From the NCBI GenBank assembly GCA_030066755.1, contig JASJAX010000045.1:1-60367 (forward strand): a stretch of 60,367 nt of DNA. Direction: 5' to 3'. A model generated the notes under the pieces. It saw nothing but the letters and a program-made list of their open reading frames with translations. It was not told the origin of the DNA and did not search any database. The translations under genes were made by a program, and so were the position numbers. Shown piece after piece: positions 1 through 60,367 of this stretch. Origin of the DNA: Acidimicrobiia bacterium (GTDB lineage: Bacteria > Actinomycetota > Acidimicrobiia > Spongiisociales > UBA5794). How positions within the stretch are numbered: the stretch's first letter is position 1; each line of letters opens with the position of its first letter.

Positions 1-77
1 ACACGCCGCCGGCCTGCCGGCGGCGAAACCAGCGGTAACGCTCTAGTGGGAGGGACCAGAGCGGGGGAGGGAGGGGA

Positions 78-500
78 TTACCGCTGTACGTCCACGGTCA
101 CCTTCCGAGGCAACACCTCGGGGCGCTTCGGGACGCTGATCTCGAGGATTCCGTCCTTGGACGTCGCTGTGATCGATTCGGCATCGACACCGTCGGGAAG
201 GAGCACGGTGCGCTTGAACTCACCTTCGAAGAGTTCGCGACGGTGATAGCCGCCTTCGAGCTCTTCGCTCGACTCGAAGGTCCTCGAGCCGCTGATCGTC
301 AGCGTGTCACCTTCGACGGTGACCTCGATGGCATCGGGATCGACACCGGGGACTTCGGCACGCACGACGAGCGTGTTCTCCTTGCCGAACACGTCGATGC
401 GGGGGAGCCACGTGTTGGCGCGGCGGCCGGGGCTGTCTTCGAACACGCGCTCGATGTCGCGCAGCATGCCCCACGGGTCGAACCGGACGAGATTGGTCAT
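78..500 (-). CDS. Hsp20/alpha-crystallin family small heat-shock protein
   Basis: The 140-aa ORF has an alpha-crystallin domain pattern (LVVRAEVPGVDPDAIEVTVEGDTLTISG ... GILEISVPK). A GGAGGAA RBS lies 4 nt upstream of the ATG at 500. Confidence 0.9.
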   Translation of the reverse strand: MTNLVRFDPWGMLRDIERVFEDSPGRRANTWLPRIDVFGKENTLVVRAEVPGVDPDAIEVTVEGDTLTISGSRTFESSEELEGGYHRRELFEGEFKRTVLLPDGVDAESITATSKDGILEISVPKRPEVLPRKVTVDVQR

Positions 501-556
501 GATTCCTCCAAGAGTGCGTTACCTCTTCAGGTAATACGATGGTACAACTCCAGATA

Positions 557-579
557 ATCTGAGTCTATTCCACTCAGAT
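557..579. promoter_or_regulatory. HAIR-like inverted repeat (candidate HspR operator) upstream of hsp20
   Basis: The sequence is ATCTGAGT-N7-ACTCAGAT, a perfect 8-bp inverted repeat. Its core CTGAGT-N7-ACTCAG matches the HAIR consensus CTTGAGT-N7-ACTCAAG in 6 of 7 positions per arm. It lies 57-79 nt upstream of the hsp20 start. Confidence 0.55.
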
Positions 580-711
580 CATACGTCAAGCCCTCTCGCG
601 TCGGGGCCAAACCCGGATTTCCGCCATCCGATGCGCCGGTCGGTCCGTAGACCACCCAAAGGAGCCCGGTCTGCAGGTGCGCAGGCGGGAACACACGAAA
701 GGAATCTCCTG

Positions 712-1509
712 ATGCGCAAGCTGACCATGCTGGTGGCGGTCCTCGCCCTGGCAATCATCCCTGCGGCCGGTGCGGTCGCGCAGAGCGGCGAAGGTCAGGT
801 CACCGTGGTCCACGGTGTGCCGGATCTTCTCGTCGACGTTTACGTCAACGGTGACCTCACGATCGAGGACTTCGAGTACGGCGATGTTGCCGGCCCGCTG
901 ACGCTGCCCGCCGGCTCGTATGACCTCGAGGTCTATCCGGCCGATGCCGATCCCGCCTCCTCCGATCCGGCCCTCGCCGGCTCGACCGACCTCCCGGCCG
1001 GTGCCTACGCGACCATCGCGGCGTACTTGCAGGAGGGTGGCGCCCCGACGCTCGGTGTGTTCGTTGAGAACAACTCCAACACCGATGCCGGTAACGCCCG
1101 TGTCACGGCCCGTCACCTCGCCGACTTCGGTGCGGTCGACGTCCTCGCCAACGACGGTGCGGTGTTCGAGGGTGTGACCAACGGCCTCGGCGGCGACGCC
1201 GACGTGCCCGCCGACACCTACAACATCAAGATCACGGCGGCTGGCGACGCCAACACCGTGGCCTTCGATGCCGACCTTCCGCTCGCTGAGGGCACCAACA
1301 CCATCGCTTATGCGATCGGCTCGGTGGCCGGCGGCTCCTTCCAGGTCGTCACGCAGACCATCACCGGTCTCCAGAGCGCCCCGGGTGGCGTTCCGACCGG
1401 CACCGGCGGTCTCTCCGGCACCGGCACCCCGGCTTGGCTGATCGCTGCCATGGGCCTCGGCCTCGTGGCGCTCGCTTCCGGCTCGGCCCTCGCTCGCCGC
1501 GAGAACTGA
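712..1509 (+). CDS. Secreted DUF4397-like protein with a C-terminal sortase sorting signal
   Basis: I place the start at the internal ATG 712, which is preceded by GAAAGGA and opens a signal peptide (MRKLTMLVAVLALAIIPAAGAVA). DUF4397-like repeats are present (VTVVHGVPDLLVDVYVNG ... GSYDLEVYPA). The C-terminus reads LSGTG, then a hydrophobic helix, then ARREN. A sortase gene lies immediately downstream. Confidence 0.8.
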   Translation: MRKLTMLVAVLALAIIPAAGAVAQSGEGQVTVVHGVPDLLVDVYVNGDLTIEDFEYGDVAGPLTLPAGSYDLEVYPADADPASSDPALAGSTDLPAGAYATIAAYLQEGGAPTLGVFVENNSNTDAGNARVTARHLADFGAVDVLANDGAVFEGVTNGLGGDADVPADTYNIKITAAGDANTVAFDADLPLAEGTNTIAYAIGSVAGGSFQVVTQTITGLQSAPGGVPTGTGGLSGTGTPAWLIAAMGLGLVALASGSALARREN

Positions 1510-1531
1510 TCCCGGTCAACAACGAACAACG

Positions 1532-1570
1532 AAACGGGGAGGGCCGGCGGAATGCCGGCTCTCCCCGTTT
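1532..1570 (+). terminator. Strong GC hairpin between the DUF4397 gene and the sortase gene
   Basis: AAACGGGGAG pairs with CTCCCCGTTT (perfect 10-bp stem), and an inner GCCGGC/GCCGGC stem sits inside it. It is followed by TTTAACGTT. It could be a terminator or attenuator. Confidence 0.55.
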
Positions 1571-1585
1571 AACGTTCGGACTCTC

Positions 1586-2320
1586 ATGCGTCGCCGCTTT
1601 GCCGCCTTCCTCGTAGCCATCGGGCTGATCCTGCTCGTGGTCTTGCCTGCGATCTGGCAGTTGACTCGTCCCGAGTCGGTCTTCGGCGACGTCGCCGCCA
1701 TCGAGGAGTCGCTCCGTGACACCGACTCAGCGGTGCTCCCGGCCGAGACCCCCGACGAACCGTTCGAACCCGCTCCGGGTGAAACGGGCGGCGAAGGGGC
1801 TGAGGGCGAGACATCCGACACGACGGCTCCGGTCGACCCCGTCCCGGGAGGGCTCCCAGTCGGGCTCCGGATCGGCTCGATCGACGTCGACGCCCCGATC
1901 GCACCGTTTGGCGTCGACCGGCGCACCGGCGACATGGACGTCCCGAACAACGTGACCGAGGTCGCCTGGTACAAGTTCGGTCCGCGACCCGGAGAGAACG
2001 GTTCGGCCGTTCTCGCAGCCCACGTCGACCTCGCGAGTCAAGGGCCCGGCGTGTTCTTCGACCTGAACACCCTCGAGCCGGGCGATCGGGTGACGGTCGA
2101 ATACGAGGGCGGCGAGGAGCTCGTGTTCCGTGTCACCGCCCGTATCACCTACGAGAAGACCGAACTGCCGCTCGATGTCATCTTCTCGCGGGAGGGTCCA
2201 ACGGTGCTGACCTTGATCACCTGCGGCGGCGGCTTCAACCGACAGGTACAGAGCTACGACAGCAACGTCGTGGTGTACGCAGTTCCCGACGATGGGTCGT
2301 CGGTCCCGGACCAGAGCTGA
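1586..2320 (+). CDS. Class F-type sortase (transpeptidase)
   Basis: There is an N-terminal TM anchor. Catalytic-type motifs are present: LAAHVD (His), TLITCGG (Cys), and an Arg region near the C-terminus. The length and layout are typical of actinobacterial class F sortases. Confidence 0.85.
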   Translation: MRRRFAAFLVAIGLILLVVLPAIWQLTRPESVFGDVAAIEESLRDTDSAVLPAETPDEPFEPAPGETGGEGAEGETSDTTAPVDPVPGGLPVGLRIGSIDVDAPIAPFGVDRRTGDMDVPNNVTEVAWYKFGPRPGENGSAVLAAHVDLASQGPGVFFDLNTLEPGDRVTVEYEGGEELVFRVTARITYEKTELPLDVIFSREGPTVLTLITCGGGFNRQVQSYDSNVVVYAVPDDGSSVPDQS

Positions 2321-2332
2321 ACCCTCGGACGA

Positions 2333-4357
2333 TCAGTTCCCGTTCACCACAAATCGCACGACGTGTTTCGTCGGATCGCGTCGTTTGTCGACATCACGGA
2401 CGAAGAGCCGTACCCGGTATCGGCCCTCGGGGAGCTCGCCGACCCATGACCACGCAATCGCTGGGTTCCTCCGTTGGTCGGCGAGTTGCACGAACCGGCG
2501 ATGCAGCGTTGCGGCAAACGTTCCGTCGGCCTGGAGATACTCCTTGGTGTCGCGGTTCTGAACGATGAGCCGCACCTTGTCGACGCCCCGGTCGTCCCAC
2601 GCGATCCCGGAGAATCGGACGACCGCGCCGACGGTTTCGGATTCGCTCGGCCGGTCGATGTACCCATCCGGCGACGCAAGAGCAGATCCGTTGCTCGCAG
2701 TCACGGTGGCAACGGCAGGCGATCGGTCGCGGCGCCCGGCTCCGTCAACTGCGGTCGCCGTGATGGTGTATGCGCCGGGTGCGAGATCGAGCAGGGCATG
2801 GGTCGCCGCACTGGTCGATCCGATGCCAATCACGAGCGGAGACAGATCGACCGCTGCCGTGCGGAACACCCCGTCGGGGTGGAGGAAGCGGCCGGCGGCA
2901 TCGGTGACGGTCACCTCGATGTCCTCGACACCGTGATCGTCGGTTGCGACCACGCGCAATGGAACAACCCGGCCGACGGTCGACTCGTCACCGGGTGCCA
3001 CGATCGTGGTGGTCGGCCGCGTCCCTGCCGGTGGGGTCGGGCGGGGAAGCGGGAAGAAGGCGTGGCGTTCGAGTGGGATGCCGCCGAAACGCTCCCCATC
3101 GGAACCGGCGAGCAACCCGCGGTCGGTCGTCCGCAACGCCAAGACCCCGCGGAGACCTCCTGCACCGGGGTCCCAAGGGAGCGCCGTCCCGTCGACGGGG
3201 TTCAGGGCCATGATCTGGTCACGGGCAACCGTGCCCGGCGGCTGGACATCGGTGTTGCCGTTCGGGAAGTCCGTCCAAACGGTCCCCGGGGCCATGGCCC
3301 ACCGCATGTGGCCGCCGACGTAGACCGCTTTATCGGACACGGCCAACGCTTCCGGCGTGTCGAAGGTTCGACTGATCCAATCGGGTTTGACCTCACCGTC
3401 GGCATCGACGGGGAAACGAATGACGGTGTCGCAGCCGGGTGCGAAGTTCCCGATGGCGGAGGCGACGACGACGTAGGACCCATCTGGGGAGAACTGGACG
3501 TCGCGCATCAAGGGCCGCTGGTACTGGGGATACCAAGCCTGGCAATCGAAGTCGTAGATGTCGGTCCTCCAGGGAAGGACTTCTGCGACGTCGCCGCTGA
3601 TGTCGATGAGCGCAACCCCTTGCCGAGGCAGGCCGTCGACGAACCGATCGTTGTGCACCGATGCGAGCGTTCGCCCATTGGGGGAGACGTCAATCCCTCG
3701 AACGGAAAAGGCCCCGTCGTAGCCCGTACCGCCGGTGATCGGCAGGTTGAAGCCGTTGTCGACGGCGCCCGTCGTCAGGTTCACCGCCGCCAGCAGTCTC
3801 CGGGACCTGGCATTGACGGTGGTGAACGATCCTCCGAAGAACACCCGTTCCCCGGCGACAGCGACGTCCAGGACATTGCCGTTGGCGTCGGCGACGAACC
3901 GCTCATCGAGCGACCCGTTCGTGAGTCGGAGTTTGGCGACATGCCCACGTGGCGTGCCGTTGACGGTCTCGAATCGTCCGACGGCGATGACGGTGGCGTC
4001 ACTGCCATCGGCCAGGCTGTTCACCGCCCGGTCGAGCGTGGGGGTGAAGCCGGCGTCCAGTCGTCCGGTGTGGAGGTCGTACGACGCGAGGTAGCGCTGT
4101 TCGACCACGCCGAGTGCAGCATCACGTACCCGAGTGAAGGTCCCGCCGACGATGACTCGATTACCAACCTGGAGTCCGGCGAGCACTTCACCGTTGAGGA
4201 ACTGCGGGGTGGTGCCGAGTGGGGTCTCGCCGACGACGGCGTCGTGGTCGACGCCGGTTCCGGCGGCCGGCACCGGGGCGGCCATCACGACTGCGAGCAC
4301 GACCGCAATCAGCGCACTACGGATGCTCTCGGATTCGCGCTTGCGCCGGCGCACCAC
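2333..4357 (-). CDS. Secreted repeat protein: delta-60-like beta-propeller repeats plus C-terminal Ig-like domains
   Basis: The gene has a GTG start and a signal-like N-terminus (IAVVLAVVMAAPVPAAG). G-x-L/V-D-x-x-F motifs recur about every 58 aa (GRLDAGF, GSLDERF, GAVDNGF). The C-terminal ~200 aa have an Ig-like beta-sandwich pattern. The family assignment is approximate. Confidence 0.6.
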   Translation of the reverse strand: MVRRRKRESESIRSALIAVVLAVVMAAPVPAAGTGVDHDAVVGETPLGTTPQFLNGEVLAGLQVGNRVIVGGTFTRVRDAALGVVEQRYLASYDLHTGRLDAGFTPTLDRAVNSLADGSDATVIAVGRFETVNGTPRGHVAKLRLTNGSLDERFVADANGNVLDVAVAGERVFFGGSFTTVNARSRRLLAAVNLTTGAVDNGFNLPITGGTGYDGAFSVRGIDVSPNGRTLASVHNDRFVDGLPRQGVALIDISGDVAEVLPWRTDIYDFDCQAWYPQYQRPLMRDVQFSPDGSYVVVASAIGNFAPGCDTVIRFPVDADGEVKPDWISRTFDTPEALAVSDKAVYVGGHMRWAMAPGTVWTDFPNGNTDVQPPGTVARDQIMALNPVDGTALPWDPGAGGLRGVLALRTTDRGLLAGSDGERFGGIPLERHAFFPLPRPTPPAGTRPTTTIVAPGDESTVGRVVPLRVVATDDHGVEDIEVTVTDAAGRFLHPDGVFRTAAVDLSPLVIGIGSTSAATHALLDLAPGAYTITATAVDGAGRRDRSPAVATVTASNGSALASPDGYIDRPSESETVGAVVRFSGIAWDDRGVDKVRLIVQNRDTKEYLQADGTFAATLHRRFVQLADQRRNPAIAWSWVGELPEGRYRVRLFVRDVDKRRDPTKHVVRFVVNGN

Positions 4358-4482
4358 TTCCCCTTCACGGCACGGACGAGTCCGGCCCGAGGTTACCGGC
4401 GTGATCAGAGCCTGCTGCGGACCGTCGAGGCCCGACGATCGTCAGGTTTCGGAGGCCGACCGGTTGGCCGTAGGCTGGAGTC

Positions 4483-5277
4483 GTGGCGTTCATCCTCCTC
4501 ACCAATGACGACGGGGTCCATTCCCCCGCGCTCGTGCCGTTCGCCAAGGCACTCGGCGAAATCGCCCATGTCGAGGTCGTGGTTCCCGATCGGGAACGGA
4601 GTTGGATCGGCAAGGCGATCACCCGGCACGACCCCGTTGAAGTGACCGAGCTTCAGCGTGAAGGCGTCACCATGTACGCCACGACGGGCTACCCCGCCGA
4701 CTGCACCCAGATCGGCGCCCATTCGCTGTTTCCCGACACGCCGGATCTCGTGGTGTCCGGAATCAACATCGGCTACAACCACGGTCTCGCATTCATGATG
4801 TCGAGTGGAACCGTTGGCGCTGCCGCCGAGGCGTGGGTGTCTGGTCTTCCCTCGGTTGCCGTCTCCGCCGGAACGGTCCGTGAGGAGTGGGCCGTGTGGT
4901 CGAAGTGGGTGTGGGAGGACGAGGCGCGTGAGATGTGGGAGCGGCTCGCCGCAGTGGCCGCTCCGCTCGTCGGAGCACTGCTCGAGCACGACTATCCCGA
5001 CGACGCCGATGTCGTCTCGATCAACATGCCCGCGGCGTCCACGCCGGAGACCCCGCGACGTATCACCAGCTTGGCTCGGATTGGTTATGACCGGCTCTTC
5101 GCTCCGATGGGCGGCGGGCGGTTCCGCCATGAGTTCGGAGGTGGCTTCCGGGAGATGGCCGGGCTCGACGGATCGGACGTCGAAGCCGCGGGGGACCGAA
5201 CCATCTCGATCACTCCGCTCAAGATGCCGACGTCCGGTTCGATCACCGAGGAGCTGCGCACCGCCTGGGACGCGTGA
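4483..5277 (+). CDS. surE: 5'/3'-nucleotidase SurE
   Basis: The N-terminus carries the ILLTNDDG signature. INIGYN and the remaining SurE fold pattern are present. The start codon is GTG. Confidence 0.85.
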   Translation: MAFILLTNDDGVHSPALVPFAKALGEIAHVEVVVPDRERSWIGKAITRHDPVEVTELQREGVTMYATTGYPADCTQIGAHSLFPDTPDLVVSGINIGYNHGLAFMMSSGTVGAAAEAWVSGLPSVAVSAGTVREEWAVWSKWVWEDEAREMWERLAAVAAPLVGALLEHDYPDDADVVSINMPAASTPETPRRITSLARIGYDRLFAPMGGGRFRHEFGGGFREMAGLDGSDVEAAGDRTISITPLKMPTSGSITEELRTAWDA

Positions 5278-5433
5278 CCCGTCACTCGATCCGCCTCTTC
5301 CGCCCTCGACCGACAGAGATGGGGAACCTCTTCGGTGCATCGGGCCATCCAAATATGTGCCAGCCGTCGTATACCTTGAGAAGCGACAAAACCCGCCGAC
5401 ATCACAGATGACGGAAACGAAGACGGAGCCGAC

Positions 5434-5622
5434 ATGAACGACGCAGCCACCATGAACGCAGAGCTGATCGAGTACATCGACTCGTGGTTGGACGAGAACT
5501 CTTGGCGTCTCGACCAGCGCACGCTCGACTTTGCGCTCGACGTGCGTCTCATGGCCTCCGGCATGTCGTTCGAGCCCGTTCCCGACGCCCCCGAGTGGGT
5601 TGCGTCGATGGCCGGCGTCTAA
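5434..5622 (+). CDS. Small hypothetical protein (62 aa)
   Basis: GC3 bias is high across the ORF and ACGGAG lies upstream. I recognise no family. The 3' end overlaps the TetR stop by 4 nt (convergent genes). Confidence 0.4.
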   Translation: MNDAATMNAELIEYIDSWLDENSWRLDQRTLDFALDVRLMASGMSFEPVPDAPEWVASMAGV

Positions 5623-6245
5623 GCAGCGCCACCCTCGGCTTCGACCAACTCGGTCTGCGACACCTCGAACACGCCCTCGAGCAGGGTGCCCAAGTCCTCA
5701 TCAGTGAACTTCGATGGGGCTCCCGTCAGCCACAGCGTGGCCATTCCGTGAACGGTCGCCCACGCCGACATCGCCACGTGCATCGGGTTCTTGTCTCCGA
5801 CCAGACCGGCCTCGGCGACCTGCCTCACGGCTTCGAGCAGGACGGCAAACGCACGGCGGCCGGCGTCGTCGAGCTCCGGGTCCTCGGAGTGATGGAGCTC
5901 CTCGCGAAACATGATCTCGAAGTACTCGTTGCGTTCGAGGGCGAACGAGACGTAGGCCCGTCCGATCGCTTGGAACGCGGCTCGCGGGTCGGGCGCTGAG
6001 TCGAGCGCCGTCTGCATCTGCTCCCGAAAGATCTCGAATCCGCGGGTCGCATACGCCGTCAGCAGCCCGTTCTTGTCGCCGAAGTGGTGGGCGGGCGCCG
6101 AGTGGGATACGCCGGCGCGTCGTGCGGCCTCGCGGAGGCTGACGGCACCGACACCCGAGTCGCGGATGATTTCACCCACGGCGTCGAGTAGAGCCGTCCG
6201 GAGATCGCCGTGGTGGTAGGCCTGCTTCCCCTTGGTCATTTCCAT
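5619..6245 (-). CDS. TetR/AcrR family transcriptional regulator
   Basis: The N-terminal HTH reads LREAARRAGVSHSAPAHHFGDKNGLL. The gene is divergent from an MMPL transporter gene. Confidence 0.9.
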   Translation of the reverse strand: MEMTKGKQAYHHGDLRTALLDAVGEIIRDSGVGAVSLREAARRAGVSHSAPAHHFGDKNGLLTAYATRGFEIFREQMQTALDSAPDPRAAFQAIGRAYVSFALERNEYFEIMFREELHHSEDPELDDAGRRAFAVLLEAVRQVAEAGLVGDKNPMHVAMSAWATVHGMATLWLTGAPSKFTDEDLGTLLEGVFEVSQTELVEAEGGAA

Positions 6246-6268
6246 CCCTGGTTCGATCGCTCCACACT

Positions 6269-6317
6269 ATATCTTGACATCGTCAACATCATGTGCTGAT
6301 ATCTTGACATTGTCAAC
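6269..6317. promoter_or_regulatory. Two tandem 19-bp operator-like repeats in the TetR/MMPL intergenic region
   Basis: The copies are ATATCTTGACATCGTCAAC (6269-6287) and ATATCTTGACATTGTCAAC (6299-6317), 18 of 19 positions identical and exactly 30 bp apart. Each contains a 13-bp palindrome TTGACA-T-(T/C)GTCAA. Confidence 0.6.
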
Positions 6318-6366
6318 TAGTCACTGTCTAGATCTTCGGTGACGAGATGAGGGAGAGACATCCGCC

Positions 6367-9084
6367 ATGCACGCCGCACCACACCGCACGACTCGCTTGA
6401 CCAGCTGGTTGGCCGACCGGGCAACCGCCGTGATCATCACGGCGATGCTCGTGACGGCCATCCTGGCATTGCCGTTCCTGACGATGGAACCGACCGAATC
6501 GGCTTCCCAGGAGCCGCCGGGACCGGTGTTCGAGGCGAGGGACCAGATCGAGGACGAGTTCGCCTCGTCGGTGTTCACGACGTTCACGATTGTCGAAGAT
6601 CGCAACGGTGACATCCTGCGAGCCGAGCCCCTGCGGGCGCTCCTGGCCGCCCAGGATGCCCTTCGTCAGGATCCTGAGCTGGGTCCGACCCTCTTCACGT
6701 ACTTCGATGCGACCGACCAAGCCGAGGTCGTGGGGATGCGATCGATCGCCGACATCATCGACGAGCGATTGGACGGCGGACTCGCCGCTGCGTCCGACGA
6801 ATCGGTCAAAGCGGTTGCGGCGCAACTCATCTCCGACCGCGGGGTGGCCGAACTCGGATTGTCCGCAGCAACGACACGGGATGCCGGCGGAATGCTCGTC
6901 GCACCGGCAGCGATCTTCCCGATCCTTTCCGACGACACCGTTTTGGGGTTCGGCGGGGCCGGGGTTCGCCTCGGCACCGACACTGCCTCGGAGGAGTACA
7001 GCCGGTCGGTGATCGAGGCCATCAGGGCCGACGGGGCGAGCTACTCGGCATGGGGGGTCGCCAACGATGTCAACCTCACCGCCGCAGAGCAGGGCGAGGC
7101 AGCCGGTCCGTTCATCGGCTTCACGATCCTCGCCGTGCTGCTCGTGGTCGGGTTCACCTTCCGCAGCTACTGGGTTTTGGCGGTCACCGGTGGTGCACTC
7201 GCCGCCCTGATCATCTGGCTGCAAGGCATCAGCAACCTGATCGGGCTGAAGGACGACCTCATCCTCTCGCTGATCGTGCCGATCGCCATGATCTCCTTCG
7301 GAGTCGACTTCACCTTCCACGCAGTCGGCCGATACCGCGAGGCTCGGCTGGAAGGTCGCAGGCCGCGGGCGGCGTTCTCGATCGGGATCGCAGCCGTCGC
7401 CGGAGCACTCGTACTCGCCTTGGCATCCGACAGCGGGGCGTTCCTCGCCAACACCGTGGCGCCGATCGAGTCCATCTATCAGTTCGGCCTCGGTGCGGCG
7501 ATTGCCCTGGTGGCCGCCTTCGTGCTGCTCGGGATCGTCACGCCGCTGGCCGTGATGAAGATCGAGGAGAAGGTCGGTTCGCCGGCTCCCACCCGACGCT
7601 CCCGGATCGCCGCCATCGCCGGATCCGGCCTCGCCGGAAGTCTCGCAATGACGTCGGTGTTGCTCAGCGTGTTCATTCTCCCCGCCGGTGGGCTGGTTGC
7701 GCTGGCCGTCTATCTCGTCGCCGCCGTCTGGCTGCCGTATCGGCTGGCGCGGCCTGGAACCGATGCACTCCACTCACTCGACGGTCCGGCAACGACCGGT
7801 CGGGGGACCCGCTTCGTCGGCGCTTTCGTCACGCGCATTGCACATGCTCGGCGGCCGGTCCTAGCGGTCGTCGCCGTGGCCACCGTTGCGGCGGCGCTGC
7901 TCGCCGTGCGAGTCCCGACCGAGTTCGATGTGAAGGACTTCTTCGCCCCGGACACCGACTTCGTGGTCGGGCTCGACAAGCTCGACGAACACGGAGGCGC
8001 CCAGGCCGGCGAGCCCGCCGCGATCCTCGTCGACGCCGACTTGACCGATCCATCCTCCGTGGCGTCACTCCAGTCATTCGTGACGGAGTTCGAGCAGCTC
8101 GACTCAGATCGGTTCGGCCGCGTTGATGACGGCCGGATCGACATCGATGGTGGTGTACTCGAGGTGATCAGGGAGGTGTGGGCCAGCCCCGCGGCTCAGG
8201 CGGCGATCGCCGGCGCCACTGGTGTCACGTTGAGCGACGTCGATGGTGACGGTGTCCCCGACACCTCCGAACAGCTTTCAGCGCTGTACGGGTTCACTCG
8301 CCAAGCGGGCGTGCCGTTCGATGCGGTCAACCTCACACGAACCCCGGACGGTGTTCGGAGCGTCCTGTCAGAGTCCGGCGGAACGGTGCTTCAGGTGCCG
8401 TTGCCGGGTTCCCGGCAGGTGGAGAACATCTCAGGGGCCCGCAGCGACGCTGCCCCGCTCGTCGCCGCCTTCAATTCGGAGCTGTCGGCGATCGACTCCG
8501 ATGCAACGGTGACCTTCACGGGCAGTCCGATTGCCCGTCAGGAGGCGCTCGATGCGATCTCGCAGGCGCTGCGGATCGGCCTCCCGATCGCCGTGCTCGT
8601 GTGTCTGCTGATCGCTGCCACCTTCATGCGATCGATCCGGTTCGCTCTGGTCAGCATCGTTCCGATCCTCATTGTGGTCACCTGGCTGTACGCCTTGATG
8701 TTCGCCGCCGGCTTTGCGATCAACCTCGTGACGGCAACCATCGGCGCCGTCTCGATCGGGATCGGCATCGACTTCGCGATTCACTTCACGATGCGATACC
8801 GCGAGGAGCTGGATCGCTCAGGAGTTCGCGACGTTGCGGTCCGTGCCGCGGCCGAGGGCACCGGGGTTGCGCTGATTGCCTCGGCAATCTCGTCGATGCT
8901 CGGCTTTGCGATTCTCGCCTTCGCCCCGATGCCGTTGTTCGCCTCCTATGGCCTCCTCACTGCAGTGATGATCGCCATGGCGGCCGCAGCGTCGCTGCTC
9001 GTGCTGCCGTCGCTGCTGGTACTCGTCACGCGTGACGCCGCCGAGCCCACGGTTCTGGAGTCTGCGCTGCCCGACGTCGCCTGA
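6367..9084 (+). CDS. MMPL/RND-superfamily membrane transporter
   Basis: The 905-aa protein has two blocks of about 6 TM helices, each followed by a large soluble loop, which is the MMPL-type layout. It is paired with the divergent TetR gene. Confidence 0.85.
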   Translation: MHAAPHRTTRLTSWLADRATAVIITAMLVTAILALPFLTMEPTESASQEPPGPVFEARDQIEDEFASSVFTTFTIVEDRNGDILRAEPLRALLAAQDALRQDPELGPTLFTYFDATDQAEVVGMRSIADIIDERLDGGLAAASDESVKAVAAQLISDRGVAELGLSAATTRDAGGMLVAPAAIFPILSDDTVLGFGGAGVRLGTDTASEEYSRSVIEAIRADGASYSAWGVANDVNLTAAEQGEAAGPFIGFTILAVLLVVGFTFRSYWVLAVTGGALAALIIWLQGISNLIGLKDDLILSLIVPIAMISFGVDFTFHAVGRYREARLEGRRPRAAFSIGIAAVAGALVLALASDSGAFLANTVAPIESIYQFGLGAAIALVAAFVLLGIVTPLAVMKIEEKVGSPAPTRRSRIAAIAGSGLAGSLAMTSVLLSVFILPAGGLVALAVYLVAAVWLPYRLARPGTDALHSLDGPATTGRGTRFVGAFVTRIAHARRPVLAVVAVATVAAALLAVRVPTEFDVKDFFAPDTDFVVGLDKLDEHGGAQAGEPAAILVDADLTDPSSVASLQSFVTEFEQLDSDRFGRVDDGRIDIDGGVLEVIREVWASPAAQAAIAGATGVTLSDVDGDGVPDTSEQLSALYGFTRQAGVPFDAVNLTRTPDGVRSVLSESGGTVLQVPLPGSRQVENISGARSDAAPLVAAFNSELSAIDSDATVTFTGSPIARQEALDAISQALRIGLPIAVLVCLLIAATFMRSIRFALVSIVPILIVVTWLYALMFAAGFAINLVTATIGAVSIGIGIDFAIHFTMRYREELDRSGVRDVAVRAAAEGTGVALIASAISSMLGFAILAFAPMPLFASYGLLTAVMIAMAAAASLLVLPSLLVLVTRDAAEPTVLESALPDVA

Positions 9085-9094
9085 TTGGATCAAG

Positions 9095-9127
9095 GAGATG
9101 GGAGGGGCCCGGCGCCTCTCCCATCTC
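9095..9127. terminator. Bidirectional hairpin between convergent genes
   Basis: GAGATGGGAG pairs with CTCCCATCTC (perfect 10-bp stem) around a GC-rich inner stem. It sits between the MMPL stop and the EspG-like stop. Confidence 0.5.
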
Positions 9128-9863
9128 AGATCCCCTGCAGCATCTCGAGGAGATCCACGAAACGCCGCGTGGCAAAGGTGATCTGTCCGACGTCGTCTCC
9201 GTCGGGCAGGATCTGCCAATAGCCGGCCGGACCGGCATCGAGCACGATGACCTCGGTGTCGCCGGCGGTGCCGTCGTCGCCGATCCAGAGCGATGAGATC
9301 CTCCAGCGGGACCGTCGCTGACAGTGGATCACCGTGAGTCGTTCTGCCCACCCCGGGTCGATTCCGTCGGCGATCAGCCGTGACGCAGCATCTGCGGGGT
9401 TCGCGCTCCACGCCATCTCCAACTCGTCGAGCAGATCGGCCGGCACCGTGACGGAGCCACTGATCGGGGCGTCCGGACGAGGTCCCAAGGTGACGAGCTG
9501 AGCCAGGTGGAAGGTCAGGAGTCCAACCTCGATCGGTCCGAGCCGGAAGAGGTCCGGACCGGCGGGTCGCCCCAGAACCGCGGACGTGCGGCGGATCCAG
9601 ATCGTCGAAATCGCGGTTCCTTCGTCGGTGGTGACCTCGATGGTGACCACGCGCGTCGGAGCGATCACCACCTCGAGCATGTCTGCGGCTTGTGGATGGA
9701 GCTGTCGGTCCGTCGTGATGCCGGCCCGTTCGAGTTCGACCAGGTCCCGTAGCCGCACACGGGCGGCGCCGTCCGACCCATGCGTGCCGAGGAGCATCAC
9801 GCTCGGCACGAGACGGCGTGGCAACGTGAGCGTGCCGCGACCGGCATCGAGAACTGCTTGCAT
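9126..9863 (-). CDS. EspG-like (ESX secretion-associated chaperone-like) protein
   Basis: I place the start at ATG 9863, which has an AGAGGGG RBS and lies 26 nt after the upstream stop. The protein is about 245 aa and soluble. Its pattern resembles the EspG family (LPRRLVP..., LGPRPDAP..., VTVPADLLDEL). It sits in a type VII-like locus. The call comes from resemblance and context only. Confidence 0.4.
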   Translation of the reverse strand: MQAVLDAGRGTLTLPRRLVPSVMLLGTHGSDGAARVRLRDLVELERAGITTDRQLHPQAADMLEVVIAPTRVVTIEVTTDEGTAISTIWIRRTSAVLGRPAGPDLFRLGPIEVGLLTFHLAQLVTLGPRPDAPISGSVTVPADLLDELEMAWSANPADAASRLIADGIDPGWAERLTVIHCQRRSRWRISSLWIGDDGTAGDTEVIVLDAGPAGYWQILPDGDDVGQITFATRRFVDLLEMLQGI

Positions 9864-9889
9864 CGATTGCCCCTCTGGTTCGGTGGTGG

Positions 9890-10828
9890 TCAGGAGTTCG
9901 CAGGGAGTGCTGGTGGTCCCGGCAGGATCTCGGCGACTCGCATTCCTCCGGTGGTTGTGACGAGTCGCAAGACGACCGCCATCGGGAGCGTCGCTCCGGC
10001 TTGATCGATGATGACCGCATCGGCGGTCGCCCACGTGCCGCCGCCAACCTCGCCGACCCGCACCGAGGTGACCTCGATGCGCTCCGCCGGGGCCGGGGTG
10101 ATCGCGATGATGTCGGCGTCGGATGTCACGAGGCGCGGGATTCGTCCGCTCCCCGCCAGGTAGGCGTCGAGGAATTCCTGCACAAACGTCAGGACCGAAT
10201 CGTTGCCCTCGCTCCGAAGGTCCGCGTAGATCCCGAACGGCACGCTTGCGACGGGGGTCGGCACCGGGAGCGGAGCGGCGGTAGCGAGGAAGCCGGAGCC
10301 GACCTCGGCCACCGCGACCTCGAAGTACTCAACGGTCCCGGCGCCGTAGCCGCCATCGACTCGTCGCAGTACGTCCGCCGCAACCGTGACTGTCCAGTAG
10401 CCGAACCCGATCGTGTCGGCGCCGACTGCGGCCGTCCGGCTCACGTATCGATCGTACGCAGCTACTGCAGCTGCAGGCGTGTCGACGGTGAACGATCGCA
10501 TCGTTGACGCACCGGCGCCGGTGAGATGCGCCGCAACGTACATCTCGGCAAAACCCATCAGGCCGTTCGGCGTCTCGTTGAGGACCGGTGGTGATGGAAG
10601 GGCGATCGCGGTGCGAGTACCCCGACCAATCGTCCACCCAGAAATCAACGCGACAACGATCGCCGGTCCCACCCACCAGAGGAAACGTCCGGCCCCAGGT
10701 CTGGACTGTTCGTTGGCTGCGTCGGAAGGTTCAGGATCGGGCTCGCAAGGTGAGTGGCTACGGGTCGAGACGAAGTCGTCGAGGTCCGTGATGGGGGAGC
10801 CGAGTGCCTCTGGATGCGTGATCATCAT
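9890..10828 (-). CDS. Single-pass membrane protein with two TcpC-like (NTF2-like) domains
   Basis: The start at 10828 overlaps the upstream stop (ATGATGA). There is one TM helix (FLWWVGPAIVVALISGWTI). Two repeated modules begin GFAEMYVAAHLTG... and LTFVQEFLDAYLAGSG..., as in conjugative TcpC-family proteins. Confidence 0.45.
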   Translation of the reverse strand: MMITHPEALGSPITDLDDFVSTRSHSPCEPDPEPSDAANEQSRPGAGRFLWWVGPAIVVALISGWTIGRGTRTAIALPSPPVLNETPNGLMGFAEMYVAAHLTGAGASTMRSFTVDTPAAAVAAYDRYVSRTAAVGADTIGFGYWTVTVAADVLRRVDGGYGAGTVEYFEVAVAEVGSGFLATAAPLPVPTPVASVPFGIYADLRSEGNDSVLTFVQEFLDAYLAGSGRIPRLVTSDADIIAITPAPAERIEVTSVRVGEVGGGTWATADAVIIDQAGATLPMAVVLRLVTTTGGMRVAEILPGPPALPANS

Positions 10829-11673
10829 TCCTCCTCGATCTCGATCGGCGGTAGCACCACGGTCTCGCCTGGATAGATGAGGTCGGGGTCGCCCGAACGC
10901 AGCCGGTCCCGGTTGCCTTCGATGACACGTCTCCAGTAGGTGGCGACTCGATCGTCCGATACCGCACCGTCGTGGGCCTGCTCGAGGTGGCGGCGGCTTA
11001 TGGACCAGAGGTGATCGCCGTCTGCGACGATGACTGCGGAGGACCCCGACACCGTCACCGTTGCTGCACCGCGGTCGAGGAGGAAGGGGACGCTGGGTCC
11101 GATGTCGTCGACGGGCACGATGTCCTGCCCGGGTCCGGTCGATGTCGGCATCCATCCGATCCGTCGTGGTCCCGCCGGTCGCATCAGGGTCTCCTCGGGG
11201 CGAGTGTCATTCCTGGCGGACGTGGAGCCGTCGGATGGTGTACCCGGGGGAACGGGTCGCCCGCTCTCGTCGACTTCGACCACGATCGGTGGCAGTTCGT
11301 ACGCCACGGCTGGGAGTGCCGGCGCGGTGATCGAGGCCGTTGCGATGCTGACGGCGAGGGCTCCATCGACGACGCGGCGCACTGCCGGCACGGTCACCCA
11401 CTCGATGCTGCGCATCGTTCTCGGAATCCGCCTCAATCGTGCGACGAGGTAGACGACCGTGGTGCAGAGGATCCAGTAGGCCAGCACGATCGCAACGTGG
11501 CGCAGCACGGCAGCCAACACGTCCTCCATGGGTGCGGACACGAACCAGGTGCCCAGCGAACCCCAGGGGATCCGAAGCCACTCGAGATCGCCGAGGCGGT
11601 GGAGCAGCGCCACGGCGCCGCCTAGGAACACCAGGAGGGTCACAAGTCCGATTCGGCGGCGGATCAACTGCAT
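10825..11673 (-). CDS. Three-TM membrane protein with a C-terminal LysM-like peptidoglycan-binding domain
   Basis: There are three N-terminal TM segments. The C-terminus fits the actinobacterial LysM variant (VIVADGDHLWSISRRHL...YWRRVIEGNRDRLRSGDPDLIYPGETVVLPP). Confidence 0.6.
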   Translation of the reverse strand: MQLIRRRIGLVTLLVFLGGAVALLHRLGDLEWLRIPWGSLGTWFVSAPMEDVLAAVLRHVAIVLAYWILCTTVVYLVARLRRIPRTMRSIEWVTVPAVRRVVDGALAVSIATASITAPALPAVAYELPPIVVEVDESGRPVPPGTPSDGSTSARNDTRPEETLMRPAGPRRIGWMPTSTGPGQDIVPVDDIGPSVPFLLDRGAATVTVSGSSAVIVADGDHLWSISRRHLEQAHDGAVSDDRVATYWRRVIEGNRDRLRSGDPDLIYPGETVVLPPIEIEEE

Positions 11674-11679
11674 GCCGAC

Positions 11680-11750
11680 ACACTACGCATCGCTGAAGTT
11701 GTTTGTCAACGGTTGATTACTGTTGACAAACGTTAGACATCGTATAGGGT
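11680..11750. promoter_or_regulatory. Back-to-back divergent promoters built on a 10-bp perfect inverted repeat
   Basis: GTTTGTCAAC (11701-11710) and GTTGACAAAC (11722-11731) form the repeat. Plus strand: -35 TTGACA at 11723-11728, a 16-nt spacer, and -10 TAGGGT at 11745-11750. Minus strand: -35 TTGACA at 11709-11704, an 18-nt spacer, and -10 TAGTGT at 11685-11680, which ends 6 nt before the LysM-gene ATG. Confidence 0.45.
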
Positions 11751-11816
11751 CGAGAACCGATCGTGAACTCGCCCGAGTTCGTTGCGAGGCCCGACGGCCG
11801 GAGAGGAGAAGCTGAG

Positions 11817-12089
11817 ATGGCCAACATGTTTGGTGCCGACCTGGGTGATTTGGAGACGTTGCGAGGCACGTTCGATCGAAAGGCGGACGAGGTCAACGCG
11901 TTGACGGGAAGCCTCACCGCGCAGATCGCTCCGGGAGCGACGGCCTGGTCGGGTCCGGGTGCCAACAACTTCCGGGCCGCCTGGGACGGGGACTTCCAAC
12001 CAGCGCTCATGAAACTCGAGTCGGCGTTGCGGGAAGCGTCGATCGCCGTCGCCACCTATCGCGACAACATCGAAGCGGCCACTCGCTGA
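11817..12089 (+). CDS. WXG100 family type VII secretion target (ESAT-6-like)
   Basis: The product is about 90 aa and has a central W-S-G motif (TAWSGPGANNFRAAW). A GGAGAGGAG RBS precedes ATG 11817. The longer GTG 11763 start is less likely. Confidence 0.8.
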   Translation: MANMFGADLGDLETLRGTFDRKADEVNALTGSLTAQIAPGATAWSGPGANNFRAAWDGDFQPALMKLESALREASIAVATYRDNIEAATR

Positions 12090-12100
12090 TTCCCTGGGCG

Positions 12101-12466
12101 ATGACCCCGACGGAGATGCGTCAGCAAGCCGCCCGGAAGCGAGCTCGCGCAGCAGCGCTCGATTCGGCGGCGGCTCGGTTGCGGGTGATCGCCGATGAGA
12201 TTCGGCCGCTGCTGTCAGACCTTGCGTCGCGGTCGCGCGAGGTGTGGATCGGTCCGGCGGCATCCGATTTCGAACGTCGTGCAACGGAAGCCGACGCCGA
12301 GGTCAAGGTGCAAGCCGCGCTTCTGGTGTCGACGGCCGGCGACTTCGCCATCGATGCGCGGCGCCTCCGATCGGAGGCTGCGTCGCTCGACACCCAGGCA
12401 GCCACAGCCGAAGCCGCAGCGGCGCTCGGCTGCGACGCGTCACCGATGCCTGCCTCCATCGAGTAG
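12101..12466 (+). CDS. Second WXG100-like helical protein
   Basis: The 121-aa protein is predicted helical and has a W-I-G motif (EVWIGPAASDFERR). It lies 11 nt after the first WXG gene and 5 nt before eccC. Confidence 0.55.
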   Translation: MTPTEMRQQAARKRARAAALDSAAARLRVIADEIRPLLSDLASRSREVWIGPAASDFERRATEADAEVKVQAALLVSTAGDFAIDARRLRSEAASLDTQAATAEAAAALGCDASPMPASIE

Positions 12467-12471
12467 CCGCC

Positions 12472-15400
12472 ATGGAGTTCGCCCTCTCGCTCGACGGCAC
12501 CGAATACGAGGTCGTGCTGCATGGTGCGTATCCCGAGCTGCCGCTCGAAGACGCCATCGCACCCCACGGGGCGCAGGGCGCGTTCGTCGAGGGGCGAATC
12601 GTGGCGCCGACGGCGGCATTCGCTGAGGCGGTCGCGCCAGGATCGCTCGTTGCCGTTGGCGATGAGATCCAGAGGTCGTGGACGGCCATCGAAGGCGCAT
12701 CTGCGGGCGTGCGTGCGTTCAACCGGCCGCCACGCAGCGACTTCCCGGTGGCGCTTCCACCGCTCCCAGCGCCGTCCGGCCGTTCGGCACAGGCGGCGAC
12801 CGTCCGGTTCGGCTGGGCAGCGTTGATCGTTCCGGTCGTACTCGGCGTCGTTCTCGCCGTCGTGATCCACCCGCGTATGGCGCTCTTCGCGGTGTTCTCC
12901 CCAGCGATGGCCTTCGCCAACTGGATCGAACAGCGCCGTCGGACCGTGAACGGCCGGCGTCACGCCCGCAAGGAGCTGGCCGTCGAGCTCGCTGATTTTC
13001 GGGAGCGCTTGACTACTGCAGTGCGCGCTGAGGCCAGGATGCGCCGCAGATCCCACCCGTCGCCAGATCGTCTGATCGCGCGTGTGCTGAACCTGGACGG
13101 TCGGCTCTGGGAACGCCGCCCCCACCACGATGACGCAATGGCGCTGGCCGTCGGCACGGCGTGTGTGGCGTGGGCGCCCGAGCTGACGGCCGGCTACGAA
13201 GGCCCCGCCGCCGTGGTGCACGATCTCGTGCGGGAGCTCGGCGTGCTCCACGACGTTCCGGTCGCTGTTGCGCTCTCACCGGGACACGTCGTCGGTCTCG
13301 CCGGTGGGGCGTCAGTTCGTCGCGCAGTCGCCCGCAGCCTGCTCCTCCAGGCCGTCGTCCTGCACGGCCCATCCGACGTGCGGCTCGCCATCGTGACCGA
13401 TGACCCGGAGCAGTGGGACTGGTGCAAGTGGTTGCCGCATGTCGTTGCCAACGCCGATACGGGTCGGCGGCGCCTCGCCGGTTCCCCGATTGCGGCGGCC
13501 GAGATCTTGACCGGGTTCATCGCCGCACCCGCCGCTACCGAGGGAGTATCCGTCTCCGTCAACGGTCCGTGGGATGTGCTCGTGCTCGATGTCGCCGATC
13601 CGACCCAGCGATCACTCGCTCCGGTTCGCGAGGCAATCGATCGTGCGGCCGTTGGTGGCGGTGCGGTGTTGGCGCTGGCACCTTCGGTGGCTGAGCTTCC
13701 ATCGCGCTGTCACACGGTGGTCCAAGCTGATCCCGAGGGCGTTGCCGTTGTGCGTACACCCTCCGCAGGGAGGGAGTCCGGTTGTGTGGCGGCATGGGTC
13801 GTGACCCGGCGAGACGCACGAGCAGTCGCTCGACGTCTTGCTGGGATCGTTGATCCTGATCTCCGGTCTGGAGTGTCCGAGATCCCCGGAGGAGTCCGTC
13901 TGGTTGAACTCCTCGGTTTGGATGCACCGGCGCCAGACGCGATTGCGGCGCGGTGGGCGCGTTTCCGTGGGACCGATCCGGCCGTTCCTGTCGGCAAGTC
14001 TGCCGACGGGGTGGTGACGGTCAGTCTGGTCGCCGACGGACCACACGCGTTGTTGGCCGGGACCACCGGTTCTGGGAAGTCGGAGCTACTTCGGAGCCTG
14101 GTTGCATCCTTGGCGGCAACCAGCCATCCCGACGACCTGACGTTCGTGCTCGTCGACTACAAAGGTGGAAGCGCCTTCGATGTCTGTGCGCGGTTGCCCC
14201 ACACGGTCGGCCTCGTCACCGACCTCGACGGGCATCTGGCGCAGCGGGCCCTCACGAGCCTCGAAGCCGAGCTGCGCTACCGCGAGGAGACGCTGCGATC
14301 TGTCGGAGCCTCGGACCTGCCGGATTATCGGGATCGGAGCACCGGCCGGCCGCTTCCGCGGCTGTTCGTCGTTGTCGATGAGTTCGCGGCGCTGGCGAAG
14401 GAGCTCCCGGACTTCATGACGTCGCTGATCGACATCGCCCAACGCGGCCGGAGTCTGGGTGTGCATCTCTTGCTGGCTACACAGCGGCCGCAAGGGATCA
14501 TCAATGATCAGATCCGTGCGAACACCAATCTCCGGATCGCATTGCGCGTCCAGGACCCGGTCGACTCGGTCGACGTGGTCGGGACACGATCTGCGGCTGA
14601 GATCGCACGATCGCAGGCGGGCCGCGGATTCGTTCGCCGCGGTGCCGGAGACGTGCAGGCGTTCCAGGCTGCCCGAGTCACTGGGCCGGCCACTGGGAGG
14701 CCCGACCCCGAAGTCCTCCCCTTCATCTTCGCTGCGGAGCAGCCGGTGCCGCCTCCGCCTCAGACGTTGCAGGACCAGACGACGGATTTGGACGTCCTTG
14801 TCGATGCGGTGTGCCGAGCGTTCGAGCAGTCCGAGTCGCCATCGCCCCGCCGACCGTGGCTCGAGCCGCTCGGAACCGACATCGTGGTCGCCGATCTGAC
14901 GCCACCGGCCGCCGGGCGTGTGCGGCTCGGTCTCGCCGACGAGCCGAGTCGGCAACGTCAACGGGCCGCGACCTGGGACCCTGCGGACGGGAACCTCCTG
15001 GTCTACGGCGTTGCCGGGAGTGGCACCTCGACTGCGCTCGAGACGATCGCCATCGGCCTCGCCCGGGCTCACATGCCCGACAACCTCCACCTCTACGGGC
15101 TCGACTTCGATGATCAGCGGCTCGCCCCACTCGACGGCTTGATGCATTGCGGCGGGATCATCGGGTCGTCCGACCGTGAGCGTCAGGTGCGACTGATCCG
15201 GATGCTGCAACGCGATATCGATCGGCGACGCAAGGCACTCGCCGTCGACCCGACCGCCATCGCTTCGTTCCCGACCATCGTGCTGCTCATCGACAACTAC
15301 GGCGGATTCTCTGCGGCGTTCGACGAGCCGGCCGACCTCGCCGTCAAGTCTGCGGTGACTCGGATCATCGCCGATGGGCCCGGCGTCGGAATCGTGTCGA

Positions 15401-16314
15401 TCGTGTCCGCCAAACAGCCGATCGATGTGCCCGCCCAGATCTCTTCCCTGATCTCGGCGAAACTGCTCTTCAAATTGGCGGATCGGTACGAATACGCCGG
15501 GCAGGGTCTGCCCGGAATCAACCCGCCGACGGTGCCCGGGCGGTGCTTCGAGTCATGGACGGGTCGCGAGCTGCAGATCGCTCGTGCTCACGTCGATGGC
15601 GTCGGAGCTGCAGTCGCTGTGATCGAGAGTCCGCTGTCCGTCGATCGCCCAGCGCCGCGCGTCGGCGTGTTGCCGGATGAGGTGAAGGTGTCCCAAATCG
15701 CTCCTGCGGCTGCCGTTTTCGAACTCGAGTGGATCCTTCCGGTGGGTATCGGCGACCACGACCTCACTCCGATCGGGTTCCGTTTGGGCGAGGGCGACCA
15801 CGTTGTGATCAGCGGTCCGGCCCGCTCCGGGAAGTCGACGACGCTGTCGTCGCTGGCGGCCGTTGCCAGATCGGCTCGTCCCGATCTGCGAATCATGGCC
15901 GTGGCTCCACGCCGCTCGCGACTCGCCGACAGTCCGGAGGTTGATGTCGTTGCGCCCACTGCGGAACCCATCGGCCGGTGGCTGGATGGCGGTGGCGACC
16001 TGCTCGTGCTGATCGATGACGCATCGATGGTCGACGATGTTGGCGGTGTCCTGGCGGACCTCGGCGATCGACCCCGCGCTGGAGTTCATGTTGTTGCTGC
16101 GGCACCAGCAGATCTCCTGCGATCGGCGTATGGGCATTGGACGACCGGCATGCGCCGGTCGCGAATTGGTCTTGCGCTCAAGCCAAACCCGGCGACCGAC
16201 GGTGACCTGTGGCAGACGCCGCTGCCGCGTCACGGGCAGGCACAGTTTCCGGTCGGCCGCGGATACCTCATCGCCGACGGAGCATGCGAACTCGTACAGA
16301 TCGCAGGCACGTGA
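12472..16314 (+). CDS. eccC: Type VII secretion FtsK/SpoIIIE-family ATPase (EccC/EssC-like) with three P-loop domains
   Basis: I place the start at ATG 12472 (MEFALSLDG...). A soluble N-terminal domain of about 100 aa is followed by two TM helices. Walker A sites are GTTGSGKSE, a degenerate GVAGSGTST, and GPARSGKST. Walker B-type motifs VVVDEF and LLIDN are present. Confidence 0.9.
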   Translation: MEFALSLDGTEYEVVLHGAYPELPLEDAIAPHGAQGAFVEGRIVAPTAAFAEAVAPGSLVAVGDEIQRSWTAIEGASAGVRAFNRPPRSDFPVALPPLPAPSGRSAQAATVRFGWAALIVPVVLGVVLAVVIHPRMALFAVFSPAMAFANWIEQRRRTVNGRRHARKELAVELADFRERLTTAVRAEARMRRRSHPSPDRLIARVLNLDGRLWERRPHHDDAMALAVGTACVAWAPELTAGYEGPAAVVHDLVRELGVLHDVPVAVALSPGHVVGLAGGASVRRAVARSLLLQAVVLHGPSDVRLAIVTDDPEQWDWCKWLPHVVANADTGRRRLAGSPIAAAEILTGFIAAPAATEGVSVSVNGPWDVLVLDVADPTQRSLAPVREAIDRAAVGGGAVLALAPSVAELPSRCHTVVQADPEGVAVVRTPSAGRESGCVAAWVVTRRDARAVARRLAGIVDPDLRSGVSEIPGGVRLVELLGLDAPAPDAIAARWARFRGTDPAVPVGKSADGVVTVSLVADGPHALLAGTTGSGKSELLRSLVASLAATSHPDDLTFVLVDYKGGSAFDVCARLPHTVGLVTDLDGHLAQRALTSLEAELRYREETLRSVGASDLPDYRDRSTGRPLPRLFVVVDEFAALAKELPDFMTSLIDIAQRGRSLGVHLLLATQRPQGIINDQIRANTNLRIALRVQDPVDSVDVVGTRSAAEIARSQAGRGFVRRGAGDVQAFQAARVTGPATGRPDPEVLPFIFAAEQPVPPPPQTLQDQTTDLDVLVDAVCRAFEQSESPSPRRPWLEPLGTDIVVADLTPPAAGRVRLGLADEPSRQRQRAATWDPADGNLLVYGVAGSGTSTALETIAIGLARAHMPDNLHLYGLDFDDQRLAPLDGLMHCGGIIGSSDRERQVRLIRMLQRDIDRRRKALAVDPTAIASFPTIVLLIDNYGGFSAAFDEPADLAVKSAVTRIIADGPGVGIVSIVSAKQPIDVPAQISSLISAKLLFKLADRYEYAGQGLPGINPPTVPGRCFESWTGRELQIARAHVDGVGAAVAVIESPLSVDRPAPRVGVLPDEVKVSQIAPAAAVFELEWILPVGIGDHDLTPIGFRLGEGDHVVISGPARSGKSTTLSSLAAVARSARPDLRIMAVAPRRSRLADSPEVDVVAPTAEPIGRWLDGGGDLLVLIDDASMVDDVGGVLADLGDRPRAGVHVVAAAPADLLRSAYGHWTTGMRRSRIGLALKPNPATDGDLWQTPLPRHGQAQFPVGRGYLIADGACELVQIAGT

Positions 16315-17870
16315 GGGGGTACTGCGGTGCGGATCCGGACGGGCTTCTGGCCCTGGCAGCGTCGGTCGAGCGGCGGGTCGCGATCGCTGCTCGTCGCGCC
16401 CGCGAGGCGCACTCGCTGCTCAGGCACTTCGGCCGGGGTGGAGACGCCGATCGAATTGGTGCGGCACTCTCTCGCCGCGCACAGCTCCTGGCGCAGTCGG
16501 CGGGCGACCTCACGCGGCGCGCCGACCTCATCCGAGACGCGGAGAGGTTGCTCCCGGGTGGTGGAGCGCTGCCGACAGCGGTGACCTTCGACGCATGGTT
16601 GCGGGCGGAGCATGCACTGGTCGCGCCGTTCGGGCTGACCGACTGGGCCGGCCACTACTTGGCCTGGCGCGACGGGCCACAGCCGGGGAGCATTGCAGGG
16701 CTGGACCCGGCCGACGCCCTGACGACGCTCGAAGGCATCTCGCCTCACGCCCGGCATCGACTGGTGTTGGCCCATCCGGAGCTCATTGGTCGGTTGGACG
16801 GAGCGCCGGCGGAGATGCGGTACGCGGCGAATCGCATTCTCATCCGGCGCGAGATCTCGGGTCTCGAGTCGATGGCGGATGCGCTCACTTCTGACTCCAT
16901 CGACTCCGTCAATGGTGGAGCCATCCACTGGTCAGAGATGTGGCGAGAGCTCCTGGCTGATGAGCGCGCCGGCATCGCGGAACGTATTGCGCGCTACCGC
17001 CTGTGGCTCGATGAGGATCGGCAGATCCTGCTCTTTGATCCCGCCGGCGATGGACTCGTGGTGGAGGTCTTCGGTGATCTCGAGGAAGCCCACCATGTCG
17101 GTGTCGTTGTTCCGGGTATGTCGAACGATATTGGGAACTTCGGTCCCGTTGACGGCGACGGGTTCAGGGCCAACGCGGATGACCTCAAGGCGGCGGCGGC
17201 GGTGTTCGACGAGCGAGTCGCCACCGTCGCTTGGCTGGGCTACGACACGCCCGACGGTGCGGATGCGGGTGTTCGCAATGCTGCACAGGAGGGACACGAC
17301 GGCCTGGTTCGGTTCGTTGCGGGACTGGTAGCCGCCGACGATCGGCATGTCACGGTCATCGGCCACAGCTACGGCTCGCTCGTGACGGGTATGGCATCTC
17401 GGGTCGGCTTGGCTGCGGACGAGTTGGTCTTCGTCGGCAGCCCCGGAACCAGTCTCGACCACGCCGGGGACGCCAACCTTCCGCCGGGCGGGGAGGTGTG
17501 GGCCGGCCTGGCTTCGTGGGATCCGATCGGGGCTGGGGTGAGTCTCACACCGTCCGACTTGTGGGACGGGTCGTTGTCCGTGCCGGGGCGGTACCTCTTT
17601 GACTTGATCACGACCGGCGACCTCGCCGCAGAGGAGCTGTGGCACGGCACGAACCCCGTCCACGAGAAGTTCGGAGCCGTCGAGTTCACTACCGACGGAG
17701 CGACCGGGCACTCGCAGTACTTCGACCCCGGGACCGAGTCGCTGGAGAACCTCGCTCGGATTGTCGCCGGGCACACGGCCCAAGTGACCGTTGTGTCGTC
17801 CGAGCCGTTCGAACTCGCCCCGGGGCCGTTCGGATATCCCTCCATCGACCCCGCAGCCGAAGTGGCGTGA
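16311..17870 (+). CDS. DUF1023-type alpha/beta hydrolase with a helical N-terminal domain
   Basis: GTG 16311 overlaps the eccC stop (GTGA); ATG 16284 is an alternative start. The nucleophile elbow is GHSYGS. The VVVPGM...WLGYDTP pattern is typical of DUF1023. About 250 aa of helical region precede the hydrolase. Confidence 0.75.
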   Translation: MRGYCGADPDGLLALAASVERRVAIAARRAREAHSLLRHFGRGGDADRIGAALSRRAQLLAQSAGDLTRRADLIRDAERLLPGGGALPTAVTFDAWLRAEHALVAPFGLTDWAGHYLAWRDGPQPGSIAGLDPADALTTLEGISPHARHRLVLAHPELIGRLDGAPAEMRYAANRILIRREISGLESMADALTSDSIDSVNGGAIHWSEMWRELLADERAGIAERIARYRLWLDEDRQILLFDPAGDGLVVEVFGDLEEAHHVGVVVPGMSNDIGNFGPVDGDGFRANADDLKAAAAVFDERVATVAWLGYDTPDGADAGVRNAAQEGHDGLVRFVAGLVAADDRHVTVIGHSYGSLVTGMASRVGLAADELVFVGSPGTSLDHAGDANLPPGGEVWAGLASWDPIGAGVSLTPSDLWDGSLSVPGRYLFDLITTGDLAAEELWHGTNPVHEKFGAVEFTTDGATGHSQYFDPGTESLENLARIVAGHTAQVTVVSSEPFELAPGPFGYPSIDPAAEVA

Positions 17871-18509
17871 CTAGTCGAGGGTCAGCGACTCGAAGATGCG
17901 AGTCTGCTCGACTCGGCCTTCGGGAAAGCCCTCCTGGTACAGCACGGCGATGAACACCACGGGGAAGGCGTCTTCGTAGACCGCGATCTCCATCGTCGCA
18001 GTCGAGCCATCGGTCTCATCGACGGCGTAGCTCGCAACGGCGTACGCCGTGCCCTGGACCGTGCCGTTGGTGGGGCCGTCGGTGAGTCGGAACTGGAACG
18101 GTGGTTCCCCGACGTTCAAGAGCCCGGCGAGGATCTCAGCCAAGTCGTCGGGCGTGGCGTTCCTCGGCTCGGCGCCCTCGGAGAGGACATCGGCGACATC
18201 GCCCACGATGATCAATCCGGCCGAGTCGTTGTCCGCACGAAACGCGGCGGAGGCGCGGCCGAAGCGGAGTGACTCTGTGGCGAACTCCCAGTCGCGGGGG
18301 AAGTCGACGGTGACACCGAGCGATTCGACGAACACGGGATCGAGGGGTCCGGGTGGGCGGGTCGTGGTGGTCGTCAGCGAGAAGATCACTTCCGATGTCG
18401 GAGGGATGAACCTCGTCGTCGTGGGACCGGCATCTCCGTCGCCGCAGGCACCGATCACCATTGCGAACGTGGCGACAACGGCGGCGAGCCTTGCGAAACG
18501 GCTACGCAT
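17871..18509 (-). CDS. Lipoprotein of unknown function
   Basis: I place the start at ATG 18509. The signal peptide has a lipobox (FAMVIGAC). The start overlaps the upstream YibE/F stop by 8 nt. Confidence 0.6.
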   Translation of the reverse strand: MRSRFARLAAVVATFAMVIGACGDGDAGPTTTRFIPPTSEVIFSLTTTTTRPPGPLDPVFVESLGVTVDFPRDWEFATESLRFGRASAAFRADNDSAGLIIVGDVADVLSEGAEPRNATPDDLAEILAGLLNVGEPPFQFRLTDGPTNGTVQGTAYAVASYAVDETDGSTATMEIAVYEDAFPVVFIAVLYQEGFPEGRVEQTRIFESLTLD

Positions 18510-19956
18510 GGCCGTGCCCTCTCCTGCCTGATGCGGTGATCGAAGCCAGCCACGTGGTGAACGGAACGGCCGCAACCAGCCCGATGCTGCCGACGAGCGT
18601 GCGCACGATCTCCACCGCAACGACTTCGCTGTTGGCCACCGTCCCCAGCGACTGCTCCGACAAGACGAAGAGGACGAGGAGGGGGAGCGACGCCCCGGCG
18701 TAAGCCAGCAGCAGGGTGTTCACCGTCGAGGCGATGTGGTCGCGGCCGATGCGAATACCGGAACGGAACAAGTCGGACGGAGACATGGCCGGGTTCGTCG
18801 CCTTGAGCTCCCACACCGCAGACGCCTGGGTCACCGTGACGTCGTCGATCGCGCCCGCGGATCCCAGGACGATCCCGGCAAGGAGCAGACCCCGCACGTC
18901 GATGCCCTCGAACAAGGTGAGCAGCGAGCTCTCTTCGCTCACGAGGCCGGTGAAACCAGCTGCGCCGACCACGATCGCAGAGAGCACCGCGGTCAACGCC
19001 AACGCGGCAATCGTGCCCAGAAGCGCCACGGTGGTCATCCGACTGAACCCGTGGGACAGGTAGAGCGCGAGATAGGCGATCGCGGCGGCGCCCACCACGG
19101 CCACGAGCACGGGGCTCCGCCCATCCAGGATCGCCGGGAGGACGAAGAGCAGGAGTACGACCACGCTCGCTGCGAGACCGACCAGAGCGGCGGCACCGCG
19201 CAAGCGCCCGAGCAGCACGACCACGGCAGCGAACGCCAGCGCAAGCCAGACCAGGGTGCCGCGTCGCTGGAAGTCGGCGAACTGATAGAGCAGCTGAGGA
19301 TCGGGTGGGGAGATGCTGATGACGAACAGCTCACCCGTCAGGTCGTCGGCCAGGGTCTCGACACGAGCGGTGTCACCGATGGTGAGTCCGCCTGCGATGT
19401 CACCCGGGAACAGCTGGTGGTCGACACGGGTCGGGCCGTCACCGGTTTCGATGACGAGCGTCAGTACCCGGCAGGTCTGTTCCTCCTCGAACTCGCACGT
19501 CGCCTCGCCGGCATCGGCAACTCGGGCATTCGGTTCCAGGTAGGAGAGGATCACGGTCTGGCCGACGGTGAAATCAGGGGAGACCGTGCTCTCCGGGAAC
19601 GACTGTCGATACACCGTGCCGATGTCCGGGCCGGCCGTGAGCTCGAAGGCCACCTCCGTGCAGTCGGTCGTCGGTACCCCCGGGCACGGAGCAGTGATGG
19701 TGTCGATCACGTTGGCAGCGTGGAACTGGCTCGGCACTCCGAGGGCGGACAACTGCTCGACCTGCCGTCGGGTGTCGCCCGTCGGGCGCAGGACAACCAT
19801 CAGGACGAGCACGAGGACCGCCAGGCCGATGGCGGTGATCGTCAGGAGGTCGGGCCGGCGGCGCGGCGACTCGGCCGGCTCGTCGGGCCCACCAAAGGCG
19901 AGCCATTGATCCAGCTCAGCCTCGTTCGGTGAGTCGGGGGATTGCCCGTCGTCCAT
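18502..19956 (-). CDS. YibE/F family membrane protein
   Basis: An N-terminal TM helix and an extracytoplasmic domain are followed by a multi-TM YibE/F-type core (AIDDVTVTQASAVWEL ... GRDHIASTVNTLLLAY). Confidence 0.8.
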   Translation of the reverse strand: MDDGQSPDSPNEAELDQWLAFGGPDEPAESPRRRPDLLTITAIGLAVLVLVLMVVLRPTGDTRRQVEQLSALGVPSQFHAANVIDTITAPCPGVPTTDCTEVAFELTAGPDIGTVYRQSFPESTVSPDFTVGQTVILSYLEPNARVADAGEATCEFEEEQTCRVLTLVIETGDGPTRVDHQLFPGDIAGGLTIGDTARVETLADDLTGELFVISISPPDPQLLYQFADFQRRGTLVWLALAFAAVVVLLGRLRGAAALVGLAASVVVLLLFVLPAILDGRSPVLVAVVGAAAIAYLALYLSHGFSRMTTVALLGTIAALALTAVLSAIVVGAAGFTGLVSEESSLLTLFEGIDVRGLLLAGIVLGSAGAIDDVTVTQASAVWELKATNPAMSPSDLFRSGIRIGRDHIASTVNTLLLAYAGASLPLLVLFVLSEQSLGTVANSEVVAVEIVRTLVGSIGLVAAVPFTTWLASITASGRRGHGHA

Positions 19957-20085
19957 GCGCCAGATGGTGGCACAGCGGGGCCGCTCTGCATCGGATCTGC
20001 CTGTGGTGGCCCGGACGGGCGGACCGTCGACAATCCTATGTCCTGTGTATGCGGGGGCCTGCGGCGAGCTCGAAGATCAGCGGTG

Positions 20086-20430
20086 CTAGCTCGGAATATC
20101 GAGAATGAGGCCGATCGTGGCACGAATCTGGCTGAGAACGGTCGAGCCGACATTCCCGCGAACCCTCTCGATCCTCCTCGTCGACACCGCCCGCAGGTGT
20201 TGACTCTGCGCTGCCGAGTTCTGCTGAAGCCCGTTGGCGGCGTCGGGTTCGACCCTGATCTCCGAGGCGAATGCGCGGATCGTGGTCGTGAGCGGCACGA
20301 CCTGGATCACCGTTGGTTGCGCGTCCAAGACTCGCTGCGCGGTGACCACCACAGCGGGATGGCGGAAACCAGCCTCTCGGCCCTCAGGGAGTCCGAGGTC
20401 CAGGTCGACGACGTCACCCGAGGTCAGCAT
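20086..20430 (-). CDS. mazF: PemK/MazF family type II toxin (endoribonuclease)
   Basis: The 114-aa protein has GDVVDLDL...GFRHPAVVVT...VVPLTT motifs. It overlaps the upstream antitoxin gene by 17 nt. Confidence 0.85.
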   Translation of the reverse strand: MLTSGDVVDLDLGLPEGREAGFRHPAVVVTAQRVLDAQPTVIQVVPLTTTIRAFASEIRVEPDAANGLQQNSAAQSQHLRAVSTRRIERVRGNVGSTVLSQIRATIGLILDIPS

Positions 20431-20608
20431 CGAGCCAGTCGATCTCGTCCTTGGTCAGGACGGCCGTGAGTTCCTCGCCGATGCGTTCCTGGCGGAGACC
20501 TCGAACGGCGAGCGCAACCGTCTCGCCGACGGTTGTGCCGAGCTCATCTGCGAGTCGTTTCAGCTCTTGATGGGTTGCCTGGTCGATGCGCACACTCGTA
20601 CTCTGCAT
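20414..20608 (-). CDS. Ribbon-helix-helix type antitoxin (MazE-like)
   Basis: The start is probably ATG 20608 (MQSTSVRIDQATHQELKRLA), which opens an RHH-type N-terminus. The gene overlaps the toxin gene. Confidence 0.7.
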   Translation of the reverse strand: MQSTSVRIDQATHQELKRLADELGTTVGETVALAVRGLRQERIGEELTAVLTKDEIDWLDADLG

Positions 20609-20616
20609 GCAGATCA

Positions 20617-20634
20617 GCATACAGATCCGTATGC
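20617..20634. promoter_or_regulatory. Palindrome upstream of the antitoxin (candidate TA autoregulation operator)
   Basis: The sequence is GCATAC-agatcc-GTATGC, located 9-26 nt upstream of the ATG at 20608. Confidence 0.4.
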
Positions 20635-20687
20635 GTCATTGGTAGGGGTTCGTTGCGTCAGACACTCCGCCTCGATGACCGAAGGCT

Positions 20688-21314
20688 TCAGAGGTGGAGC
20701 TCGTACACGAAGGAGCGGCCCGATCCACCGCTGAATCGCTGGTTCATCGGTGAGACGAACTCGCCAACCACGCTGAAGCCGTAGTGGTCGTAGAAGCCGT
20801 AGCTGGACTCGACGTCGGTCTCGAGCGTGACCCGGTCGATCCCCAGTCCCCGGCAGTGATCGACGTATGCGTCCATCAGTCGTCGTCCGTAGCCCTTGCC
20901 GCGGGCCGCCTTGGCGGCGGCGAAGAGCGTGACTTCGCCGTGGCCGATCGGTTGGATCCGTGCCCTGCGGCTCTCATGCCGGGTGATGTCGCGGATCCAC
21001 CCGAGCTTGTCACCAATCGCCAATCCGCGCAGCGTGAGCAGCGTTCGGAGTGTGCGCAGCCGCCCGGACGGTCCACTGAACTCAGTGCGGAAACGCTCAC
21101 CACTGCCGGCGCGTCCGAAGAGCAGAGCGTCGACACCATGCTCGCCGGCGGTCACGGCGGCAAAGCGGCTCCCTGCGAGAGAACCTGCCGTGTACAGGCG
21201 GAGGGCGAACTCGGCCAGAGCCGGGGGTTGCAGATGTTCCGAGAACCCCCAGGCTTCGTCGACGATCGCCATACAGCGTTTGAGGTCGGTGGAGTCGAAT
21301 GTACGAATGGTCAC
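20688..21314 (-). CDS. GNAT family N-acetyltransferase
   Basis: An acetyl-CoA binding-type motif is present (RGKGYGRRLMDAYVDH) within a GNAT beta-alpha pattern. Confidence 0.8.
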   Translation of the reverse strand: MTIRTFDSTDLKRCMAIVDEAWGFSEHLQPPALAEFALRLYTAGSLAGSRFAAVTAGEHGVDALLFGRAGSGERFRTEFSGPSGRLRTLRTLLTLRGLAIGDKLGWIRDITRHESRRARIQPIGHGEVTLFAAAKAARGKGYGRRLMDAYVDHCRGLGIDRVTLETDVESSYGFYDHYGFSVVGEFVSPMNQRFSGGSGRSFVYELHL

Positions 21315-21456
21315 CTCGCATCACCGTAGCGACACGTTCCGGTTCGAGGCGCAGTACGACTGGCAAGGCGTGACGTACGTCGGCGACATCGAGGTCGAGC
21401 TCGACGGTGACCTGCTCTCCCGTCTCGAGTGGATCCGGTGGGAGCCGAAGCAGTAG
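21307..21456 (+). CDS. Possible small ORF (49 aa)
   Basis: GC3 bias is high (MVTSHHRSDTFRFEAQYDWQGVTYVGDIEVELDGDLLSRLEWIRWEPKQ). I recognise no family. The 5' end overlaps the divergent GNAT start, which is unusual. Confidence 0.25.
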   Translation: MVTSHHRSDTFRFEAQYDWQGVTYVGDIEVELDGDLLSRLEWIRWEPKQ

Positions 21457-21630
21457 GACCGCGTCTCCGCTACAGCGAGCAACCTATTGACCACGCACGG
21501 TGGCGTCAGTACTCTCTCCGGCGGAGTCCAGATGCGGACCGTGGTCGGTTCGCACCTTCCGTGGGCGTTGCAGGGGCCGCCGTGGGCTGGCGAGGGGTCT
21601 GGTTGGCACAACCAATAGGGGAGAGAGCTC

Positions 21631-23709
21631 GTGCGTACGCATCGTCGGCGACGTCTACATGTGTTTCTGATCATCGGCTTGTTGGCTGCGGCGCTGACCG
21701 CAATCACGGTGCCCGCATCCGCGGGTGCGGGAGATGCGGTGGAACCGCAGAAGGGGGCGCCGTTCGAGGCACTCATCAAGCGGTATCACCGTGCGGAACC
21801 GGACGGCAGCGGTACCCGTCTGTATGTCAACGACATCCTGTACCAACCGCGTAGCTTCGAGAACGGCACCGACGCCGACAGTTACCTCTACGGTTCGACG
21901 CTCGTGACCGATCCCGGCAAGTACGAGGGGTGGGACATCCTGTCGCCACCGAACTGGTCGGAGAACCGGAGGTCGGCGTGGCTCCACTTCACGCTGAATC
22001 GCCGCGCCAAGGTCGGCATCGTGCAGTTCGACGACAACGCACCGAGCTGGCTGAACAGCTGGACCTACAGCGGCAACGTCGAGCTCAACTATCGGGAGTA
22101 CCCGGTCTACACGAAGACGCTCGAGGCGGGAGCCCACTCACTCGGCGGACCGAGCCGCAACGGCAGCGGCGTGAAGAGCTACATCGTGCTCCTCGCTGAG
22201 GAGAACGGCGCCCCGACCCCGACCCCGGATGCTCCACAGGGCAGGCAGATCCCCGAGCCGAACACGGAGTGCCAGGAGTGGGTGCACGATCAGTACACGA
22301 CGATCGGCCCCGACGGAGCCGAGTACGAAACGTGGCATCCCCAGATCGATCCCGTCTACTGGTGCTACTTCCGTCACCACCATGGATCCGACCCGTCGAT
22401 CATCCCGGGCAACCCGCTCATCCCGTACGAGTACGTCGCCGACAAGGTTCCTCAGGTCGAGCCGGATGTCGGATTCAAGGAGATGATCTTCAAGGACCCG
22501 CGCGGCTACTACGTGCGGATGATCGATCACGTGGCCACCGGGCATCACCGTCGGGTGTGTGCCCAGTTCCACACGGTCTACGCGCTGGTCTACGACGAGC
22601 AGGGCAATGAGCTGTTCCGCACCGGTTTCAAGGCCGACTTCGGAGCCACCGTCGACCAGGACGGCCGGGTCCCGGTCAGTCCGACCAACTGCGGGTACAA
22701 CATGGCAGCGGTCGCTGCGGGCACCGAAGCTCGCAAGGAGCTGCGAATCGGGCCGAACGACCACGACTACGAACGTTGGGTCGCCGTCCCGACGGTCGAA
22801 ACCGCCAATCTCGGCATGATCTTCCACCACCGGTTCGACATTCAGGATCCGTTCTCGTTCTGCTCCAACATGACGTGCAACAGCGTGAACACGGACCCGG
22901 ATCGCACCGAGACCGGGACGCGGCGGACGTTCAAGATGCGCAACTTCGAGTTCGATGCATCACTCGCGCTGGCCACCGGGACGTTCTACACCGATCCGTA
23001 CGGTGTCGGCCTCGTCGACGAGTCGGCGGAGAACGCCGTGCAGCAGTACATCAAGGCGGGCTTCCGGTTGACGTTCGAGCACGACCGGTACAACTCCTGC
23101 AACGTCGTCGATCCGTGGACTCAGAAGTTCTCGTGTAACAACAGTGGGTCGACCACTCGCGTCGAGTTGGAGCACGGCTTCATCAAGACCTACGGCGATG
23201 GCGATCTCCCGAACGTGATGTTCAACCGTCCGACGTGCAACGGCTACGTCGCAACGATCGTTGGGACCGAAGGTGACGACGTCATCACCGGTACGGCCGT
23301 CGACGACGTGATCGTCGGCCTTGGCGGCAACGACCGCATCGAAGGCCTCGAGGGTGACGACATCATCTGCGGCGGCGACGGCAAGGACAAGATCTGGGGT
23401 GGGCCGGGTCGCGACATCATTCGCGGCGAGCGCGACCGGGACAAGCTCTTCGGTCAACAGGACATCGACTGGATCTTCGGTGGTCATGGTCTCGACCGAA
23501 TCGGCGGTCAAGGCGGAGAGGACGTCATTGCCGGCCAGGGCGGGGACGACGCCATCAAGGGACTGAAGGGTGACGACTTGCTCCTCGGCGGTCCCGGTGC
23601 GGACACCATCTGGGGTGCCGAGGGCGACGACATCATCGACGGCCAGCAAGGGACCGACCGATGCGGCGGCGGACCCGACGCCGATCGAATCGTCGGGTGC
23701 GAGACCTGA
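21631..23709 (+). CDS. Secreted protein: uncharacterised His-rich N-terminal domain plus 16 RTX nonapeptide repeats
   Basis: The GTG start follows GGGGAGAGAG. A Sec signal is present (LIIGLLAAALTAITVPASA). Sixteen GGxGxDxUx-type nonapeptides run in perfect 9-aa register at 23263-23694 (GTEGDDVIT ... GGPDADRIV). Confidence 0.75.
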   Translation: MRTHRRRRLHVFLIIGLLAAALTAITVPASAGAGDAVEPQKGAPFEALIKRYHRAEPDGSGTRLYVNDILYQPRSFENGTDADSYLYGSTLVTDPGKYEGWDILSPPNWSENRRSAWLHFTLNRRAKVGIVQFDDNAPSWLNSWTYSGNVELNYREYPVYTKTLEAGAHSLGGPSRNGSGVKSYIVLLAEENGAPTPTPDAPQGRQIPEPNTECQEWVHDQYTTIGPDGAEYETWHPQIDPVYWCYFRHHHGSDPSIIPGNPLIPYEYVADKVPQVEPDVGFKEMIFKDPRGYYVRMIDHVATGHHRRVCAQFHTVYALVYDEQGNELFRTGFKADFGATVDQDGRVPVSPTNCGYNMAAVAAGTEARKELRIGPNDHDYERWVAVPTVETANLGMIFHHRFDIQDPFSFCSNMTCNSVNTDPDRTETGTRRTFKMRNFEFDASLALATGTFYTDPYGVGLVDESAENAVQQYIKAGFRLTFEHDRYNSCNVVDPWTQKFSCNNSGSTTRVELEHGFIKTYGDGDLPNVMFNRPTCNGYVATIVGTEGDDVITGTAVDDVIVGLGGNDRIEGLEGDDIICGGDGKDKIWGGPGRDIIRGERDRDKLFGQQDIDWIFGGHGLDRIGGQGGEDVIAGQGGDDAIKGLKGDDLLLGGPGADTIWGAEGDDIIDGQQGTDRCGGGPDADRIVGCET

Positions 23710-23720
23710 CGTGAGTTCGT

Positions 23721-23752
23721 CTCGTGGGGCCCGCACGTCCGGGTCCCACGAG
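23721..23752. terminator. Hairpin between convergent genes
   Basis: CTCGTGGGGCCCG-cacgtc-CGGGTCCCACGAG forms a 13-bp stem with one G-T pair. Confidence 0.5.
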
Positions 23753-23766
23753 GCGGAGGAAACGCC

Positions 23767-24420
23767 CTAGCGATCTCGGGGTGGTTCGGTCACGAGCACA
23801 TGGCCGTCGAGCTGCGGTCGGCTGGTCCCATTGACCACGAAGGCGGCCCGCTCCCACGGTTGGTGTTCGGCCTGGAACGGCACCTCTTCGGCCATCCACT
23901 CATCCCAGAAGGCTTGGGCGGCGGCATCGCCGCCGTCGCGCGCAATACCGCGCGTGCGCGCAACGATCGGGTCCGACGTGACCCACACGGCCGCGTCGAG
24001 ATACGGGGCCAGCTCGCGTCGAGCGGCTCCCACGCCCTCGATGATCAGCCACTCGGTCGATGACTCGACGTGAATCGCTCCATCCCGGCCGCGGTCTTTC
24101 CAAGCATCCGGGCGATAGGCCACTGCAACGCCACGGCCTGCCGGCTCCAGCACATGGTCGATGAGCAGTGATGCCCAATCGAAGAACGAGTGATGCCACG
24201 CAACGTCATCGGTGTGGACGATGGCGCACCCCAGCAAGTTCGCCGCCAGCGCCGTCGCCAGTGTCGTCTTCCCACTTGCGCTGTGCCCGTCCACGGCAAT
24301 GACCCCAACGCTCCGACGTAACGGCGACGCAACCTCGACGAGATCGAGAGTCAGGTCCTCGATGGGCATGGCCCGCCAAGGCCCGAAGTCCGGCTCGTCA
24401 GGAAGCTTCGGCTCACTCAT
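23767..24420 (-). CDS. P-loop nucleoside/nucleotide kinase family protein (uridine-kinase-like)
   Basis: The Walker A motif is VDGHSASGKTTLA. A LIIEGVG Walker B-like strand is present. Confidence 0.7.
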   Translation of the reverse strand: MSEPKLPDEPDFGPWRAMPIEDLTLDLVEVASPLRRSVGVIAVDGHSASGKTTLATALAANLLGCAIVHTDDVAWHHSFFDWASLLIDHVLEPAGRGVAVAYRPDAWKDRGRDGAIHVESSTEWLIIEGVGAARRELAPYLDAAVWVTSDPIVARTRGIARDGGDAAAQAFWDEWMAEEVPFQAEHQPWERAAFVVNGTSRPQLDGHVLVTEPPRDR

Positions 24421-24432
24421 CGCACGTGTATC

Positions 24433-24460
24433 TCGGTACTCAGTACTCGCTACTCAGTAC
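24433..24460. repeat. Heptanucleotide tandem repeat, 4 units (TCNNTAC)
   Basis: The units are TCGGTAC TCAGTAC TCGCTAC TCAGTAC. The array is intergenic and ends 13 nt upstream of the kinase start. Confidence 0.7.
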
Positions 24461-24465
24461 TCCGG

Positions 24466-24488
24466 ATGCTCTGACGAAGTCAGAGCAT
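24466..24488 (-). terminator. Hairpin overlapping the stop codon of the Pat-like gene
   Basis: ATGCTCTGAC-gaa-GTCAGAGCAT forms a perfect 10-bp stem. There is no U-tract. Confidence 0.4.
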
Positions 24489-27203
24489 TCGGCCTGGGAT
24501 GTCCTTCCGGCTCGGGAGGAACACACCCGTCACCGGACGGATCTTGATCCGAGCGTCGACGACGACGGCACCCTTGCCCGGGGGCAACACCTTCACCGGG
24601 TTCAGGTCGATCTCGGCGATCTCGGTGACGTGCTCCACCAGCACGGACAGCCGCAGCAGCAGTTCCTGAATCGCGTCGAGATCGCCGCCGGCCCCTCCTC
24701 GATAGCCCTCTAGCAGCTTCGCCGACTTCACCTCGGAGAGCATCTCCTTGGCATCGACGTCGGTCAGCGGATTGATCCGGAACGAGACGTCCTGCATCAG
24801 CTCGACGAAGATGCCTCCGAGCCCGAAGACGATCAGCGGGCCGAAGAGCGGATCCTCCGTCATGCCGACGATGACTTCGTGCCCTTCGCCGACGAACTCC
24901 TGGACGAGGACGCCTTCGACGTCGTCGACGGCGCCGATCACCTGGCGGTACGCCTCGCGGATTCCCGGTTCGCCGAGCACGCCGAGGGCCACCCCGCCGA
25001 CGTCGGACTTGTGGAGCGCCGATGGAGCGATCACCTTTAGCGCGAGGGGACCGCCGATCTCCTCACCGGCGGCGACGGCTTCGTCCTCGGTGTGGACGAC
25101 TCGCTCTCGAGCCACCGGGATGCCATACGCGCCGAGGATGGCCTTGATCTCATCCGAATTCAGCCAGCCGCCGTCCGTTCCGAGACGCCGCAACGACGAG
25201 CGGACCGCCGTGCGGGCCGCCTCGCGATCGATGTCGTCGAACGCGGGGAACGCACCTTCCTCTTTCTCCCGCCACTCGCGGTACTGCACCGCCGATGCGA
25301 GCGCGCGGGCGGCCGACTCCGGGTAGGTGAAGACGGGGAGGCGGGAATCGGCCGGGCCCTCCGGCACCTTGGCCGATGAGCCCATGAACACGCCGATGGC
25401 CGTCTTCTCGCCGCCGTACTCAGCCACGGCGCTGCGGATCGAGGCGACGATCTCCTCGGTGCCTTCGGGGGCGGTCGGGATGTAGATGGCGATCACCGCG
25501 TCGACCTCGTCGGACTGGAGCAGCAGCTTCAGGCACTCGCGATACTCGTCCGGCCCCGCCGAGGCGATCATGTCCACCGGGTTGTGAGGAGCCGCCATGC
25601 CGGACAGATGCTCCTTGATCTGGGCTTGGAGCTCGTCGGAGAACACCGGCAGCTCGAGATCCTGCCCTTCGATGGCGTCGGCGGCGAGGATGCCCGGTCC
25701 GCCGGCATTGGTGAGCACCGCAACGCGTCGCCCGTGGGGGAGCGGCTGGTTGGCGAGCAGTGTGGTGACCTCGAACAACTGGTGCAGCGTGTTCGTCCGG
25801 ATCACGCCCGACCGCCGGAAGAGTGCATCGACCGCGACGTCGAGGCTCGCCAGCGACCCGGTGTGCGATGCCGCCGCCCGGGCGCCGGCCGACGATCGCC
25901 CGGCCTTCACGACCACCACGGGCTTCTTCTTGCTCACCCGCCGGGCGAGGCGGCCAAACCGACGCGGGTTCCCGAAGGACTCCATGTAGAGCAGGATCAC
26001 GTCGCTCGCCGGATCGTCCTCCCAATAGAGGAGGAGGTCGTTGGCGCTGACGTCGGCGCGGTTGCCGAGCGACACGAACGTCGAGATCCCGATGCCGAGC
26101 TCGGCGGCCTGCTCCAGGATGGCGAGGCCGAGGGCGCCCGATTGGCTCGACATGGCCACGTTGCCGTGGGGAGGGAAGGTCGGGCCGAACTGCGCATCAA
26201 GCGAGATGTTGGGGTCGGAATTGAGGACTCCCATGCAGTTGGGGCCCACCATCCGCATCCCGTAGCGTCGTGCCGACGTGACGATGGCTTGCTCGAGCTC
26301 AGCCTCGCCGACTTCGCTGAACCCGGCTGAGATGACGACGACGCCCTTGACGCCCTTCTTGCCGCACTCGTCGATCGCCTGCTTGACGTGCTGCGACGGC
26401 ACCACGACGAGCGCGAGATCGACGGGTCCGGGGATGTCCAAGACTGAGGGATACGCCGCGATGGAGTGAACGAACGGCGCACCCGGGTTGACGGGGTAGA
26501 CGGTGCCGGTGAAGTCGCCCATCAGGATGTTCTTGAAGAGCCGGCCGCCGATGGACTTCGGGTTGCGTGAGGCACCGATCACGGCCACCGATGTCGGATA
26601 GAGCACGGGCATGAGCGAGGCCGTGACGGCGCGCTTCTCATGCTCCCACTCGGCTTCGCGGGCCTCGACCGAGTAGTCGATCGGGAACTCGACGCGGAAG
26701 ATGCCTTCGTCGAGTTGGCGGGTGAGTCGGTAGCCCGAATCACGGAAGAGCCGCATCATGGCGACGTTCTCCGCCAGCACATACGCCTCGAACTCCGTGA
26801 TGCCGCGGCTGCGGGCGTACACGGTGAGGTGTTGGAGCAGATGGCGACCGATACCGCGACCCTGGAAGGCGTCCTCGACGAGGAACGCAACTTCGGCGAC
26901 TTTGTTGTCGTCGTCGGACTGTTCGTCGAGCACGTCGTAGCGACCAACGGCGACCATCTCGTCGCCGACCGTGGCGATCAACGCCATCCGGTTGTCGTAG
27001 TCGAGCGTTGTGAAGTGCTTCAGCTCCTCCGGGCTGAGGTCCAGCTTCATCCCGAAGAAGCGGTGATATACGGACTCCGGGCCGACCCGCTGGAAGAACC
27101 GGTGCTCGCGCTCGGCGTCGTCGGGTCGGATGGGGCGGATGTGGAGTGCTTGCCCGTTCTTCAGGAGAACGTCGAACTCGAACTCGGTGGGGTATTCAGC
27201 CAT
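24480..27203 (-). CDS. Pat-like protein acetyltransferase: N-terminal GNAT fused to an NDP-forming acyl-CoA synthetase-like region (CoA-binding, ligase-CoA, ATP-grasp)
   Basis: I place the start at ATG 27203 (MAEYPTEFEF...). The GNAT motif is QGRGIGRHLL. The CoA-binding motif is VAVIGASRNPKSIGG. The C-terminus is an ATP-grasp domain. The rest of the 1303-aa ORF is antisense shadow over proC and the proline dehydrogenase gene. Confidence 0.85.
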   Translation of the reverse strand: MAEYPTEFEFDVLLKNGQALHIRPIRPDDAEREHRFFQRVGPESVYHRFFGMKLDLSPEELKHFTTLDYDNRMALIATVGDEMVAVGRYDVLDEQSDDDNKVAEVAFLVEDAFQGRGIGRHLLQHLTVYARSRGITEFEAYVLAENVAMMRLFRDSGYRLTRQLDEGIFRVEFPIDYSVEAREAEWEHEKRAVTASLMPVLYPTSVAVIGASRNPKSIGGRLFKNILMGDFTGTVYPVNPGAPFVHSIAAYPSVLDIPGPVDLALVVVPSQHVKQAIDECGKKGVKGVVVISAGFSEVGEAELEQAIVTSARRYGMRMVGPNCMGVLNSDPNISLDAQFGPTFPPHGNVAMSSQSGALGLAILEQAAELGIGISTFVSLGNRADVSANDLLLYWEDDPASDVILLYMESFGNPRRFGRLARRVSKKKPVVVVKAGRSSAGARAAASHTGSLASLDVAVDALFRRSGVIRTNTLHQLFEVTTLLANQPLPHGRRVAVLTNAGGPGILAADAIEGQDLELPVFSDELQAQIKEHLSGMAAPHNPVDMIASAGPDEYRECLKLLLQSDEVDAVIAIYIPTAPEGTEEIVASIRSAVAEYGGEKTAIGVFMGSSAKVPEGPADSRLPVFTYPESAARALASAVQYREWREKEEGAFPAFDDIDREAARTAVRSSLRRLGTDGGWLNSDEIKAILGAYGIPVARERVVHTEDEAVAAGEEIGGPLALKVIAPSALHKSDVGGVALGVLGEPGIREAYRQVIGAVDDVEGVLVQEFVGEGHEVIVGMTEDPLFGPLIVFGLGGIFVELMQDVSFRINPLTDVDAKEMLSEVKSAKLLEGYRGGAGGDLDAIQELLLRLSVLVEHVTEIAEIDLNPVKVLPPGKGAVVVDARIKIRPVTGVFLPSRKDIPGRML

Positions 27204-27269
27204 GGCTCCTCGGCTCAGATCTGTCGCCACAAAACATATCGGTGTCCACCCATTCTCCCAAGGTGGGAC

Positions 27270-27340
27270 CAAGTCCCAAGTCTCGAGTCGCAAGTCCCAA
27301 GTAGCAGGTCTCAGGTCGCAGGTCGCAAGTCCCAGGTCCC
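27270..27340. repeat. Heptanucleotide tandem repeat, 10 units (CARGTNN)
   Basis: The units are CAAGTCC CAAGTCT CGAGTCG CAAGTCC CAAGTAG CAGGTCT CAGGTCG CAGGTCG CAAGTCC CAGGTCC. The array lies in the divergent Pat/proC intergenic region. Confidence 0.8.
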
Positions 27341-27389
27341 GGATGAGCCACGAGGCGGTCCTGGACGGGGCTCCCTCTATCATCTGCTC

Positions 27390-28220
27390 ATGCGACCGAC
27401 CGTTGCCATTCTCGGAGCCGGCTCGATGGGCCAGATCCTCGCCGAAGGACTCGTGCGCGCCGGCTGGGATCCCGGCGAGTTGATCCTGGCTGCCCGTCGG
27501 AAGGAGCGGGCCATCGAGGCTGAGCGACTCACCGCCGTGACCTGCGTGCTCGATGCGGCCGAGGCGGCAGCAGGGCGAGAGGTCGTCGTCATCGCCGTCA
27601 AGCCGAAGGACATGGCGGGTCTCCTTGGGCAGGTGGCTGAGGTCATCAATCCTGACCAAGTGGTCGTGAGCCTCGCTGCCGGCGTGCCACTGATGGCCAT
27701 CGAGGCTGCGCTTCCGGGCGTCCCCGTCGTGCGGTCGATGCCGAACACCCCGGCGGCCGTCGACGAGGGGATGACGGCGTACTGCCTCGGTGGAGCGGCC
27801 GACGAGGTCGCCGGAGACAAGGCGGCAGCGGTGCTCGCCGCCGTCGGCGAGACGATCGAGCTCAGCGAAGACCTCCTCGACGCCGTCACCGCCGTTTCGG
27901 GCACCGGACCGGCCTACATCTTCCTGCTCGCCGAAGCCTTGACCGAGGCCGCGATCCGAGAAGGTCTGCCGCACCATGCCGCCGAGCGCCTCGTCGATCA
28001 AACGGTGCGCGGCGCCGGCATCCTGCTCCAGTCCTCGGAGAAGAGCGCATTCCGCCTCCGGGCCGAAGTGACGTCCCCGGGCGGAACCACCGCTGCGGCG
28101 ATGCACACGCTCGAGAACGGTGGGTTCCGGGCTCTGCTCGAAGATGCGGTTCGTTCGGCGACGCAGCGGTCGCAGGAACTCGGCCGCGCCGCTGTCGAGG
28201 CCTCCAGCGAGGACCGCTGA
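27390..28220 (+). CDS. proC: Pyrroline-5-carboxylate reductase
   Basis: The start is at ATG 27390. The Rossmann motif is ILGAGSMGQIL. MPNTPAAV and SPGGTT motifs are present. Confidence 0.85.
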   Translation: MRPTVAILGAGSMGQILAEGLVRAGWDPGELILAARRKERAIEAERLTAVTCVLDAAEAAAGREVVVIAVKPKDMAGLLGQVAEVINPDQVVVSLAAGVPLMAIEAALPGVPVVRSMPNTPAAVDEGMTAYCLGGAADEVAGDKAAAVLAAVGETIELSEDLLDAVTAVSGTGPAYIFLLAEALTEAAIREGLPHHAAERLVDQTVRGAGILLQSSEKSAFRLRAEVTSPGGTTAAAMHTLENGGFRALLEDAVRSATQRSQELGRAAVEASSEDR

Positions 28221-28221
28221 G

Positions 28222-29136
28222 GTGACAACGGCGCTCGGGCGGACGGTCCTCGCGTTCACCGGGCATCCCCAGATCCAGCGGCTCTTCACCGAGACGAAGG
28301 CAGGGCGCGCCCTCTCCACCCGGTTTGTCGCCGGCGAAACCATCGATGATGCGATTCGTGTCGCTCGAGACCTCAATGCCACGGGCGCCACGGTGTCACT
28401 CGATCACCTCGGGGAGCACGTCTCCGAGCGTGACCAAGCCGTGGCTGCCCGCGACGATTACCTGGCCTGCCTGGACGAGATCGCGGCTGCAGGGATCGAG
28501 GGCAACATCTCGATCAAGCTGACCCAACTCGGGCTCGGTACCGACGACGAGCTGGCAACGGCGTCGCTCGGGGCACTGGCGGAGCGGGCTGCCCGCGTTG
28601 GGACTTCGGTCACGGTGGACATGGAAGAGAGCACCCACACCGAGATGACGATCGGCATCTTCGAGAAGGTCCAGGCCGAGTTCGGCAACCTCGGTGTTGC
28701 GATCCAGTCGTATCTCCGGAGGACGCCGGCCGATCTACAGCGTCTCGAAGCAGCGGGTGGGCACGTGCGGCTTTGCAAGGGTGCGTACGCCGAACCTCCC
28801 GACCTCGCACTGCAGTCGAAGGCCGACGTCAACGGGGCGTTCGATGCGCTGCTCGGCCGACTCATGGCATCGGAGCGGCTCACACCGGCGATCGCCACTC
28901 ACGACGCAACCCGAATCGGACTCGCTCAGCTGCTCGGTGCCGATCGCCACTCGCATTGGGAATTCCAGATGCTCTACGGGGTGCGGACGAAGCTGCAATC
29001 CCAGCTGCTGGGTGACGGCTACCGCCTCCGCATCTACGTTCCGTACGGCCAGGCCTGGTATCCGTATCTGACCCGGCGCCTGGCTGAACGTCCTGCCAAC
29101 CTCTGGTTCTTCCTGCGGGCCTTGCTGGGCCGGTAG
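28222..29136 (+). CDS. Proline dehydrogenase (monofunctional PRODH)
   Basis: The GTG start lies 1 nt after the proC stop. The PRODH TIM-barrel pattern is present (VSLDHLGE ... ISIKLTQLG ... VRLCKGAY ... ATHD ... EFQMLYG). Confidence 0.8.
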   Translation: MTTALGRTVLAFTGHPQIQRLFTETKAGRALSTRFVAGETIDDAIRVARDLNATGATVSLDHLGEHVSERDQAVAARDDYLACLDEIAAAGIEGNISIKLTQLGLGTDDELATASLGALAERAARVGTSVTVDMEESTHTEMTIGIFEKVQAEFGNLGVAIQSYLRRTPADLQRLEAAGGHVRLCKGAYAEPPDLALQSKADVNGAFDALLGRLMASERLTPAIATHDATRIGLAQLLGADRHSHWEFQMLYGVRTKLQSQLLGDGYRLRIYVPYGQAWYPYLTRRLAERPANLWFFLRALLGR

Positions 29137-29242
29137 CGAGCGTTCGAGGACGGGGCGACGCTCTCGTCATTCGGGTTCTGTCTTGAGACAATGTGGGGTG
29201 TCGACCCGTCTGGTCGACTCGCGGCGACGCTGAGGTGGTTCG

Positions 29243-29569
29243 ATGACCACGCTGCACGTGATCTGGCTGAGTGTCGGTGTCGGCGTGGTGTCGCTGATCC
29301 TGGTGGCGTGGCTGAAGGGCGCGTTCCAGATCGCGTTCCGGCTCCTCCGTGAGTTGACCCAGCGGTTCTCGCACGAGGGTGGCGAACCATGGACCATTGC
29401 GGTCGCGGCCGAGCCGTTTGTTGCTCCCTTTGCCGCCTTCTTCGCCGCTGCATTCGGAGTTGCGCACCCCGCATCGCGCTGGGCGCGTTGGTTCTACGGA
29501 GAGCGGCGAATGGCCGAGGCTCGAGCACGGTATCCGCACGACACGTCGCCGGCGGTCCCGACCGACTGA
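29243..29569 (+). CDS. Small membrane protein (108 aa)
   Basis: There are two hydrophobic segments and good GC3 bias. I recognise no family. Confidence 0.45.
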   Translation: MTTLHVIWLSVGVGVVSLILVAWLKGAFQIAFRLLRELTQRFSHEGGEPWTIAVAAEPFVAPFAAFFAAAFGVAHPASRWARWFYGERRMAEARARYPHDTSPAVPTD

Positions 29570-29665
29570 TCGCGCACGCCTCAGCCCTCTCGAGCGGACC
29601 TGGCTAATTATGGGTCAAGGTGCTCGGGCTTCGCGCCGATTGCGCACCAGCAGGGGATCGGCACC

Positions 29666-30691
29666 ATGATCGAAGCACCACAACCACTGACCGAAGCTGC
29701 TCGGCTTGCCGCGTTGCGGACGTACGAGATTCTCGACACGTCCCCGGAGCAGGCGTACGACGACATCACCTTCCTTGCGTCGCAGATCTGCGATACGCCG
29801 ATTGCGCTCGTGAGCCTCGTCGACACCGACCGGCAGTGGTTCAAGTCACGGATTGGGCTCGACGCCACAGGAACGGATCGAAGCGTTGCGTTCTGTGCGC
29901 ATGCGATCCTCGATCCGAGCGAAGTGTTCGTTGTCGACGACGCAACCGAGGATGAGCGGTTCGCCGACAACCCGCTCGTCGCCGGTGATCCCGAGATCCG
30001 CTTCTACGCCGGGGCGCCGATCACGACTTCCGAGGGGCATGCCCTCGGAACGTTGTGCGTCATCGACACGAAGCCGCGCCGGCTCGGCCCGGATGAAGCC
30101 CGTGCGCTCCAGGCGCTGTCGCGCCAGGTGATGACGCAGTTGGAGTTACGGCGGGTCGTAGCCGAACTCGAGGCGCGTCACACCGAGTTGGAGGCGAGCC
30201 ACTCCGAGTTGGCTCACCTCAGCATGACCGATCCGTTGACTTCGCTCGTCAATCGGCGGGCGCTGATGGCGTTCCTCCATGCTGAACTCGAACGCCACAA
30301 GCGGTACGGGCACGACCTTGCAGTGGCGCTCATCGATCTCGACGACTTCAAGCCGTACAACGACGCCCACGGTCACGTGGCCGGCGACGAGGCGCTGGAG
30401 GCGATCTCACGCACGCTGCTGAATGTGAGTCGCCGGACCGACATCGCTGCGCGATACGGGGGCGACGAACTCATGCTCGTGCTGCCCGACACCAATCGGC
30501 ACGGCGCCGTTCAGATCGCAGAACGCTTCCGCACTGAGGTCGCAGGGCTTGCATGGCCGAAGGGCCGGATCACCGTGAGCGTCGGTGTCGCCGAGGCAAA
30601 CGAGAACACGCCGACACCCGAGTCGTTGATCGAAGCGGCCGACGCAGCGCTCTATCAGGCCAAGGCCAGCGGCCGAAACCGGGTGGCCTGA
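29666..30691 (+). CDS. GAF-domain diguanylate cyclase (GGDEF)
   Basis: The N-terminal GAF pattern includes FCAHAI and FYAGAP. A coiled linker follows. The GGDEF domain has the active-site motif RYGGDELML. Confidence 0.85.
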   Translation: MIEAPQPLTEAARLAALRTYEILDTSPEQAYDDITFLASQICDTPIALVSLVDTDRQWFKSRIGLDATGTDRSVAFCAHAILDPSEVFVVDDATEDERFADNPLVAGDPEIRFYAGAPITTSEGHALGTLCVIDTKPRRLGPDEARALQALSRQVMTQLELRRVVAELEARHTELEASHSELAHLSMTDPLTSLVNRRALMAFLHAELERHKRYGHDLAVALIDLDDFKPYNDAHGHVAGDEALEAISRTLLNVSRRTDIAARYGGDELMLVLPDTNRHGAVQIAERFRTEVAGLAWPKGRITVSVGVAEANENTPTPESLIEAADAALYQAKASGRNRVA

Positions 30692-30727
30692 CGCCGGCGA
30701 GACTCAGCGCTCGGTCATGATCCTCGT

Positions 30728-32563
30728 CTAGCCGGACTCGGCATCCAGAGCCGTGGCGATCCGACGGTGCGCCTCCCAGATGGCGTCGGGAAGTCCGTCG
30801 AACTGCTCGAGGTGCTCCTGCCGGTGCACCATCTCCTGACGCCAGCGTTCCACGTCGATCGTGAGCAGCTGGTCGAGGTCGTCCTGATCGATGTCGAGTC
30901 CGGTCAGGTCGAGCTCGTCCTGCGTCGGGACGATGCCGACCGGCGTCTGGCGCCCGGTCACCAAGCCGTTCTTGAGCTGCATCATCCACACCAGGGCACG
31001 GAGATTCTCCCGGAAGCCGGGCCAGATGAACCGACCGTCGTCGTCACGTTGGAACCAGTTGACGTGGGCGAACATCGGCGGTTCAGCGGCCGCGCCGACG
31101 ACCTCGAGCCAGTGGGCGCCGTACGGACCTTCCGGATAGGAGATGAATGGCCGCAGGGACATGGGGTCGTAGCGGAGCTGACCTTCGACTCCCTCAGCGG
31201 CGAAGGTCGCTTCCGCACCCAGCGTAAGGCCGTCGTAGACGCCCTCGGCGACATCGGTCATCGCCCTTACCAACGGCTCCCGGTCGCGGGTCCTGCCGCC
31301 GAAGATGATTCCGTCGATGGGCACGCCCTCGGGAGCGTTGAAGTCCTCGGCGACGTTGGGGACATTCGCGAGGGATGTCGTGAATCGGCTGTTCGGATGC
31401 GCCCACGGGTCGTCGGCCTCATCCGGGCCACGATCTGCGATGACGCGACCCTTCCAGTCGCGCCATCCGGTGAGGTCCTCGGGGGGATCATCGGTGCGTC
31501 CCTCCCACCAGATTTCGCCGGTGTCGTGGTTGTAGGCGACGTTGGTGAACAGGGTTCGGGTGCCGGGAGCGATGGCCACCACAGCGGTGGGGTTGGTGTC
31601 CTCGTTGGTGTCCTTGCAGACGCCGAACACGCCGTACTCGGGATTCATGGCGCGCAGCACGCCCTCGTCGTCGACCCAGAGCCAGGCGATGTCGTCACCG
31701 AAGAACTCCACTTCATACCGGTCGCCGATGGCGTCCGGAGCGAGAGTCATGGCGAGGTTGGTCTTGCCGGAGGCACTCGGGAACCCGCCGCAGATGTGAT
31801 ACACCTGCCCGGCCTCCTTGTCGGTGATCCGCATCAGCAGGAACTGCTCGCTGAGGAATCCCGACTTCCAGCCGTCGTAGACGGCCTGGCGGAGCCCGTG
31901 GGCGATCTTCCCGAGGAGCGCGTTGCCACCGTACGAGGAGCCGAAATGGAGGATTGTTCGCTCGTCCGGAATCGTGACGAAGTAACGCTTGTCTTCGGGT
32001 GTGCCCTGTCCGAGGTTCTCGAGGTCGCCGGTCACGTGAACGGCGCGAACGAAGAAGTCGGGATCGGCCAGCTTGTTGAAGAGGTCGACGCCGACACGCG
32101 CCATTCGGATCATGTGCAGGACCACGGTGCGGTGGTCCGTCAGCTGGACGCCGGCGCCGTACTTCTCGAGCGGAGCCCCGGGAGGTGCCATGAGGTACGG
32201 GATGACGTACATCGTCTTGCCCTCGTTGGCGCCCTTCATGTGACCTTCGACGACGGGTCGGATCTCCGAGGCGAGTCGCCAGTTGTTGTACTCACCGCGA
32301 TCCGCCGGATCGCTGGTGGCCACGATGGTGCGTTCTTCGGAGCGGGCGGTGTCCTTGTAGTAGCTGCGGGAGTAGTAGAGGCCATCGCCGGCGGGAAAGA
32401 TCTCGCCTGCTTCGATCGACTCTGCGATCAGCCGGGCATCGTCGGCGGCGTCGACCACCTCGATCCGGGCAGCCCCAGTGTGCTCTGCCCACCGTTGCAC
32501 GTGCTCTCGGACGGCAGGGTTCGTGAGTCCCGCCTCTTGCAACGCCGTCGCTACGTCGATCAT
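30728..32563 (-). CDS. pckG: Phosphoenolpyruvate carboxykinase (GTP)
   Basis: The start is at ATG 32563 (MIDVATAL...). The kinase-1a P-loop reads FPSASGKTNLAM. The length of 611 aa is typical. Confidence 0.9.
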   Translation of the reverse strand: MIDVATALQEAGLTNPAVREHVQRWAEHTGAARIEVVDAADDARLIAESIEAGEIFPAGDGLYYSRSYYKDTARSEERTIVATSDPADRGEYNNWRLASEIRPVVEGHMKGANEGKTMYVIPYLMAPPGAPLEKYGAGVQLTDHRTVVLHMIRMARVGVDLFNKLADPDFFVRAVHVTGDLENLGQGTPEDKRYFVTIPDERTILHFGSSYGGNALLGKIAHGLRQAVYDGWKSGFLSEQFLLMRITDKEAGQVYHICGGFPSASGKTNLAMTLAPDAIGDRYEVEFFGDDIAWLWVDDEGVLRAMNPEYGVFGVCKDTNEDTNPTAVVAIAPGTRTLFTNVAYNHDTGEIWWEGRTDDPPEDLTGWRDWKGRVIADRGPDEADDPWAHPNSRFTTSLANVPNVAEDFNAPEGVPIDGIIFGGRTRDREPLVRAMTDVAEGVYDGLTLGAEATFAAEGVEGQLRYDPMSLRPFISYPEGPYGAHWLEVVGAAAEPPMFAHVNWFQRDDDGRFIWPGFRENLRALVWMMQLKNGLVTGRQTPVGIVPTQDELDLTGLDIDQDDLDQLLTIDVERWRQEMVHRQEHLEQFDGLPDAIWEAHRRIATALDAESG

Positions 32564-32715
32564 GATCGGACAACACCCCTGCCGCTTGACCAATTGGGAC
32601 GAGGACATCGTAATCCGCAGGACTGCGTCCCAGCGAGGCGAACCACTGGGTGCGTTGACGTGGCGATCCGAGCAGCTGGGCGAGTCGCTCAGGCGGCCCC
32701 GGTAACCTGGCGCAC

Positions 32716-34026
32716 ATGACCTCACATGCCCGGATTTCAACGGTCGTTGTCGCCCTCCTCCTGCTGCTTGTCGTCGCACCGGCGGCACTTGCGGCCGAAC
32801 CGGCCGATGTTGCCCAGGAGATTCGTGACGATGGTGTCTTCGTCGAGTCCGGCTCGGACCTCTCAGAGGCGGACGCCGGCGAACTCGTCGCCGCCGTGCG
32901 CAACCAGGGCGAGCGTTTTTCGATCGTCGTGCTGGCGGATGATCCCGGAAGTGGGGCCGTGGTCTTCGGTGATGCGGTCGTCGACCGACTGGGAGGCCTC
33001 GCCGGCCTCATCTTCGTGCTGACGCCGGACGATCTCGCCGTCGTCGGCAGCGGCGAGGTCTACACCCTCGATGAGATCGACGATGCCCTGGACGAGGCGA
33101 TCGACGCCGGCGGGTCCGACACCGCCTACGCCACGAACTTCGTCGAGGCGCTGACAGGGACCGACGTGGCGCTCGCTCCCGAGCCGAGCGAACCGGTGAC
33201 CTCGACCGACTCGGGCGGTGGCGGTGGGTTCGGCTTCATCGGGTTCATCGTGATCGTCGGTGGTGCACTGGTGCTCATCTTCTGGCTGGTGAGGCGGTCC
33301 AAGCGAAACGAGGACCTGCGTACCGAGAACCAACTGGCCGCTGCTCGGGCCGAGATCCAGGAGCAGATCGACGCCGTCGCCAATGATCTGCTGGACATGG
33401 AGGATGAGGTCCGGTCGGCCAACAACGACCGCGTCGACGATCTGTACAACGCGGCCGGCGAGGCGTACCAAGAGGCGTCGGATACGCTCGCCAAGGCGGA
33501 CTCTCCGCGCGAGTTCCTCGATATCGCCAACGACCTCGAGGTCGCCATCTGGCAGCTCGATTCGGCTGAAGCCCTCCTGGACGGCAAACAGCCGCCGCCG
33601 AAGCCAACGCCCGAGCGGCTCGAACCAGCCGCTGTACCTGGTCCGGAACCCGCCGGCGGCACCGGTGGCGGGCCGCTGGGCGTGCCACCGCGGCCCACGT
33701 ATCCGAAGGGCGAATACGCCCGGCGTCCGACCCGGCGGAGTTCCGGGATGTCCCCGAATCTGATCGAGATGCTGATCACCCTCGGCGCAGGCGCCTTGGC
33801 GGGCCGTTCGCGTGGTCCGGCACCGGCGCCCCGGGCGCGCACAACCCCAACGAGGAGGTCGCGGCCGTCCCGGCGTTCCGGCGGTGGGTTCCTGCCCAGT
33901 CCTTCGCGCAAGGGTTCGAGCTCGAGTCGCCCATCGCGCTCCAGTCGCTCGAGCCGCAGTTCCGGTCGTTCGAGCCGCCGCGGCACCGGTGGCCGCATCC
34001 GCACCGGCCGCAAACGCCGCAAGTAG
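32716..34026 (+). CDS. Membrane protein: extracytoplasmic TPM-like domain, TM helix, cytoplasmic coiled coil and an Arg/Ser-rich tail
   Basis: A signal peptide (VVALLLLLVVAPAALA) is followed by a domain of about 130 aa and a TM helix (FIGFIVIVGGALVLIFWLV). A helical region follows. The C-terminus reads RSSRSSRSSGRSSRRGTGGRIRTGRKRRK. Confidence 0.6.
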   Translation: MTSHARISTVVVALLLLLVVAPAALAAEPADVAQEIRDDGVFVESGSDLSEADAGELVAAVRNQGERFSIVVLADDPGSGAVVFGDAVVDRLGGLAGLIFVLTPDDLAVVGSGEVYTLDEIDDALDEAIDAGGSDTAYATNFVEALTGTDVALAPEPSEPVTSTDSGGGGGFGFIGFIVIVGGALVLIFWLVRRSKRNEDLRTENQLAAARAEIQEQIDAVANDLLDMEDEVRSANNDRVDDLYNAAGEAYQEASDTLAKADSPREFLDIANDLEVAIWQLDSAEALLDGKQPPPKPTPERLEPAAVPGPEPAGGTGGGPLGVPPRPTYPKGEYARRPTRRSSGMSPNLIEMLITLGAGALAGRSRGPAPAPRARTTPTRRSRPSRRSGGGFLPSPSRKGSSSSRPSRSSRSSRSSGRSSRRGTGGRIRTGRKRRK

Positions 34027-34034
34027 GCCGGCTG

Positions 34035-34083
34035 CTCGTACGGGCTACGGGCTACGAAGTACGTTGTACGGCGAACGGCCGAC
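34035..34083. repeat. Heptanucleotide tandem repeat, 7 units (GNNNNAC)
   Basis: The units are CTCGTAC GGGCTAC GGGCTAC GAAGTAC GTTGTAC GGCGAAC GGCCGAC. The last two units run into a hairpin arm. Confidence 0.65.
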
Positions 34084-34094
34084 GGGCCGTTCGC
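34071..34094 (+). terminator. Hairpin upstream of pspA
   Basis: GCGAACGGCC-gacg-GGCCGTTCGC forms a perfect 10-bp stem. A TAGAAT -10-like box follows at 34104-34109. Confidence 0.5.
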
Positions 34095-34142
34095 TCCACC
34101 AGGTAGAATCTGCGAACAGCAAACGTCACCGGAAGGACACCT

Positions 34143-34862
34143 ATGAGCTTCTTCAGGCGCCTCTGGGGGTACATCACGACCCTGTTCCGGCGTACCGCCG
34201 AGAGTGCGATGAATCCCGAGGTCGAGATCGAACAGGCCATCAATGAGGCCAAGAAGCGAGATCAGCAGCTGCGGAACCAGGCCGCCAAGGTCGTGGCGCA
34301 CCGTACGCAACTGGAATCCAAGATGGAGAAGGCCGCCGACGACGTGGGCGAGGCCCGGGAGATGGCCAAGCAGGCGATCATGAAGGCCGAGGAGGCCAAG
34401 GCCTCGGGCGATGTCGAAGCTCAGGCCAAGTGGACGAAGGCCGCCCAGTCGATTGCCATGAAGCTCCAGGCGAGTGAGAACAACCTCAACACGCTGAAGG
34501 CCCAGTACGAGACGGCGTCGGTGCAGGCCGAGAAGGCGAAGACTGCGGTTCAGCAGAATGCGATGCGGGTCTCCGAGCTCGCCGCCAAGCGGTTGGAGCT
34601 GCTCGGCACGCTCGAAGCGGCGAAGATGCAGGAGTCGGTCAACAAGGCGGTCGATGCGCTGTCCAACACGATGGACTACGACATGCCGTCCCTCGAGAAG
34701 ATCGAGGAGAAGATCGAGTCCCGCAAGGCTGAGGCGATGGCCAAAGCCGAATTGCGAGAGGCGACGCCCGAAGGCTCCGAGTTGGAGCTGAAGGAGGCCA
34801 TCTCGATGGCCCAGGCCGATGCCAAGCTCGACGAACTGAAGGCGGAGCTCGGACTCAACTGA
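34143..34862 (+). CDS. pspA: PspA/IM30 family protein
   Basis: The protein is 239 aa and all coiled coil, with the family pattern MSFFRRLWGY...AINEAKKRDQQL. Confidence 0.85.
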   Translation: MSFFRRLWGYITTLFRRTAESAMNPEVEIEQAINEAKKRDQQLRNQAAKVVAHRTQLESKMEKAADDVGEAREMAKQAIMKAEEAKASGDVEAQAKWTKAAQSIAMKLQASENNLNTLKAQYETASVQAEKAKTAVQQNAMRVSELAAKRLELLGTLEAAKMQESVNKAVDALSNTMDYDMPSLEKIEEKIESRKAEAMAKAELREATPEGSELELKEAISMAQADAKLDELKAELGLN

Positions 34863-34878
34863 GCTTCGACATCAAAGC

Positions 34879-34911
34879 CACCAGCCCCGGTCTCAGCCCC
34901 CGGGGCTGGTG
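34879..34911. terminator. Hairpin between convergent pspA and the giant regulator gene
   Basis: CACCAGCCCCGG, a 9-nt loop, and CCGGGGCTGGTG form a perfect 12-bp stem. Confidence 0.55.
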
Positions 34912-34991
34912 CGCGTGTATCGGGGTTTCCCGCCGATACGTTCGAGTTTGAGCCTTGCCCAAACTCCAGTCCAGTCTTGGCGGTCGTCCGT

Positions 34992-37900
34992 CTATTCGTC
35001 GAGGGAGCACTCGTCGAAGTAGTACGTGCACAGCTCCGCGTCGGTGAGTCCGCGGTGGAGGCGACTCTTGGCGATCTCGATGAGATCGTCGAGGTCCAGC
35101 GCCCACACCTGGGTCAGGCCGGAGATGCCGTCGTACCCAGACGTTGCGAGCATGTTCCCGTCCGGGCTCAGTGCCAGGTGGCTCACGAGGTAGCCCTGGT
35201 TGAGGAGGAGTTGCTCGCGTCCGGTCGCAGCGTCCCAGAACCGAATCGTCCCGTCCTCACCCGTACTGACGATTGTTGCGCCTGCGTCTGCCCAGTGAGC
35301 GTCTTCAACCGGCCCAACGTGGCCGCGCAATTCCTGAACGATGCGCTTGCTGGTGTAGTCCCAGATCTTGATCACGCCGTCGGATCCGGCGGTGAGAAGT
35401 GTCTCGCCATCGGGGCTGAAGCGAACGGCGCCGTGGAATGCCGGACCGTGGGTGCCGATGCGGGACGGCCTCTCTGTCCTGAGGTCCCAGATCAGGACGT
35501 TGTTCTCCCGGGCGCCGGTGGTGACTGCGAGCAGATTTCCGTCCGGGTGGAAGTCCACTCGGAATCCGGCTTTGGAGTTGCTCAATGACGGCGCCGAGAA
35601 GACTTCGTTGGCTGTCGCAACGTCCCAGACGCGGAGGATGGGCTGTCGCGTTTCTTGATGCCACACCGTTGCAGCAACCAACGTGCCGTCGTTGCTGAAG
35701 TCGACGCCGCCTCGTGCCGCGACGCCGCTGACCAGATGAGTCTCTTCGCCCGACTCGAGATCCCACAGAATCACCGAGCCATCAACCCCGGCGCCGTCCC
35801 AGGCAGTCGTAACGAGCTTGGTGCCATCCGGGTTGAAGGCCGCTCCTTCGGCCGCCCCCAAACCACCACTGACCAGCCGGCCCGCGCCCTCGAGCACCGT
35901 CGCCTGCTCCCATGTGGTCGTGTTGAAGAGGGCAACGTGTTGGTCGGAGTCCCACGATGTTGCGAGATTCGATCCGTCGGGAGAGAACACAATGGCCGCC
36001 CCCGATGTTGGGTCGATGACACCCCACTCACCTCCACTTCTGCGTGAGATATCCCAGACGCGGGTGCGTTCGGTACCTTCCCAGTGGGTCGTCGTGACGA
36101 GCTTCGTTCCGTCGGGGCCGAACTCCATATCGCCGATGAAATCGGTATGGCCATACAAACGCTCGATGAGTCTGAAGCCTGTACGCGAGACTCGCCACAG
36201 CTCGAGATCTCCGCCGGATCCGCCTATTGCGATGAGATCATCGACGGCGCTGACTGCCGTCGTTTGGATTGAGCCCTCGGACGGTTGTGTGCGAACGAGC
36301 GACCCATCTCCGGCGTCGTACAAGCGGATGGTCCCGTCGTACGAAGTGGTCACGACGTGCTCTCCGCTCGAGAGGAACTTGGCGGTGAGCGTGGTGAACG
36401 GGGCCTCGAGGCGCACGGCGATCTCGCCCGATGCGACATCGAGGATCCAGGCCTCGGTGTCGCCCGGACCGGCGACAGCCAGGTGTTCGCCGCGCGGGCT
36501 GAAGGTCAAATCACGCACGTGCCACCCGGTCGTCTCGGTGCTCCAAAGCATCTGGCCCGGGTCATCGGCTTCCCGGAAATCCGGACCGGGACCCGAATCC
36601 TCGAATACTCGTTCGACGTCCCACACCCGGACCCAACCGTCGGTGTTCCCGGCGGCGAGTAGCGCGCCGTCCCGGCTGAAAGAAATGGCCGTGATCTCCG
36701 GCTTCATGCCGATGACCTGGCTCGACAACAGCTCGCCGGTGGCCGCGTCGAAGATCGCGATTTCGCTGATCTCGGGGCCCACGGCAGCGACATACCGCCC
36801 GTCCGCGCTTGCGGCAATTGGAGTATTTGCAAGAAGGCGAACGTCGCCGCCCAGCTGGAAGGGGTCGTACCTGACAGAGCTCGTACCGGTAGCGGGATCC
36901 CACCGCTCAGTTCGCGACCCGGCGATCACGACATCGCCGTCGGGGAGCACGGCCGCATCCCATCCGCTCGGCAGGTCGAGGTACGGCCGCGCCGCCATCA
37001 CGGCTGCGTGCAACGCTTCGGTCGCCTCCCGGGTCACACCCTCGCCGGCGTCGCGGGTAACGCCGGCTGCCTCGAGCGCAAGGAGGATCGCCAACTCCGG
37101 GTCGATCGTCTGTGCAGCAGCCGATGCCGACGCCAGTTCCCTTGCACGAGATGCCCGGTGGGCGGTTGCCAGCCCTTCTGCGCTGATCTCAGCGGCCTTC
37201 TGCAGCCGCTCTGCCTCCGCCGCGCTCGCTTCTGCCTCTGCTGCGCTCACCTCGGCAGCTGCTTGCTGCGTCTGCGCCTCTGTCGCGTTTCGCTCGGCCG
37301 CCTGCTGGTTCACGAACGCCACGACCGCAAGCACGACAGCAACTACGGCAGCGCAGGCGAATCCCGCCATCACGATGCGTCGCCTTTCACGCTGTCGCCG
37401 GTCCAGGTCGTCGGCTTGCGTCCGGCTCGCCTGGAGGTACTCGGATTCCTCACTCGTCAATGACAGGTCCGTCTCCTGTGCCCAGGTCTCGAAGTGGTCG
37501 AGCCGGCCTCCCGACAGGAGGTATGCCGGCTCACGCGACTGGTCCCGCCACTCGGCAACGGCCTCGTGAAGCCGTCGCTCCAGGACGAGATCGTCGCGGC
37601 GGTCATCGATCCAGGACCGCAGCCTCGGCCAGCGATCGAGGATTGCCTCGTGGGCGACCTCGACGGTTGGCGTACGCGTGGTTGGATCCCGGTCGAACGT
37701 CAGCAGTCGACTTTCGCCGAAGACCGCCAGGACCCGATCGAGGGCTGCGGTCTCCACCGGAAGGCGGTGGAACTCGTCGAGGGCGACTCGGCGCTTCGTG
37801 CAGTCGCCACCCTCGTCAACGGCCACGAGTCGGAGGAACAGCTGTCGCGCCGCCTCTCTGGCCGGCTCGTCGAGGTGGTTGAAGCGGTCCTCGGCTCGCG

Positions 37901-40259
37901 CTCCGAGCGCCCCGAGCACGCCGCCCGACGCCTCATATGTGGATCGTTCGATCCGCCCTTCGCTGCGTCGCTCGAACAGCTCGGTGAGCGCGAACTCCAG
38001 GAGCGGGAGACCACCCGGCTGGTCACGGACGTCGCGTACGAGGTCAGTGTCGATGCCGGCCTCGAGTTCGATCCCGACCGCCTGGGCCGGGCGGGTGATC
38101 ACCGCAACGAGTTCCGGCTCGGACAGCGGGGTCACCATCACTGCAGCGTGGCGCACGAGGTCGCCGAATCTGGCGTGCGATAGCGGCCGATCGAGGAAGT
38201 CCGCACGCAACGTGATCACGACGCGGATCCGGTTGCCTGGATCCGTTGCGAGCTGCGCAAGCGTGTCCATGAAGGTCCGACGTATGTCGTCCGCCGGGCT
38301 GAGGGTGAAGAGCTCCTCGAACTGATCAACGATGAGCAGGAGCCGACTCGTCGCCGGGAGCAATCCGCGGACCTTGGCCACGGCATTTGCCGGGTCGTTG
38401 CGAAGACGAGCACCGAGATCGGCAACGGGCTCGACGGCGACGCCGAGGAGCGCCGCTTCGAGCTCGCCGAACGGATCGCCACCAGGGAAGAGATCGGCGA
38501 TCAGCCAACCCCCGTCGAGTCGTCCGGATCGGATAGCCGGGACCAGGCCGGCATGAACGGCACTCGACTTGCCGCTGCCCGAGGCTCCAATGACGGCGAC
38601 GAGACCATGGTGTGCGACGGCATCGAGGAGATCGTTGACGAGGGATGCGCGACCGAAGAAGTCCCCGGCGTCAGCTTCCGAGAACGCTCGGAGGCCTTTG
38701 TACGGGTTGCGGATGGTCTCGGGCTCCGAAGCAGGGGCGCGGCGTGGTGCAATCAGTCGGCGGAGGTCGTCGAGGAACTCGTCGATGGAGCGATACCGGT
38801 CGGCCGGTTGGGGTGCGATGGCCGTTCCGACCACATCGGCCAGCTCCGGCTCGAGTTCGGCCAGAGCCGGACCGGTGGAGTCCGGCTTGGGCACGTCGCC
38901 GGCCAACGCAGCCAGCGCAAGCATGCCGAGGCCGTGGACGTCAGACCGGACGGTCGCCGTGTGTCCTGCCGACTGTTCGGGAGAGGTGAAGGTCGAGGCT
39001 TCGGTGTCCCGATCCCCCAGCCGGCGTGCGATACCGAAGTCGGCGAGGTAGGCATCCCCGTCCTCGCTGAGGAGCACGTTGCCCGGATGAACGTCGCAGT
39101 GCACGACCCCGCGGCTGTGGGCGTACGCCAACGCCGAGCCGACCTGTTCGACGATCCGCAGCGACTTCTTGGGCTCGAGCGGTCCGGTCCCAAGCGTGTG
39201 CCACAGGTTCCGCCCTCGCATGAGCGGCATCACGAGGTACGCCGCGTCCGGCTCGCGCCAGAAGTCGTAGAGCGGCACGATGTGCGGATGGGCCAGCTGA
39301 GCAACGATTCGTGCCTCCGACTCGAATCGCTGGACGAACTCGGCATGATTCGCCACCTCTGCGGGTACCGCCTTGATCGCCACCTCACGGCCAACACTCG
39401 GTTGGTACGCCCGGTACGTGACGCCCGAGGCGCCTTCGCCGATCGGGCCGCGCAGCTCGTAGCCACGTACGCGCGAAGGTGCAGTCTCGACGGGTGAGGG
39501 ACTCAGCAACACCGGATCCTGCTGGAGGATGCGATCCTCCAGGTTGCGCAGTTCGGCTGAGGGCTCGATGCCCAGCTCAGCCAGGACGTCGCCGGCCCGA
39601 GTGAACGCACGGAGCGCATCCGCCTGTCGTCCCGATCGGTAGAGCGCGACCATGAGTTGGCCCCACATCCGCTCGCGGAATGGGTGCCGCTCGATGAGGG
39701 TCTCGAGTTCTCCGATCAACGAAGCGTGGCGACCGAGTCGCAGCTCGCAGTCGACACGGAGCTCGAAGGCCGTCGACTGCAGTTCCTCGAGGCGGCGGAT
39801 TTCGGCTTGGGCAAAGGGCTCGTAGGCCACGTCCGCGTAGGGTCGGCCACGCCACAGCTGGAGGGCGTCGTTGAGGGTCGACAGCGCGCCCTCTGGATCG
39901 GACTGAGCCGCACTCTCGGCCGCTTTGAGCCGGTCCTCGAACAGGGTGGCGTCGAGCGCGGCAGGGTCGACGTGCAGCATGTAGCCGGGTGAGCGGGTCT
40001 CGAGGAGGCTCGACTTCGCCCCAGTCGCACGGTCCGGCTCCAGCGCCTTGCGCAGATGGGCCACGTGTACCTGGAGCGTCTTTCCGCCGCCGGCTGGCGG
40101 ATCATCACCCCACAGCTCATCGAGAATCCGATCGGTGGCCAACACCTCGTTGGCGTGGATCAGCAGCAGGGCGAGCAGAGCTCGTTGCTTCGGGCGCCCG
40201 AGGTCGATCGGTTGTTTGGCTTCCCCCGCTTCGATCGTGCCCAGCACCCGGAATTCCAT
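34992..40259 (-). CDS. Multidomain signalling protein: SARP (OmpR-type wHTH + BTAD), Ser/Thr protein kinase, STAND-type P-loop NTPase, TM helix, coiled coil, and about 14 WD40 repeats
   Basis: I place the start at ATG 40259 (MEFRVLGTIEAG). The BTAD region includes LWRGRPYADV and ALYRSGRQADAL. Kinase motifs are GEGASGVTY, VAIK, HCDVHPGN and ADFG. The NTPase begins NPYKGLRAFSEADAGDFFGR and carries GASGSGKSS and LLIVDQFEE. The TM helix is encoded at 37308-37370 and is preceded by RRQRERRR. WD40 units carry WD dipeptides through to the C-terminus. Confidence 0.85.
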   Translation of the reverse strand: MEFRVLGTIEAGEAKQPIDLGRPKQRALLALLLIHANEVLATDRILDELWGDDPPAGGGKTLQVHVAHLRKALEPDRATGAKSSLLETRSPGYMLHVDPAALDATLFEDRLKAAESAAQSDPEGALSTLNDALQLWRGRPYADVAYEPFAQAEIRRLEELQSTAFELRVDCELRLGRHASLIGELETLIERHPFRERMWGQLMVALYRSGRQADALRAFTRAGDVLAELGIEPSAELRNLEDRILQQDPVLLSPSPVETAPSRVRGYELRGPIGEGASGVTYRAYQPSVGREVAIKAVPAEVANHAEFVQRFESEARIVAQLAHPHIVPLYDFWREPDAAYLVMPLMRGRNLWHTLGTGPLEPKKSLRIVEQVGSALAYAHSRGVVHCDVHPGNVLLSEDGDAYLADFGIARRLGDRDTEASTFTSPEQSAGHTATVRSDVHGLGMLALAALAGDVPKPDSTGPALAELEPELADVVGTAIAPQPADRYRSIDEFLDDLRRLIAPRRAPASEPETIRNPYKGLRAFSEADAGDFFGRASLVNDLLDAVAHHGLVAVIGASGSGKSSAVHAGLVPAIRSGRLDGGWLIADLFPGGDPFGELEAALLGVAVEPVADLGARLRNDPANAVAKVRGLLPATSRLLLIVDQFEELFTLSPADDIRRTFMDTLAQLATDPGNRIRVVITLRADFLDRPLSHARFGDLVRHAAVMVTPLSEPELVAVITRPAQAVGIELEAGIDTDLVRDVRDQPGGLPLLEFALTELFERRSEGRIERSTYEASGGVLGALGARAEDRFNHLDEPAREAARQLFLRLVAVDEGGDCTKRRVALDEFHRLPVETAALDRVLAVFGESRLLTFDRDPTTRTPTVEVAHEAILDRWPRLRSWIDDRRDDLVLERRLHEAVAEWRDQSREPAYLLSGGRLDHFETWAQETDLSLTSEESEYLQASRTQADDLDRRQRERRRIVMAGFACAAVVAVVLAVVAFVNQQAAERNATEAQTQQAAAEVSAAEAEASAAEAERLQKAAEISAEGLATAHRASRARELASASAAAQTIDPELAILLALEAAGVTRDAGEGVTREATEALHAAVMAARPYLDLPSGWDAAVLPDGDVVIAGSRTERWDPATGTSSVRYDPFQLGGDVRLLANTPIAASADGRYVAAVGPEISEIAIFDAATGELLSSQVIGMKPEITAISFSRDGALLAAGNTDGWVRVWDVERVFEDSGPGPDFREADDPGQMLWSTETTGWHVRDLTFSPRGEHLAVAGPGDTEAWILDVASGEIAVRLEAPFTTLTAKFLSSGEHVVTTSYDGTIRLYDAGDGSLVRTQPSEGSIQTTAVSAVDDLIAIGGSGGDLELWRVSRTGFRLIERLYGHTDFIGDMEFGPDGTKLVTTTHWEGTERTRVWDISRRSGGEWGVIDPTSGAAIVFSPDGSNLATSWDSDQHVALFNTTTWEQATVLEGAGRLVSGGLGAAEGAAFNPDGTKLVTTAWDGAGVDGSVILWDLESGEETHLVSGVAARGGVDFSNDGTLVAATVWHQETRQPILRVWDVATANEVFSAPSLSNSKAGFRVDFHPDGNLLAVTTGARENNVLIWDLRTERPSRIGTHGPAFHGAVRFSPDGETLLTAGSDGVIKIWDYTSKRIVQELRGHVGPVEDAHWADAGATIVSTGEDGTIRFWDAATGREQLLLNQGYLVSHLALSPDGNMLATSGYDGISGLTQVWALDLDDLIEIAKSRLHRGLTDAELCTYYFDECSLDE

Positions 40260-40445
40260 CGCCGCTCCCGGCGGACGCGTGCAGCTCTCCATCGCAAGAA
40301 CGCACCTTCCAGTGTGCACCACAACGAACCGGGCAGCTAGACCCCATCAGCCTCCGCCGACCCTCCGACCAGGCGTTTTGGCGCGTTAAGCGGGAGGTAA
40401 CCCGGCGGAAAGGGTCCGCTAGGCGCTCCGGCGGACGGTGGCGGT

Positions 40446-41105
40446 ATGAAGACCGCAGCCATCACCACCACCGTTCTGGCCCTGGCCATCAGCCTCCAAG
40501 CCGATGCGTTCACCGCGGGCCCCGAGCTCACCACCGAACCCGAGCCCACGGTCATCACGATCGAGGCTCCAACCCATGATCACGCCGAGCATGCGCTGTG
40601 GGCGCTGCGGCGACTCGATCAGGCGGGCCTCGATCTGCCGACCATGACCATCGTCTTCCACGACAACTACGAGGCCTGCGGGATGCGTCAGGGCATGCTG
40701 CGGATCGCCGGCGACCAGATCACGCTCGATGAGTGCGAGCGACTGCCGCACGACATCCGTCGCAGCTTGCTGCACGAGCTGGTCCATGCCTGGGACTACG
40801 GGACGGATGCCCTCGCCGACGAGCTGCGAAACGATCTCCTGCGGCTCCGCAACCTCCAGTCGTGGGAGGGAGCGCATCTCGAATGGGAGCACCGTGGTGC
40901 AGAGCATGCGGCCGAGATCATCGCCTGGGGTCTGATGGAAGCGGAGATCCGGATCCCGTCCTCTGTCTGGGATGCGGGTTCCAACGGCACCGAGGAGCTG
41001 GCCGAGGCGTATCGGCTCCTCACGGGCAGCGATCCGCTGTGGCTGGGAACCGGACCAGAGAACACGGTGCGACCGGTCCCGAAAGGTGGGAGCGAGACCG
41101 CATGA
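40446..41105 (+). CDS. Secreted HExxH-motif protein (putative zincin-like metallopeptidase)
   Basis: A signal peptide (MKTAAITTTVLALAISLQADA) and the motif LLHELVHAWDYG are present. I do not securely recognise a family. Confidence 0.55.
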   Translation: MKTAAITTTVLALAISLQADAFTAGPELTTEPEPTVITIEAPTHDHAEHALWALRRLDQAGLDLPTMTIVFHDNYEACGMRQGMLRIAGDQITLDECERLPHDIRRSLLHELVHAWDYGTDALADELRNDLLRLRNLQSWEGAHLEWEHRGAEHAAEIIAWGLMEAEIRIPSSVWDAGSNGTEELAEAYRLLTGSDPLWLGTGPENTVRPVPKGGSETA

Positions 41106-41153
41106 CGTCAGAAGGTGCGCTCTAGGTAGCCGGGGCTCGTAACCTCTGGATTT

Positions 41154-42710
41154 GTGAGGATCCATCGACGGAGCGCAGCGCTGCTGGTGTTCAGCATCCT
41201 GGCCGGTGCTTGCACCGCCGCTGCCGGACAGACGGCTACGGAGCCTCCCCTCACGACCCTGCCGCGACTCGCCGTCGACACGACGAGCCCTGCGCCACCA
41301 CCATCGACCGCCGCACCCGCAACGACTCCCTCAACCACGAGCGCACCGACGACCACCACGACGCTCCCGGAACGGTTCGTCCCGGCCGGATCCGTCGGCG
41401 AGCCGTGGGGGAGTGTCGACGGACTCCTCATGTTCCGGGGCAATCCGACCCGCACCTACTACGGCACCGGTCCGGTGCCGGCGGACCCGGCACTCCTGTG
41501 GCGCTTTCCGGATTCGGCGATGTGCAGCATCTCGCGAATCGGTGGTCAGGACGTCGAGTGGTGCGGGACCGGGTGGACGGGCCAACCGGTGGTGTGGGAA
41601 CGACCCGACGGCGTCACTGAGGTCATCTTCGGCGCATACGACCAGCGGATCCACTTCGTCGATGCTGCGACTGGTCTGAGGACCCGACCGGACTTCCCGG
41701 TCGGCGACATCGCCAAGGGCTCGGTGACGCTCGATCCCGATGGCTACCCATTGCTGTTCGCCGGTTCGCGCGACCCGAACTACCGGATCATTGCGCTCGA
41801 TCGGGACGTTCCAACCGAGCTGTGGTCGCTGCCTGCCACCGCCGTGAGAGGAATGTGGAACAACGACTGGGACTCCAACGCCGTGATCATCGACGACTTC
41901 CTTCTGATCGGCGGCGAGAACAGCTGGTGGTTTGCCGTTGAGTTGAACCGGACCATCGACGGCGATGGACTCGTCCAGATCGCACCCGAGATCGTCGCCT
42001 CGATCCCGGCCTTCACCGACGAGTTGGTGGCTGCAGTCGGCACGCAGCAATCCATCGAGAGTTCTACTGCCGTCTACGGATCGACCGCCTACTTCGCCAA
42101 CTCTGCAGGGCGGATCGTCGGCATCGACATTTCCCACCTGCCCGAGCGCGAAGCGGACATCGTGTTCGACTTCTGGGCGGGCGACGACGTCGACGCCACG
42201 ATCGTCATCGACGAGTTCGGCATGCTGTACGTCGCTGCCGAGGAGGACCTGCGCACTCCACGAGCCGCGGAGCTGGGTCAACTCATGAAGCTCAACCCAC
42301 AGAGTCCGGATGATCCGCTCGTGTGGAGTCTGTCCATCCCCGGATCGGACCTGGTCGACGGGGGCGTTTGGGCGACACCCGCCCTGGACGGAGAGATGCT
42401 CTACGTGCCAACCAACCCCGGAGAGCTGCTCGCGGTGGACACGGAGACAGGCGAGGTCGTGTGGCGGGATGACGTCGGGGCCCACGCGTGGTCGTCGCCG
42501 GTCATCATCGACGAGTCGCTCATCGTTGCGGTCGACTGCGACATCCGGCCTGCTTTGCGGGCATACGACATCAGCGATCCGATGCAACCGCAGCAGCAAT
42601 GGGAGGTCGCCGCAACGGCCGGGTGCATCGAGTCCACACCGGCAGTGTGGAACGGCGTCCTCTACGTCGGTGCCCGCGACGGCTTCTTCTACGCCATCGG
42701 GGATCGTTGA
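41154..42710 (+). CDS. PQQ-like/BamB-like beta-propeller lipoprotein
   Basis: The lipobox is SILAGAC and is followed by a Thr/Pro-rich linker. Repeated propeller blades show the W...P and G..Y.....G.l.A.D..tG pattern. Confidence 0.7.
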   Translation: MRIHRRSAALLVFSILAGACTAAAGQTATEPPLTTLPRLAVDTTSPAPPPSTAAPATTPSTTSAPTTTTTLPERFVPAGSVGEPWGSVDGLLMFRGNPTRTYYGTGPVPADPALLWRFPDSAMCSISRIGGQDVEWCGTGWTGQPVVWERPDGVTEVIFGAYDQRIHFVDAATGLRTRPDFPVGDIAKGSVTLDPDGYPLLFAGSRDPNYRIIALDRDVPTELWSLPATAVRGMWNNDWDSNAVIIDDFLLIGGENSWWFAVELNRTIDGDGLVQIAPEIVASIPAFTDELVAAVGTQQSIESSTAVYGSTAYFANSAGRIVGIDISHLPEREADIVFDFWAGDDVDATIVIDEFGMLYVAAEEDLRTPRAAELGQLMKLNPQSPDDPLVWSLSIPGSDLVDGGVWATPALDGEMLYVPTNPGELLAVDTETGEVVWRDDVGAHAWSSPVIIDESLIVAVDCDIRPALRAYDISDPMQPQQQWEVAATAGCIESTPAVWNGVLYVGARDGFFYAIGDR

Positions 42711-42717
42711 GACACGT

Positions 42718-43347
42718 TCACCCGTCGAAGGGGACGCGCCGGAAGTGGCCGTAGAGGAAGTGCTGGGTGCGACCTTCCGGGGTCACGTGCACCTCGTGGT
42801 CGAATCCGAGCGGCGAGCACACCGGAGCCAACGCCTCGGTCAGCAAGGTGCTCGAGTAGCGGACCACCGGCAGGCCACTGCATTCATCGGGACCGTCCGC
42901 GGTGAAGGCCGCAACCACGACGTGACCGCCCGGTGGGATTGAAGCTGCGAGCGATGCTCGATACGCCTCGCGGTCTTCGCTGTCGATGAGGAAGTGGAAG
43001 ACCGCTCGATCATGCCAGACGTCGAATCGACGATCCGGTCGGTAGGCCAGCACGTCGGCCACGATCCAGTCGACGGCGTGAGCCGCTCTACCGAGGCGCT
43101 GCCGTGCGTGGTCGAGCGCTACCGCAGCGATATCGAGAACGGTGAGGTCGGTGTACCCGGCGTCGATGAGTAAGTCGACGAGTCGCGAGGCTCCGCCGCC
43201 AACGTCGATGATCGGCGTGGAGGCCGCCCCGGCGGTCGACCGGATGATCTCCAGTGATCGCTCCGGGTGCTCCTGGTACCACGAGACCTCGTCGGGCGCC
43301 CGGCTGGCATGAACCTGATCCCAATGGGAGGCGCGGTCGAGCGTCAT
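42718..43347 (-). CDS. Class I SAM-dependent methyltransferase
   Basis: Motif I reads IIDVGGGASRLVDLL. The start could be at 43347 or at 43380. Confidence 0.75.
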   Translation of the reverse strand: MTLDRASHWDQVHASRAPDEVSWYQEHPERSLEIIRSTAGAASTPIIDVGGGASRLVDLLIDAGYTDLTVLDIAAVALDHARQRLGRAAHAVDWIVADVLAYRPDRRFDVWHDRAVFHFLIDSEDREAYRASLAASIPPGGHVVVAAFTADGPDECSGLPVVRYSSTLLTEALAPVCSPLGFDHEVHVTPEGRTQHFLYGHFRRVPFDG

Positions 43348-43451
43348 GCGGCAATCGTGCGTCGTGCGAGTCGCCGACACCAGGGCCGGACGGCCATCGA
43401 AGGAGCGACTGGTGAGCTACCGACGGAACTCGTCCTGCGGCGGCGATGATC

Positions 43452-43486
43452 TGGCTACTGGCTACTCCCGACCAAGTACCAAGTCT
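43452..43486. repeat. Heptanucleotide tandem repeat, 5 units, combining both sub-types
   Basis: The units are TGGCTAC TGGCTAC TCCCGAC CAAGTAC CAAGTCT. The array lies in the divergent methyltransferase/PFOR intergenic region. Confidence 0.6.
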
Positions 43487-43569
43487 TCCCGGGACCATGT
43501 GCCCTATCACGCGCCGACGCCCCATGTTCGTATAGGGCGCACATATCTACCCGGCTGAGGAGCATTGCC

Positions 43570-47171
<3,602 letters not shown>

Positions 47172-47175
<4 letters not shown>

Positions 47176-48182
47176 CGGTGGATCTCACCACCACGTATCT
47201 CGGGCTCGAGTTGAAGAACCCCTTGATGGCGTCATCGTCGCCGTTGACGGGTGATGTCGAGAGCCTGTTGCGTCTGCAGGACGCTGGTGTGTCCGGAGTC
47301 GTGCTGCCGTCCCTGTTCGAAGAGCAGATCGAGCACGAGGCCATCGAGGTCTCCAAGCTCATGGAGTACGGCGCTGAGAGCTTTGCCGAAGCGCTCGGCG
47401 GGTACTTCCCGGAGCTCGACGACTACAACACCGGTCCCGAGCACTATCTGCAGGACATCTCCGCAGCGAAGGACGCGCTCGACATCCCGGTCATCGCCAG
47501 CCTCAACGGCACGACTCGGGGCGGATGGGTCCGGTATGCGAAGAAGCTGGAGGAAGCCGGGGCCGATGCGCTCGAGTTGAACGTGTACTTGATCCCAACG
47601 GATCCGTACGCAACCGGGCCCGATGTCGAGAACCGATATCTCGATCTGCTGCGTGCGGTGAAGGAGTCGGTGACGATCCCGGTGGCGATGAAGATCGGTC
47701 CGTTCTTTTCTTCGTTGGCGCACATGGCGCGGCAACTGGTCGACGCCGGGGCCGACGGGCTGGTGATCTTCAACCGGTTCTATCAGCCCGACATCGATCT
47801 CGACGAGCTCAGGGTCGTTCCGAACCTGCAGTTGAGCACGTCGATGGAGGTTCGGCTCCCGCTGCGGTGGATCGCGATCCTGCGCGACAAGGTGCCGTGC
47901 AGCTTGGCGGCGACTCGTGGGCTGCACTCGGCGGACGACGTGTTGAAGGCGCTGCTCGTGGGTGCCGACGCGGCGATGATGGCTTCGGCACTGCTGCAGC
48001 AGGGCCCGGCGCACGCCACCGAGGTGCTCGCCGGCGTGTCCTCCTGGCTCGAGGAGCACAACTACGAGTCGGTCGAGCAGATGAAGGGCTCGATGTCGAT
48101 GGCGTCCGCTCCGAACCCGGACGGCTTCATTCGCGCCAACTACATGCGGATGCTTGCGACCTACACCTCTGCGTACGCGTGA
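47172..48182 (+). CDS. Dihydroorotate dehydrogenase-like TIM-barrel protein (PFOR-associated)
   Basis: An ATGA start/stop overlap joins it to the PFOR gene. The class-1 DHOD-like pattern is present (LKNPLMASSSPLT, ASLNG, GADALELN, FNRF). Confidence 0.8.
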
Positions 48183-48210
48183 CGGCGTAGACGTCAGTGC
48201 CGGTCCCCTT

Positions 48211-48236
48211 GGAGCCCACCCGGAAGGGTGGGCTCC
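48211..48236. terminator. Bidirectional hairpin between convergent genes
   Basis: GGAGCCCACCC-ggaa-GGGTGGGCTCC forms a perfect 11-bp stem. Confidence 0.6.
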
Positions 48237-48246
48237 GTCGTTGAGG

Positions 48247-49227
48247 TCAGTTCAGCGGCTCGGTGCTCATGATGAGCGAGAGCCCAAGTCGCTGGAGAAC
48301 CCGCTGCGTCTCCTCGCCGACAGGAACCGACAACTCGAACTCCTGGGATGCCCACGACGAAGCCGATGCCGGGAACCCGCGTCCCAGCATCCACACTGCC
48401 TCGCCGCCACCGGTCGAGTCGAACGTGACGACCTGGCTACCGAGCAATGACGACATGGCCTCATCGATCTCCTGGACGATCTCCATTTCGACAGAGATGG
48501 CATCGTCGGTCATGTCCGTCACGGTGACGATCGTCGTTTGTGCGACGGCGATGCCCATGCTGTCGATTGTGGAGCGGCTCTCCCAGATGGCGCCGGACCC
48601 GATCGGCGCATCCGGCAGCAGCGCTGCCACCGCCCCGACGTCCGACGGGAGGAACTCCGATCCCGGGACGTCATCGAGTCCGGCAGTAGCGAGGACGGCA
48701 CCGCTCGGAGCGCTGAGCTGATAGGTCACGAGGCCATCCACGGCGGCGAACTCGGCCTCGAGTTGCTGCTTCAATGCGGGCTCATCGACGAGCAGATTCG
48801 GCTCGGCATACGTCGAACGCACCACCGCACCACGCTCGTCGACGGTGAGCACTTCGACGATCACGTCGTACTCGACGGTCATCTCGAGGACCTGGCTCAT
48901 GTCGCCGACCGTTTGGTCGATGGTCGTCGTCATCGCCATGGTCATCGAGTAGCTCGTCCCGGCCGTCCACTCCCACGTTCGGACGGCGCGAGGCTCGGCG
49001 CCCGGATCGACCACGACGACGACGGGCGCCGCGCTTGGGTCGGAGTCGGCCCAAACGAGGCCGTCCAGTTCGGCAGCGACTGCATCGTTGCTCGTCGTCG
49101 GCGCTCTAGATGTCGTCGTGGCCTCCGGCGACGATGTGGTGGGTGCAGTGGTCTCGGAGGCGCCGCCGCAGCCGGTCAGAAGGAGGGCGAGTATCGCTCC
49201 TACGGTTCGTCGAGTTGGTCCTGTCAT
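48247..49227 (-). CDS. Lipoprotein of unknown function
   Basis: The lipobox is LLLTGC and is followed by a Thr/Ser-rich linker. I recognise no family. Confidence 0.6.
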   Translation of the reverse strand: MTGPTRRTVGAILALLLTGCGGASETTAPTTSSPEATTTSRAPTTSNDAVAAELDGLVWADSDPSAAPVVVVVDPGAEPRAVRTWEWTAGTSYSMTMAMTTTIDQTVGDMSQVLEMTVEYDVIVEVLTVDERGAVVRSTYAEPNLLVDEPALKQQLEAEFAAVDGLVTYQLSAPSGAVLATAGLDDVPGSEFLPSDVGAVAALLPDAPIGSGAIWESRSTIDSMGIAVAQTTIVTVTDMTDDAISVEMEIVQEIDEAMSSLLGSQVVTFDSTGGGEAVWMLGRGFPASASSWASQEFELSVPVGEETQRVLQRLGLSLIMSTEPLN

Positions 49228-49301
49228 GGCGCCGAACGTAACGCAACGACCGACGTGCGTTTAGAGCCCTTTGGCGCGCGGTCTGGGGTCTGACGTCGCG
49301 T

Positions 49302-49565
49302 TCAGCGCTCTTGCCGAACGAGGCGCTCGATCGTTCCAGTGATACGGCGCTGACGAGTCGACGCTTGTTTGGCCTCGGTGATCCAGTCGATGTACTCGCG
49401 CCGGTGTGAGGGCGACATTGCCTCGAAGGACTCGAGTAGGTCGGCGTTCGCCAGTTGGTCGGCGAGGTCGGACGGAGTGCGGGGATCGTCGCGGCCGGTC
49501 ACAGGATCACCTCCGCTGGGTCGGATCTCTCCTTTCACCGTACCCCTCGCAGCGCAGTCCGTCAC
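49302..49565 (-). CDS. YdeI/OmpD-associated family protein (short form)
   Basis: The C-terminal motif reads FEAMSPSHRREYIDWITEAKQASTRQRRI. Confidence 0.6.
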   Translation of the reverse strand: MTDCAARGTVKGEIRPSGGDPVTGRDDPRTPSDLADQLANADLLESFEAMSPSHRREYIDWITEAKQASTRQRRITGTIERLVRQER

Positions 49566-49585
49566 GGTGCGCTTGACTGGTTGCG

Positions 49586-50758
49586 ATGCGACGGATCATG
49601 ACGGAGGAACGCCGCGCCCGGTTGGGAATGCGGCACGGCTTGGCGGGACCGGGGGAGTCGGTCACGGAAGTTGCTCGAGATCTCGTCGGCCTCCATTCCT
49701 CTGATCCGGCGACCGTGTATCTCTCGGCGCACGCCCGGGTTCAAGACTTCTCGGTTCCGGAACTGGAGCACGCGCTCTATGAGGACCGCACGCTCTTGCG
49801 CATGCTCGGGATGCGGCGGACCATGTTCGTGGTTCCTCACGACGTTGCCGCGGTCATGGATGCGGCCTGCACCAAGCTGCTCGCTCCTGCAGAACGGCGC
49901 CGCCTCATACGGATGCTCGAGGACCAGGGCGTTGCTGACGACGGCGCGGCATGGTTGGCGGACGTCGAGGCGAAGACGATGGCCGCACTCGAAGCACGTG
50001 GCGAAGCGACGGCGACCCAACTGCGATCGGACATGCCCGAGTTCACCGAGTCGCTGCGCTTCGGGGAGGGAAAGACGTGGGGCGGCTTCGTCGGTGTCTC
50101 GACACGCGTGCTCTTCTTCCTAGCAACGGCCGGCAAGATCGTGCGGGCGCGCCCCCGTGGATCATGGATCTCCAGCCAATACCGCTGGGTGCTGCTCGAC
50201 GATTGGATCGGCGGCTCACTGCCGGAGATCGACCGAGACGAGGCACAAGCTGAACTCGTGCGGCGGTGGCTGGCGGCCTTCGGTCCGGGCACATTCACGG
50301 ACGTGAAGTGGTGGACGGGGTGGACGGTGCGTGACACCAAGGCGGCACTCGATGCCGTGGGTGCGGTTGAGGTCGAACTCGATGACGGCGTCGGTCTCGT
50401 CCTCCCGGACGACCTCGGTCCTGTTGGGGAATCGGAGGACTGGGTTGCGTTGCTTCCCGGTCTCGACCCAACGCCGATGGGCTGGAAGGAACGGGACTGG
50501 TACTTCGGCAACCACGTCGAACCGCTCTTCGACCGCAACGGGAACGCCGGACCGACCGTTTGGTGGAACGGTCGGGTCGTCGGTGGATGGGCCCAGCGCA
50601 AGGACACCGGCGAGGTCGTGTACCGACTCCTCGAAGACGTGCCGAGCGAGGTTGTTGCAACGGTCGATGCCAAGGCCGGGGCACTCAGAAACTGGCTTGG
50701 CGACGTTCGTGTCACGTCGCGGTTTCCAACGCCCCTCGACCAAGAGCTCCGTGCGTGA
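49586..50758 (+). CDS. Winged-helix DNA-binding protein, YcaQ/DUF1006-like (DNA glycosylase family)
   Basis: The family-typical N-terminus is present (RLGMRHGL...VARDLVGLHSSDP.TVYLS..AR). The length is about 390 aa. Confidence 0.75.
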   Translation: MRRIMTEERRARLGMRHGLAGPGESVTEVARDLVGLHSSDPATVYLSAHARVQDFSVPELEHALYEDRTLLRMLGMRRTMFVVPHDVAAVMDAACTKLLAPAERRRLIRMLEDQGVADDGAAWLADVEAKTMAALEARGEATATQLRSDMPEFTESLRFGEGKTWGGFVGVSTRVLFFLATAGKIVRARPRGSWISSQYRWVLLDDWIGGSLPEIDRDEAQAELVRRWLAAFGPGTFTDVKWWTGWTVRDTKAALDAVGAVEVELDDGVGLVLPDDLGPVGESEDWVALLPGLDPTPMGWKERDWYFGNHVEPLFDRNGNAGPTVWWNGRVVGGWAQRKDTGEVVYRLLEDVPSEVVATVDAKAGALRNWLGDVRVTSRFPTPLDQELRA

Positions 50759-50761
50759 AGA

Positions 50762-50808
50762 TGTCAACCCTGAGTTGACAACTCGGTATTGTCAACATAG
50801 GGTTGACA
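50762..50808. promoter_or_regulatory. Two perfect 19-bp palindromes with an embedded promoter upstream of the small HTH gene
   Basis: TGTCAAC-N5-GTTGACA occurs at 50762-50780 and again at 50790-50808, with centres 28 bp apart. The embedded promoter has -35 TTGACA at 50775-50780, a 17-nt spacer, and -10 TAGGGT at 50798-50803. Confidence 0.6.
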
Positions 50809-50831
50809 TATGGGTGGTATCCTCGGCAAGC

Positions 50832-51128
50832 ATGAACAGCGACAGAGAGCAGTCGATCAGGGCAGCCCTTCAGCACGAGCTGCAACGACTGAGCGCAGGA
50901 GAGGCCCCGCTCGATCTGGTCGAGGACATCCCGATCCTGGAATCGTTCGTCGACGACTATGCGCAAGCGAGGATCGCCGATGCTCGGTCGCTCGGCGCTT
51001 CCTGGGCCGACATTGCGGCTCGGCTCGGCGTGTCCCGCCAAGCCGTCCACAAACGCTTCACGTCGAAGCGCGAGGGTCGTCGCCGAAGAGCGGTTATCGA
51101 GCTCCGGTTCCAGCGCAGCGACGACTGA
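50832..51128 (+). CDS. Small helix-turn-helix DNA-binding protein (98 aa)
   Basis: The HTH motif reads ASWADIAARLGVSRQAVHKRF. The start is at the ATG 50832, after the palindromes. Confidence 0.6.
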   Translation: MNSDREQSIRAALQHELQRLSAGEAPLDLVEDIPILESFVDDYAQARIADARSLGASWADIAARLGVSRQAVHKRFTSKREGRRRRAVIELRFQRSDD

Positions 51129-51158
51129 GGCGCGAACACGGCGACGGGGGGTCCACGG

Positions 51159-52184
51159 ATGCGTGAGGCCCTTTCGTCTTTCCGAAGTCGTCTCGCAGTT
51201 CCGGGCGTCGGCGCAGCGACGATCACTGCCGCCGGCGACCTCGAAACGGTCACGGTGGGGTACCGCCGTCGAGACGGACAGGAACAGGTCCGGCCCGATG
51301 ATCAGTGGCACATCGGCTCGTGCGGCAAGGCGATCACTGCGGTGCTCTATGCACGCCTCGTCGAACTCGGGTACGCGGAGTGGGGGATACCGGTTCGGGA
51401 GCTGTTTCCTGATCTCGCACCGGACATCGATTCAGGGTGGTCGGCGTCGACGATCGACGACCTGTTCCACTCCCGATCGGGAATGCGCCCGAACCTTCCC
51501 GCACGAGCGATGATTCGGGGGTGGCGGGACGAGCGGGATCCGACAGACCAACGCACCGCCGCCGTGCTTCTGGCAACGACAACCGCACCACGTCGCCGTG
51601 GCGCGTTCCGCTACAGCAACCTCGGCTATGTCGTCGCCGGTGCCGCTATCGATCGCCTCGCCGGTATGCCATTTGAGGCCGCACTGCACACCCACGTGTT
51701 GGCGCCGCTCGAGATCGCCTCAGTCGGGTACGGACCGCCGCCCGACATCTGCGGTCACCGGGCGCGACTGCGGTTCCCCGGTTTGGTCGTGGGTCCCGGT
51801 GACGCGATGGAGCCCGACAACGTGCGGAGCGACAACCCCGAGGTGCTCAGCCCGGCCGGCAGGTTCTACCTCACCCTTGCCGACTGGGCCATGTTCCAGC
51901 GGCTGTTCCTTTGTGACGGCGATCCGCTTCTCGAGCGCTCGTCGATCGAGCACCTGCTGCGACCGCCGTCCGCCGATGGCAAGGGCATGGCAATGGGTTG
52001 GGCGCCAACGCGACTCGCAGGTGCAGCGTTTGGCATGCAGGGCTCGAACACGATGTGGTCGGCGACGGCATTGATGGGGGCGGGCCGCGATCGGACTGCA
52101 ATGGTGGTCGCCAACGATGGTCGCAGCCGGGTGCTCGCACGCTCGGTGGGCTTGGCGGCTGAGTTGCTCGGTCTCTCGACGTAG
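51159..52184 (+). CDS. Serine hydrolase (beta-lactamase/transpeptidase-like fold)
   Basis: The SxxK motif is SCGK within WHIGSCGKAITA. A YSN-type motif is present (FRYSNLGY). Confidence 0.8.
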   Translation: MREALSSFRSRLAVPGVGAATITAAGDLETVTVGYRRRDGQEQVRPDDQWHIGSCGKAITAVLYARLVELGYAEWGIPVRELFPDLAPDIDSGWSASTIDDLFHSRSGMRPNLPARAMIRGWRDERDPTDQRTAAVLLATTTAPRRRGAFRYSNLGYVVAGAAIDRLAGMPFEAALHTHVLAPLEIASVGYGPPPDICGHRARLRFPGLVVGPGDAMEPDNVRSDNPEVLSPAGRFYLTLADWAMFQRLFLCDGDPLLERSSIEHLLRPPSADGKGMAMGWAPTRLAGAAFGMQGSNTMWSATALMGAGRDRTAMVVANDGRSRVLARSVGLAAELLGLST

Positions 52185-52261
52185 CGCTCAGAACCTCCCG
52201 GAGGTGGTTCGCTCGTCTCGCTAGATCGGCGCGGTGGCGTTCCGGTGCTCGAGCTGCGCAC

Positions 52262-53314
52262 TTACCTGCTCGAATCGAGCGCTTCGATCTCGATACGATC
52301 CGGTTGGGCGTGGAGGTACAGGATCTTGCCCGTGGCATCCAGCTCGAACGGGCGCGGAATCTCGAGGTACTGGTCGGCCGCATCGATGACGTACTCGGCT
52401 TCGAGCACGCCGGAAGCGGAGTAGCGCTGTATCCGACGGATGACGGAGATCACCGAGCCCACCTCGACCTCATCGACGACGACCACGATCGAGCCGTCGG
52501 GTCCGACGCCCACGAGGGTCACGCCACCCAGATCTGTGGTTCGTTCTACCGAGAATGACGTCTCACTGGTCGTGACGTCGGTCGTCCGCTCGTCACCCGG
52601 GTTCAGCACGATGCTGGTTCCGTCGAACACGGGGACGACCGGAGACTCGATCGCACCCGTTGCGTCGAGCCGGGCGTACCGCGCGCCGAGCTCGAACTCG
52701 AGCAGAATGCCCGAGTCATCCCATGCCAAGCCGGTGAGGCCATCCTCGAACCGGAATCCCGCCGGGATCTCCGTGACCGAGTCGACGATGCCGTCGACGC
52801 CGAGTACCAGCACGCGGTATCGGTTCATCGAGGCCAGGACGTCCAGGATTGCCAAGGCGGAGCCGTCGCTGACGACGTCGACGATCGCTGCCACTTCTTC
52901 CCCTGCAAGGTCGATCACCGCCAACCGCTCGCCAGAACGGTCGTAGTGGAGGAGCCTCGGCTCCCCTCGATCAACCGCCATCGTGTCGGCGATCACCACG
53001 GCCCCATCGTCCAGCACCGTGAAGGACGTCGGGCCGCTCGGCGGGGAGCCGTCCAGGTCGTAGGCCACGCCGTCGGGGCCGATGTCAATGCCGAACGACT
53101 GCGTCGCGACAACCGCGGGTGCCGCCGTGGTCGTCGGGGCAACGATCGTCGTGGTGGTGGTGATGCTCGTCGTTGCGGTGGGGTCAGGAGTCGGGTCCTT
53201 CGTTGTGTTTCCGGTCGTGGCTGGGTCTGCCGCACCCGAGCACGCTGACACGGTCAGGACGACCGCCAGGAGGAGAGCGGTCCCACGGGGTGTCGCTGAG
53301 TTGCGGACCTTCAT
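52262..53314 (-). CDS. Lipoprotein, probably beta-propeller-like, unknown function
   Basis: The lipobox is LTVSAC and is followed by a Thr-rich linker. The rest has a repetitive beta-strand pattern. Confidence 0.6.
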   Translation of the reverse strand: MKVRNSATPRGTALLLAVVLTVSACSGAADPATTGNTTKDPTPDPTATTSITTTTTIVAPTTTAAPAVVATQSFGIDIGPDGVAYDLDGSPPSGPTSFTVLDDGAVVIADTMAVDRGEPRLLHYDRSGERLAVIDLAGEEVAAIVDVVSDGSALAILDVLASMNRYRVLVLGVDGIVDSVTEIPAGFRFEDGLTGLAWDDSGILLEFELGARYARLDATGAIESPVVPVFDGTSIVLNPGDERTTDVTTSETSFSVERTTDLGGVTLVGVGPDGSIVVVVDEVEVGSVISVIRRIQRYSASGVLEAEYVIDAADQYLEIPRPFELDATGKILYLHAQPDRIEIEALDSSR

Positions 53315-53889
53315 TGGTGCTCCTTTCCGATATCCGTCGGCAGGAACGCCGCAGTCAAGGAGAACGTACGACTCCGGTCATCGTCGTCTTGATCGAGGTC
53401 TCGAAGCTCGTCCACGAGCTCGTTGAGTCGCTCGGCGAAGGTCGTCGCAGTCTCCGGCGTAAGGCGTACGAGGGTTCGGCCGAGGTATGCGTGCTCCTCC
53501 TTCTCGCCCCAAGAGTGCTCGAGGAAGTCCTCGACCTCTGCCCGAGCAGTATCCAGGAGGACGGTGGCGGCGGCCTCAGCCGCCTTGCGACGGTCGCCGA
53601 TGACATCGACGATGTCGGCGCCCAGCGTGAACTCGGCCGCGGTGCGGCGGTAGAGCTTCTCGAGCCTTGCTCCCGATCTGCGCTCGTCGACCTGCTCCAG
53701 CAGGCCCGCCTCGACCAACAGGTTGACGTGGTAGTAGAGCCGCGTTGGCGGGACGTCGAGCCGGCGTGCCAGATCGGCCACGGTGATCGGGTGATCGGCG
53801 TAGCGGAGCACCCGAACCCTTGCCTGGCTGGAGAGCGCCTCGATCTGGAGGATGGAGGCGATGGTGGCGACGCGTGGCTGTTCACCCAT
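53311..53889 (-). CDS. ArsR-family winged-helix transcriptional regulator
   Basis: The motif ARVRVLRYADHPITVADLARRLDVPPTRLYYHVNLLVEAGLL is present. The stop overlaps the downstream lipoprotein start by 4 nt. Confidence 0.8.
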   Translation of the reverse strand: MGEQPRVATIASILQIEALSSQARVRVLRYADHPITVADLARRLDVPPTRLYYHVNLLVEAGLLEQVDERRSGARLEKLYRRTAAEFTLGADIVDVIGDRRKAAEAAATVLLDTARAEVEDFLEHSWGEKEEHAYLGRTLVRLTPETATTFAERLNELVDELRDLDQDDDDRSRTFSLTAAFLPTDIGKEHQ

Positions 53890-54070
53890 CGTGACTCTCG
53901 CCGTTGCCGGGGAGCCCTTGGCGGGCCGCGGTGACCATCAGCACGACGGCTGCCGCGAGAATCAGCCAGGCCCAGCCGGCGGATCCTGCCGTGGCCATCA
54001 TGACGATGGAGTACACGGCAAACAGAGCGGCGCCGACGATGGTGGTGAGGTGTCGATGCTTGTGCAGCAT
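53882..54070 (-). CDS. Small two-TM membrane protein (62 aa)
   Basis: There are two hydrophobic helices. The gene overlaps the ArsR start by 8 nt and is the first gene of the operon. Confidence 0.45.
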   Translation of the reverse strand: MLHKHRHLTTIVGAALFAVYSIVMMATAGSAGWAWLILAAAVVLMVTAARQGLPGNGESHDG

Positions 54071-54093
54071 GGTGGTTCCTTCCTCTGTCGAGT

Positions 54094-54151
54094 GTTCAAC
54101 TGGTTTGAATATAACGGAAGTCGGCTAGCTATTCAATCAGTTTGAATATAA
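54094..54151. promoter_or_regulatory. Two AT-rich operator-like sites upstream of the ArsR operon
   Basis: GTTCAA-N5-TTGAAT lies at 54094-54110 and the perfect ATTCAA-N5-TTGAAT at 54131-54147. Each carries the shared 12-mer GTTTGAATATAA. The centres are 37 bp apart. This is a locally AT-rich island in GC-rich DNA. Confidence 0.45.
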
Positions 54152-54169
54152 GAGGCCGGTGTCGATGTG

Positions 54170-54916
54170 TCAGACGACATCGCGTCGGGTGACCGCCGCG
54201 AGACCGATGGCTGCGGGCACGAGCGCCCACAAACTCATTGCTACGACGGCGAGGCCGATGGAGACCGTGCCGTCGACTCCGGACATCACGTCGGCCAGGG
54301 TGTTGGGCACCCACGAAGCGGTTTCGCTGACCATCTGCACGGCGAGGGGTGGCATGATCAGCAGGAGCAAGATCGTGCCGGTGACGGCACCACCGGTGTT
54401 CCGGACGAACGCGCCGATGCCGGCCCCGAGGACTGCACCGGTGCCCCCTGCGAGGGTCGACGCTGCGAGCACCTGCACGAGGTCGGCGGTGGCCACCATG
54501 AAGGTGTAGTCAGTCGCAACGAGTCCGGCAGCCACCGAACCTGCGCTGATGCCGGCGCCGACGAGCCCGAGGAGGCTGCCGGCGACGAAGGTCGCCGCAA
54601 GTTGCGCAGCCACGGCTTGGGGGCGGCCTGGTGTGGTCAGGAACGTGAGCACGACGGTGCCGTGGCCGTACTCGCGCGCAACGGCGATGGCGCCGAAGAG
54701 CCCCGCGACCAGGACGGCGTTGGCGGCGAAAGCCATGAGGGACTGCTGGTCAGCCGCAGTGGAGATGAAGGTCTTGCTGCCGTCCATGTCGGTGCCGAAT
54801 GCCACTGCCATGGCCGTTGCTGCACCGATCGCCGTGAGCACGATGAGGAAGGCCAACGGCATCCTCGTGCTCGTCAGCTTGCGGAGTTCAGCTCGCACGG
54901 TTCGAAACCAGTTCAT
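54170..54916 (-). CDS. ABC-2 type transporter permease
   Basis: The protein has six predicted TM helices and overlaps the upstream ATPase gene. Confidence 0.75.
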   Translation of the reverse strand: MNWFRTVRAELRKLTSTRMPLAFLIVLTAIGAATAMAVAFGTDMDGSKTFISTAADQQSLMAFAANAVLVAGLFGAIAVAREYGHGTVVLTFLTTPGRPQAVAAQLAATFVAGSLLGLVGAGISAGSVAAGLVATDYTFMVATADLVQVLAASTLAGGTGAVLGAGIGAFVRNTGGAVTGTILLLLIMPPLAVQMVSETASWVPNTLADVMSGVDGTVSIGLAVVAMSLWALVPAAIGLAAVTRRDVV

Positions 54917-55868
54917 GGTTGCTCCCTTGGGTTGTGGATCCGTTGTGGTCCGCTGCTCCGGTCCATGCGAAGAAGCGGTCCTCCAACGAGTCGGTGTGGC
55001 GTGTCAGCTCATGCAGGGCGATGCCTGCGCCGAAGGCGTGCTCGCCGATCTCATCGAGGGAAAGGCCTCGAACGAGGAGGGTGTCGGCTGGTCGCAGGTC
55101 GACGACACCACCGGCAGCTTCGAGTGCGACCCCCAGCGCAACCGGTGAGGCGGACCGGACCAGCGACGCAGACTGTTGGAGATCGGTCAGCGATCCCTGC
55201 GTGACGAGGCGGCCCTGGTTGACGACAACGACGTCGTCGGCGAGCTGCTCAACCTCGCCGAGGAGATGGCTGGAGACGAATACGGTGTTGCCCTGTGCCG
55301 CCCGTGAGCGGAGCAGATTTCGCAGGGTCCGGATCCCCTGGGGGTCCAGGCCGTTGCCGGGTTCATCGAGCACGAGCACCGGGGGGTCACACAGCAGGGC
55401 GGCGGCGAGGCCGAGACGCTGTTTCATGCCGAGCGAGTAGGCCCCGGCCTTACGATGAGCTGCGGCGCTCAAGTCGACTAGCTCGAGGACCTCGTCGACC
55501 CGTTCCAACGGCGTGGAGGTGGCGTCGGCCAGGATCCGCAGGTGGTTACGCCCGCTCCGTCCGGGGTGGAAGGCATCGGCCTCGACGCTGGCGCCCACCG
55601 TCCCGGTGGGGTCGGGGAGCTCGTCGTAGGCCAGTCCACCGATGGTGGCTCGCCCGCGGCTCGGCGCCGCTAGGCCGAGGAGGATCTTCATCGTGGTGGA
55701 CTTCCCGGCGCCATTCGGGCCGAGGAAGCCGGTCACCCGGCCGGGTTCAACGACGAATGAGAGATCGTTGACGGCGGTGGCGTCGTCGTAGTTCTTGGTG
55801 ACGTGTTCGATGGTGATCGGATAGGACCGTGGTGTCGTCCCGGTCTCATGGTCAGATCGCTGCGTCAT
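54888..55868 (-). CDS. ABC transporter ATP-binding protein
   Basis: Walker A is GPNGAGKSTT, the signature motif is YSLGMKQRL, and Walker B is VLVLDEPGNGLD. The start is probably ATG 55868. Confidence 0.85.
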   Translation of the reverse strand: MTQRSDHETGTTPRSYPITIEHVTKNYDDATAVNDLSFVVEPGRVTGFLGPNGAGKSTTMKILLGLAAPSRGRATIGGLAYDELPDPTGTVGASVEADAFHPGRSGRNHLRILADATSTPLERVDEVLELVDLSAAAHRKAGAYSLGMKQRLGLAAALLCDPPVLVLDEPGNGLDPQGIRTLRNLLRSRAAQGNTVFVSSHLLGEVEQLADDVVVVNQGRLVTQGSLTDLQQSASLVRSASPVALGVALEAAGGVVDLRPADTLLVRGLSLDEIGEHAFGAGIALHELTRHTDSLEDRFFAWTGAADHNGSTTQGSNHELVSNRAS

Positions 55869-56006
55869 GGCTGCTCCTCTGGTACGTGACTTCAACGTAC
55901 GTTCCGGAGGTGCGCCGGTCTCCCGGCAATGGAGGGATTGTCGCCTCCCCCATTTGGGGGATTCGTTCGCAGCCTGGAGGACCCACGGTCGGTCGAACGG
56001 GGCCGA

Positions 56007-56684
56007 TCAGTGACCGAGGTCGGCGTCGCCGGGCGTGATCAGTCCGCTCTCGTAGGCAAACGCCACTGCCTGGGCCCGGTTGGTCAGGCCGAGTTTGGTG
56101 AGGATGCTGGAGACGTGGGATTTGACGGTTGCCGCGCCGACGAAGAGTGCTTCGGCTATCTCCAGGTTGCTGGAACCAGCCGCGACGGCAACCAGGACTT
56201 CGCTCTCGCGCTCCGTGAGGCGGTCGAGGCGGGCGACGACCGATGCGTCGAGGGTCGGCGGGGTGGCAAATCGGCTGATCAGTCGTCGCGTCACCGACGG
56301 CGCCAATAGCGCGCCGCCATCCGCCACGGTCCGTACGGCGGCGACCAGGTCCTCCGGGGAGATGTCTTTGAGAACGAAGCCACTTGCGCCGGCACGCAAC
56401 GCCTCGTACACGTACTCGTCCGGATCAAACGTGGTGAGGATCACCACTTTGACTGGCCAATCGGCGGAGTCGACGATCGCCTTGGTTGCCGCCAGGCCGT
56501 CCATCTGGGGCATTCGAATGTCCATGAGGATCACATCGGGACGATGTATCCGTGCGATCTCGATCGCGGCGGCGCCGTCACCGGCCTCGGCGACGACGTC
56601 GATATCGTCCTGGAGCCCGAGCATGGCGGCGAAACCGCCCCGCACCAGGGCCTGATCATCGACGACGGCGACCTTGATGCTCAC
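56007..56684 (-). CDS. NarL/LuxR-family response regulator
   Basis: The receiver domain shows VAVVDDQ and LMDIRMPQMDG. The LuxR HTH reads LTERESEVLVAVAAGSSNLEIA. A GTGA overlap joins it to the kinase gene. Confidence 0.9.
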   Translation of the reverse strand: MSIKVAVVDDQALVRGGFAAMLGLQDDIDVVAEAGDGAAAIEIARIHRPDVILMDIRMPQMDGLAATKAIVDSADWPVKVVILTTFDPDEYVYEALRAGASGFVLKDISPEDLVAAVRTVADGGALLAPSVTRRLISRFATPPTLDASVVARLDRLTERESEVLVAVAAGSSNLEIAEALFVGAATVKSHVSSILTKLGLTNRAQAVAFAYESGLITPGDADLGH

Positions 56685-57826
56685 GAGTCCCCCAATGGCA
56701 GCTGTGCATGGACCCGGAAGCCACCTTCGGGTCGGGGCCCGGCCTCGAAGGTACCGCCCAGCAATGCGGTGCGCTCGTTCATCCCGACGATCCCGTGGCC
56801 CGATCCGGGCAACGCAGTCGTCCCGGTACCCGTGTCGGTCACTTCGATGTCCAGCAGCTCTTCGGTCGCCTCGAGGCGCACCCGCGCCTTGGCGTCGCCA
56901 CCCCCATGCTTGAGGACGTTGGTGAGCGCTTCCTGAACGATGCGATAGGCGAAGAGCTCCACCCGGACCGGCAGAGCGGACGGAGCATCCATGGCCAATG
57001 AAACGCTCATCCCGGTCTGTTGCAGCTGGTCGACGAGCTGGTGGACTTGAGGAAGTCCCGGCTGCGGACCCAGCTCACCCGACGCGGTCTCGGGTCTCAG
57101 GACACCGAGAAGGTGACGGAGCTCGTCGAGGGCTCTGCGCCCGGCTTCCTCGACGGCGCCGATCGCCTCCTCGGCTCGGGTCGGATCGTCCTCAACAACG
57201 AGGCGGGCGACACCCGCCTGTACGGTCATGACACTGACGTTGTGCGCCACCACATCGTGGAGTTCGCGTGCGATCGCGGCGCGGGCGTCCGCAATGGCGC
57301 GTTGTGCTTCCGTTTTTCGTTTCCATTCGAGGTGTTCGGCCCGCTCCCGAGCGGCTGCCCGGCGAGCGCTGATCCGGCGTCCGACGTACCAGGGGAGCAC
57401 CGTCACGAACACGCCGGTGACGACATCAGAGATGGGGTCACCGTCGGTCAGCTGCCCGAGGATGTTGACACCGAGACCTCCGAACAACGCCACCAAGCTC
57501 AGCCTCGCGTCGGGAACGTGTCGACCGACTGCATACAGCGAAACCAGGATGTGGAATACCGGGTTGCCCTTGTAACCCAGGACCGCCCATGACAGTGATA
57601 TGGCAAGGGCAACCCCGAGGACGGCGAGTGATCGGCTCCGCCACCACAGCAACGCAATGCTGGCAAGGGCGAGCAGGAGAAAGCCGGCGGCCGGTATCTC
57701 CGAGATCGGCGTCTCAGCCTGGACTGCGATGTTGATGATGCTGGCGCCAAACACTGCGACCGCCACGACGACGTTGGTTGGTCGGGCGCGTCGGCGGCCC
57801 TTCATGGTCGAGCGGTCCGCCGTCAT
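56681..57826 (-). CDS. Sensor histidine kinase (HisKA_3 type)
   Basis: There are N-terminal TM helices. The H-box is ARELHDVVAHNVSV. The ATPase G-boxes read DTGTG and GHGIVGMNER. Confidence 0.85.
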   Translation of the reverse strand: MTADRSTMKGRRRARPTNVVVAVAVFGASIINIAVQAETPISEIPAAGFLLLALASIALLWWRSRSLAVLGVALAISLSWAVLGYKGNPVFHILVSLYAVGRHVPDARLSLVALFGGLGVNILGQLTDGDPISDVVTGVFVTVLPWYVGRRISARRAAARERAEHLEWKRKTEAQRAIADARAAIARELHDVVAHNVSVMTVQAGVARLVVEDDPTRAEEAIGAVEEAGRRALDELRHLLGVLRPETASGELGPQPGLPQVHQLVDQLQQTGMSVSLAMDAPSALPVRVELFAYRIVQEALTNVLKHGGGDAKARVRLEATEELLDIEVTDTGTGTTALPGSGHGIVGMNERTALLGGTFEAGPRPEGGFRVHAQLPLGDS

Positions 57827-57911
57827 GGCGCTCGGTTCGACGTGGGCACCGGAGCTGTCGCCGCCAAGATCGGTCCTCTCACCTGCGTCGACTTCAGGCT
57901 ACCGGGGACCT

Positions 57912-58760
57912 TCACAGCCAACGGGGTACTCGTTCGAGCACGTCCTCCGCGCCGATGCGGTCGGCAACCGCCGCGAGGCGGTCCCGATCGGCCCCGCGCC
58001 ACTCGAGCTCAGCGACCGGCTCGCGGAGCGGAACATCTGTGGCCAGCTCGATGAGGTCGCGATAGAGCAGCGCTTCGTTGTGCCGCTCCGCGAGGACGGC
58101 GGCAAGTCGTGCGGCACCGCGGATCGGCATGTCCCATTGCTCTGCGTCGGCGGGGATTGCTTCGATCGAGCCGTAGCGGTTCAGTGCCGCCGCGGCCGAT
58201 GAAGCGCCCCAGCCGGGCAAGCCGGGAAGCCCATCGGCCTTGTCGCCGACGAGGGCCAGATACGACGGGATGAGGTGCGGGCGGACACCCCACTTGGCGA
58301 CGACGCCGTCTTCGTCGGTGATGACGTCGTTGATCCGATCGAGCATCACCACCTGGTCTCCGATCACGCACTGGGCGAGGTCCTTGTCCCTCGTACAGAT
58401 CACGATCTGCTCGACGCCTGGTTCGTCTCGGTATTTGGCTGCGGCGGACGCCAGCGCATCGTCGGCCTCGTAGCGACGGATCATCGGCCACAGCACCACA
58501 CCGAGCGCCCGCGTGATCTCGGCGGCGATCGAGTGTTGGTTCCACGGCCCGTCCGTTCCAGAAGGCGCGAGCGGCGCGTCGACGATCGTGTCGAACGTGA
58601 CGCCAACGTGGCTCACGCCGTTCTGTCGGAGCAGGGCGACCAACGTGTGAGCGAACGCCCGGGAAGCGCCGACCTCCTCTCCGTCGGCGTTGGTCGCTCG
58701 GGGGGCACCGTTGAAGCAGCGGAACAGCTCGAATGTGCCGTCGACGAGGTGGATCTTCAC
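57912..58760 (-). CDS. 5'-3' exonuclease / flap endonuclease (Pol I 5'-nuclease-like)
   Basis: The gene has a GTG start (VKIHLVDGTFELFR). The motifs CTRDKDLAQ and LVGDKADGLPGLPGWG are present. Confidence 0.75.
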   Translation of the reverse strand: MKIHLVDGTFELFRCFNGAPRATNADGEEVGASRAFAHTLVALLRQNGVSHVGVTFDTIVDAPLAPSGTDGPWNQHSIAAEITRALGVVLWPMIRRYEADDALASAAAKYRDEPGVEQIVICTRDKDLAQCVIGDQVVMLDRINDVITDEDGVVAKWGVRPHLIPSYLALVGDKADGLPGLPGWGASSAAAALNRYGSIEAIPADAEQWDMPIRGAARLAAVLAERHNEALLYRDLIELATDVPLREPVAELEWRGADRDRLAAVADRIGAEDVLERVPRWL

Positions 58761-58776
58761 AATGTCAATGTAGGCG

Positions 58777-59844
58777 CTACCCACCCGTCGGGTCGGCGGT
58801 CGATCGGGCCCGCCAGACGATCCAGCACCCGAGCCCGATCGGGATCTGCAACGCATAGGTCAACGTTCGGTAGACGAGGACGGCGGCAACGACGAGGGCT
58901 TCGGTGCCCCCGGCGAGGACGAGCGCGGCACTCAGCCCCAGTTCGACGACGCCGATGCCGCCGGGCGTGATCGGCAGTGCGGTGACGAGGCGAACGAGCG
59001 CAAACGCCGCCAGCGCTTCGGGTGCCGTGACCTCGGCAGCCGGCACTCCGAGGAGCCGTAGCGATACGAGCAACAGGAGATAGAGCGACAGGTGGCTCAC
59101 GAGGCTGGTCGCAGTGAGCCAATGCCACCGCGACCGGAGGAGCTGCTCGGCGCGCCGGCGGAAGGCCACGAACCGTTCCGGCCAGTCGTCGAATGGGCCG
59201 CGTTTCACGAGCCGGGCCAATCGGGTCGCAGCGCTTCCCAGCCAGGTTCCGAGGCGATGTGCCAGTGCCTCGCTCCGTGCGAACACCACGAGTCCAGCGA
59301 CGGCAGCAAGGAGCACCCCGACCCCGATCATTGCCGTCGACAGCAGCGCCGGATGTGCCTCGCCGCGGACCGCAACGATGGCCAGGGCGGCGATCGGCAG
59401 CCCGAGCTTCATGAACAGATTCCAGATGCCACTGAGGGCAGCTGCAAGACCGATCTGGGCGGCGGAGTACCCGTACGACGAGAACATCGCGTAGGTGACG
59501 CCGACGCCGACTGCGCTCCCGGCGGGGACCGTGTTCGAGACTGCCGTCGAGATCTGGCCGACCATGAACGCCCGTCCGAGCGACAACCCCGGCAGTGCCG
59601 CCATGGTCACGAACTGGTAGGTCAGGAGATTCCACCCGGCGAGGGCGAAGAGCACCCCGACCTCGCCGAACGTGAGGTCCCCGATTGCCGATCGCACCTG
59701 GGAGAAGTCGGCCAACGTCGGCAAGATGCCGACGAGCAGTGCCACCGCGATGACCACCGAGCCGACGGCACCGAGGATGCGACGCCGCCGTGGCACGACG
59801 GCGTCGTGGTGCGACGTGGTCGACTGCTCGTCTTCGCGTGCCAT
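58777..59844 (-). CDS. UPF0104 / lysylphosphatidylglycerol-synthase-TM-region-like membrane protein
   Basis: The protein has about 8 TM helices. The N-terminal pattern RRRILGAVGSVVIAVALLVG...L is typical of the flippase-like domain family. Confidence 0.7.
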   Translation of the reverse strand: MAREDEQSTTSHHDAVVPRRRRILGAVGSVVIAVALLVGILPTLADFSQVRSAIGDLTFGEVGVLFALAGWNLLTYQFVTMAALPGLSLGRAFMVGQISTAVSNTVPAGSAVGVGVTYAMFSSYGYSAAQIGLAAALSGIWNLFMKLGLPIAALAIVAVRGEAHPALLSTAMIGVGVLLAAVAGLVVFARSEALAHRLGTWLGSAATRLARLVKRGPFDDWPERFVAFRRRAEQLLRSRWHWLTATSLVSHLSLYLLLLVSLRLLGVPAAEVTAPEALAAFALVRLVTALPITPGGIGVVELGLSAALVLAGGTEALVVAAVLVYRTLTYALQIPIGLGCWIVWRARSTADPTGG

Positions 59845-59902
59845 GGAACCTCTGCTGCCGGGCGGTAGTCCGCGCAGCGTAGCCCGACACTCCGTCGGTG
59901 GA

Positions 59903-60367
59903 TCAGGTCACGGCGCGTTCGGCAGCGGCGACGAGCGCGGAGCGGCGTTGCGCAGCTTCCGGTGTATCGCCGTCGAAGGTACTGGCCAGCGTGTACAGCA
60001 CGCGATGTTCACCGGAACCTTCGAGGTCGGTGAGCAGCAACGTACCGTCGATGTCGAGCAGCAGCGCAAGGGGTTCGGTAGCCACCAGGACACGGCAGGG
60101 GAGCACCGTCCCGGCGACGGTGACCGTTGTTGATGCTGGATCGCCGGCATCGAGGCCGAGTTCCCGGTGCAAGCGTTCCCAGACGTCGGATGCGTTCCGG
60201 GTGACCGATGGTGTACTCAGCGTCGTCACTCTGCCCGCACGGTCCGTCGACTCGACGTAATGAACCAACGTTGCGAGGAACAGTGACCAGCCACGTTCGA
60301 TGTCGCCGTAGTAGCCCTCCCAGTCGTCGACTCCCGGATCTGGCAAGGAATGCACGAGGCGAACGGT
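59903..60367 (-). CDS. Hypothetical protein, 5' end possibly beyond the window
   Basis: The reading frame stays open to the window edge. GC3 bias is good. I cannot make a secure family call. Confidence 0.35.
   Translation of the reverse strand, partial: TVRLVHSLPDPGVDDWEGYYGDIERGWSLFLATLVHYVESTDRAGRVTTLSTPSVTRNASDVWERLHRELGLDAGDPASTTVTVAGTVLPCRVLVATEPLALLLDIDGTLLLTDLEGSGEHRVLYTLASTFDGDTPEAAQRRSALVAAAERAVT

Follow-up and report, generated by a model that had tools for sequence, protein, structure and literature searches.

Among the closest described relatives of the locus reported here are T7SSa (the ESX systems, EccB-EccC-EccD-EccE-MycP with EsxA/B and EspG), T7SSb (the Ess/Yuk systems of Bacillota, with EssC carrying two FHA domains, EsaA, EssA, EssB, and EsaB/YukD), and T7SSc-T7SSj as catalogued by Garrett, Higginson & Palmer 2024 (PMC11217815). 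Links between T4SS and T7SS in Gram-positives, genetic or structural, are represented by pRAW-type mycobacterial plasmids and by TraF/EssB homology (PMC4173767; PMC13037476). Here, we analysed a 60,367-nt stretch of DNA (the window) from an uncultured Acidimicrobiia bacterium of marine sediment, with marine-sediment DNA runs being the only sequencing runs that contain the sequence of the locus. Codon-usage gene calling and inspection of the gene junctions gave a map in which positions 9126-17870 form two divergent, tightly packed operons (Table 1), these being LysM-3TM, TcpC-like, and EspG-like on the minus strand, and WXG100-a, WXG100-b, three-P-loop EccC, and DUF1023 hydrolase on the plus strand. 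This confirmed that the type VII secretion gene cluster noticed in a first-pass annotation is real. The gene content described there, its divergent LysM three-TM and TcpC-like single-pass genes included, was reproduced, with start codons corrected.

Table 1. Genes, domains, and motifs of the locus, by position in the window.
Feature	Position	Strand	Basis
EspG-like cytoplasmic chaperone, 245 aa	9126..9863	-	Pfam PF14011 ESX-1_EspG, E=2.2e-10, 41 bits vs cutoff 27
TcpC/VirB8-like bitopic membrane protein, 312 aa	9890..10828	-	homologues' PF12642; Foldseek
TcpC-like TM helix, residues 49-67	10628-10684		
LysM three-TM membrane protein, 282 aa	10825..11673	-	hydropathy; family LysM annotation
LysM-3TM, C-terminal LysM domain	~10846-11046		sub-threshold match
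Putative shared divergent promoter/operator, AT-rich	11700..11750	.	sequence; conservation
Inverted repeat, TGTTTGTCAAC / GTTGACAAACG	11700-11710 / 11722-11732		
Putative minus-strand promoter, TTGACA, 18-nt spacer, TAGTGT	rev. comp. 11704-11709 and 11680-11685	-	
Putative plus-strand promoter, TTGACA, 16-nt spacer, TAGGGT	11723-11728 and 11745-11750	+	
WXG100-a, 90 aa	11817..12089	+	TIGR03930 E=8e-11; Pfam WXG100 E=4.7e-6
WXG100-b, 121 aa, divergent partner	12101..12466	+	Pfam WXG100 E=1.7e-3; TIGR03930 E=7e-4; both under cutoff
EccC/EssC-type ATPase, 1280 aa	12472..16314	+	FtsK_SpoIIIE 1.6e-45; EssC/EccCa/EccCb
EccC ubiquitin-like domain, residues 1 to ~65	12472-12666		profile of N-termini
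EccC FNRPPR motif	12718-12735		
EccC TM hairpin, residues 108-145	12793-12906		
EccC Walker A, residues 530, 846, 1115	starts 14059, 15007, 15814		
DUF1023 (Abhydrolase_8) alpha/beta hydrolase, 519 aa	16311-17870	+	Pfam PF06259 E=1.3e-32
DUF1023 nucleophile elbow, GHSYG	17361-17375		

The proposed pair of WXG100-like genes and three-P-loop EccC/EssC ATPase was borne out by Pfam and NCBIfam matches and by the Walker A motifs of three FtsK-like domains. Here, WXG100-a has a W-S-G motif at residue 44, and WXG100-b, which carries W-I-G at residue 49, is kept between WXG100-a and EccC in relatives. Foremost among the NCBIfam models for the ATPase was EssC (7e-149, 498 bits), followed by EccCa (7e-117) and EccCb (1e-86), all under the equivalog cutoffs, and the best PDB match was T. 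curvata EccC (PDB ID: 4NH0; 2.8e-84). The locus resembles T7SSa in its EccC, which combines a TM hairpin with three FtsK-like ATPase domains, in its two different WXG100 genes directly upstream of EccC, in its EspG-family chaperone, and in its host phylum (Actinomycetota). In contrast, ESX EccCs are without the N-terminal ubiquitin-like (Ubl) domain (joined by FHA in relatives of the window), there are no PE/PPE genes at the locus, and its EccC D1 domain is 36-38% identical to that of mycobacterial EccC. With T7SSb, it shares a soluble domain ahead of the ATPase TM helices, the best-scoring NCBIfam model, and a ubiquitin-like module, whereas the ATPase itself carries the Ubl in place of a separate YukD, FHA, missing from this genome, occurs in relatives as one degenerate copy, and two different WXG100 genes are present where T7SSb has one.

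The EccC N-terminus had been likened to that of EssC on account of about 100 aa of soluble sequence before the TM helices. This length holds, but an EssC-type FHA domain was rejected, as a profile of EccC N-termini matches ubiquitin-like proteins only (SAMP2 5e-4, ubiquitin 0.02); the segment is a ~65-aa Ubl followed by a linker. In relatives, the order is Ubl, FHA, and TM, and EccC in the lineage of the window has lost the FHA. Among T7SSd systems, also of Actinomycetota, the ATPases have an N-terminal FHA and there is no separate Ubl protein; moreover, in a distantly related Nocardioides locus the gene immediately before Ubl-FHA-EccC encodes a membrane Ser/Thr kinase, comparable with TsdD, though the window locus lacks a kinase, phosphatase, TsdH, and TsdI (giant Ig-repeat protein).

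Pfam scans of all called genes of ≥59 aa found neither EccB, EccD, EccE, or mycosin (Peptidase_S8) nor EssA, EssB, EsaA, or YukD in the 60-kb window, in agreement with the absences that the first-pass annotation had listed for both the mycobacterial and the firmicute sets, and this separates the locus from T7SSa and T7SSb alike. Among relatives, including loci on 4-Mb contigs, selected neighbouring ORFs passed through Pfam likewise gave no canonical membrane gene within ±10 kb of EccC. As this search covers 60 kb of the present genome, an ordinary actinobacterial T7SSa could have its EccB, EccD, MycP, and possibly EccE encoded elsewhere, with the LysM-3TM/TcpC operon as an unrelated neighbour, either a cell-envelope module or the relic of an integrated conjugative element. 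We regard this as unlikely, in that canonical genes usually cluster with eccC (as in two mycobacterial loci that we compared), none was met in the window or in the scanned ORFs beside Acidimicrobiia EccC, and the Ubl fused to EccC fits a system without EccD.

Where T7SSa has its canonical membrane genes, the conserved membrane partner here is the TcpC-like protein, in which an acidic cytoplasmic N-tail and a TM helix precede two extracytoplasmic NTF2-like domains (~residues 88-190 and 205-303). The window's own copy falls below the Pfam threshold, but its orthologues match PF12642 TcpC. Both AF2 models made at the locus are of low confidence; that of the TcpC-like protein (pLDDT 53) presents a helix plus sheet twice, and its top Foldseek match is TcpC (PDB ID: 3UB1; E=5e-7), with OrfG of ICESt3 also found. 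Topology and double NTF2-like fold are those of Tcp-type T4SSs (pCW3 TcpC, ICESt3 OrfG, and the 'conjugal transfer protein' clusters of Streptomyces linear plasmids), and the TcpC of actinobacterial T4SS operons is 29-35% identical to the window's, with a LysM-3TM homologue directly before it in many. In the window, the LysM-3TM stop overlaps the TcpC start (ATGA). Hydropathy places the three helices of LysM-3TM at residues 6-28, 51-80, and 105-124, ahead of a Pro-rich linker and the LysM domain, and family members carry PF01476 or bear the name 'LysM peptidoglycan-binding'.

That the TcpC family occurs mostly in T4SS conjugation operons, and that LysM-3TM has close housekeeping paralogues in a WhiB-DUF3107-[LysM-3TM]-Prs-GlmU context as well as conjugation-operon ones, would suit an unrelated neighbour of an ordinary T7SSa. 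Yet EccC identity can fall as low as 44% with TcpC adjacency, the shared and conserved promoter region, and same-operon EspG still in place. In an NJ tree, the TcpC copies of T7 loci group in a single clade apart from ~30 copies in T4SS operons, and VirB4, TcpE, VirB6, and relaxase genes are absent nearby. Moreover, EspG, a T7SS-specific chaperone family, is the last gene of one operon with TcpC and LysM-3TM, in which the junctions overlap or nearly abut, and its orthologues hold the same position in six related loci.

With the same likenesses in view, the locus could be a reduced derivative of a Tcp-type T4SS that serves conjugation or DNA transfer, and whose FtsK-like ATPase translocates DNA rather than exporting protein. 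LysM-3TM and TcpC do open actinobacterial T4SS operons (LGT-LysM3TM-TcpC-86aa-TcpE-VirB4-VirB6-like), in one lineage (two loci) such an operon is followed, after ~1.5 kb, by an EccC-like gene, and mycobacterial conjugation depends on ESX systems (PMC4173767). Nevertheless, we find this very improbable, as the ATPase is built like EccC, with a TM hairpin, a DUF domain, and three P-loop domains, and matches EssC/EccC models, its partners are a WXG100 pair and EspG, and the position by surE is fixed on the chromosome in several genomes. Furthermore, Pfam scans of called genes found no VirB4 (TcpF), VirB6 (TcpH), TcpE, relaxase, or integrase in the 60-kb window, and the locus is without a T4SS-type coupling protein. 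While pRAW-type plasmids carry a complete T4SS-like locus alongside a complete ESX one, the window has one T4SS-type scaffold gene inside an otherwise T7SS-only chromosomal locus.

The TcpC-like gene accompanies WXG-WXG-EccC in all related Acidimicrobiia loci of sufficient length but one. It lies divergently beside these genes in 10 other species genomes and several metagenome contigs, and adjoins EccC in at least 14 loci with EccC identities of 44-73%, the exception being L013 (Acidimicrobiales), which has EccC and no detectable TcpC. Co-occurrence of the divergent operon with the WXG and EccC genes therefore stands for TcpC, but not for LysM-3TM, EspG, and DUF1023, which are confined to the window's sub-clade and are accessories rather than core; LysM-3TM is missing from the sister sub-clade. 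As judged from synteny, the core set comprises four genes, those for the two WXG100 proteins, for the EccC-type motor with its three ATPase domains, and for a divergent TcpC/VirB8-like protein, all kept across related loci except for the TcpC of L013. These loci may share one ancestral arrangement, in which case the synteny is in part phylogenetic inertia, though identities of 44-50% argue for its long retention.

Both L013 and the sister sub-clade without LysM-3TM would suit a minimal WXG100 secretion system with EccC alone as translocon, and the TcpC-like and LysM proteins as co-regulated wall-remodelling or substrate-retention factors. We know of no characterised T7SS that does without additional membrane components, and in the T4SSs of Gram-positives it is TcpC and VirB8-like proteins that act as structural scaffolds (PDB IDs: 3UB1 and 7PKW). 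The inverted repeat lies between the operons, the minus-strand TAGTGT is ~7 nt ahead of the LysM-3TM ATG, and the plus-strand motif, spacer included, is kept upstream of WXG100-a in 10 related loci of both sub-clades and has no other occurrence in the window or in 125 fetched loci. That the two operons are so strictly paired, back to back around one operator, fits stoichiometric co-production. Thus, although EccC and WXG100 proteins are the sole universals of all T7SS types (PMC11217815), a translocon of EccC alone seems quite unlikely to us.

T7SSc-T7SSj rest on the same definition as used here, an EccC/EssC clade together with the gene neighbourhood that its members conserve, and the published T7SSa-j catalogue makes no mention of TcpC, VirB8, LysM, or Acidimicrobiia (PMC11217815). 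The arrangement matches none of its ten subtypes, in which there is no TcpC/VirB8-like, LysM, or DUF1023 component. To this extent the distinct architecture suggested earlier is supported, albeit with LysM-3TM, EspG, and DUF1023 outside its core. The hydrolase, as described before, is translationally coupled to EccC, whose TGA stop shares the sequence GTGA with the hydrolase's GTG start; it has no signal peptide, it begins with an N-terminal region of ~240 aa, and H-S-Y-G is invariant in an alignment with five orthologues. It is probably a secreted effector.

A TcpC scaffold beside EccC in so many related loci, with the usual partners missing from the window, makes an undescribed variant likely. 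In the proposed mechanism, the proteins would associate physically. EccC hexamers would serve as motor and membrane channel, the fused Ubl would stand in for the separate YukD/EsaB or EccD Ubl domain of other T7SSs, and a WXG100-a/WXG100-b heterodimer would both activate EccC and be a substrate. The TcpC-like protein, with its single membrane pass, would oligomerise via its two extracytoplasmic NTF2-like domains into a wall-spanning scaffold, in the role of EccB or EsaA elsewhere. To these, the window's sub-clade adds a polytopic LysM protein that would tether the complex to peptidoglycan, and an EspG-like chaperone with the DUF1023 serine hydrolase as its likely effector. On balance, we are inclined to view the locus as a chromosomal, vertically inherited, and uncatalogued kind of T7SS in a clade of sediment Acidimicrobiia.

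Because the window has a G+C content of 66%, genes were called with a codon-usage model, and the gene junctions were inspected by eye. This gave a locus of two divergent operons, whose members are listed in the following table.

Genes of the type VII secretion-like locus, with the evidence for each boundary or assignment
Gene	Position	Strand	Evidence
LysM-3TM (LysM three-TM protein)	10825-11673	-	gene call
TcpC-like single-pass protein	9890-10828	-	ATG overlaps LysM-3TM stop (ATGA)
EspG-like	9126-9863	-	starts 26 nt past TcpC-like gene
WXG-a	11817-12089	+	TIGR03930 8e-11, just below cutoff; W-x-G; upstream of EccC
WXG-b	12101-12466	+	weak match 1.7e-3; W-I-G; directly upstream of EccC
EccC	12472-16314	+	start 5 nt past WXG-b stop
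DUF1023/Abhydrolase_8	16311-17870	+	GTG start overlapping EccC TGA

EccC matched FtsK_SpoIIIE in Pfam (1.6e-45) and EssC (7e-149), EccCa (7e-117), and EccCb (1e-86) in NCBIfam, with every one of the latter below its equivalog cutoff. The Walker A motifs are found at residues 530, 846, and 1115, a canonical Walker B (DE) occurs in the first domain only, and the nearest solved structure is EccC from Thermomonospora curvata (PDB ID: 4NH0; 2.8e-84). The locus hence holds two generic components of a T7SS, these being a membrane-bound EccC/EssC-type FtsK/SpoIIIE ATPase that has a TM hairpin and several P-loop domains, and WXG100-family small helical candidate substrates. Moreover, the EspG-like protein belongs to PF14011 (41 bits against a gathering score of 27; E=2.2e-10; profile positions 17-231 of 245), and none of the usual clients of EspG, the PE/PPE genes, is present at the locus.

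The first-pass annotation had claimed that the canonical membrane genes are missing here, and for the window this was borne out by a Pfam scan of all gene calls ≥59 aa, since none of the canonical families (EccB, EccD/YukD, EccE, subtilisin-like mycosin, EssA, EssB, and EsaA) was found among the scanned genes. In fact, PF05108, PF08817/EccD, PF11203, and PF00082 had no match in the called genes, so that the window itself lacks the T7SSa (ESX) partners of eccC. Nor does it fit T7SSb (Ess), whose EssC has two N-terminal FHA domains: EccC from the window has no FHA, its relatives have one FHA-like domain, and Pfam and NCBIfam gave no match in the window to EssA, EssB (pseudokinase), or EsaA. Likewise, T7SSd does not apply, as, of the genes expected beside an FHA-bearing TsdC, neither the membrane Ser/Thr kinase TsdD nor TsdH nor the giant Ig-repeat protein TsdI was found at the locus or in the flanks of its relatives; the sole window kinase counted here is a cytoplasmic protein 17 kb from the locus. 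This is a large STAND-type signalling protein of 1755 aa (34992-40259, minus strand) with winged-helix/BTAD, Ser/Thr kinase, and nSTAND1 NTPase domains and WD40 repeats. A conjugation system is not encoded either, with no VirB4-like ATPase (TcpF/AAA_10), TcpE, VirB6-like TcpH, coupling protein, or relaxase within the 60-kb window, unlike the true T4SS loci among our comparison loci (L002, L087-L121, and L125), where the full Tcp-type gene set is present. Among the neighbouring ORFs of EccC scanned in Acidimicrobiia relatives, there was no EccB, EccD, or MycP. EccB and EccD HMMs made from 36-45 mycobacterial loci (with two mislabelled seeds, EspI-like and EspG) also gave no match in the window and 15 Acidimicrobiia loci, but we consider these models too narrow to serve as evidence because they missed the Pfam-positive EspG as well. 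The flanks of the locus are unrelated, with TetR and MMPL genes on one side and lipoprotein and YibE/F genes on the other. Elsewhere in the window are a MazF/PemK toxin gene with a small overlapping upstream ORF, likely its antitoxin (20086-20620, minus strand), and near it a 682-aa RTX (HemolysinCabind) repeat protein (21661-23709, plus strand).

To place the locus among its relatives, EccC was searched over one genome per GTDB species, and the matched loci, plus four metagenome contigs, were studied by tblastn and gene calling. Acidimicrobiia relatives matched first, at 38-50% identity, and behind them came loci of Nocardioides, Curtobacterium, and Chloroflexota as well as mycobacterial ESX loci. 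Among the Acidimicrobiia assemblies that have the locus and are complete or nearly so are CBDCGU010000003.1 (4.16 Mb), CAWBYA010000006.1, and CAWGLY010000008.1. The Acidimicrobiia loci fall into two sub-clades. In sub-clade A (the window, L001, L003, L004, L005, L009, L085, and two further contigs), the arrangement is EspG-TcpC-LysM3TM divergent from WXGa-WXGb-EccC-DUF1023, adjoining surE wherever the flank is known. In sub-clade B (L006, L007, L008, L010, L011, and L015), it is TcpC divergent from WXGa-WXGb-EccC only, with unrelated flanks (ABC transporter, DUF3179, DUF4389, nitroreductase, and MMPL). The TcpC-like protein, two WXG proteins, and EccC are common to both locus types and so form the core, while LysM-3TM, EspG, and DUF1023 are gained or lost as one set. 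Co-occurrence of the neighbouring genes with WXG and eccC, the test named in the first-pass annotation, thus holds for the TcpC-like gene in both sub-clades and for LysM-3TM and EspG in sub-clade A alone; on the complete Acidimicrobiales chromosome L013, EccC lies amid housekeeping genes without TcpC and without a canonical partner. In a neighbour-joining (NJ) tree of 47 TcpC-like sequences (no bootstrap), the T7-associated copies form a single clade, separate from those of conjugation operons.

Several of these loci have features of their own. In the window, surE and the EspG-like gene are separated by a TetR regulator and an MMPL/RND transporter (5619-9084); in L001, L085, and a third contig, EspG directly abuts a small ORF and surE. 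In L004 (5746-7014) and L005 (5700-6857), the TcpC-like gene is translationally coupled to extra genes without a family match, which encode 385-422 aa with one TM helix; in L007 (5752-7767), the coupled gene, likewise without a match, has a product of 671 aa and three TM helices. These may be additional membrane components. In L015 (7661-13594), the EccC frame is in two pieces (709 and 700 aa), and fragmentation also affects the TcpC-like gene, which reflects either joint decay or indel errors of long-read assembly. The EccC homologues of ten Chloroflexota loci (L017, L019, L022, L024-L028, L031, and L034) gave tandem tblastn matches across 6-8 kb and seem to be multi-ATPase genes, giant or serial, that encode over three FtsK-like domains.

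The window copy of the TcpC-like protein is below Pfam detection, and its family was approached through homologues and structure prediction. Among 5.8 billion proteins searched, its close homologues share 58-63% identity with it and the distant ones 31-35%, with several of the latter carrying PF12642 (TcpC) or named conjugal transfer protein. Orthologues from two other loci match PF12642 as well (E ≤1e-5). An AlphaFold2 (AF2) model from 15 sequences, of low confidence (pLDDT 53), shows a helix followed by a 4-5-stranded sheet, twice over, and a Foldseek search of the PDB with this low-confidence model gave specific matches, namely pCW3 TcpC (PDB ID: 3UB1; 5e-7), VirB8-like OrfG of ICESt3 (2e-5), and then PrgL. 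The predicted topology is that of TcpC: the cytoplasmic tail is acidic, the TM helix spans residues 49-67, and two domains lie outside. By sequence and model, we assign the single-pass protein to the TcpC/VirB8-like family, with the N-terminal TM helix and two predicted NTF2-like domains that characterize PF12642.

A scan of metagenomes with the TcpC alignment yielded 39 loci, one of which (L086) is identical to the window. The TcpC-like region of the window has an identical counterpart in metagenome contig JAAUXZ010136405.1. About 30 of the 39 are operons of the conjugation type, in which LGT is followed in order by LysM-3TM-like, TcpC, 86-aa product, TcpE, VirB4 (AAA_10, 3e-56), and 484-aa product (a weak TrbL/VirB6). 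In at least ten such operons, a LysM-3TM homologue is immediately upstream of TcpC, the same as in the window. Linear plasmids of Streptomyces have the same kind of cluster, where the TcpC homologue is annotated as 'conjugal transfer protein'. The LysM-3TM family is large (252 matches), with no match among PLSDB plasmids, and its distant full-length members (34-39% identity) occupy a housekeeping block in Acidimicrobiia (WhiB-DUF3107-[LysM-3TM]-Prs-GlmU-IspE-KsgA-TatD; e.g., L083:9001-9771 and L084:9001-9792), which suggests a general role for the family in the cell envelope. In an NJ tree, the T4SS copies make up their own clade, and the T7 and housekeeping copies are not separated from each other. 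From this tree and the housekeeping context, LysM-3TM would be a general envelope protein whose paralogues were recruited to both machines, and it appears not to be specific to T7SS.

On two contigs, both with apparent frameshifts, an EccC-like gene follows a complete operon for a Tcp-type T4SS at a distance of ~1.5 kb (L090:5500-7845 and L102:8200-11614); it has a ubiquitin-like start, a TM hairpin, and a DUF domain, and its D1 domain is 47% identical to that of the window. That such a gene is a general feature downstream of T4SS operons was rejected, as it is missing in L108 and L125. An alternative reading of the window locus is that of a true T4SS/T7SS chimera and evolutionary link, in which the EccC motor works through a VirB8-like (TcpC) scaffold acquired as a module, along with its LysM partner, from actinobacterial conjugation systems, and in which some conjugation systems conversely use an EccC-like Ubl-TM-FtsK ATPase (L090 and L102). 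We hold this to be rather unlikely; if true, it would mean that Gram-positive T4SS and T7SS can exchange the parts that span the envelope.

A YukD/EccD-type ubiquitin-like module is present in nearly all T7SSs, and in our locus it was traced to the EccC N-terminus. EccC relatives have ~200 aa ahead of the conserved FNRPPR motif and TM hairpin, comprising a first domain of ~70 aa (pattern VDG..V....L.daGL..GS.L) and then an FHA-like domain, canonical copies of which occur in L013 and L014 and degenerate ones in closer Acidimicrobiia; that of the EccC relative P0136 is Pfam-positive. In EccC from the window, L001, and the relative P0135, the first domain is kept and FHA has been lost between it and the TM hairpin (window 12472-12800); all other relatives (L003-L011, L013, and L014) retain it. 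A 15-sequence profile of the first domain matched SAMP2 (4.8e-4), ubiquitin (0.02), the ubiquitin-like domain (Ubl) of UBCP1 (0.02), and ISG15 (0.04) in the PDB, and all 18 PDB matches were ubiquitin-like proteins. By profile match, a third generic T7SS component, the ubiquitin-like (YukD/EsaB/EccD-N) module, is thus found, and the EssC-like N-terminus proposed in the first-pass annotation gives way to a Ubl, with FHA in relatives only. Other searches with this region yielded one weak Pfam match to YukD, 12% probability in hhalign against the Ubl domains of mycobacterial EccD, and two matches only in the 5.8-billion-protein set; an AF2 model of residues 1-100 from a two-sequence alignment had a pLDDT of 44, and its Foldseek matches were meaningless. 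Fused to EccC, the Ubl would serve as the YukD/EccD-type module, in line with a system without EccD. In a distant locus of a cultured actinomycete, Nocardioides acrostichi (L014:7490-13894), a membrane Ser/Thr kinase (Pkinase 1.6e-49; TM residues 379-407) is directly upstream of Ubl-FHA-EccC, a pairing like that of T7SSc and T7SSd; the Acidimicrobiia loci lack a kinase.

The last gene of the plus operon encodes a PF06259 (Abhydrolase_8) member (113 bits; E=1.3e-32) with a GHSYG nucleophile elbow that does not vary among six orthologues. This protein lacks a signal peptide, and its N-terminal ~240 aa have no family match. Its N-terminus (G-A-D-P-x-G-L-x-x-L) resembles that of WXG-a (F-G-A-D-L-G-D-L-E-T-L) in the shared motif G-A-D-x-x-x-L-x-x-L. 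An hhalign comparison of the region with the alignments of WXG-a and WXG-b showed no signal, but lacks power, given that WXG-a and WXG-b score just 8% against each other. From translational coupling and the co-occurrence of the two genes, we infer that the DUF1023 hydrolase is an effector and a client of EspG. A response-regulator/kinase pair by DUF1023 in L003, L004, L005, and L009 was rejected as orthologous to the window pair at 56007-57826, since its 37% identity is generic. Convergent with DUF1023, and with abutting stops (17870/17871), is a lipoprotein gene (17871-18509, minus strand; lipobox IGAC; no Pfam match), which L001 and one other contig share together with YibE/F and L003-L009 do not; its product may serve the hydrolase as an immunity-type partner, or have no relation to it.

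The two operons are separated by an AT-rich intergenic region of 143 bp, where back-to-back predicted promoters lie on an inverted repeat (TGTTTGTCAAC / GTTGACAAACG). The predicted promoter of the WXG operon is TTGACA, 16 nt, TAGGGT, and that of the minus operon TTGACA, 18 nt, TAGTGT, the latter ending ~7 nt ahead of the LysM-3TM ATG, so that this transcript may be leaderless. The plus-strand element (TTGACA-ACGTTAAACAACGT-like spacer-TAnnnT), which a simple sigma-70 scan missed, is kept upstream of WXG-a in ten loci from both sub-clades and has no other site in the window or the 125 loci examined. The divergent promoter/operator (window 11680-11750) recurs upstream of WXG-a in L001, L003-L006, L008-L011, L086, and L107. 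Such conservation at a single position speaks for dedicated, conserved control of the locus and ties its two operons together. No RNA runs hold the locus, and the organism is known from marine-sediment metagenome DNA only.

T7SSs are defined by EccC and WXG100 proteins, and their remaining channel parts vary by lineage and are poorly understood. Garrett, Higginson and Palmer (2024, PMC11217815) use EccC clades together with gene neighbourhoods to delimit subtypes T7SSa-j; a TcpC/VirB8-like, LysM, or DUF1023 component occurs in none of these, and the paper does not mention Acidimicrobiia. In the open-access literature, we found no paper that treats 'Acidimicrobiia' together with 'type VII secretion'. 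T4SS and T7SS are known to be linked in two forms only, as complete systems coexisting on pRAW-type plasmids (PMC4173767) and as fold homology of TraF and EssB (PMC13037476), and a 2025 review of T4SSs does not mention a VirB8-like protein in T7SS.

The best reading of the locus is a T7SS variant from Acidimicrobiia that is not yet catalogued, with a conserved set of Ubl-EccC, a WXG100 pair, and a TcpC/VirB8-like scaffold, to which the sub-clade of the window adds a LysM membrane protein, EspG, and a DUF1023 hydrolase. The proteins of the locus presumably associate physically and serve secretion. A variant with a VirB8-like scaffold as the only conserved partner would be a very small and tractable system for testing what EccC needs for crossing the Gram-positive envelope, and would add to recent hints of common parts in Gram-positive T4SS and T7SS (TraF/EssB and pRAW plasmids). 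A fused Ubl is perhaps also present in T7SSd, where no ubiquitin-like protein is known so far, and the DUF1023 hydrolase would be a candidate for a new effector class. Moreover, the variant would widen the T7SS catalogue to Acidimicrobiia, a class that is abundant yet largely uncultured.

Follow-up and report, generated by a model that had tools for sequence, protein, structure and literature searches.

Genomic Context and Organization of the Array

We analyzed a 60,367-nt stretch of DNA from an uncultured Acidimicrobiia bacterium (GCA_030066755.1, contig JASJAX010000045.1), which is referred to below as the window. In this region, the gap between two divergent genes, a Pat-like gene on the minus strand (24480–27203) and proC on the plus strand (27390–28220), contains a tandem array of 7-nt units. 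Both gene models are supported by Pfam. The Pat-like protein (907 aa) contains an N-terminal GNAT domain and NDP-forming acyl-CoA synthetase domains, and an identical protein has been called on public contigs. Its gene starts with an ATG at 27203–27201 and has a Shine–Dalgarno sequence, GAGGAG, at 27211–27206; its homologs align from residue 1 (MAEYPTEF). The second gene encodes pyrroline-5-carboxylate reductase (276 aa), whose relatives align from residue 1–2, and its start is placed 36 nt downstream of the one used here by public gene calls. Exact-protein look-ups returned no match for ProC with the long start, the methyltransferase, or PFOR.

Direct reading of the sequence revealed ten head-to-tail units at 27270–27339 (hereafter, the main array) with the consensus CARGTCN (C-A-R-G-T-C-B). 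These units (CAAGTCC CAAGTCT CGAGTCG CAAGTCC CAAGTAG CAGGTCT CAGGTCG CAGGTCG CAAGTCC CAGGTCC) are exactly those listed by the first-pass annotation of this DNA. Using Tandem Repeats Finder, the array was detected at 27269–27340 with a period of 7, 10.3 copies, 78% matches, and a score of 60, and a period-14 reading of the same tract scored 75. The tract is imperfect, with six unit variants among the ten units. Unit positions 1, 4, and 5 are invariant, and variation is concentrated at positions 3 (A/G) and 7 (C/T/G).

A coding role of the array, or an N-terminal extension of Pat across it, was considered and rejected. A minus-strand open frame of 1,303 aa (24480–28391) runs through the array and was merged with Pat by a GC3-based gene caller. 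However, the part of the frame that precedes the Pat ATG has no Pfam match, such a match exists for proC on the opposite strand, and the homologs of Pat start with MAEYPTEF; thus, this frame is an artefact of high GC content.

A putative Pat core promoter is located at 27233–27261 on the minus strand, which consists of a TTGGGA −35 box (27261–27256), a 17-nt spacer, and a TATGTT −10 box (27238–27233). The predicted −35 box ends 8 nt short of the main array, and the same arrangement is kept in a relative (L112) as TTGGGG-17-TATGTT. On the other side, a putative proC −10 box (TATCAT, 27378–27383, plus strand) lies 6 nt before the ATG, and nearly all of 22 inspected relatives have a TATCAT/TAACAT/TATGAT-like box a few nucleotides before the proC start codon. 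A generic sigma-70 promoter scan called neither of these two promoters. The presence of such a box just before the start codon in relatives suggests that the proC mRNA is very probably leaderless, which would place the main array at about −50 to −120, outside the proC transcript. With the promoters at their predicted positions, nearly all of the DNA separating the two back-to-back core promoters would be made up of the main array, which most likely lies outside, and upstream of, the transcripts of the Pat-like gene and of leaderless proC.

No Rfam family (at gathering thresholds) and no tRNA was detected. Folding of the plus strand compared with shuffled sequences gave z = +0.6, indicating no RNA structure, and the value for the minus strand (z = −2.7) comes from pairing between flanking GGGACC and GGUCCC. 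Folding therefore gave no support to a structured RNA or a terminator built of the units. CCC/GGG occurs in the array only at four unit junctions (approximately 27274, 27295, 27330, and 27337, with gaps of 18, 32, and 4 nt); a G-quadruplex was also rejected because the array does not contain four closely spaced G3/C3 tracts on one strand.

Other Period-7 Arrays in the Window

All five period-7 matches of Tandem Repeats Finder in the window fall inside its ~7% intergenic DNA. The non-coding placement of the arrays, which had been claimed before, was upheld for all of them by Pfam-supported gene models as well as by public gene calls on near-identical contigs. The three additional period-7 loci proposed by the first-pass annotation (A, C, and D) are also real, and are smaller than the main array.

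Locus A (24432–24462) reads CTCGGTA CTCAGTA CTCGCTA CTCAGTA CTC and belongs to a CTCRGTA type (4.4 copies; score 41, or 55 at period 14). On one side of it is a hairpin whose sequence includes the stop codon of Pat, and on the other is the ATG (24420) of the following minus-strand gene. Units of this type recur at 1073–1103 and around 14010 of L114, a second region of the same species. Locus C (34039–34084) starts with 2.6 copies of TACGGGC, which are followed by degenerate units. Only the former part (34039–34056) is reported by Tandem Repeats Finder; ACG recurs at a period of 7 seven times over 34040–34084, and a search with the six-unit pattern gave two matches in the window and none in 100 shuffles. 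This locus runs into a terminator-like hairpin upstream of pspA.

Locus D has two parts. The left part (43451–43466) contains 2.3 perfect copies of CTGGCTA, and the right part (43472–43485) consists of CCAAGTA CCAAGTC, which is the unit type of the main array. The 17-mer GACCAAGTNCCAAGTCT in the right part is common to the main array; the agreement noticed earlier between 27267–27283 and 43470–43486 (16 of 17 positions) is genuine, with no such match in 100 shuffles. Loci C and D comprise two to three perfect units in the window and are convincing only when combined with family-level evidence and, for locus D, with an eight-copy allele (see below). The remaining match, AACAACG (2.3 copies, 1518–1533), is marginal, has a unit unrelated to those of the other arrays, and may be of chance origin.

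Excess and Genomic Distribution of Period-7 Arrays

To place these loci against chance, tandem repeats of different periods were surveyed with Tandem Repeats Finder in the window and 80 related loci (1.22 Mb), and first-order Markov simulations (3 × 1.22 Mb) were used as the chance model. With a score of at least 40, 24 period-7 arrays were observed in these sequences, related loci included, compared with 0.0 in the simulations. The corresponding observed and simulated numbers for other periods were 1 and 0.7 (period 8), 1 and 4.3 (period 10), 8 and 6.0 (period 11), and 8 and 7.7 (period 13). Among non-triplet periods, only period 7 is in excess, with periods 5, 8, 10, 11, and 13 being at or below expectation. 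Only a weak signal was observed in the lag-7 autocorrelation of intergenic DNA (0.285 vs. ~0.27 in the window), since each array is a local feature and the "intergenic" set still holds missed genes.

The distribution of arrays was analyzed in ~75 kb of the window species and 1.4 Mb of relatives, in which genes were called by a crude home-made caller. Among the 40 arrays with at least three copies, scored intergenic gaps contained 28, a further 8 were at the ends of loci, and only 4 were inside called genes. Approximately nine in ten arrays are thus intergenic or border on intergenic DNA. The density in coding DNA (4 arrays in ~1.29 Mb) is ~100-fold below that in intergenic DNA. Within the latter, 0.25, 0.38, 0.19, and 0.21 arrays per kb were detected in the ++, −−, −+, and +− classes, respectively. 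Such similar densities in all intergenic classes fit tolerance of the arrays rather than a promoter- or terminator-specific role. A further 226 kb, which was reached through relatives of Pat, yielded additional arrays. The family of intergenic heptanucleotide tandem repeats proposed in the first-pass annotation is real, and the main array is a member of this family in non-coding DNA. Outside these genomes, four CARGTCN units were found in 16 among 2.9 million viral contigs.

Unit Families within and between Genomes

We then compared the units themselves. For the 12 arrays in ~75 kb of the window species, the mean unit distance was 2.44, which is significantly lower than that of random intergenic heptamers (3.04 ± 0.15, P ~0.0005), and 12 near-identical unit pairs were observed where 2.0 were expected. 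CCAGTCG, CARGTCN, and CTCRGTA each recur at three loci. Thus, the sharing of unit types by different loci, as first read from the window, is beyond chance in this species. L114 (14.4 kb), which was reached via L088, a contig 99.4% identical to the window, contains seven period-7 arrays. They include a CARGTCN array of ~11 units (9793–9872, 11.4 copies) in the divergent spacer that separates an epimerase gene from a DAHP synthase gene, CCAGTCG at three loci, and CTCGGTA at one. In both large arrays (the main array and that at L114 9793–9872), positions 1, 4, and 5 (C, G, and T) are almost invariant and variation occurs at the same positions, 3 (A/G) and 7 (C/T/G).

When arrays of different genomes were compared, the mean rotational and strand-aware unit distance was 2.28 within genomes and 3.11 between them (permutation P < 0.0002). 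A universal unit across Acidimicrobiia was rejected, because the pooled units gave 20 near-identical pairs compared with 14.5 ± 4 for random intergenic heptamers; likeness is only found within genomes. On the other hand, units of other Acidimicrobiia are enriched in AGT/ACT (12 vs. 4.0 expected, p = 3e-4) and CAG/CTG (16 vs. 7.0, p = 5e-4), and are somewhat AT-richer than intergenic DNA. The repeat family reaches other contigs of the window species and, with other units, other Acidimicrobiia.

Based on these shared features, the units might be reiterated sites for a sequence-specific nucleic-acid-binding protein, with selection keeping the C-A-R-G-T-C core and spreading the unit genome-wide. 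Candidates would be a nucleoid-associated protein, a regulator, or a cold-shock-type OB-fold protein with a ~7-nt footprint. Genome-specific unit families, the nearly invariant C, G, and T next to variable positions 3 and 7 in both large arrays, a GA(C/T) phase which persists in degenerate units of a relative (L112, see below), and the central position of the main array, the L114 9793 array, and locus D in divergent promoter regions would all be consistent with such sites, and Csp, S1, and CsrA have been proposed as heptamer binders for the TAACTGA repeats of other bacteria (PMC4679880). However, a 7-bp period would place successive sites 240 degrees apart on the duplex, which differs from known cooperative operators, for example SARP sites with their 11-bp period (PMC5930380). 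In addition, arrays are similarly dense in convergent, co-directional, and divergent spacers, and no orientation bias relative to genes was observed: by hand count, the CARGTC/CAGTCG-type blocks of L114 (full arrays plus shorter runs) point four one way and four the other. An RNA-level role is excluded at the main array, as it is probably untranscribed, and copying of a few variant units by slippage could also give shared variable positions. Considering these data together, we regard protein- or RNA-binding sites, one of the roles suggested in the first-pass annotation, as an unlikely explanation of the family.

Two other kinds of strand preference were rejected. A hand tally showed no consistent G/C skew in co-directional arrays, which does not support Rho utilization or a C-rich sense-strand bias, and the orientations of arrays in L114 are mixed, which does not support a replication-strand bias.

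Strain Variation and Age of the Arrays

Variation in unit number between strains was found at one locus. The window species is present in GCA_029979915.1, GCA_029979945.1, GCA_029979995.1, and GCA_029980145.1. Seven other assemblies of this species have the main array without a single base difference, and no variation was seen at locus A in three other contigs or at locus C in four. In contrast to the 2 copies (2.3) of CTGGCTA at locus D of the window, 8 copies (8.3) are present in L082 and L139, two distinct haplotypes which are otherwise 99.7–99.8% identical to the window. The two alleles differ by 6 units, or 42 bp, which corresponds to about four helical turns. We do not think that the two-copy state resulted from assembly collapse, as the k-mers usually used in assembly are longer than the 16-nt tract. 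A change of copy number was shown only at locus D.

These alleles bring up the possibility that the arrays are contingency loci, in which the unit number alters how divergent promoters are spaced or helically phased and thereby switches or tunes the flanking genes. The main array, the L114 9793 array, and locus D are all located between divergent genes, the six-unit difference at locus D separates near-identical strains, and heptanucleotide promoter repeats that tune transcription have been documented (PMC8262952). However, the main array is imperfect and without a length variant in eight assemblies, and it lies outside both putative core promoters, so that changes in unit number would leave the −35/−10 spacing unaffected. 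Convergent spacers are equally dense in arrays, and the genes beside arrays have housekeeping or metabolic functions (proC, Pat, DAHP synthase, and PFOR) rather than surface or contingency functions. It is therefore very doubtful that the arrays act in this way, and the earlier suggestion of slipped-strand tuning of promoter spacing at the main array is not supported by its invariance.

Comparison with more distant organisms provided information on age. The closest genomes are metagenome-assembled genomes of uncultured Acidimicrobiia, whose ProC proteins show at most 80% identity. In the upstream regions of proC in 22 relatives, neither Pat nor the main array adjoins this gene; one of these relatives, the array-rich L047, has an unrelated TACTGGA array upstream of proC. 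The main array is also absent from Pat relatives with 85% protein identity. On the other hand, a homolog of the main array is present upstream of Pat in L112, a short contig with 84–87% DNA identity, where the two align in register, interrupted only by a 3-nt gap. This homolog is more degenerate, with GACTTGG (4.7 copies) still recognizable and a GA(C/T) phase visible in the degenerate units. Thus, with respect to conservation at the orthologous position, a periodic counterpart exists in L112 and none was found in the other relatives inspected. The degenerate, in-register homolog indicates an old origin and subsequent retention of the main array.

Two structural differences break off precisely at the main array. 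At its proC-side edge, L112 has a segment of 586 nt (169–754), which holds a small lipoprotein-like gene, in place of the 36 nt in the window (27341–27376). The only variant of the main array in this species was seen in L088, where Pat and the first four units are followed by different units (13 in all) and then by the DAHP synthase flank. Either two CARGTCN arrays have recombined in this contig, or it is a chimera produced by assembly across them; the two arrays possibly joined have ~35 nt in common.

Such junctions, as well as the shared units, would also be explained by a mobile or templated origin of the arrays, either as a small non-autonomous element or through a repeat-adding enzyme or repair polymerase which lays heptamers at breaks. 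Unit types common to many loci, inverted array pairs in L050, L113, and L114, and a dispersed repeat of ~48 nt, which begins with heptamer-like units and occurs three times in L114, point in the same direction. However, no terminal inverted repeats or target-site duplications were found at loci sharing a unit, and the sequences flanking the three CTCRGTA arrays, like those flanking the CARGTCN arrays, have nothing in common beyond unit-like sequence. No transposase or reverse transcriptase gene is adjacent, and no pair of empty and filled sites was found. Moreover, L088 may be an assembly chimera, and ectopic recombination between similar arrays accounts for the junctions without mobility. A mobile or templated origin is thus highly improbable, and the view of the arrays as remnants of a mobile element, proposed in the first-pass annotation, lacks the expected terminal repeats and flank homology.

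Possible Origin of the Arrays

The best reading of these observations is that the main array is one copy of a genome-specific, dispersed, STRR-like family of heptanucleotide simple sequence repeats (SSRs), which belongs to the class of long SSRs with a 7-nt unit. We infer slippage as the generating process and the lack of a specific function: with a probability of roughly 0.6, the arrays are slippage-generated and largely function-free spacer DNA, of which the main array is an old, interrupted, and stabilized copy.

A possible scenario is as follows. Slipped-strand mispairing, or unequal exchange between units, would both create arrays and alter their length, and this process would have a marked bias for a 7-nt period in this lineage. 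Arrays would persist only at sites where they leave reading frames intact. Perfect arrays would be unstable, as may be the case for locus D with its 2 or 8 units, until point substitutions interrupt them and make them stable, as presumed for the main array, which most likely has no sequence-specific role beyond spacer DNA. The relationship between purity and instability supports slippage, as the 78%-pure main array is invariant and the perfect CTGGCTA tract is variable. However, pure local slippage leaves unexplained the unit types which are common to different loci of one genome. It explains neither the enrichment of AGT/ACT and CAG/CTG in units of other Acidimicrobiia nor the variation of both large arrays at the same two unit positions, and it does not account for the 7-nt preference itself.

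These features could be explained if a dedicated sequence-reading mechanism, common to several phyla, made or maintained the arrays, determined the 7-nt register as well as a genome-specific unit built around a common (C)AGT core, and made arrays preferred sites of rearrangement. Possible candidates include a preference of the replisome or primase, a repeat-adding or repair polymerase, and a heptamer-binding protein. A (C)AGT core is seen in the window genome (YMAGTMB), in other Acidimicrobiia (AGT and CAG enriched), in STRR1 and STRR3 of cyanobacteria, and in the TAACTGA repeats. We consider the existence of such a mechanism quite unlikely, and slippage remains the favored process.

Relationship to Known Heptanucleotide Repeats

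According to two papers summarizing the survey by Mrazek, Guo and Shah 2007 (PMC4679880, PMC4692102), heptanucleotides are the most abundant class of long SSRs in most prokaryotic genomes, three Actinobacteria are among the ten genomes richest in heptanucleotide repeats, and the proposed cause was polymerase slippage on a contact of ~7 nt. The first-pass annotation was aware of no such repeat family in high-GC Gram-positive bacteria; the excess of heptanucleotides reported in that survey, Actinobacteria included, shows otherwise. Genome-specific heptamer families have been described in cyanobacteria (STRR; GGGGAYT), Xanthomonas (GGGAATC), and marine Beggiatoaceae (TAACTGA), and no function has been demonstrated in the native organism for any of them (PMC4692102, PMC4679880). 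Our literature search found nothing on heptanucleotide repeats in Acidimicrobiia. The present data extend STRR-like heptanucleotide repeats to this abundant, mostly uncultured class of actinobacteria, in which each genome has its own set of related units.

The arrays described here resemble the LSSR5-11 heptanucleotide class, as summarized in PMC4679880 and PMC4692102, in several aspects: tandem 7-nt units occur beyond chance, period 7 is favored over other non-triplet periods, and the arrays are intergenic, occur in free-living bacteria including Actinobacteria, and change length by whole units (here at locus D, not at the main array). What differs is the Acidimicrobiia host and the documentation of genome-specific unit families and of the AGT/CAG bias.

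The comparison with STRR, which was drawn from the window alone, proved to be apt, since in both cases a few heptamer types occur at many intergenic loci of one genome. As with STRR and the GGGGAYT repeats of Nostoc, related heptamers are arranged in tandem and dispersed through intergenic DNA. The units of STRR1–3 were reportedly given by Mazel et al. in 1990 as CCCCAGT, TTGGTCA, and CAACAGT. The main-array unit, when rotated to CCCAAGT, resembles STRR1 CCCCAGT. However, the host belongs to another phylum, and the units (CARGTCB, CCAGTCG, CTCRGTA, and CTGGCTA) are similar rather than identical to those of STRR. The G-quadruplex heptamers of Nostoc and Xanthomonas (PMC4692102) also differ from the main array, which is without four G3/C3 tracts.

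Similar to the GGGAATC repeats of Xanthomonas (PMC4692102), the arrays occur in many intergenic regions of a high-GC genome with one predominant unit family and occasional inverted pairs; in related species they are retained between the same gene pairs and vary widely in length and sequence. Unlike GGGAATC, the unit here is not based on a G tract, and G4 folding is not expected. The TAACTGA repeats of Beggiatoaceae (PMC4679880) are likewise a genome-specific heptamer at many intergenic sites, and have an ACTGA/CAGT-like core. Locus A, whose sense units are GAGTACT/TACTGAG and which ends 11 nt upstream of an ATG, resembles these repeats in its position near a start codon. However, TAACTGA is mostly found in one orientation directly upstream of start codons, whereas the repeats analyzed here have no preference of orientation or position.

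Perfect arrays of this family are ready variable-number markers, which could separate 99.8%-identical strains in metagenomes. Conversely, arrays sharing a unit can produce chimeric or broken contigs, of which L088 is a possible example. A second, unrelated, array-rich lineage with many genomes makes the questions of why seven and why a genome-specific unit approachable, and array density could be correlated with the content of replication and repair genes.

Heptanucleotide arrays are also known from two systems of gene regulation. In Haemophilus influenzae, the ATCTTTC repeats of hmw1A and hmw2A sit between promoters P2 and P1 (PMC8262952), and the main array is likewise located between promoter elements. 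However, the hmwA arrays are perfect, variable between clonal isolates, and tune expression, whereas the main array is imperfect, invariant, and located next to housekeeping genes. The operators of Streptomyces SARP regulators are, like the main array, direct heptamer repeats in actinobacterial promoter regions (PMC5930380). In SARP sites, two to three heptamers are separated by 4-nt spacers to give an 11-bp period (PMC5930380), whereas the units here are contiguous, with a 7-bp period and up to 10–11 units. This geometry rules out a SARP operator as well as iterons and DnaA boxes. Separately, a large SARP-domain protein is also encoded in the window, at 34992–40259.

Sequences at the edges of the main array

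The main array, which consists of ten 7-nt CARGTCN units (window 27270–27339), lies between the divergent Pat-like gene (Pat, minus strand) and proC (plus strand). In a relative with ~85% identity (L112), 586 nt (169–754) were found between the array and proC, replacing the 36 nt of window 27341–27376, and the boundary of this indel is the array edge. A small ORF lies in this 586-nt segment, and its product has a signal peptide of lipoprotein-like type (MRIMMVLVVVVAATAC...). We also observed a hybrid contig, L088 (GCA_029979995.1, JARPNG010005454.1, 2660–2950), in which Pat and units 1–4 of the main array run on into a different, 13-unit array and then into the DAHP synthase locus. The usual neighbor of this locus is an epimerase gene, as in L114 (a 14.4-kb second region of the window species) and in L115. 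Either two arrays that share a unit type have recombined here, or the contig is a chimera produced during assembly.

Promoter-like and start-site sequences

Nearly all relatives inspected have a −10 box of the TATCAT, TAACAT, or TATGAT type only a few nucleotides upstream of the proC start codon (box and start at window 27378–27392, and around position 9985–10003 in the proC-relative loci L001–L029). No Shine-Dalgarno sequence accompanies this box. From these sequences, proC appears to be leaderless throughout the whole group.

When all intergenic DNA of the window and L114 is compared with coding DNA, the hexamer with the strongest intergenic enrichment is TTGACA (10 occurrences against 0.6 expected); TTGGGA and CAAGTC/GACTTG come next. 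Therefore, GGACTTG arrays offer a −35-like TTGGGA every 7 bp.

Array A and the hairpin at the Pat stop codon

On the minus strand, a hairpin (GAAUGCUCUGA-CUUCG-UCAGAGCAUCC, window 24464–24490) with an 11-position stem, 10 of which are paired, contains the Pat stop codon TGA (24482–24480). Array A, a CTCRGTA-type period-7 array, follows this hairpin directly, and 11 nt separate its end from the downstream gene's ATG. Apart from the GAG within the repeat units, this downstream gene lacks an obvious ribosome-binding site.

Inverted pairs and other repeats

Inverted pairs of heptamer arrays were detected at L050 15824–15930 (GAGTCNN x4 and, after a 9-nt gap, GACTCNN x8), L113 185–443 (GAACRTC and its complement, 180 nt apart), and L114 5993–6145. 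Paired arrays of this kind could fold into long, imperfect hairpins or into cruciforms. Elsewhere in L114, a five-unit CAGTCGT-type array (12042–12078) makes up the entire 37-nt gap between two convergent stop codons, leaving no space for a conventional terminator.

L114 also carries three copies of a ~48-nt dispersed repeat within 14 kb (6051–6098, 6124–6171, and 12486–12535), with a heptamer-like GGCTTGGGACTTGAC, including TTGAC, at its start and GGTCTGCCGCGT(T/C)C at its end; the window has no copy of it. Large in-frame tandem repeats occur within L114 genes at 6380–6599 and 3037–3228. One has a 15/75-nt period (CTTGGCGGGGGCCTT x14) and encodes, on the minus strand, an Ala/Lys/Pro-rich repeat, and the second consists of 1.8 copies of a 105-nt unit. 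In the 70% identity relatives L095–L101, multiple copies of a REP-like palindromic element (e.g., CCCCCACTTCGTGGTGGAGGGGAG and CTCCCAGGCCGCCCCCTC) are located ~100–330 nt upstream of the Pat homolog; these are unlike the heptamer arrays, which are absent there in these relatives.

Other features of the window

Precomputed Pfam matches on identical public copies of a 1755-aa protein (34992–40259, minus strand) comprise a SARP-type N-terminus (Trans_reg_C and BTAD), a Ser/Thr kinase, an nSTAND NTPase, and WD40 propellers. The pyruvate:ferredoxin oxidoreductase gene is preceded by an imperfect inverted repeat (ATGTGCCCTAT ... ATAGGGCGCACAT, 43498–43544) that may be an operator; two SNPs lie within or next to this repeat in a near-identical strain contig (L082).

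Follow-up and report, generated by a model that had tools for sequence, protein, structure and literature searches.

A predicted membrane receptor of Acidimicrobiia that joins SARP, Ser/Thr kinase, nSTAND1, and WD40 modules in one chain

The 60,367-nt stretch of Acidimicrobiia DNA analyzed here (the window) carries a gene whose single product contains, from N to C terminus, a SARP module (winged helix plus BTAD), a Hanks-type kinase, an nSTAND1 NTPase, a hydrophobic helix, a helical stalk, and two seven-bladed WD40 propellers. We favor, with a probability of roughly 55%, a reading in which this protein is a single-pass membrane receptor that amounts to a one-protein, autoregulated signaling pathway.

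34992..40259, minus strand: complete coding sequence, 1755 aa plus stop (stop codon at 34992-34994), from the ORF list and its translation

The longest mechanical ORF spans 34992..40322 on the minus strand (1776 aa from a GTG), and two alternative starts, ATG 40292 and GTG 40322, lie upstream of ATG 40259. The 1755-aa version begins at ATG 40259, with GGGAG 5 nt upstream, and reads MEFRVLG..., in agreement with the MEFRVLGP consensus that is the common N terminus of its homologs. Three strings quoted in the first-pass annotation (NPYKGLRAFSEADAGDFFGR, GASGSGKSS, and LLIVDQFEE) are all present in the translation.

That separate SARP, kinase, and STAND-WD40 genes were fused by an assembly or frameshift error, a danger raised in the first-pass annotation, has a negligible chance of being true. 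The contig is of metagenome type and high-GC DNA holds many long spurious ORFs, but we found no other support for an artifact. Against it, an independent NCBI contig encodes the identical protein as a 1766-aa product, and the cluster of that protein also includes a 1755-aa version. The best 120 clusters and the best 150 representatives (50% identity) are colinear across all modules, an isolate genome and a closed chromosome are among the sources of these colinear members (more than 100 homologs), and the linkers between modules are of conserved length. On the strength of the independent copy and the colinear homologs, we rejected an artifactual fusion; the gene is real and encodes SARP, kinase, nSTAND1, and WD40 modules as one chain.

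The combination of BTAD, Pkinase, nSTAND1, and WD40 is found in all of the best 120 clusters, and SARP, kinase, and nSTAND1 are covered in all of the best 150 representatives at 50% identity, with more than 719 bits each. The family thus comprises at least 150 clusters at 50% identity, mostly from Acidimicrobiia and other Actinomycetota, and has members in a complete Acidimicrobiia chromosome and in the cultured Jiangella aurantiaca (E1262_08340). The best relatives in species-representative genomes come from metagenome-assembled genomes (MAGs) of Acidimicrobiia or Actinomycetes and are 50 to 51% identical. The phrase "unusually complete signaling device," applied to this protein at first reading, holds as a description but not as a statement of rarity, given a family of this size. 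When each module was searched across the window with tblastn, only the gene itself was recovered, with no paralog. In the searchable literature, we found no description of a SARP-kinase-nSTAND1-WD40 protein or of an NTPase-TM-WD40 layout, and a 2024 classification of SARPs does not contain this architecture (PMC10972967).

39975..40196, minus strand: OmpR-type winged-helix DNA-binding domain, aa 22-95, opening the SARP module (Pfam Trans_reg_C)
39525..39956, minus strand: BTAD (bacterial transcriptional activation domain), aa 102-245, completing the SARP module (Pfam BTAD)

The N terminus has both hallmarks of the SARP family, an OmpR-type winged helix (Trans_reg_C, aa 22-95, 1.3e-13; Pfam cutoff, 26.2 bits) followed directly by a BTAD (aa 102-245, 4.8e-40, 137.7 bits versus a cutoff of 22.1). 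Sequence matches in the PDB are to EmbR (2fez, 5e-37) and AfsR (8k60, 2e-35), with EmbR 2fez the best solved-structure match for aa 2-297. A Foldseek comparison of the predicted model with the AfsR SARP gave a TM score of 0.88 at 38% identity, and the BTAD region was modeled with a pLDDT of about 85 to 94. The NCBIfam AfsR model (SARPRegAfsRStmc) scored 174.6 against a cutoff of 1430 and covered only aa 2-260. We do not regard the protein as an AfsR-type large SARP because its NTPase is nSTAND1 rather than NB-ARC and its sensor is WD40 rather than TPR.

40349..40369, minus strand: candidate SARP box, the 11-nt-spaced direct repeat GTCGGAGGGT c GGCGGAGGCT, positions -110 to -90 relative to ATG 40259
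40334..40339, minus strand: weak, putative -10-like hexamer TAGCTG, 8 nt past the 11-nt unit of the 3' repeat

Upstream sequences of the family point to possible DNA targets of this module. Direct repeats at 11-nt spacing (at least 9 nt of direct repeat, no more than 300 nt upstream) precede 20 of 46 SARP-bearing family genes, compared with a mean of 3.7 of 46 for other spacings (Poisson P of about 3e-9), 5 of 45 in a coding control (P = 8e-4), and 2 of 18 SARP-less relatives (P = 0.019). A second, independent metagenome set reproduced the enrichment (12/24). By the same criterion, 26 of the 46 genes have no repeat, and one far-upstream control bin (-900 to -600) was rather high, at 9/44. Nearly half of the repeats (12/25) begin between -100 and -50, and TAGGCT, CAGGCT, or TAGCCT is often found 7 to 11 nt past them. 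The published SARP-box rule calls for repeats at a spacing of 11 or 22 bp and for a distance of 8 bp between the 3' repeat and the -10 element (PMC10936776); the family pattern matches this rule, and the repeats may be SARP binding sites. Repeats at 12-nt spacing (10/46) resemble codon-periodic repeats within upstream genes and were not interpreted.

The pattern CGGAGGN5CGGAGG occurs once in the window, at the gene's own promoter, but 1.69 occurrences are expected by chance with up to one mismatch, so this match is not significant alone; the pair at 40349-40369 takes its meaning from the family-wide spacing test only. TAGCTG is imperfect as a -10 element because it lacks the final T, and scans around the gene for a sigma-70-type promoter consensus and for terminators found nothing. 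In the upstream 250 nt, a generic repeat finder reported short two-copy repeats only. The window holds no further site resembling the gene's own box, so no regulon is predicted from it. The gene's own promoter is one predicted target, and positive autoregulation is the predicted consequence.

38730..39461, minus strand: Hanks-type Ser/Thr kinase domain, aa 267-510 (Pfam Pkinase; PknA, PknB, and StkP by sequence and fold)

The second module matches Pkinase over aa 267-465 (4.4e-37, 128.3 bits versus a cutoff of 31.7). With Trans_reg_C, BTAD, and Pkinase all above their cutoffs, the failure of SARP or kinase profiles, named in the first-pass annotation as grounds for doubt, did not materialize. 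The kinase retains the Gly-rich loop (GEGASGVTY), the VAIK Lys296, the alphaC Glu315, Asp389, Asn394, and the DFG Asp407. Its catalytic loop departs from the canonical HRDxKPxN, reading HCDVHPGN where the consensus of 120 homologs is HRDVKPAN; kinase activity of this member may therefore be altered and could be weak or absent. One could imagine a membrane receptor in which this domain is a pseudokinase or scaffold and output runs solely through STAND-driven clustering of the SARP modules, without phosphotransfer. Cys in place of the HRD Arg occurs in 2 of 120 homologs and His in place of the loop Lys in 13 of 120. Family-wide, Asn replaces the catalytic Asp in 11/120, and about 33/120 have Thr, His, Ser, Arg, or Glu in place of the loop Lys; such losses of canonical catalytic residues are therefore tolerated. 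Phosphorylation, moreover, has only modest effects on the activation of AfsR in vitro (PMC10936776). The retained residues listed above speak against a dead kinase, as do the several Ser/Thr residues of the activation segment and the conservation of the domain, which at 50% identity among homologs is close to that of the NTPase (53%). The closest homolog, P0002, reads HRDVHPGN, which marks the DxHPGN loop as a trait conserved within a subclade rather than as decay. On balance, we consider loss of phosphotransfer rather unlikely and retain the receptor reading with a kinase that may be active.

37527..38705, minus strand: nSTAND1 NTPase module, aa 519-911, with Walker A GASGSGKSS and Walker B LLIVDQFEE (Pfam PF20703)

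The NTPase matches PF20703 from aa 519 to 911 (9e-112, 374.9 bits versus a cutoff of 27.1), covering profile positions 1 to 378 of 379. Its initial description as a "STAND-like P-loop NTPase" was right as to class and can be refined to nSTAND1, as distinct from the NB-ARC of AfsR. In all 120 homologs, Walker A residues G558, S560, G561, G563, K564, S565, and S566 and Walker B residues D645, E648, and E649 are invariant; the invariant Lys and D/E/E support a competent NTPase. The layout is that of STAND proteins, with a C-terminal repeat sensor (14 WD40 blades) and an N-terminal output (SARP plus kinase). The relative placement of the cytoplasmic domains was not confidently predicted (model pTM, 0.35). 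In a Foldseek search with the cytoplasmic model, kinase matches dominated the list, and no closest solved structure for nSTAND1 emerged.

35100..36986, minus strand: tandem WD40 beta-propellers, aa 1092-1720, 14 blades, presumed sensor (Pfam WD40 families and model)

AlphaFold2 modeled aa 941-1755 with a pLDDT of 84.6 and a pTM of 0.78 and placed 56 strands in 14 blades, as anticipated by the initial count of about 14 WD40 repeats. Foldseek matches of the propellers include the Nostoc WD40 protein 2ymu, Apaf-1 (3shf and 3sfz), and tandem propellers. The propellers are the least conserved part of the protein (27 to 31% identity, versus 42 to 53% in the cytoplasmic modules). Profile, sequence, and fold matches together uphold all five module assignments (winged helix, BTAD, kinase, STAND NTPase, and WD40) and bear out the comparison with AfsR-type and kinase-NTPase proteins.

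37311..37376, minus strand: predicted single transmembrane helix, aa 962-983, IVMAGFACAAVVAVVLAVVAFV, preceded by RRQRERRR (hydropathy peak, 2.91)
36987..37310, minus strand: helical stalk or linker, aa 984-1091, with the conserved DPELAILLALEA motif (AlphaFold2 helices)
34995..35099, minus strand: conserved C-terminal tail, aa 1721-1755, with a Cys pair (consensus ...TRxLTxxECxxY.....C; homolog alignment)

Between the NTPase and the propellers lies the TM segment already proposed in the first-pass annotation, a hydrophobic helix at aa 962-983 that sits inside one long helix (aa 942-991) of the AlphaFold2 model. Every complete relative (120/120 homologs) has an uncharged segment of 20 to 24 aa at the equivalent position. 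Flanking Lys and Arg residues average 6.7 on the N side versus 3.9 on the C side, with N exceeding C in 115 of the 120; the window protein has six and one, respectively, which fits the positive-inside rule. A TM-like segment after the NTPase is also found in SARP-less relatives from Chloroflexota, Myxococcota, Acidobacteriota, and Streptomyces, although the flank charges of the Myxococcota relatives were ambiguous on inspection. In these Myxococcota proteins, the region past the TM segment is coiled coil only and is of no help on topology. The stalk that follows was modeled as helices at aa 998-1049, 1054-1070, and 1077-1089 and has the invariant residues L1042, D1053, L1060, A1082, L1083, and R1091.

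Cysteines provide a further line of evidence. Those of the C-terminal pair are present in 117 and 119 of 120 homologs, and a second pair, HCxxxxxC, occurs as a pair in 53 proteins and singly in none; cysteines after the helix are thus gained and lost pairwise. An even number of cysteines is found after the helix in 113/120 homologs versus 67/120 before it. This parity, a signal partly inherited through shared ancestry, suggests an extracytoplasmic sensor. WD40 propellers are classically cytosolic, which counts against external placement. Hydropathy, flank charge, and cysteine parity nevertheless all agree, and we conclude that the protein is probably a single-pass membrane protein with its propellers outside.

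34143..34862, plus strand: PspA/IM30 gene (Pfam PspA_IM30, 3.1e-27), listed as a neighbor only, convergent with the 3' end of the coding sequence

A reading with a quite different topology is that of a cytoplasmic, Apaf-1-like defense STAND, in which the hydrophobic helix serves oligomerization or peripheral attachment rather than spanning the membrane, the WD40 propellers sense an invader protein inside the cell, and the kinase, with or without the SARP, is the effector. The nSTAND1 class was defined in predicted counter-invader systems, with S/T/Y kinases among the N-terminal effectors (PMC8195603), and Apaf1-like WD40 sensors, which the propellers resemble, occur in defense STANDs (PMC13581612). 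The sensor is also the fastest-evolving part of the protein, and the kinase domain matches defense kinase models such as PD-T4-6 and mad6. The genomic context, however, offers this reading little. We scanned 35 further ORFs of the window with Pfam, the protein and four neighboring ORFs with PADLOC, and five homolog neighborhoods. The gene stands alone amid housekeeping genes (PEPCK, PspA, GGDEF, PFOR, and similar); PspA/IM30 is convergent in the window only and is not kept beside homologs. Neither the 35 ORFs nor the five neighborhoods, which are likewise housekeeping and unconserved, contain a conserved partner, PP2C, FHA, defense genes, or a biosynthetic gene cluster (BGC). The best 25 of 32 PADLOC matches all fall within the kinase domain and are generic, and the four neighboring ORFs had no match. 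Among the PADLOC matches listed, none is to a defense NTPase model, and Pfam, PADLOC, and the homolog neighborhoods gave no sign of a defense island or biosynthetic cluster context. The suggestion of a conflict or defense-type STAND, made at first reading, thus finds no backing in the neighborhood. Features of the protein also weigh against it: the uncharged 20- to 24-aa segment with a poly-Arg N flank, present in every member, is a typical signal anchor, paired cysteines after the helix fit an oxidizing compartment, and candidate SARP boxes in the family's own promoters point to a transcription factor. A defense function therefore seems to us distinctly improbable.

Under the favored reading of a membrane receptor, aa 1-961 would be cytoplasmic and the stalk and propellers would lie outside the membrane. 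A ligand would bind or cluster the external propellers, and the stalk and TM helix would carry the signal to the nSTAND1 module, which would exchange nucleotide and oligomerize as other STAND switches do. Kinase and SARP modules of adjacent chains would be drawn together, and the kinase would autophosphorylate in trans, with the NTPase or SARP parts as possible further substrates, in cis or in trans. This step is modeled on AfsK, whose phosphorylation of AfsR, the Walker A Thr among its sites, increases both ATPase activity and oligomerization of AfsR (PMC10936776). Side-by-side SARP dimers would then bind direct repeats at 11-nt spacing, which take the place of the -35 element, and RNA polymerase would be recruited, the protein staying tethered to the membrane during DNA binding, like ToxR or CadC.

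We further propose, as an idea with even chances of being right, a "transmembrane STAND" whose oligomerization switch is separated from its repeat sensor by the membrane, such that one autoregulating chain would carry an extracellular signal via switch and kinase to promoter DNA. The TM-after-NTPase layout would be ancestral to this nSTAND1 clade (Actinomycetota, Chloroflexota, Myxococcota, and Acidobacteriota), and the SARP module would have been added later in Actinomycetota.

Several known systems share parts of this design. AfsR-type large SARPs (Streptomyces AfsR and PolY) likewise place a STAND NTPase and then a repeat sensor after an N-terminal SARP, and their target sites are 11-nt-spaced direct repeats beside a -10 element, as in the sites predicted here. 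The AfsR circuit also includes Ser/Thr phosphorylation, but AfsK is a separate protein, whereas here the kinase is in the same chain; NB-ARC and TPR of the AfsR type are replaced by nSTAND1 and WD40, and no biosynthetic cluster accompanies the gene. With a predicted TM helix between NTPase and sensor, the direct sensor-on-NOD autoinhibition proposed for AfsR could not apply. In Mycobacterium tuberculosis, EmbR, a SARP with an FHA domain, is phosphorylated by the transmembrane receptor kinase PknH. There too, control of a SARP lies with a membrane Ser/Thr receptor kinase, but the two are separate proteins coupled via FHA; the present chain lacks FHA and has an added STAND switch.

Counter-invader nSTAND1 proteins have the same PF20703 NTPase, with N-terminal S/T/Y-kinase fusions noted, but BTAD/SARP has 0 occurrences in that account and no conserved TM helix or external sensor is mentioned (Kaur, Iyer, Burroughs and Aravind 2021); unlike those predicted systems, the present family shows no conflict-system gene context in the homolog neighborhoods examined. 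Apaf-1 and bacterial NACHT/AP-ATPase-WD40 proteins also place tandem WD40 propellers after a STAND NTPase. They are soluble, and the sensor folds back on the NTPase, whereas here a predicted TM helix separates the two. PknD-type proteins combine a Hanks kinase, a TM segment, and an extracellular beta-propeller of NHL repeats, and ToxR and CadC are membrane-bound OmpR-family activators. By analogy, a cytoplasmic output joined through a single TM helix to a sensor outside may be a logic common to these proteins and ours; there is no specific sequence kinship beyond the generic kinase and winged-helix folds, and none of them has a STAND module.

In actinomycetes, SARPs govern both the making of antibiotics and development, and how STAND ATPase, sensor repeats, and Ser/Thr phosphorylation jointly control "large" SARPs is a standing question. 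In the 2024 study of AfsR, no inducer was known and the role of phosphorylation was unclear (PMC10936776). A chain that unites kinase, switch, sensor, and DNA-binding output would be a compact system for testing these relationships; the predicted autoregulated promoter could serve as a ready reporter, and the cultured member, J. aurantiaca E1262_08340, is open to experiments. If the predicted topology is true, STAND switches could be driven across a membrane without direct contact between sensor and NTPase, which would broaden the mechanism accepted for this superfamily. Given how common the family is among uncultured Acidimicrobiia of soils and waters, it may give these bacteria a major route for sensing their environment.

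The studied gene is an uninterrupted minus-strand ORF from 40322 to 34992 (ORF listing), and every string quoted from it in the first-pass annotation is present in its translation. Translation from ATG 40259 gives the 1755-aa version (MEFRVLG...), with GGGAG 5 nt 5' of the ATG; this start agrees with the homologues' N-terminal consensus, MEFRVLGPLEV, and one database copy of the protein starts 11 codons further upstream. A 583-aa shadow ORF lies inside the gene at 35818-37569 (+). The proposed union of SARP, kinase, STAND NTPase, and WD40 modules in one polypeptide is borne out by Pfam matches for each:

Pfam matches of the studied protein
aa 22-95, Trans_reg_C, 1.3e-13
aa 102-245, BTAD, 4.8e-40
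aa 267-465, Pkinase, 4.4e-37
aa 519-911, nSTAND1 (PF20703), 9e-112, whole profile matched
through to the C terminus, WD40 families

The protein is thus a SARP by both defining domains and a full nSTAND1 member. It falls outside the AfsR-type large SARPs: the NCBIfam AfsR model scored 174.6 of 1430 bits, with the SARP part alone covered, and no NCBIfam equivalog exceeded its own cut-off.

The fusion had been proposed to lie in a single chain, and we consider an artefact joining separate genes extremely improbable, since an independent NCBI contig encodes an identical product, the 1755-aa version is also present in the cluster, and the architecture is widespread. BTAD, Pkinase, nSTAND1, and WD40 occur together in 120/120 of the best clusters at 90% identity (proteins of 1620 to 2150 aa), and SARP, kinase, and nSTAND1 are covered colinearly, at >719 bits, in every one of the 150 best 50%-identity representatives; the family therefore comprises at least 150 deep clusters. 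Members are found in Acidimicrobiia (including one closed chromosome), Ilumatobacteraceae, Nitriliruptoraceae, Geodermatophilaceae, Thermoleophilia, the cultured Jiangella aurantiaca, and a few Chloroflexia, and are labeled in databases as "BTAD domain-containing putative transcriptional regulator" or "protein kinase," nothing more. The nSTAND1 clade was named in 2021 among predicted counter-invader systems, with kinases among the effectors (PMC8195603). That paper, the 2020 conflict-systems paper, and the 2024 SARP review (PMC10972967) are silent on the conserved transmembrane (TM) helix and on SARPs fused with a kinase, nSTAND1, or WD40.

A rough neighbor-joining tree of NTPase domains groups most SARP-bearing proteins in a single clade that sits within the kinase-only proteins, which argues that a kinase-nSTAND1-TM-WD40 chassis already existed when it gained the SARP. 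Conservation is lowest in the propellers (27 to 31% identity to the query, versus 42 to 53% for the cytoplasmic modules). A subgroup of ∼1920 aa (proteins P0103, P0021, and P0024; loci L003 and L100-L108) carries a class III nucleotidyl-cyclase-like insert (LLTDVEDST...KRVGDG...) between BTAD and kinase, at aa ∼270 to 470, possibly a second-messenger output added to the same chain. A ∼2100-aa subgroup (P0006, P0008, P0012, P0019, P0020, and P0029) has a Kelch-type propeller after both WD40 propellers.

The model of aa 1 to 955 (pLDDT 77, pTM 0.35) shows three well-folded modules with disordered linkers at 251-261 and 506-536. Its SARP part resembles the AfsR SARP of the transcription-initiation complex (8k60; TM 0.88, 38% identity) and also matches EmbR; its kinase part matches PknB, PknA, and PknI. 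The Walker A and B motifs do not vary among 120 homologues. The kinase catalytic-loop consensus of these homologues is the canonical HRDVKPAN, and the studied loop is HCDVHPGN, with the Arg-to-Cys change found in 2/120 and Lys-to-His in 13/120; K296, E315, D389, N394, and DFG are retained. With these residues in place, a pseudokinase variant of the membrane receptor proposed below seems unlikely.

In the model of aa 941 to 1755 (pLDDT 84.6, pTM 0.78), a hydrophobic segment lies within one long helix, 942-991, followed by another, 998-1049, two short helices, 56 strands, and a short helical tail. The 56 strands make 14 blades, in line with the earlier estimate of about 14 WD40 repeats. The top fold hits of this half came from a Nostoc WD40 protein, Apaf-1, and tandem-propeller proteins. 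A single uncharged 20- to 24-aa segment, preceded by an Arg run, is present ∼320 residues past Walker B in 120/120 homologues. Flanking Lys+Arg average 6.7 on the N side versus 3.9 on the C side (N > C in 115/120; 6 and 1 in the studied protein). Equivalent segments occur in SARP-less kinase-nSTAND1-WD40 proteins of Chloroflexota, in SARP-less kinase-nSTAND1 proteins of Myxococcota, and in relatives without SARP and kinase (Streptomyces poonensis, Acidobacteriota). Four Myxococcota loci (L079, L080, L081, and L086) encode kinase-nSTAND1 with the same TM-like helix and no propeller; past the helix is a ∼150-aa Lys/Ala/Glu-rich coiled coil alone.

DNA binding, kinase, and NTPase all have to be cytoplasmic, so a helix that spans the membrane would leave the stalk and propellers outside. 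Cysteines past the helix are even in number (2, 4, 6, or 8) in 113/120 homologues, compared with 67/120 before it; a C-terminal pair is almost universal, and a second pair, HCxxxxxC, occurs in 53 proteins, never as a lone Cys. Exported disulfide-bonded proteins of Actinobacteria have their cysteines paired in this manner. This parity is an independent hint of external propellers, support rather than proof because the homologues' common descent inflates the number of even cases. A cytosolic Apaf-1-like conflict protein, which the fold matches bring to mind, is quite unlikely next to a helix and charge bias this conserved.

The studied gene is a stand-alone unit in ordinary chromosomal surroundings (window ORFs, Pfam). 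No gene was shared between the neighborhoods of five homologues, and the best 25 of 32 PADLOC matches of the protein involve its kinase domain only. Identified genes include those for proline dehydrogenase, a PQQ-type propeller, a methyltransferase, PFOR, and AlkZ, together with the following:

Other ORFs of the window
6367-9084 (+), MMPL-family transporter
12244-16314 (+), 1356-aa FtsK/SpoIIIE-family multi-ATPase, EccC-like
16209-17870 (+), Abhydrolase_8 protein
21631-23709 (+), 692-aa protein with RTX calcium-binding nonapeptide repeats (HemolysinCabind, 5.7e-23)
24480-28391 (-), 1303-aa Pat-like acetyltransferase (GNAT + ADP-forming acyl-CoA synthetase)
29666-30691 (+), GAF-GGDEF diguanylate cyclase
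30728-32788 (-), GTP-dependent PEPCK (Pfam 5e-121)
30767-32719 (+), high-GC shadow of the PEPCK ORF, rejected as a gene
34143-34862 (+), PspA/IM30 membrane-stress protein
40419-41165 (-) / 40446-41105 (+), ORFs directly upstream without Pfam or PADLOC match
56681-57826 (-), HisKA_3 histidine kinase

The FtsK/SpoIIIE, Abhydrolase_8, and nearby MMPL genes may form a type VII secretion-like locus. RTX repeats are unusual on a high-GC actinobacterial-type contig, and the ∼400 N-terminal residues of the Pat-like protein have no Pfam match. The ORFs of ∼650 to 690 aa at the PEPCK gene overlap almost completely on opposite strands, PEPCK being the sole real gene. The diguanylate cyclase and histidine kinase are other signaling genes of the contig. 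The PspA/IM30 gene and the studied gene are convergent, their 3' ends 129 nt apart with no detectable terminator, a pairing not kept at the homologue neighborhoods examined. For the upstream ORF, the gene caller picked the divergent strand on the independent contig.

SARPs bind direct repeats spaced by 11 or 22 bp, with 8 bp between the 3' repeat and the -10 element (PMC10936776). We searched 300 nt upstream of SARP-bearing family genes for direct repeats of ≥9 nt at 11-nt spacing.

Loci with 11-nt-spaced repeats
First SARP-bearing set, 8/22
Independent metagenome set, 12/24
Both sets, 20/46 (22-nt spacing, 9/46)
Other spacings, mean of 3.7 loci (versus 20/46, Poisson P about 3e-9)
Coding control, 5/45 (Fisher P=8e-4)
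SARP-less relatives, 2/18 (P=0.019)
Bin -600..-300, 1/46
Bin -900..-600, 9/44
Bin -1200..-900, 3/38

The -900..-600 repeats (loci L002-L152) could be boxes of divergent neighbor promoters, or noise. Repeat starts fall between -100 and -50 in 12/25 cases, and TAGGCT, CAGGCT, or TAGCCT follows many repeats by 7 to 11 nt. Some orthologues share a repeat core: CTGCGAAC at L094 and L152, TTAGG at L005 and L088. The candidate box of the studied gene, GTCGGAGGGT c GGCGGAGGCT (40369-40349), with an imperfect TAGCTG 8 nt past its 11-nt unit, is a single site whose count is within chance for the window. At the family level, the repeats argue for a SARP module that functions as an activator and for autoregulation in many members.

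Starting from the observed domain order and its conservation, the intact NTPase motifs, the SARP fold, and the promoter repeats, we propose a membrane receptor of N-in/C-out topology. Its external propellers would sense a ligand, and the stalk and TM helix would pass the signal to the nSTAND1 switch, whose nucleotide-dependent oligomerization would place kinases and SARP dimers side by side. Phosphorylation may modulate the protein, by analogy to AfsK/AfsR; phosphorylation of AfsR by AfsK raises its ATPase activity and oligomerization (PMC10936776). The membrane-tethered protein would then activate SARP-box promoters in a ToxR-type manner. A TM helix between NTPase and sensor would preclude the autoinhibition usual in STAND proteins, which relies on contact of sensor and NTPase; this would be the most unusual implication of the NTPase-TM-sensor layout.
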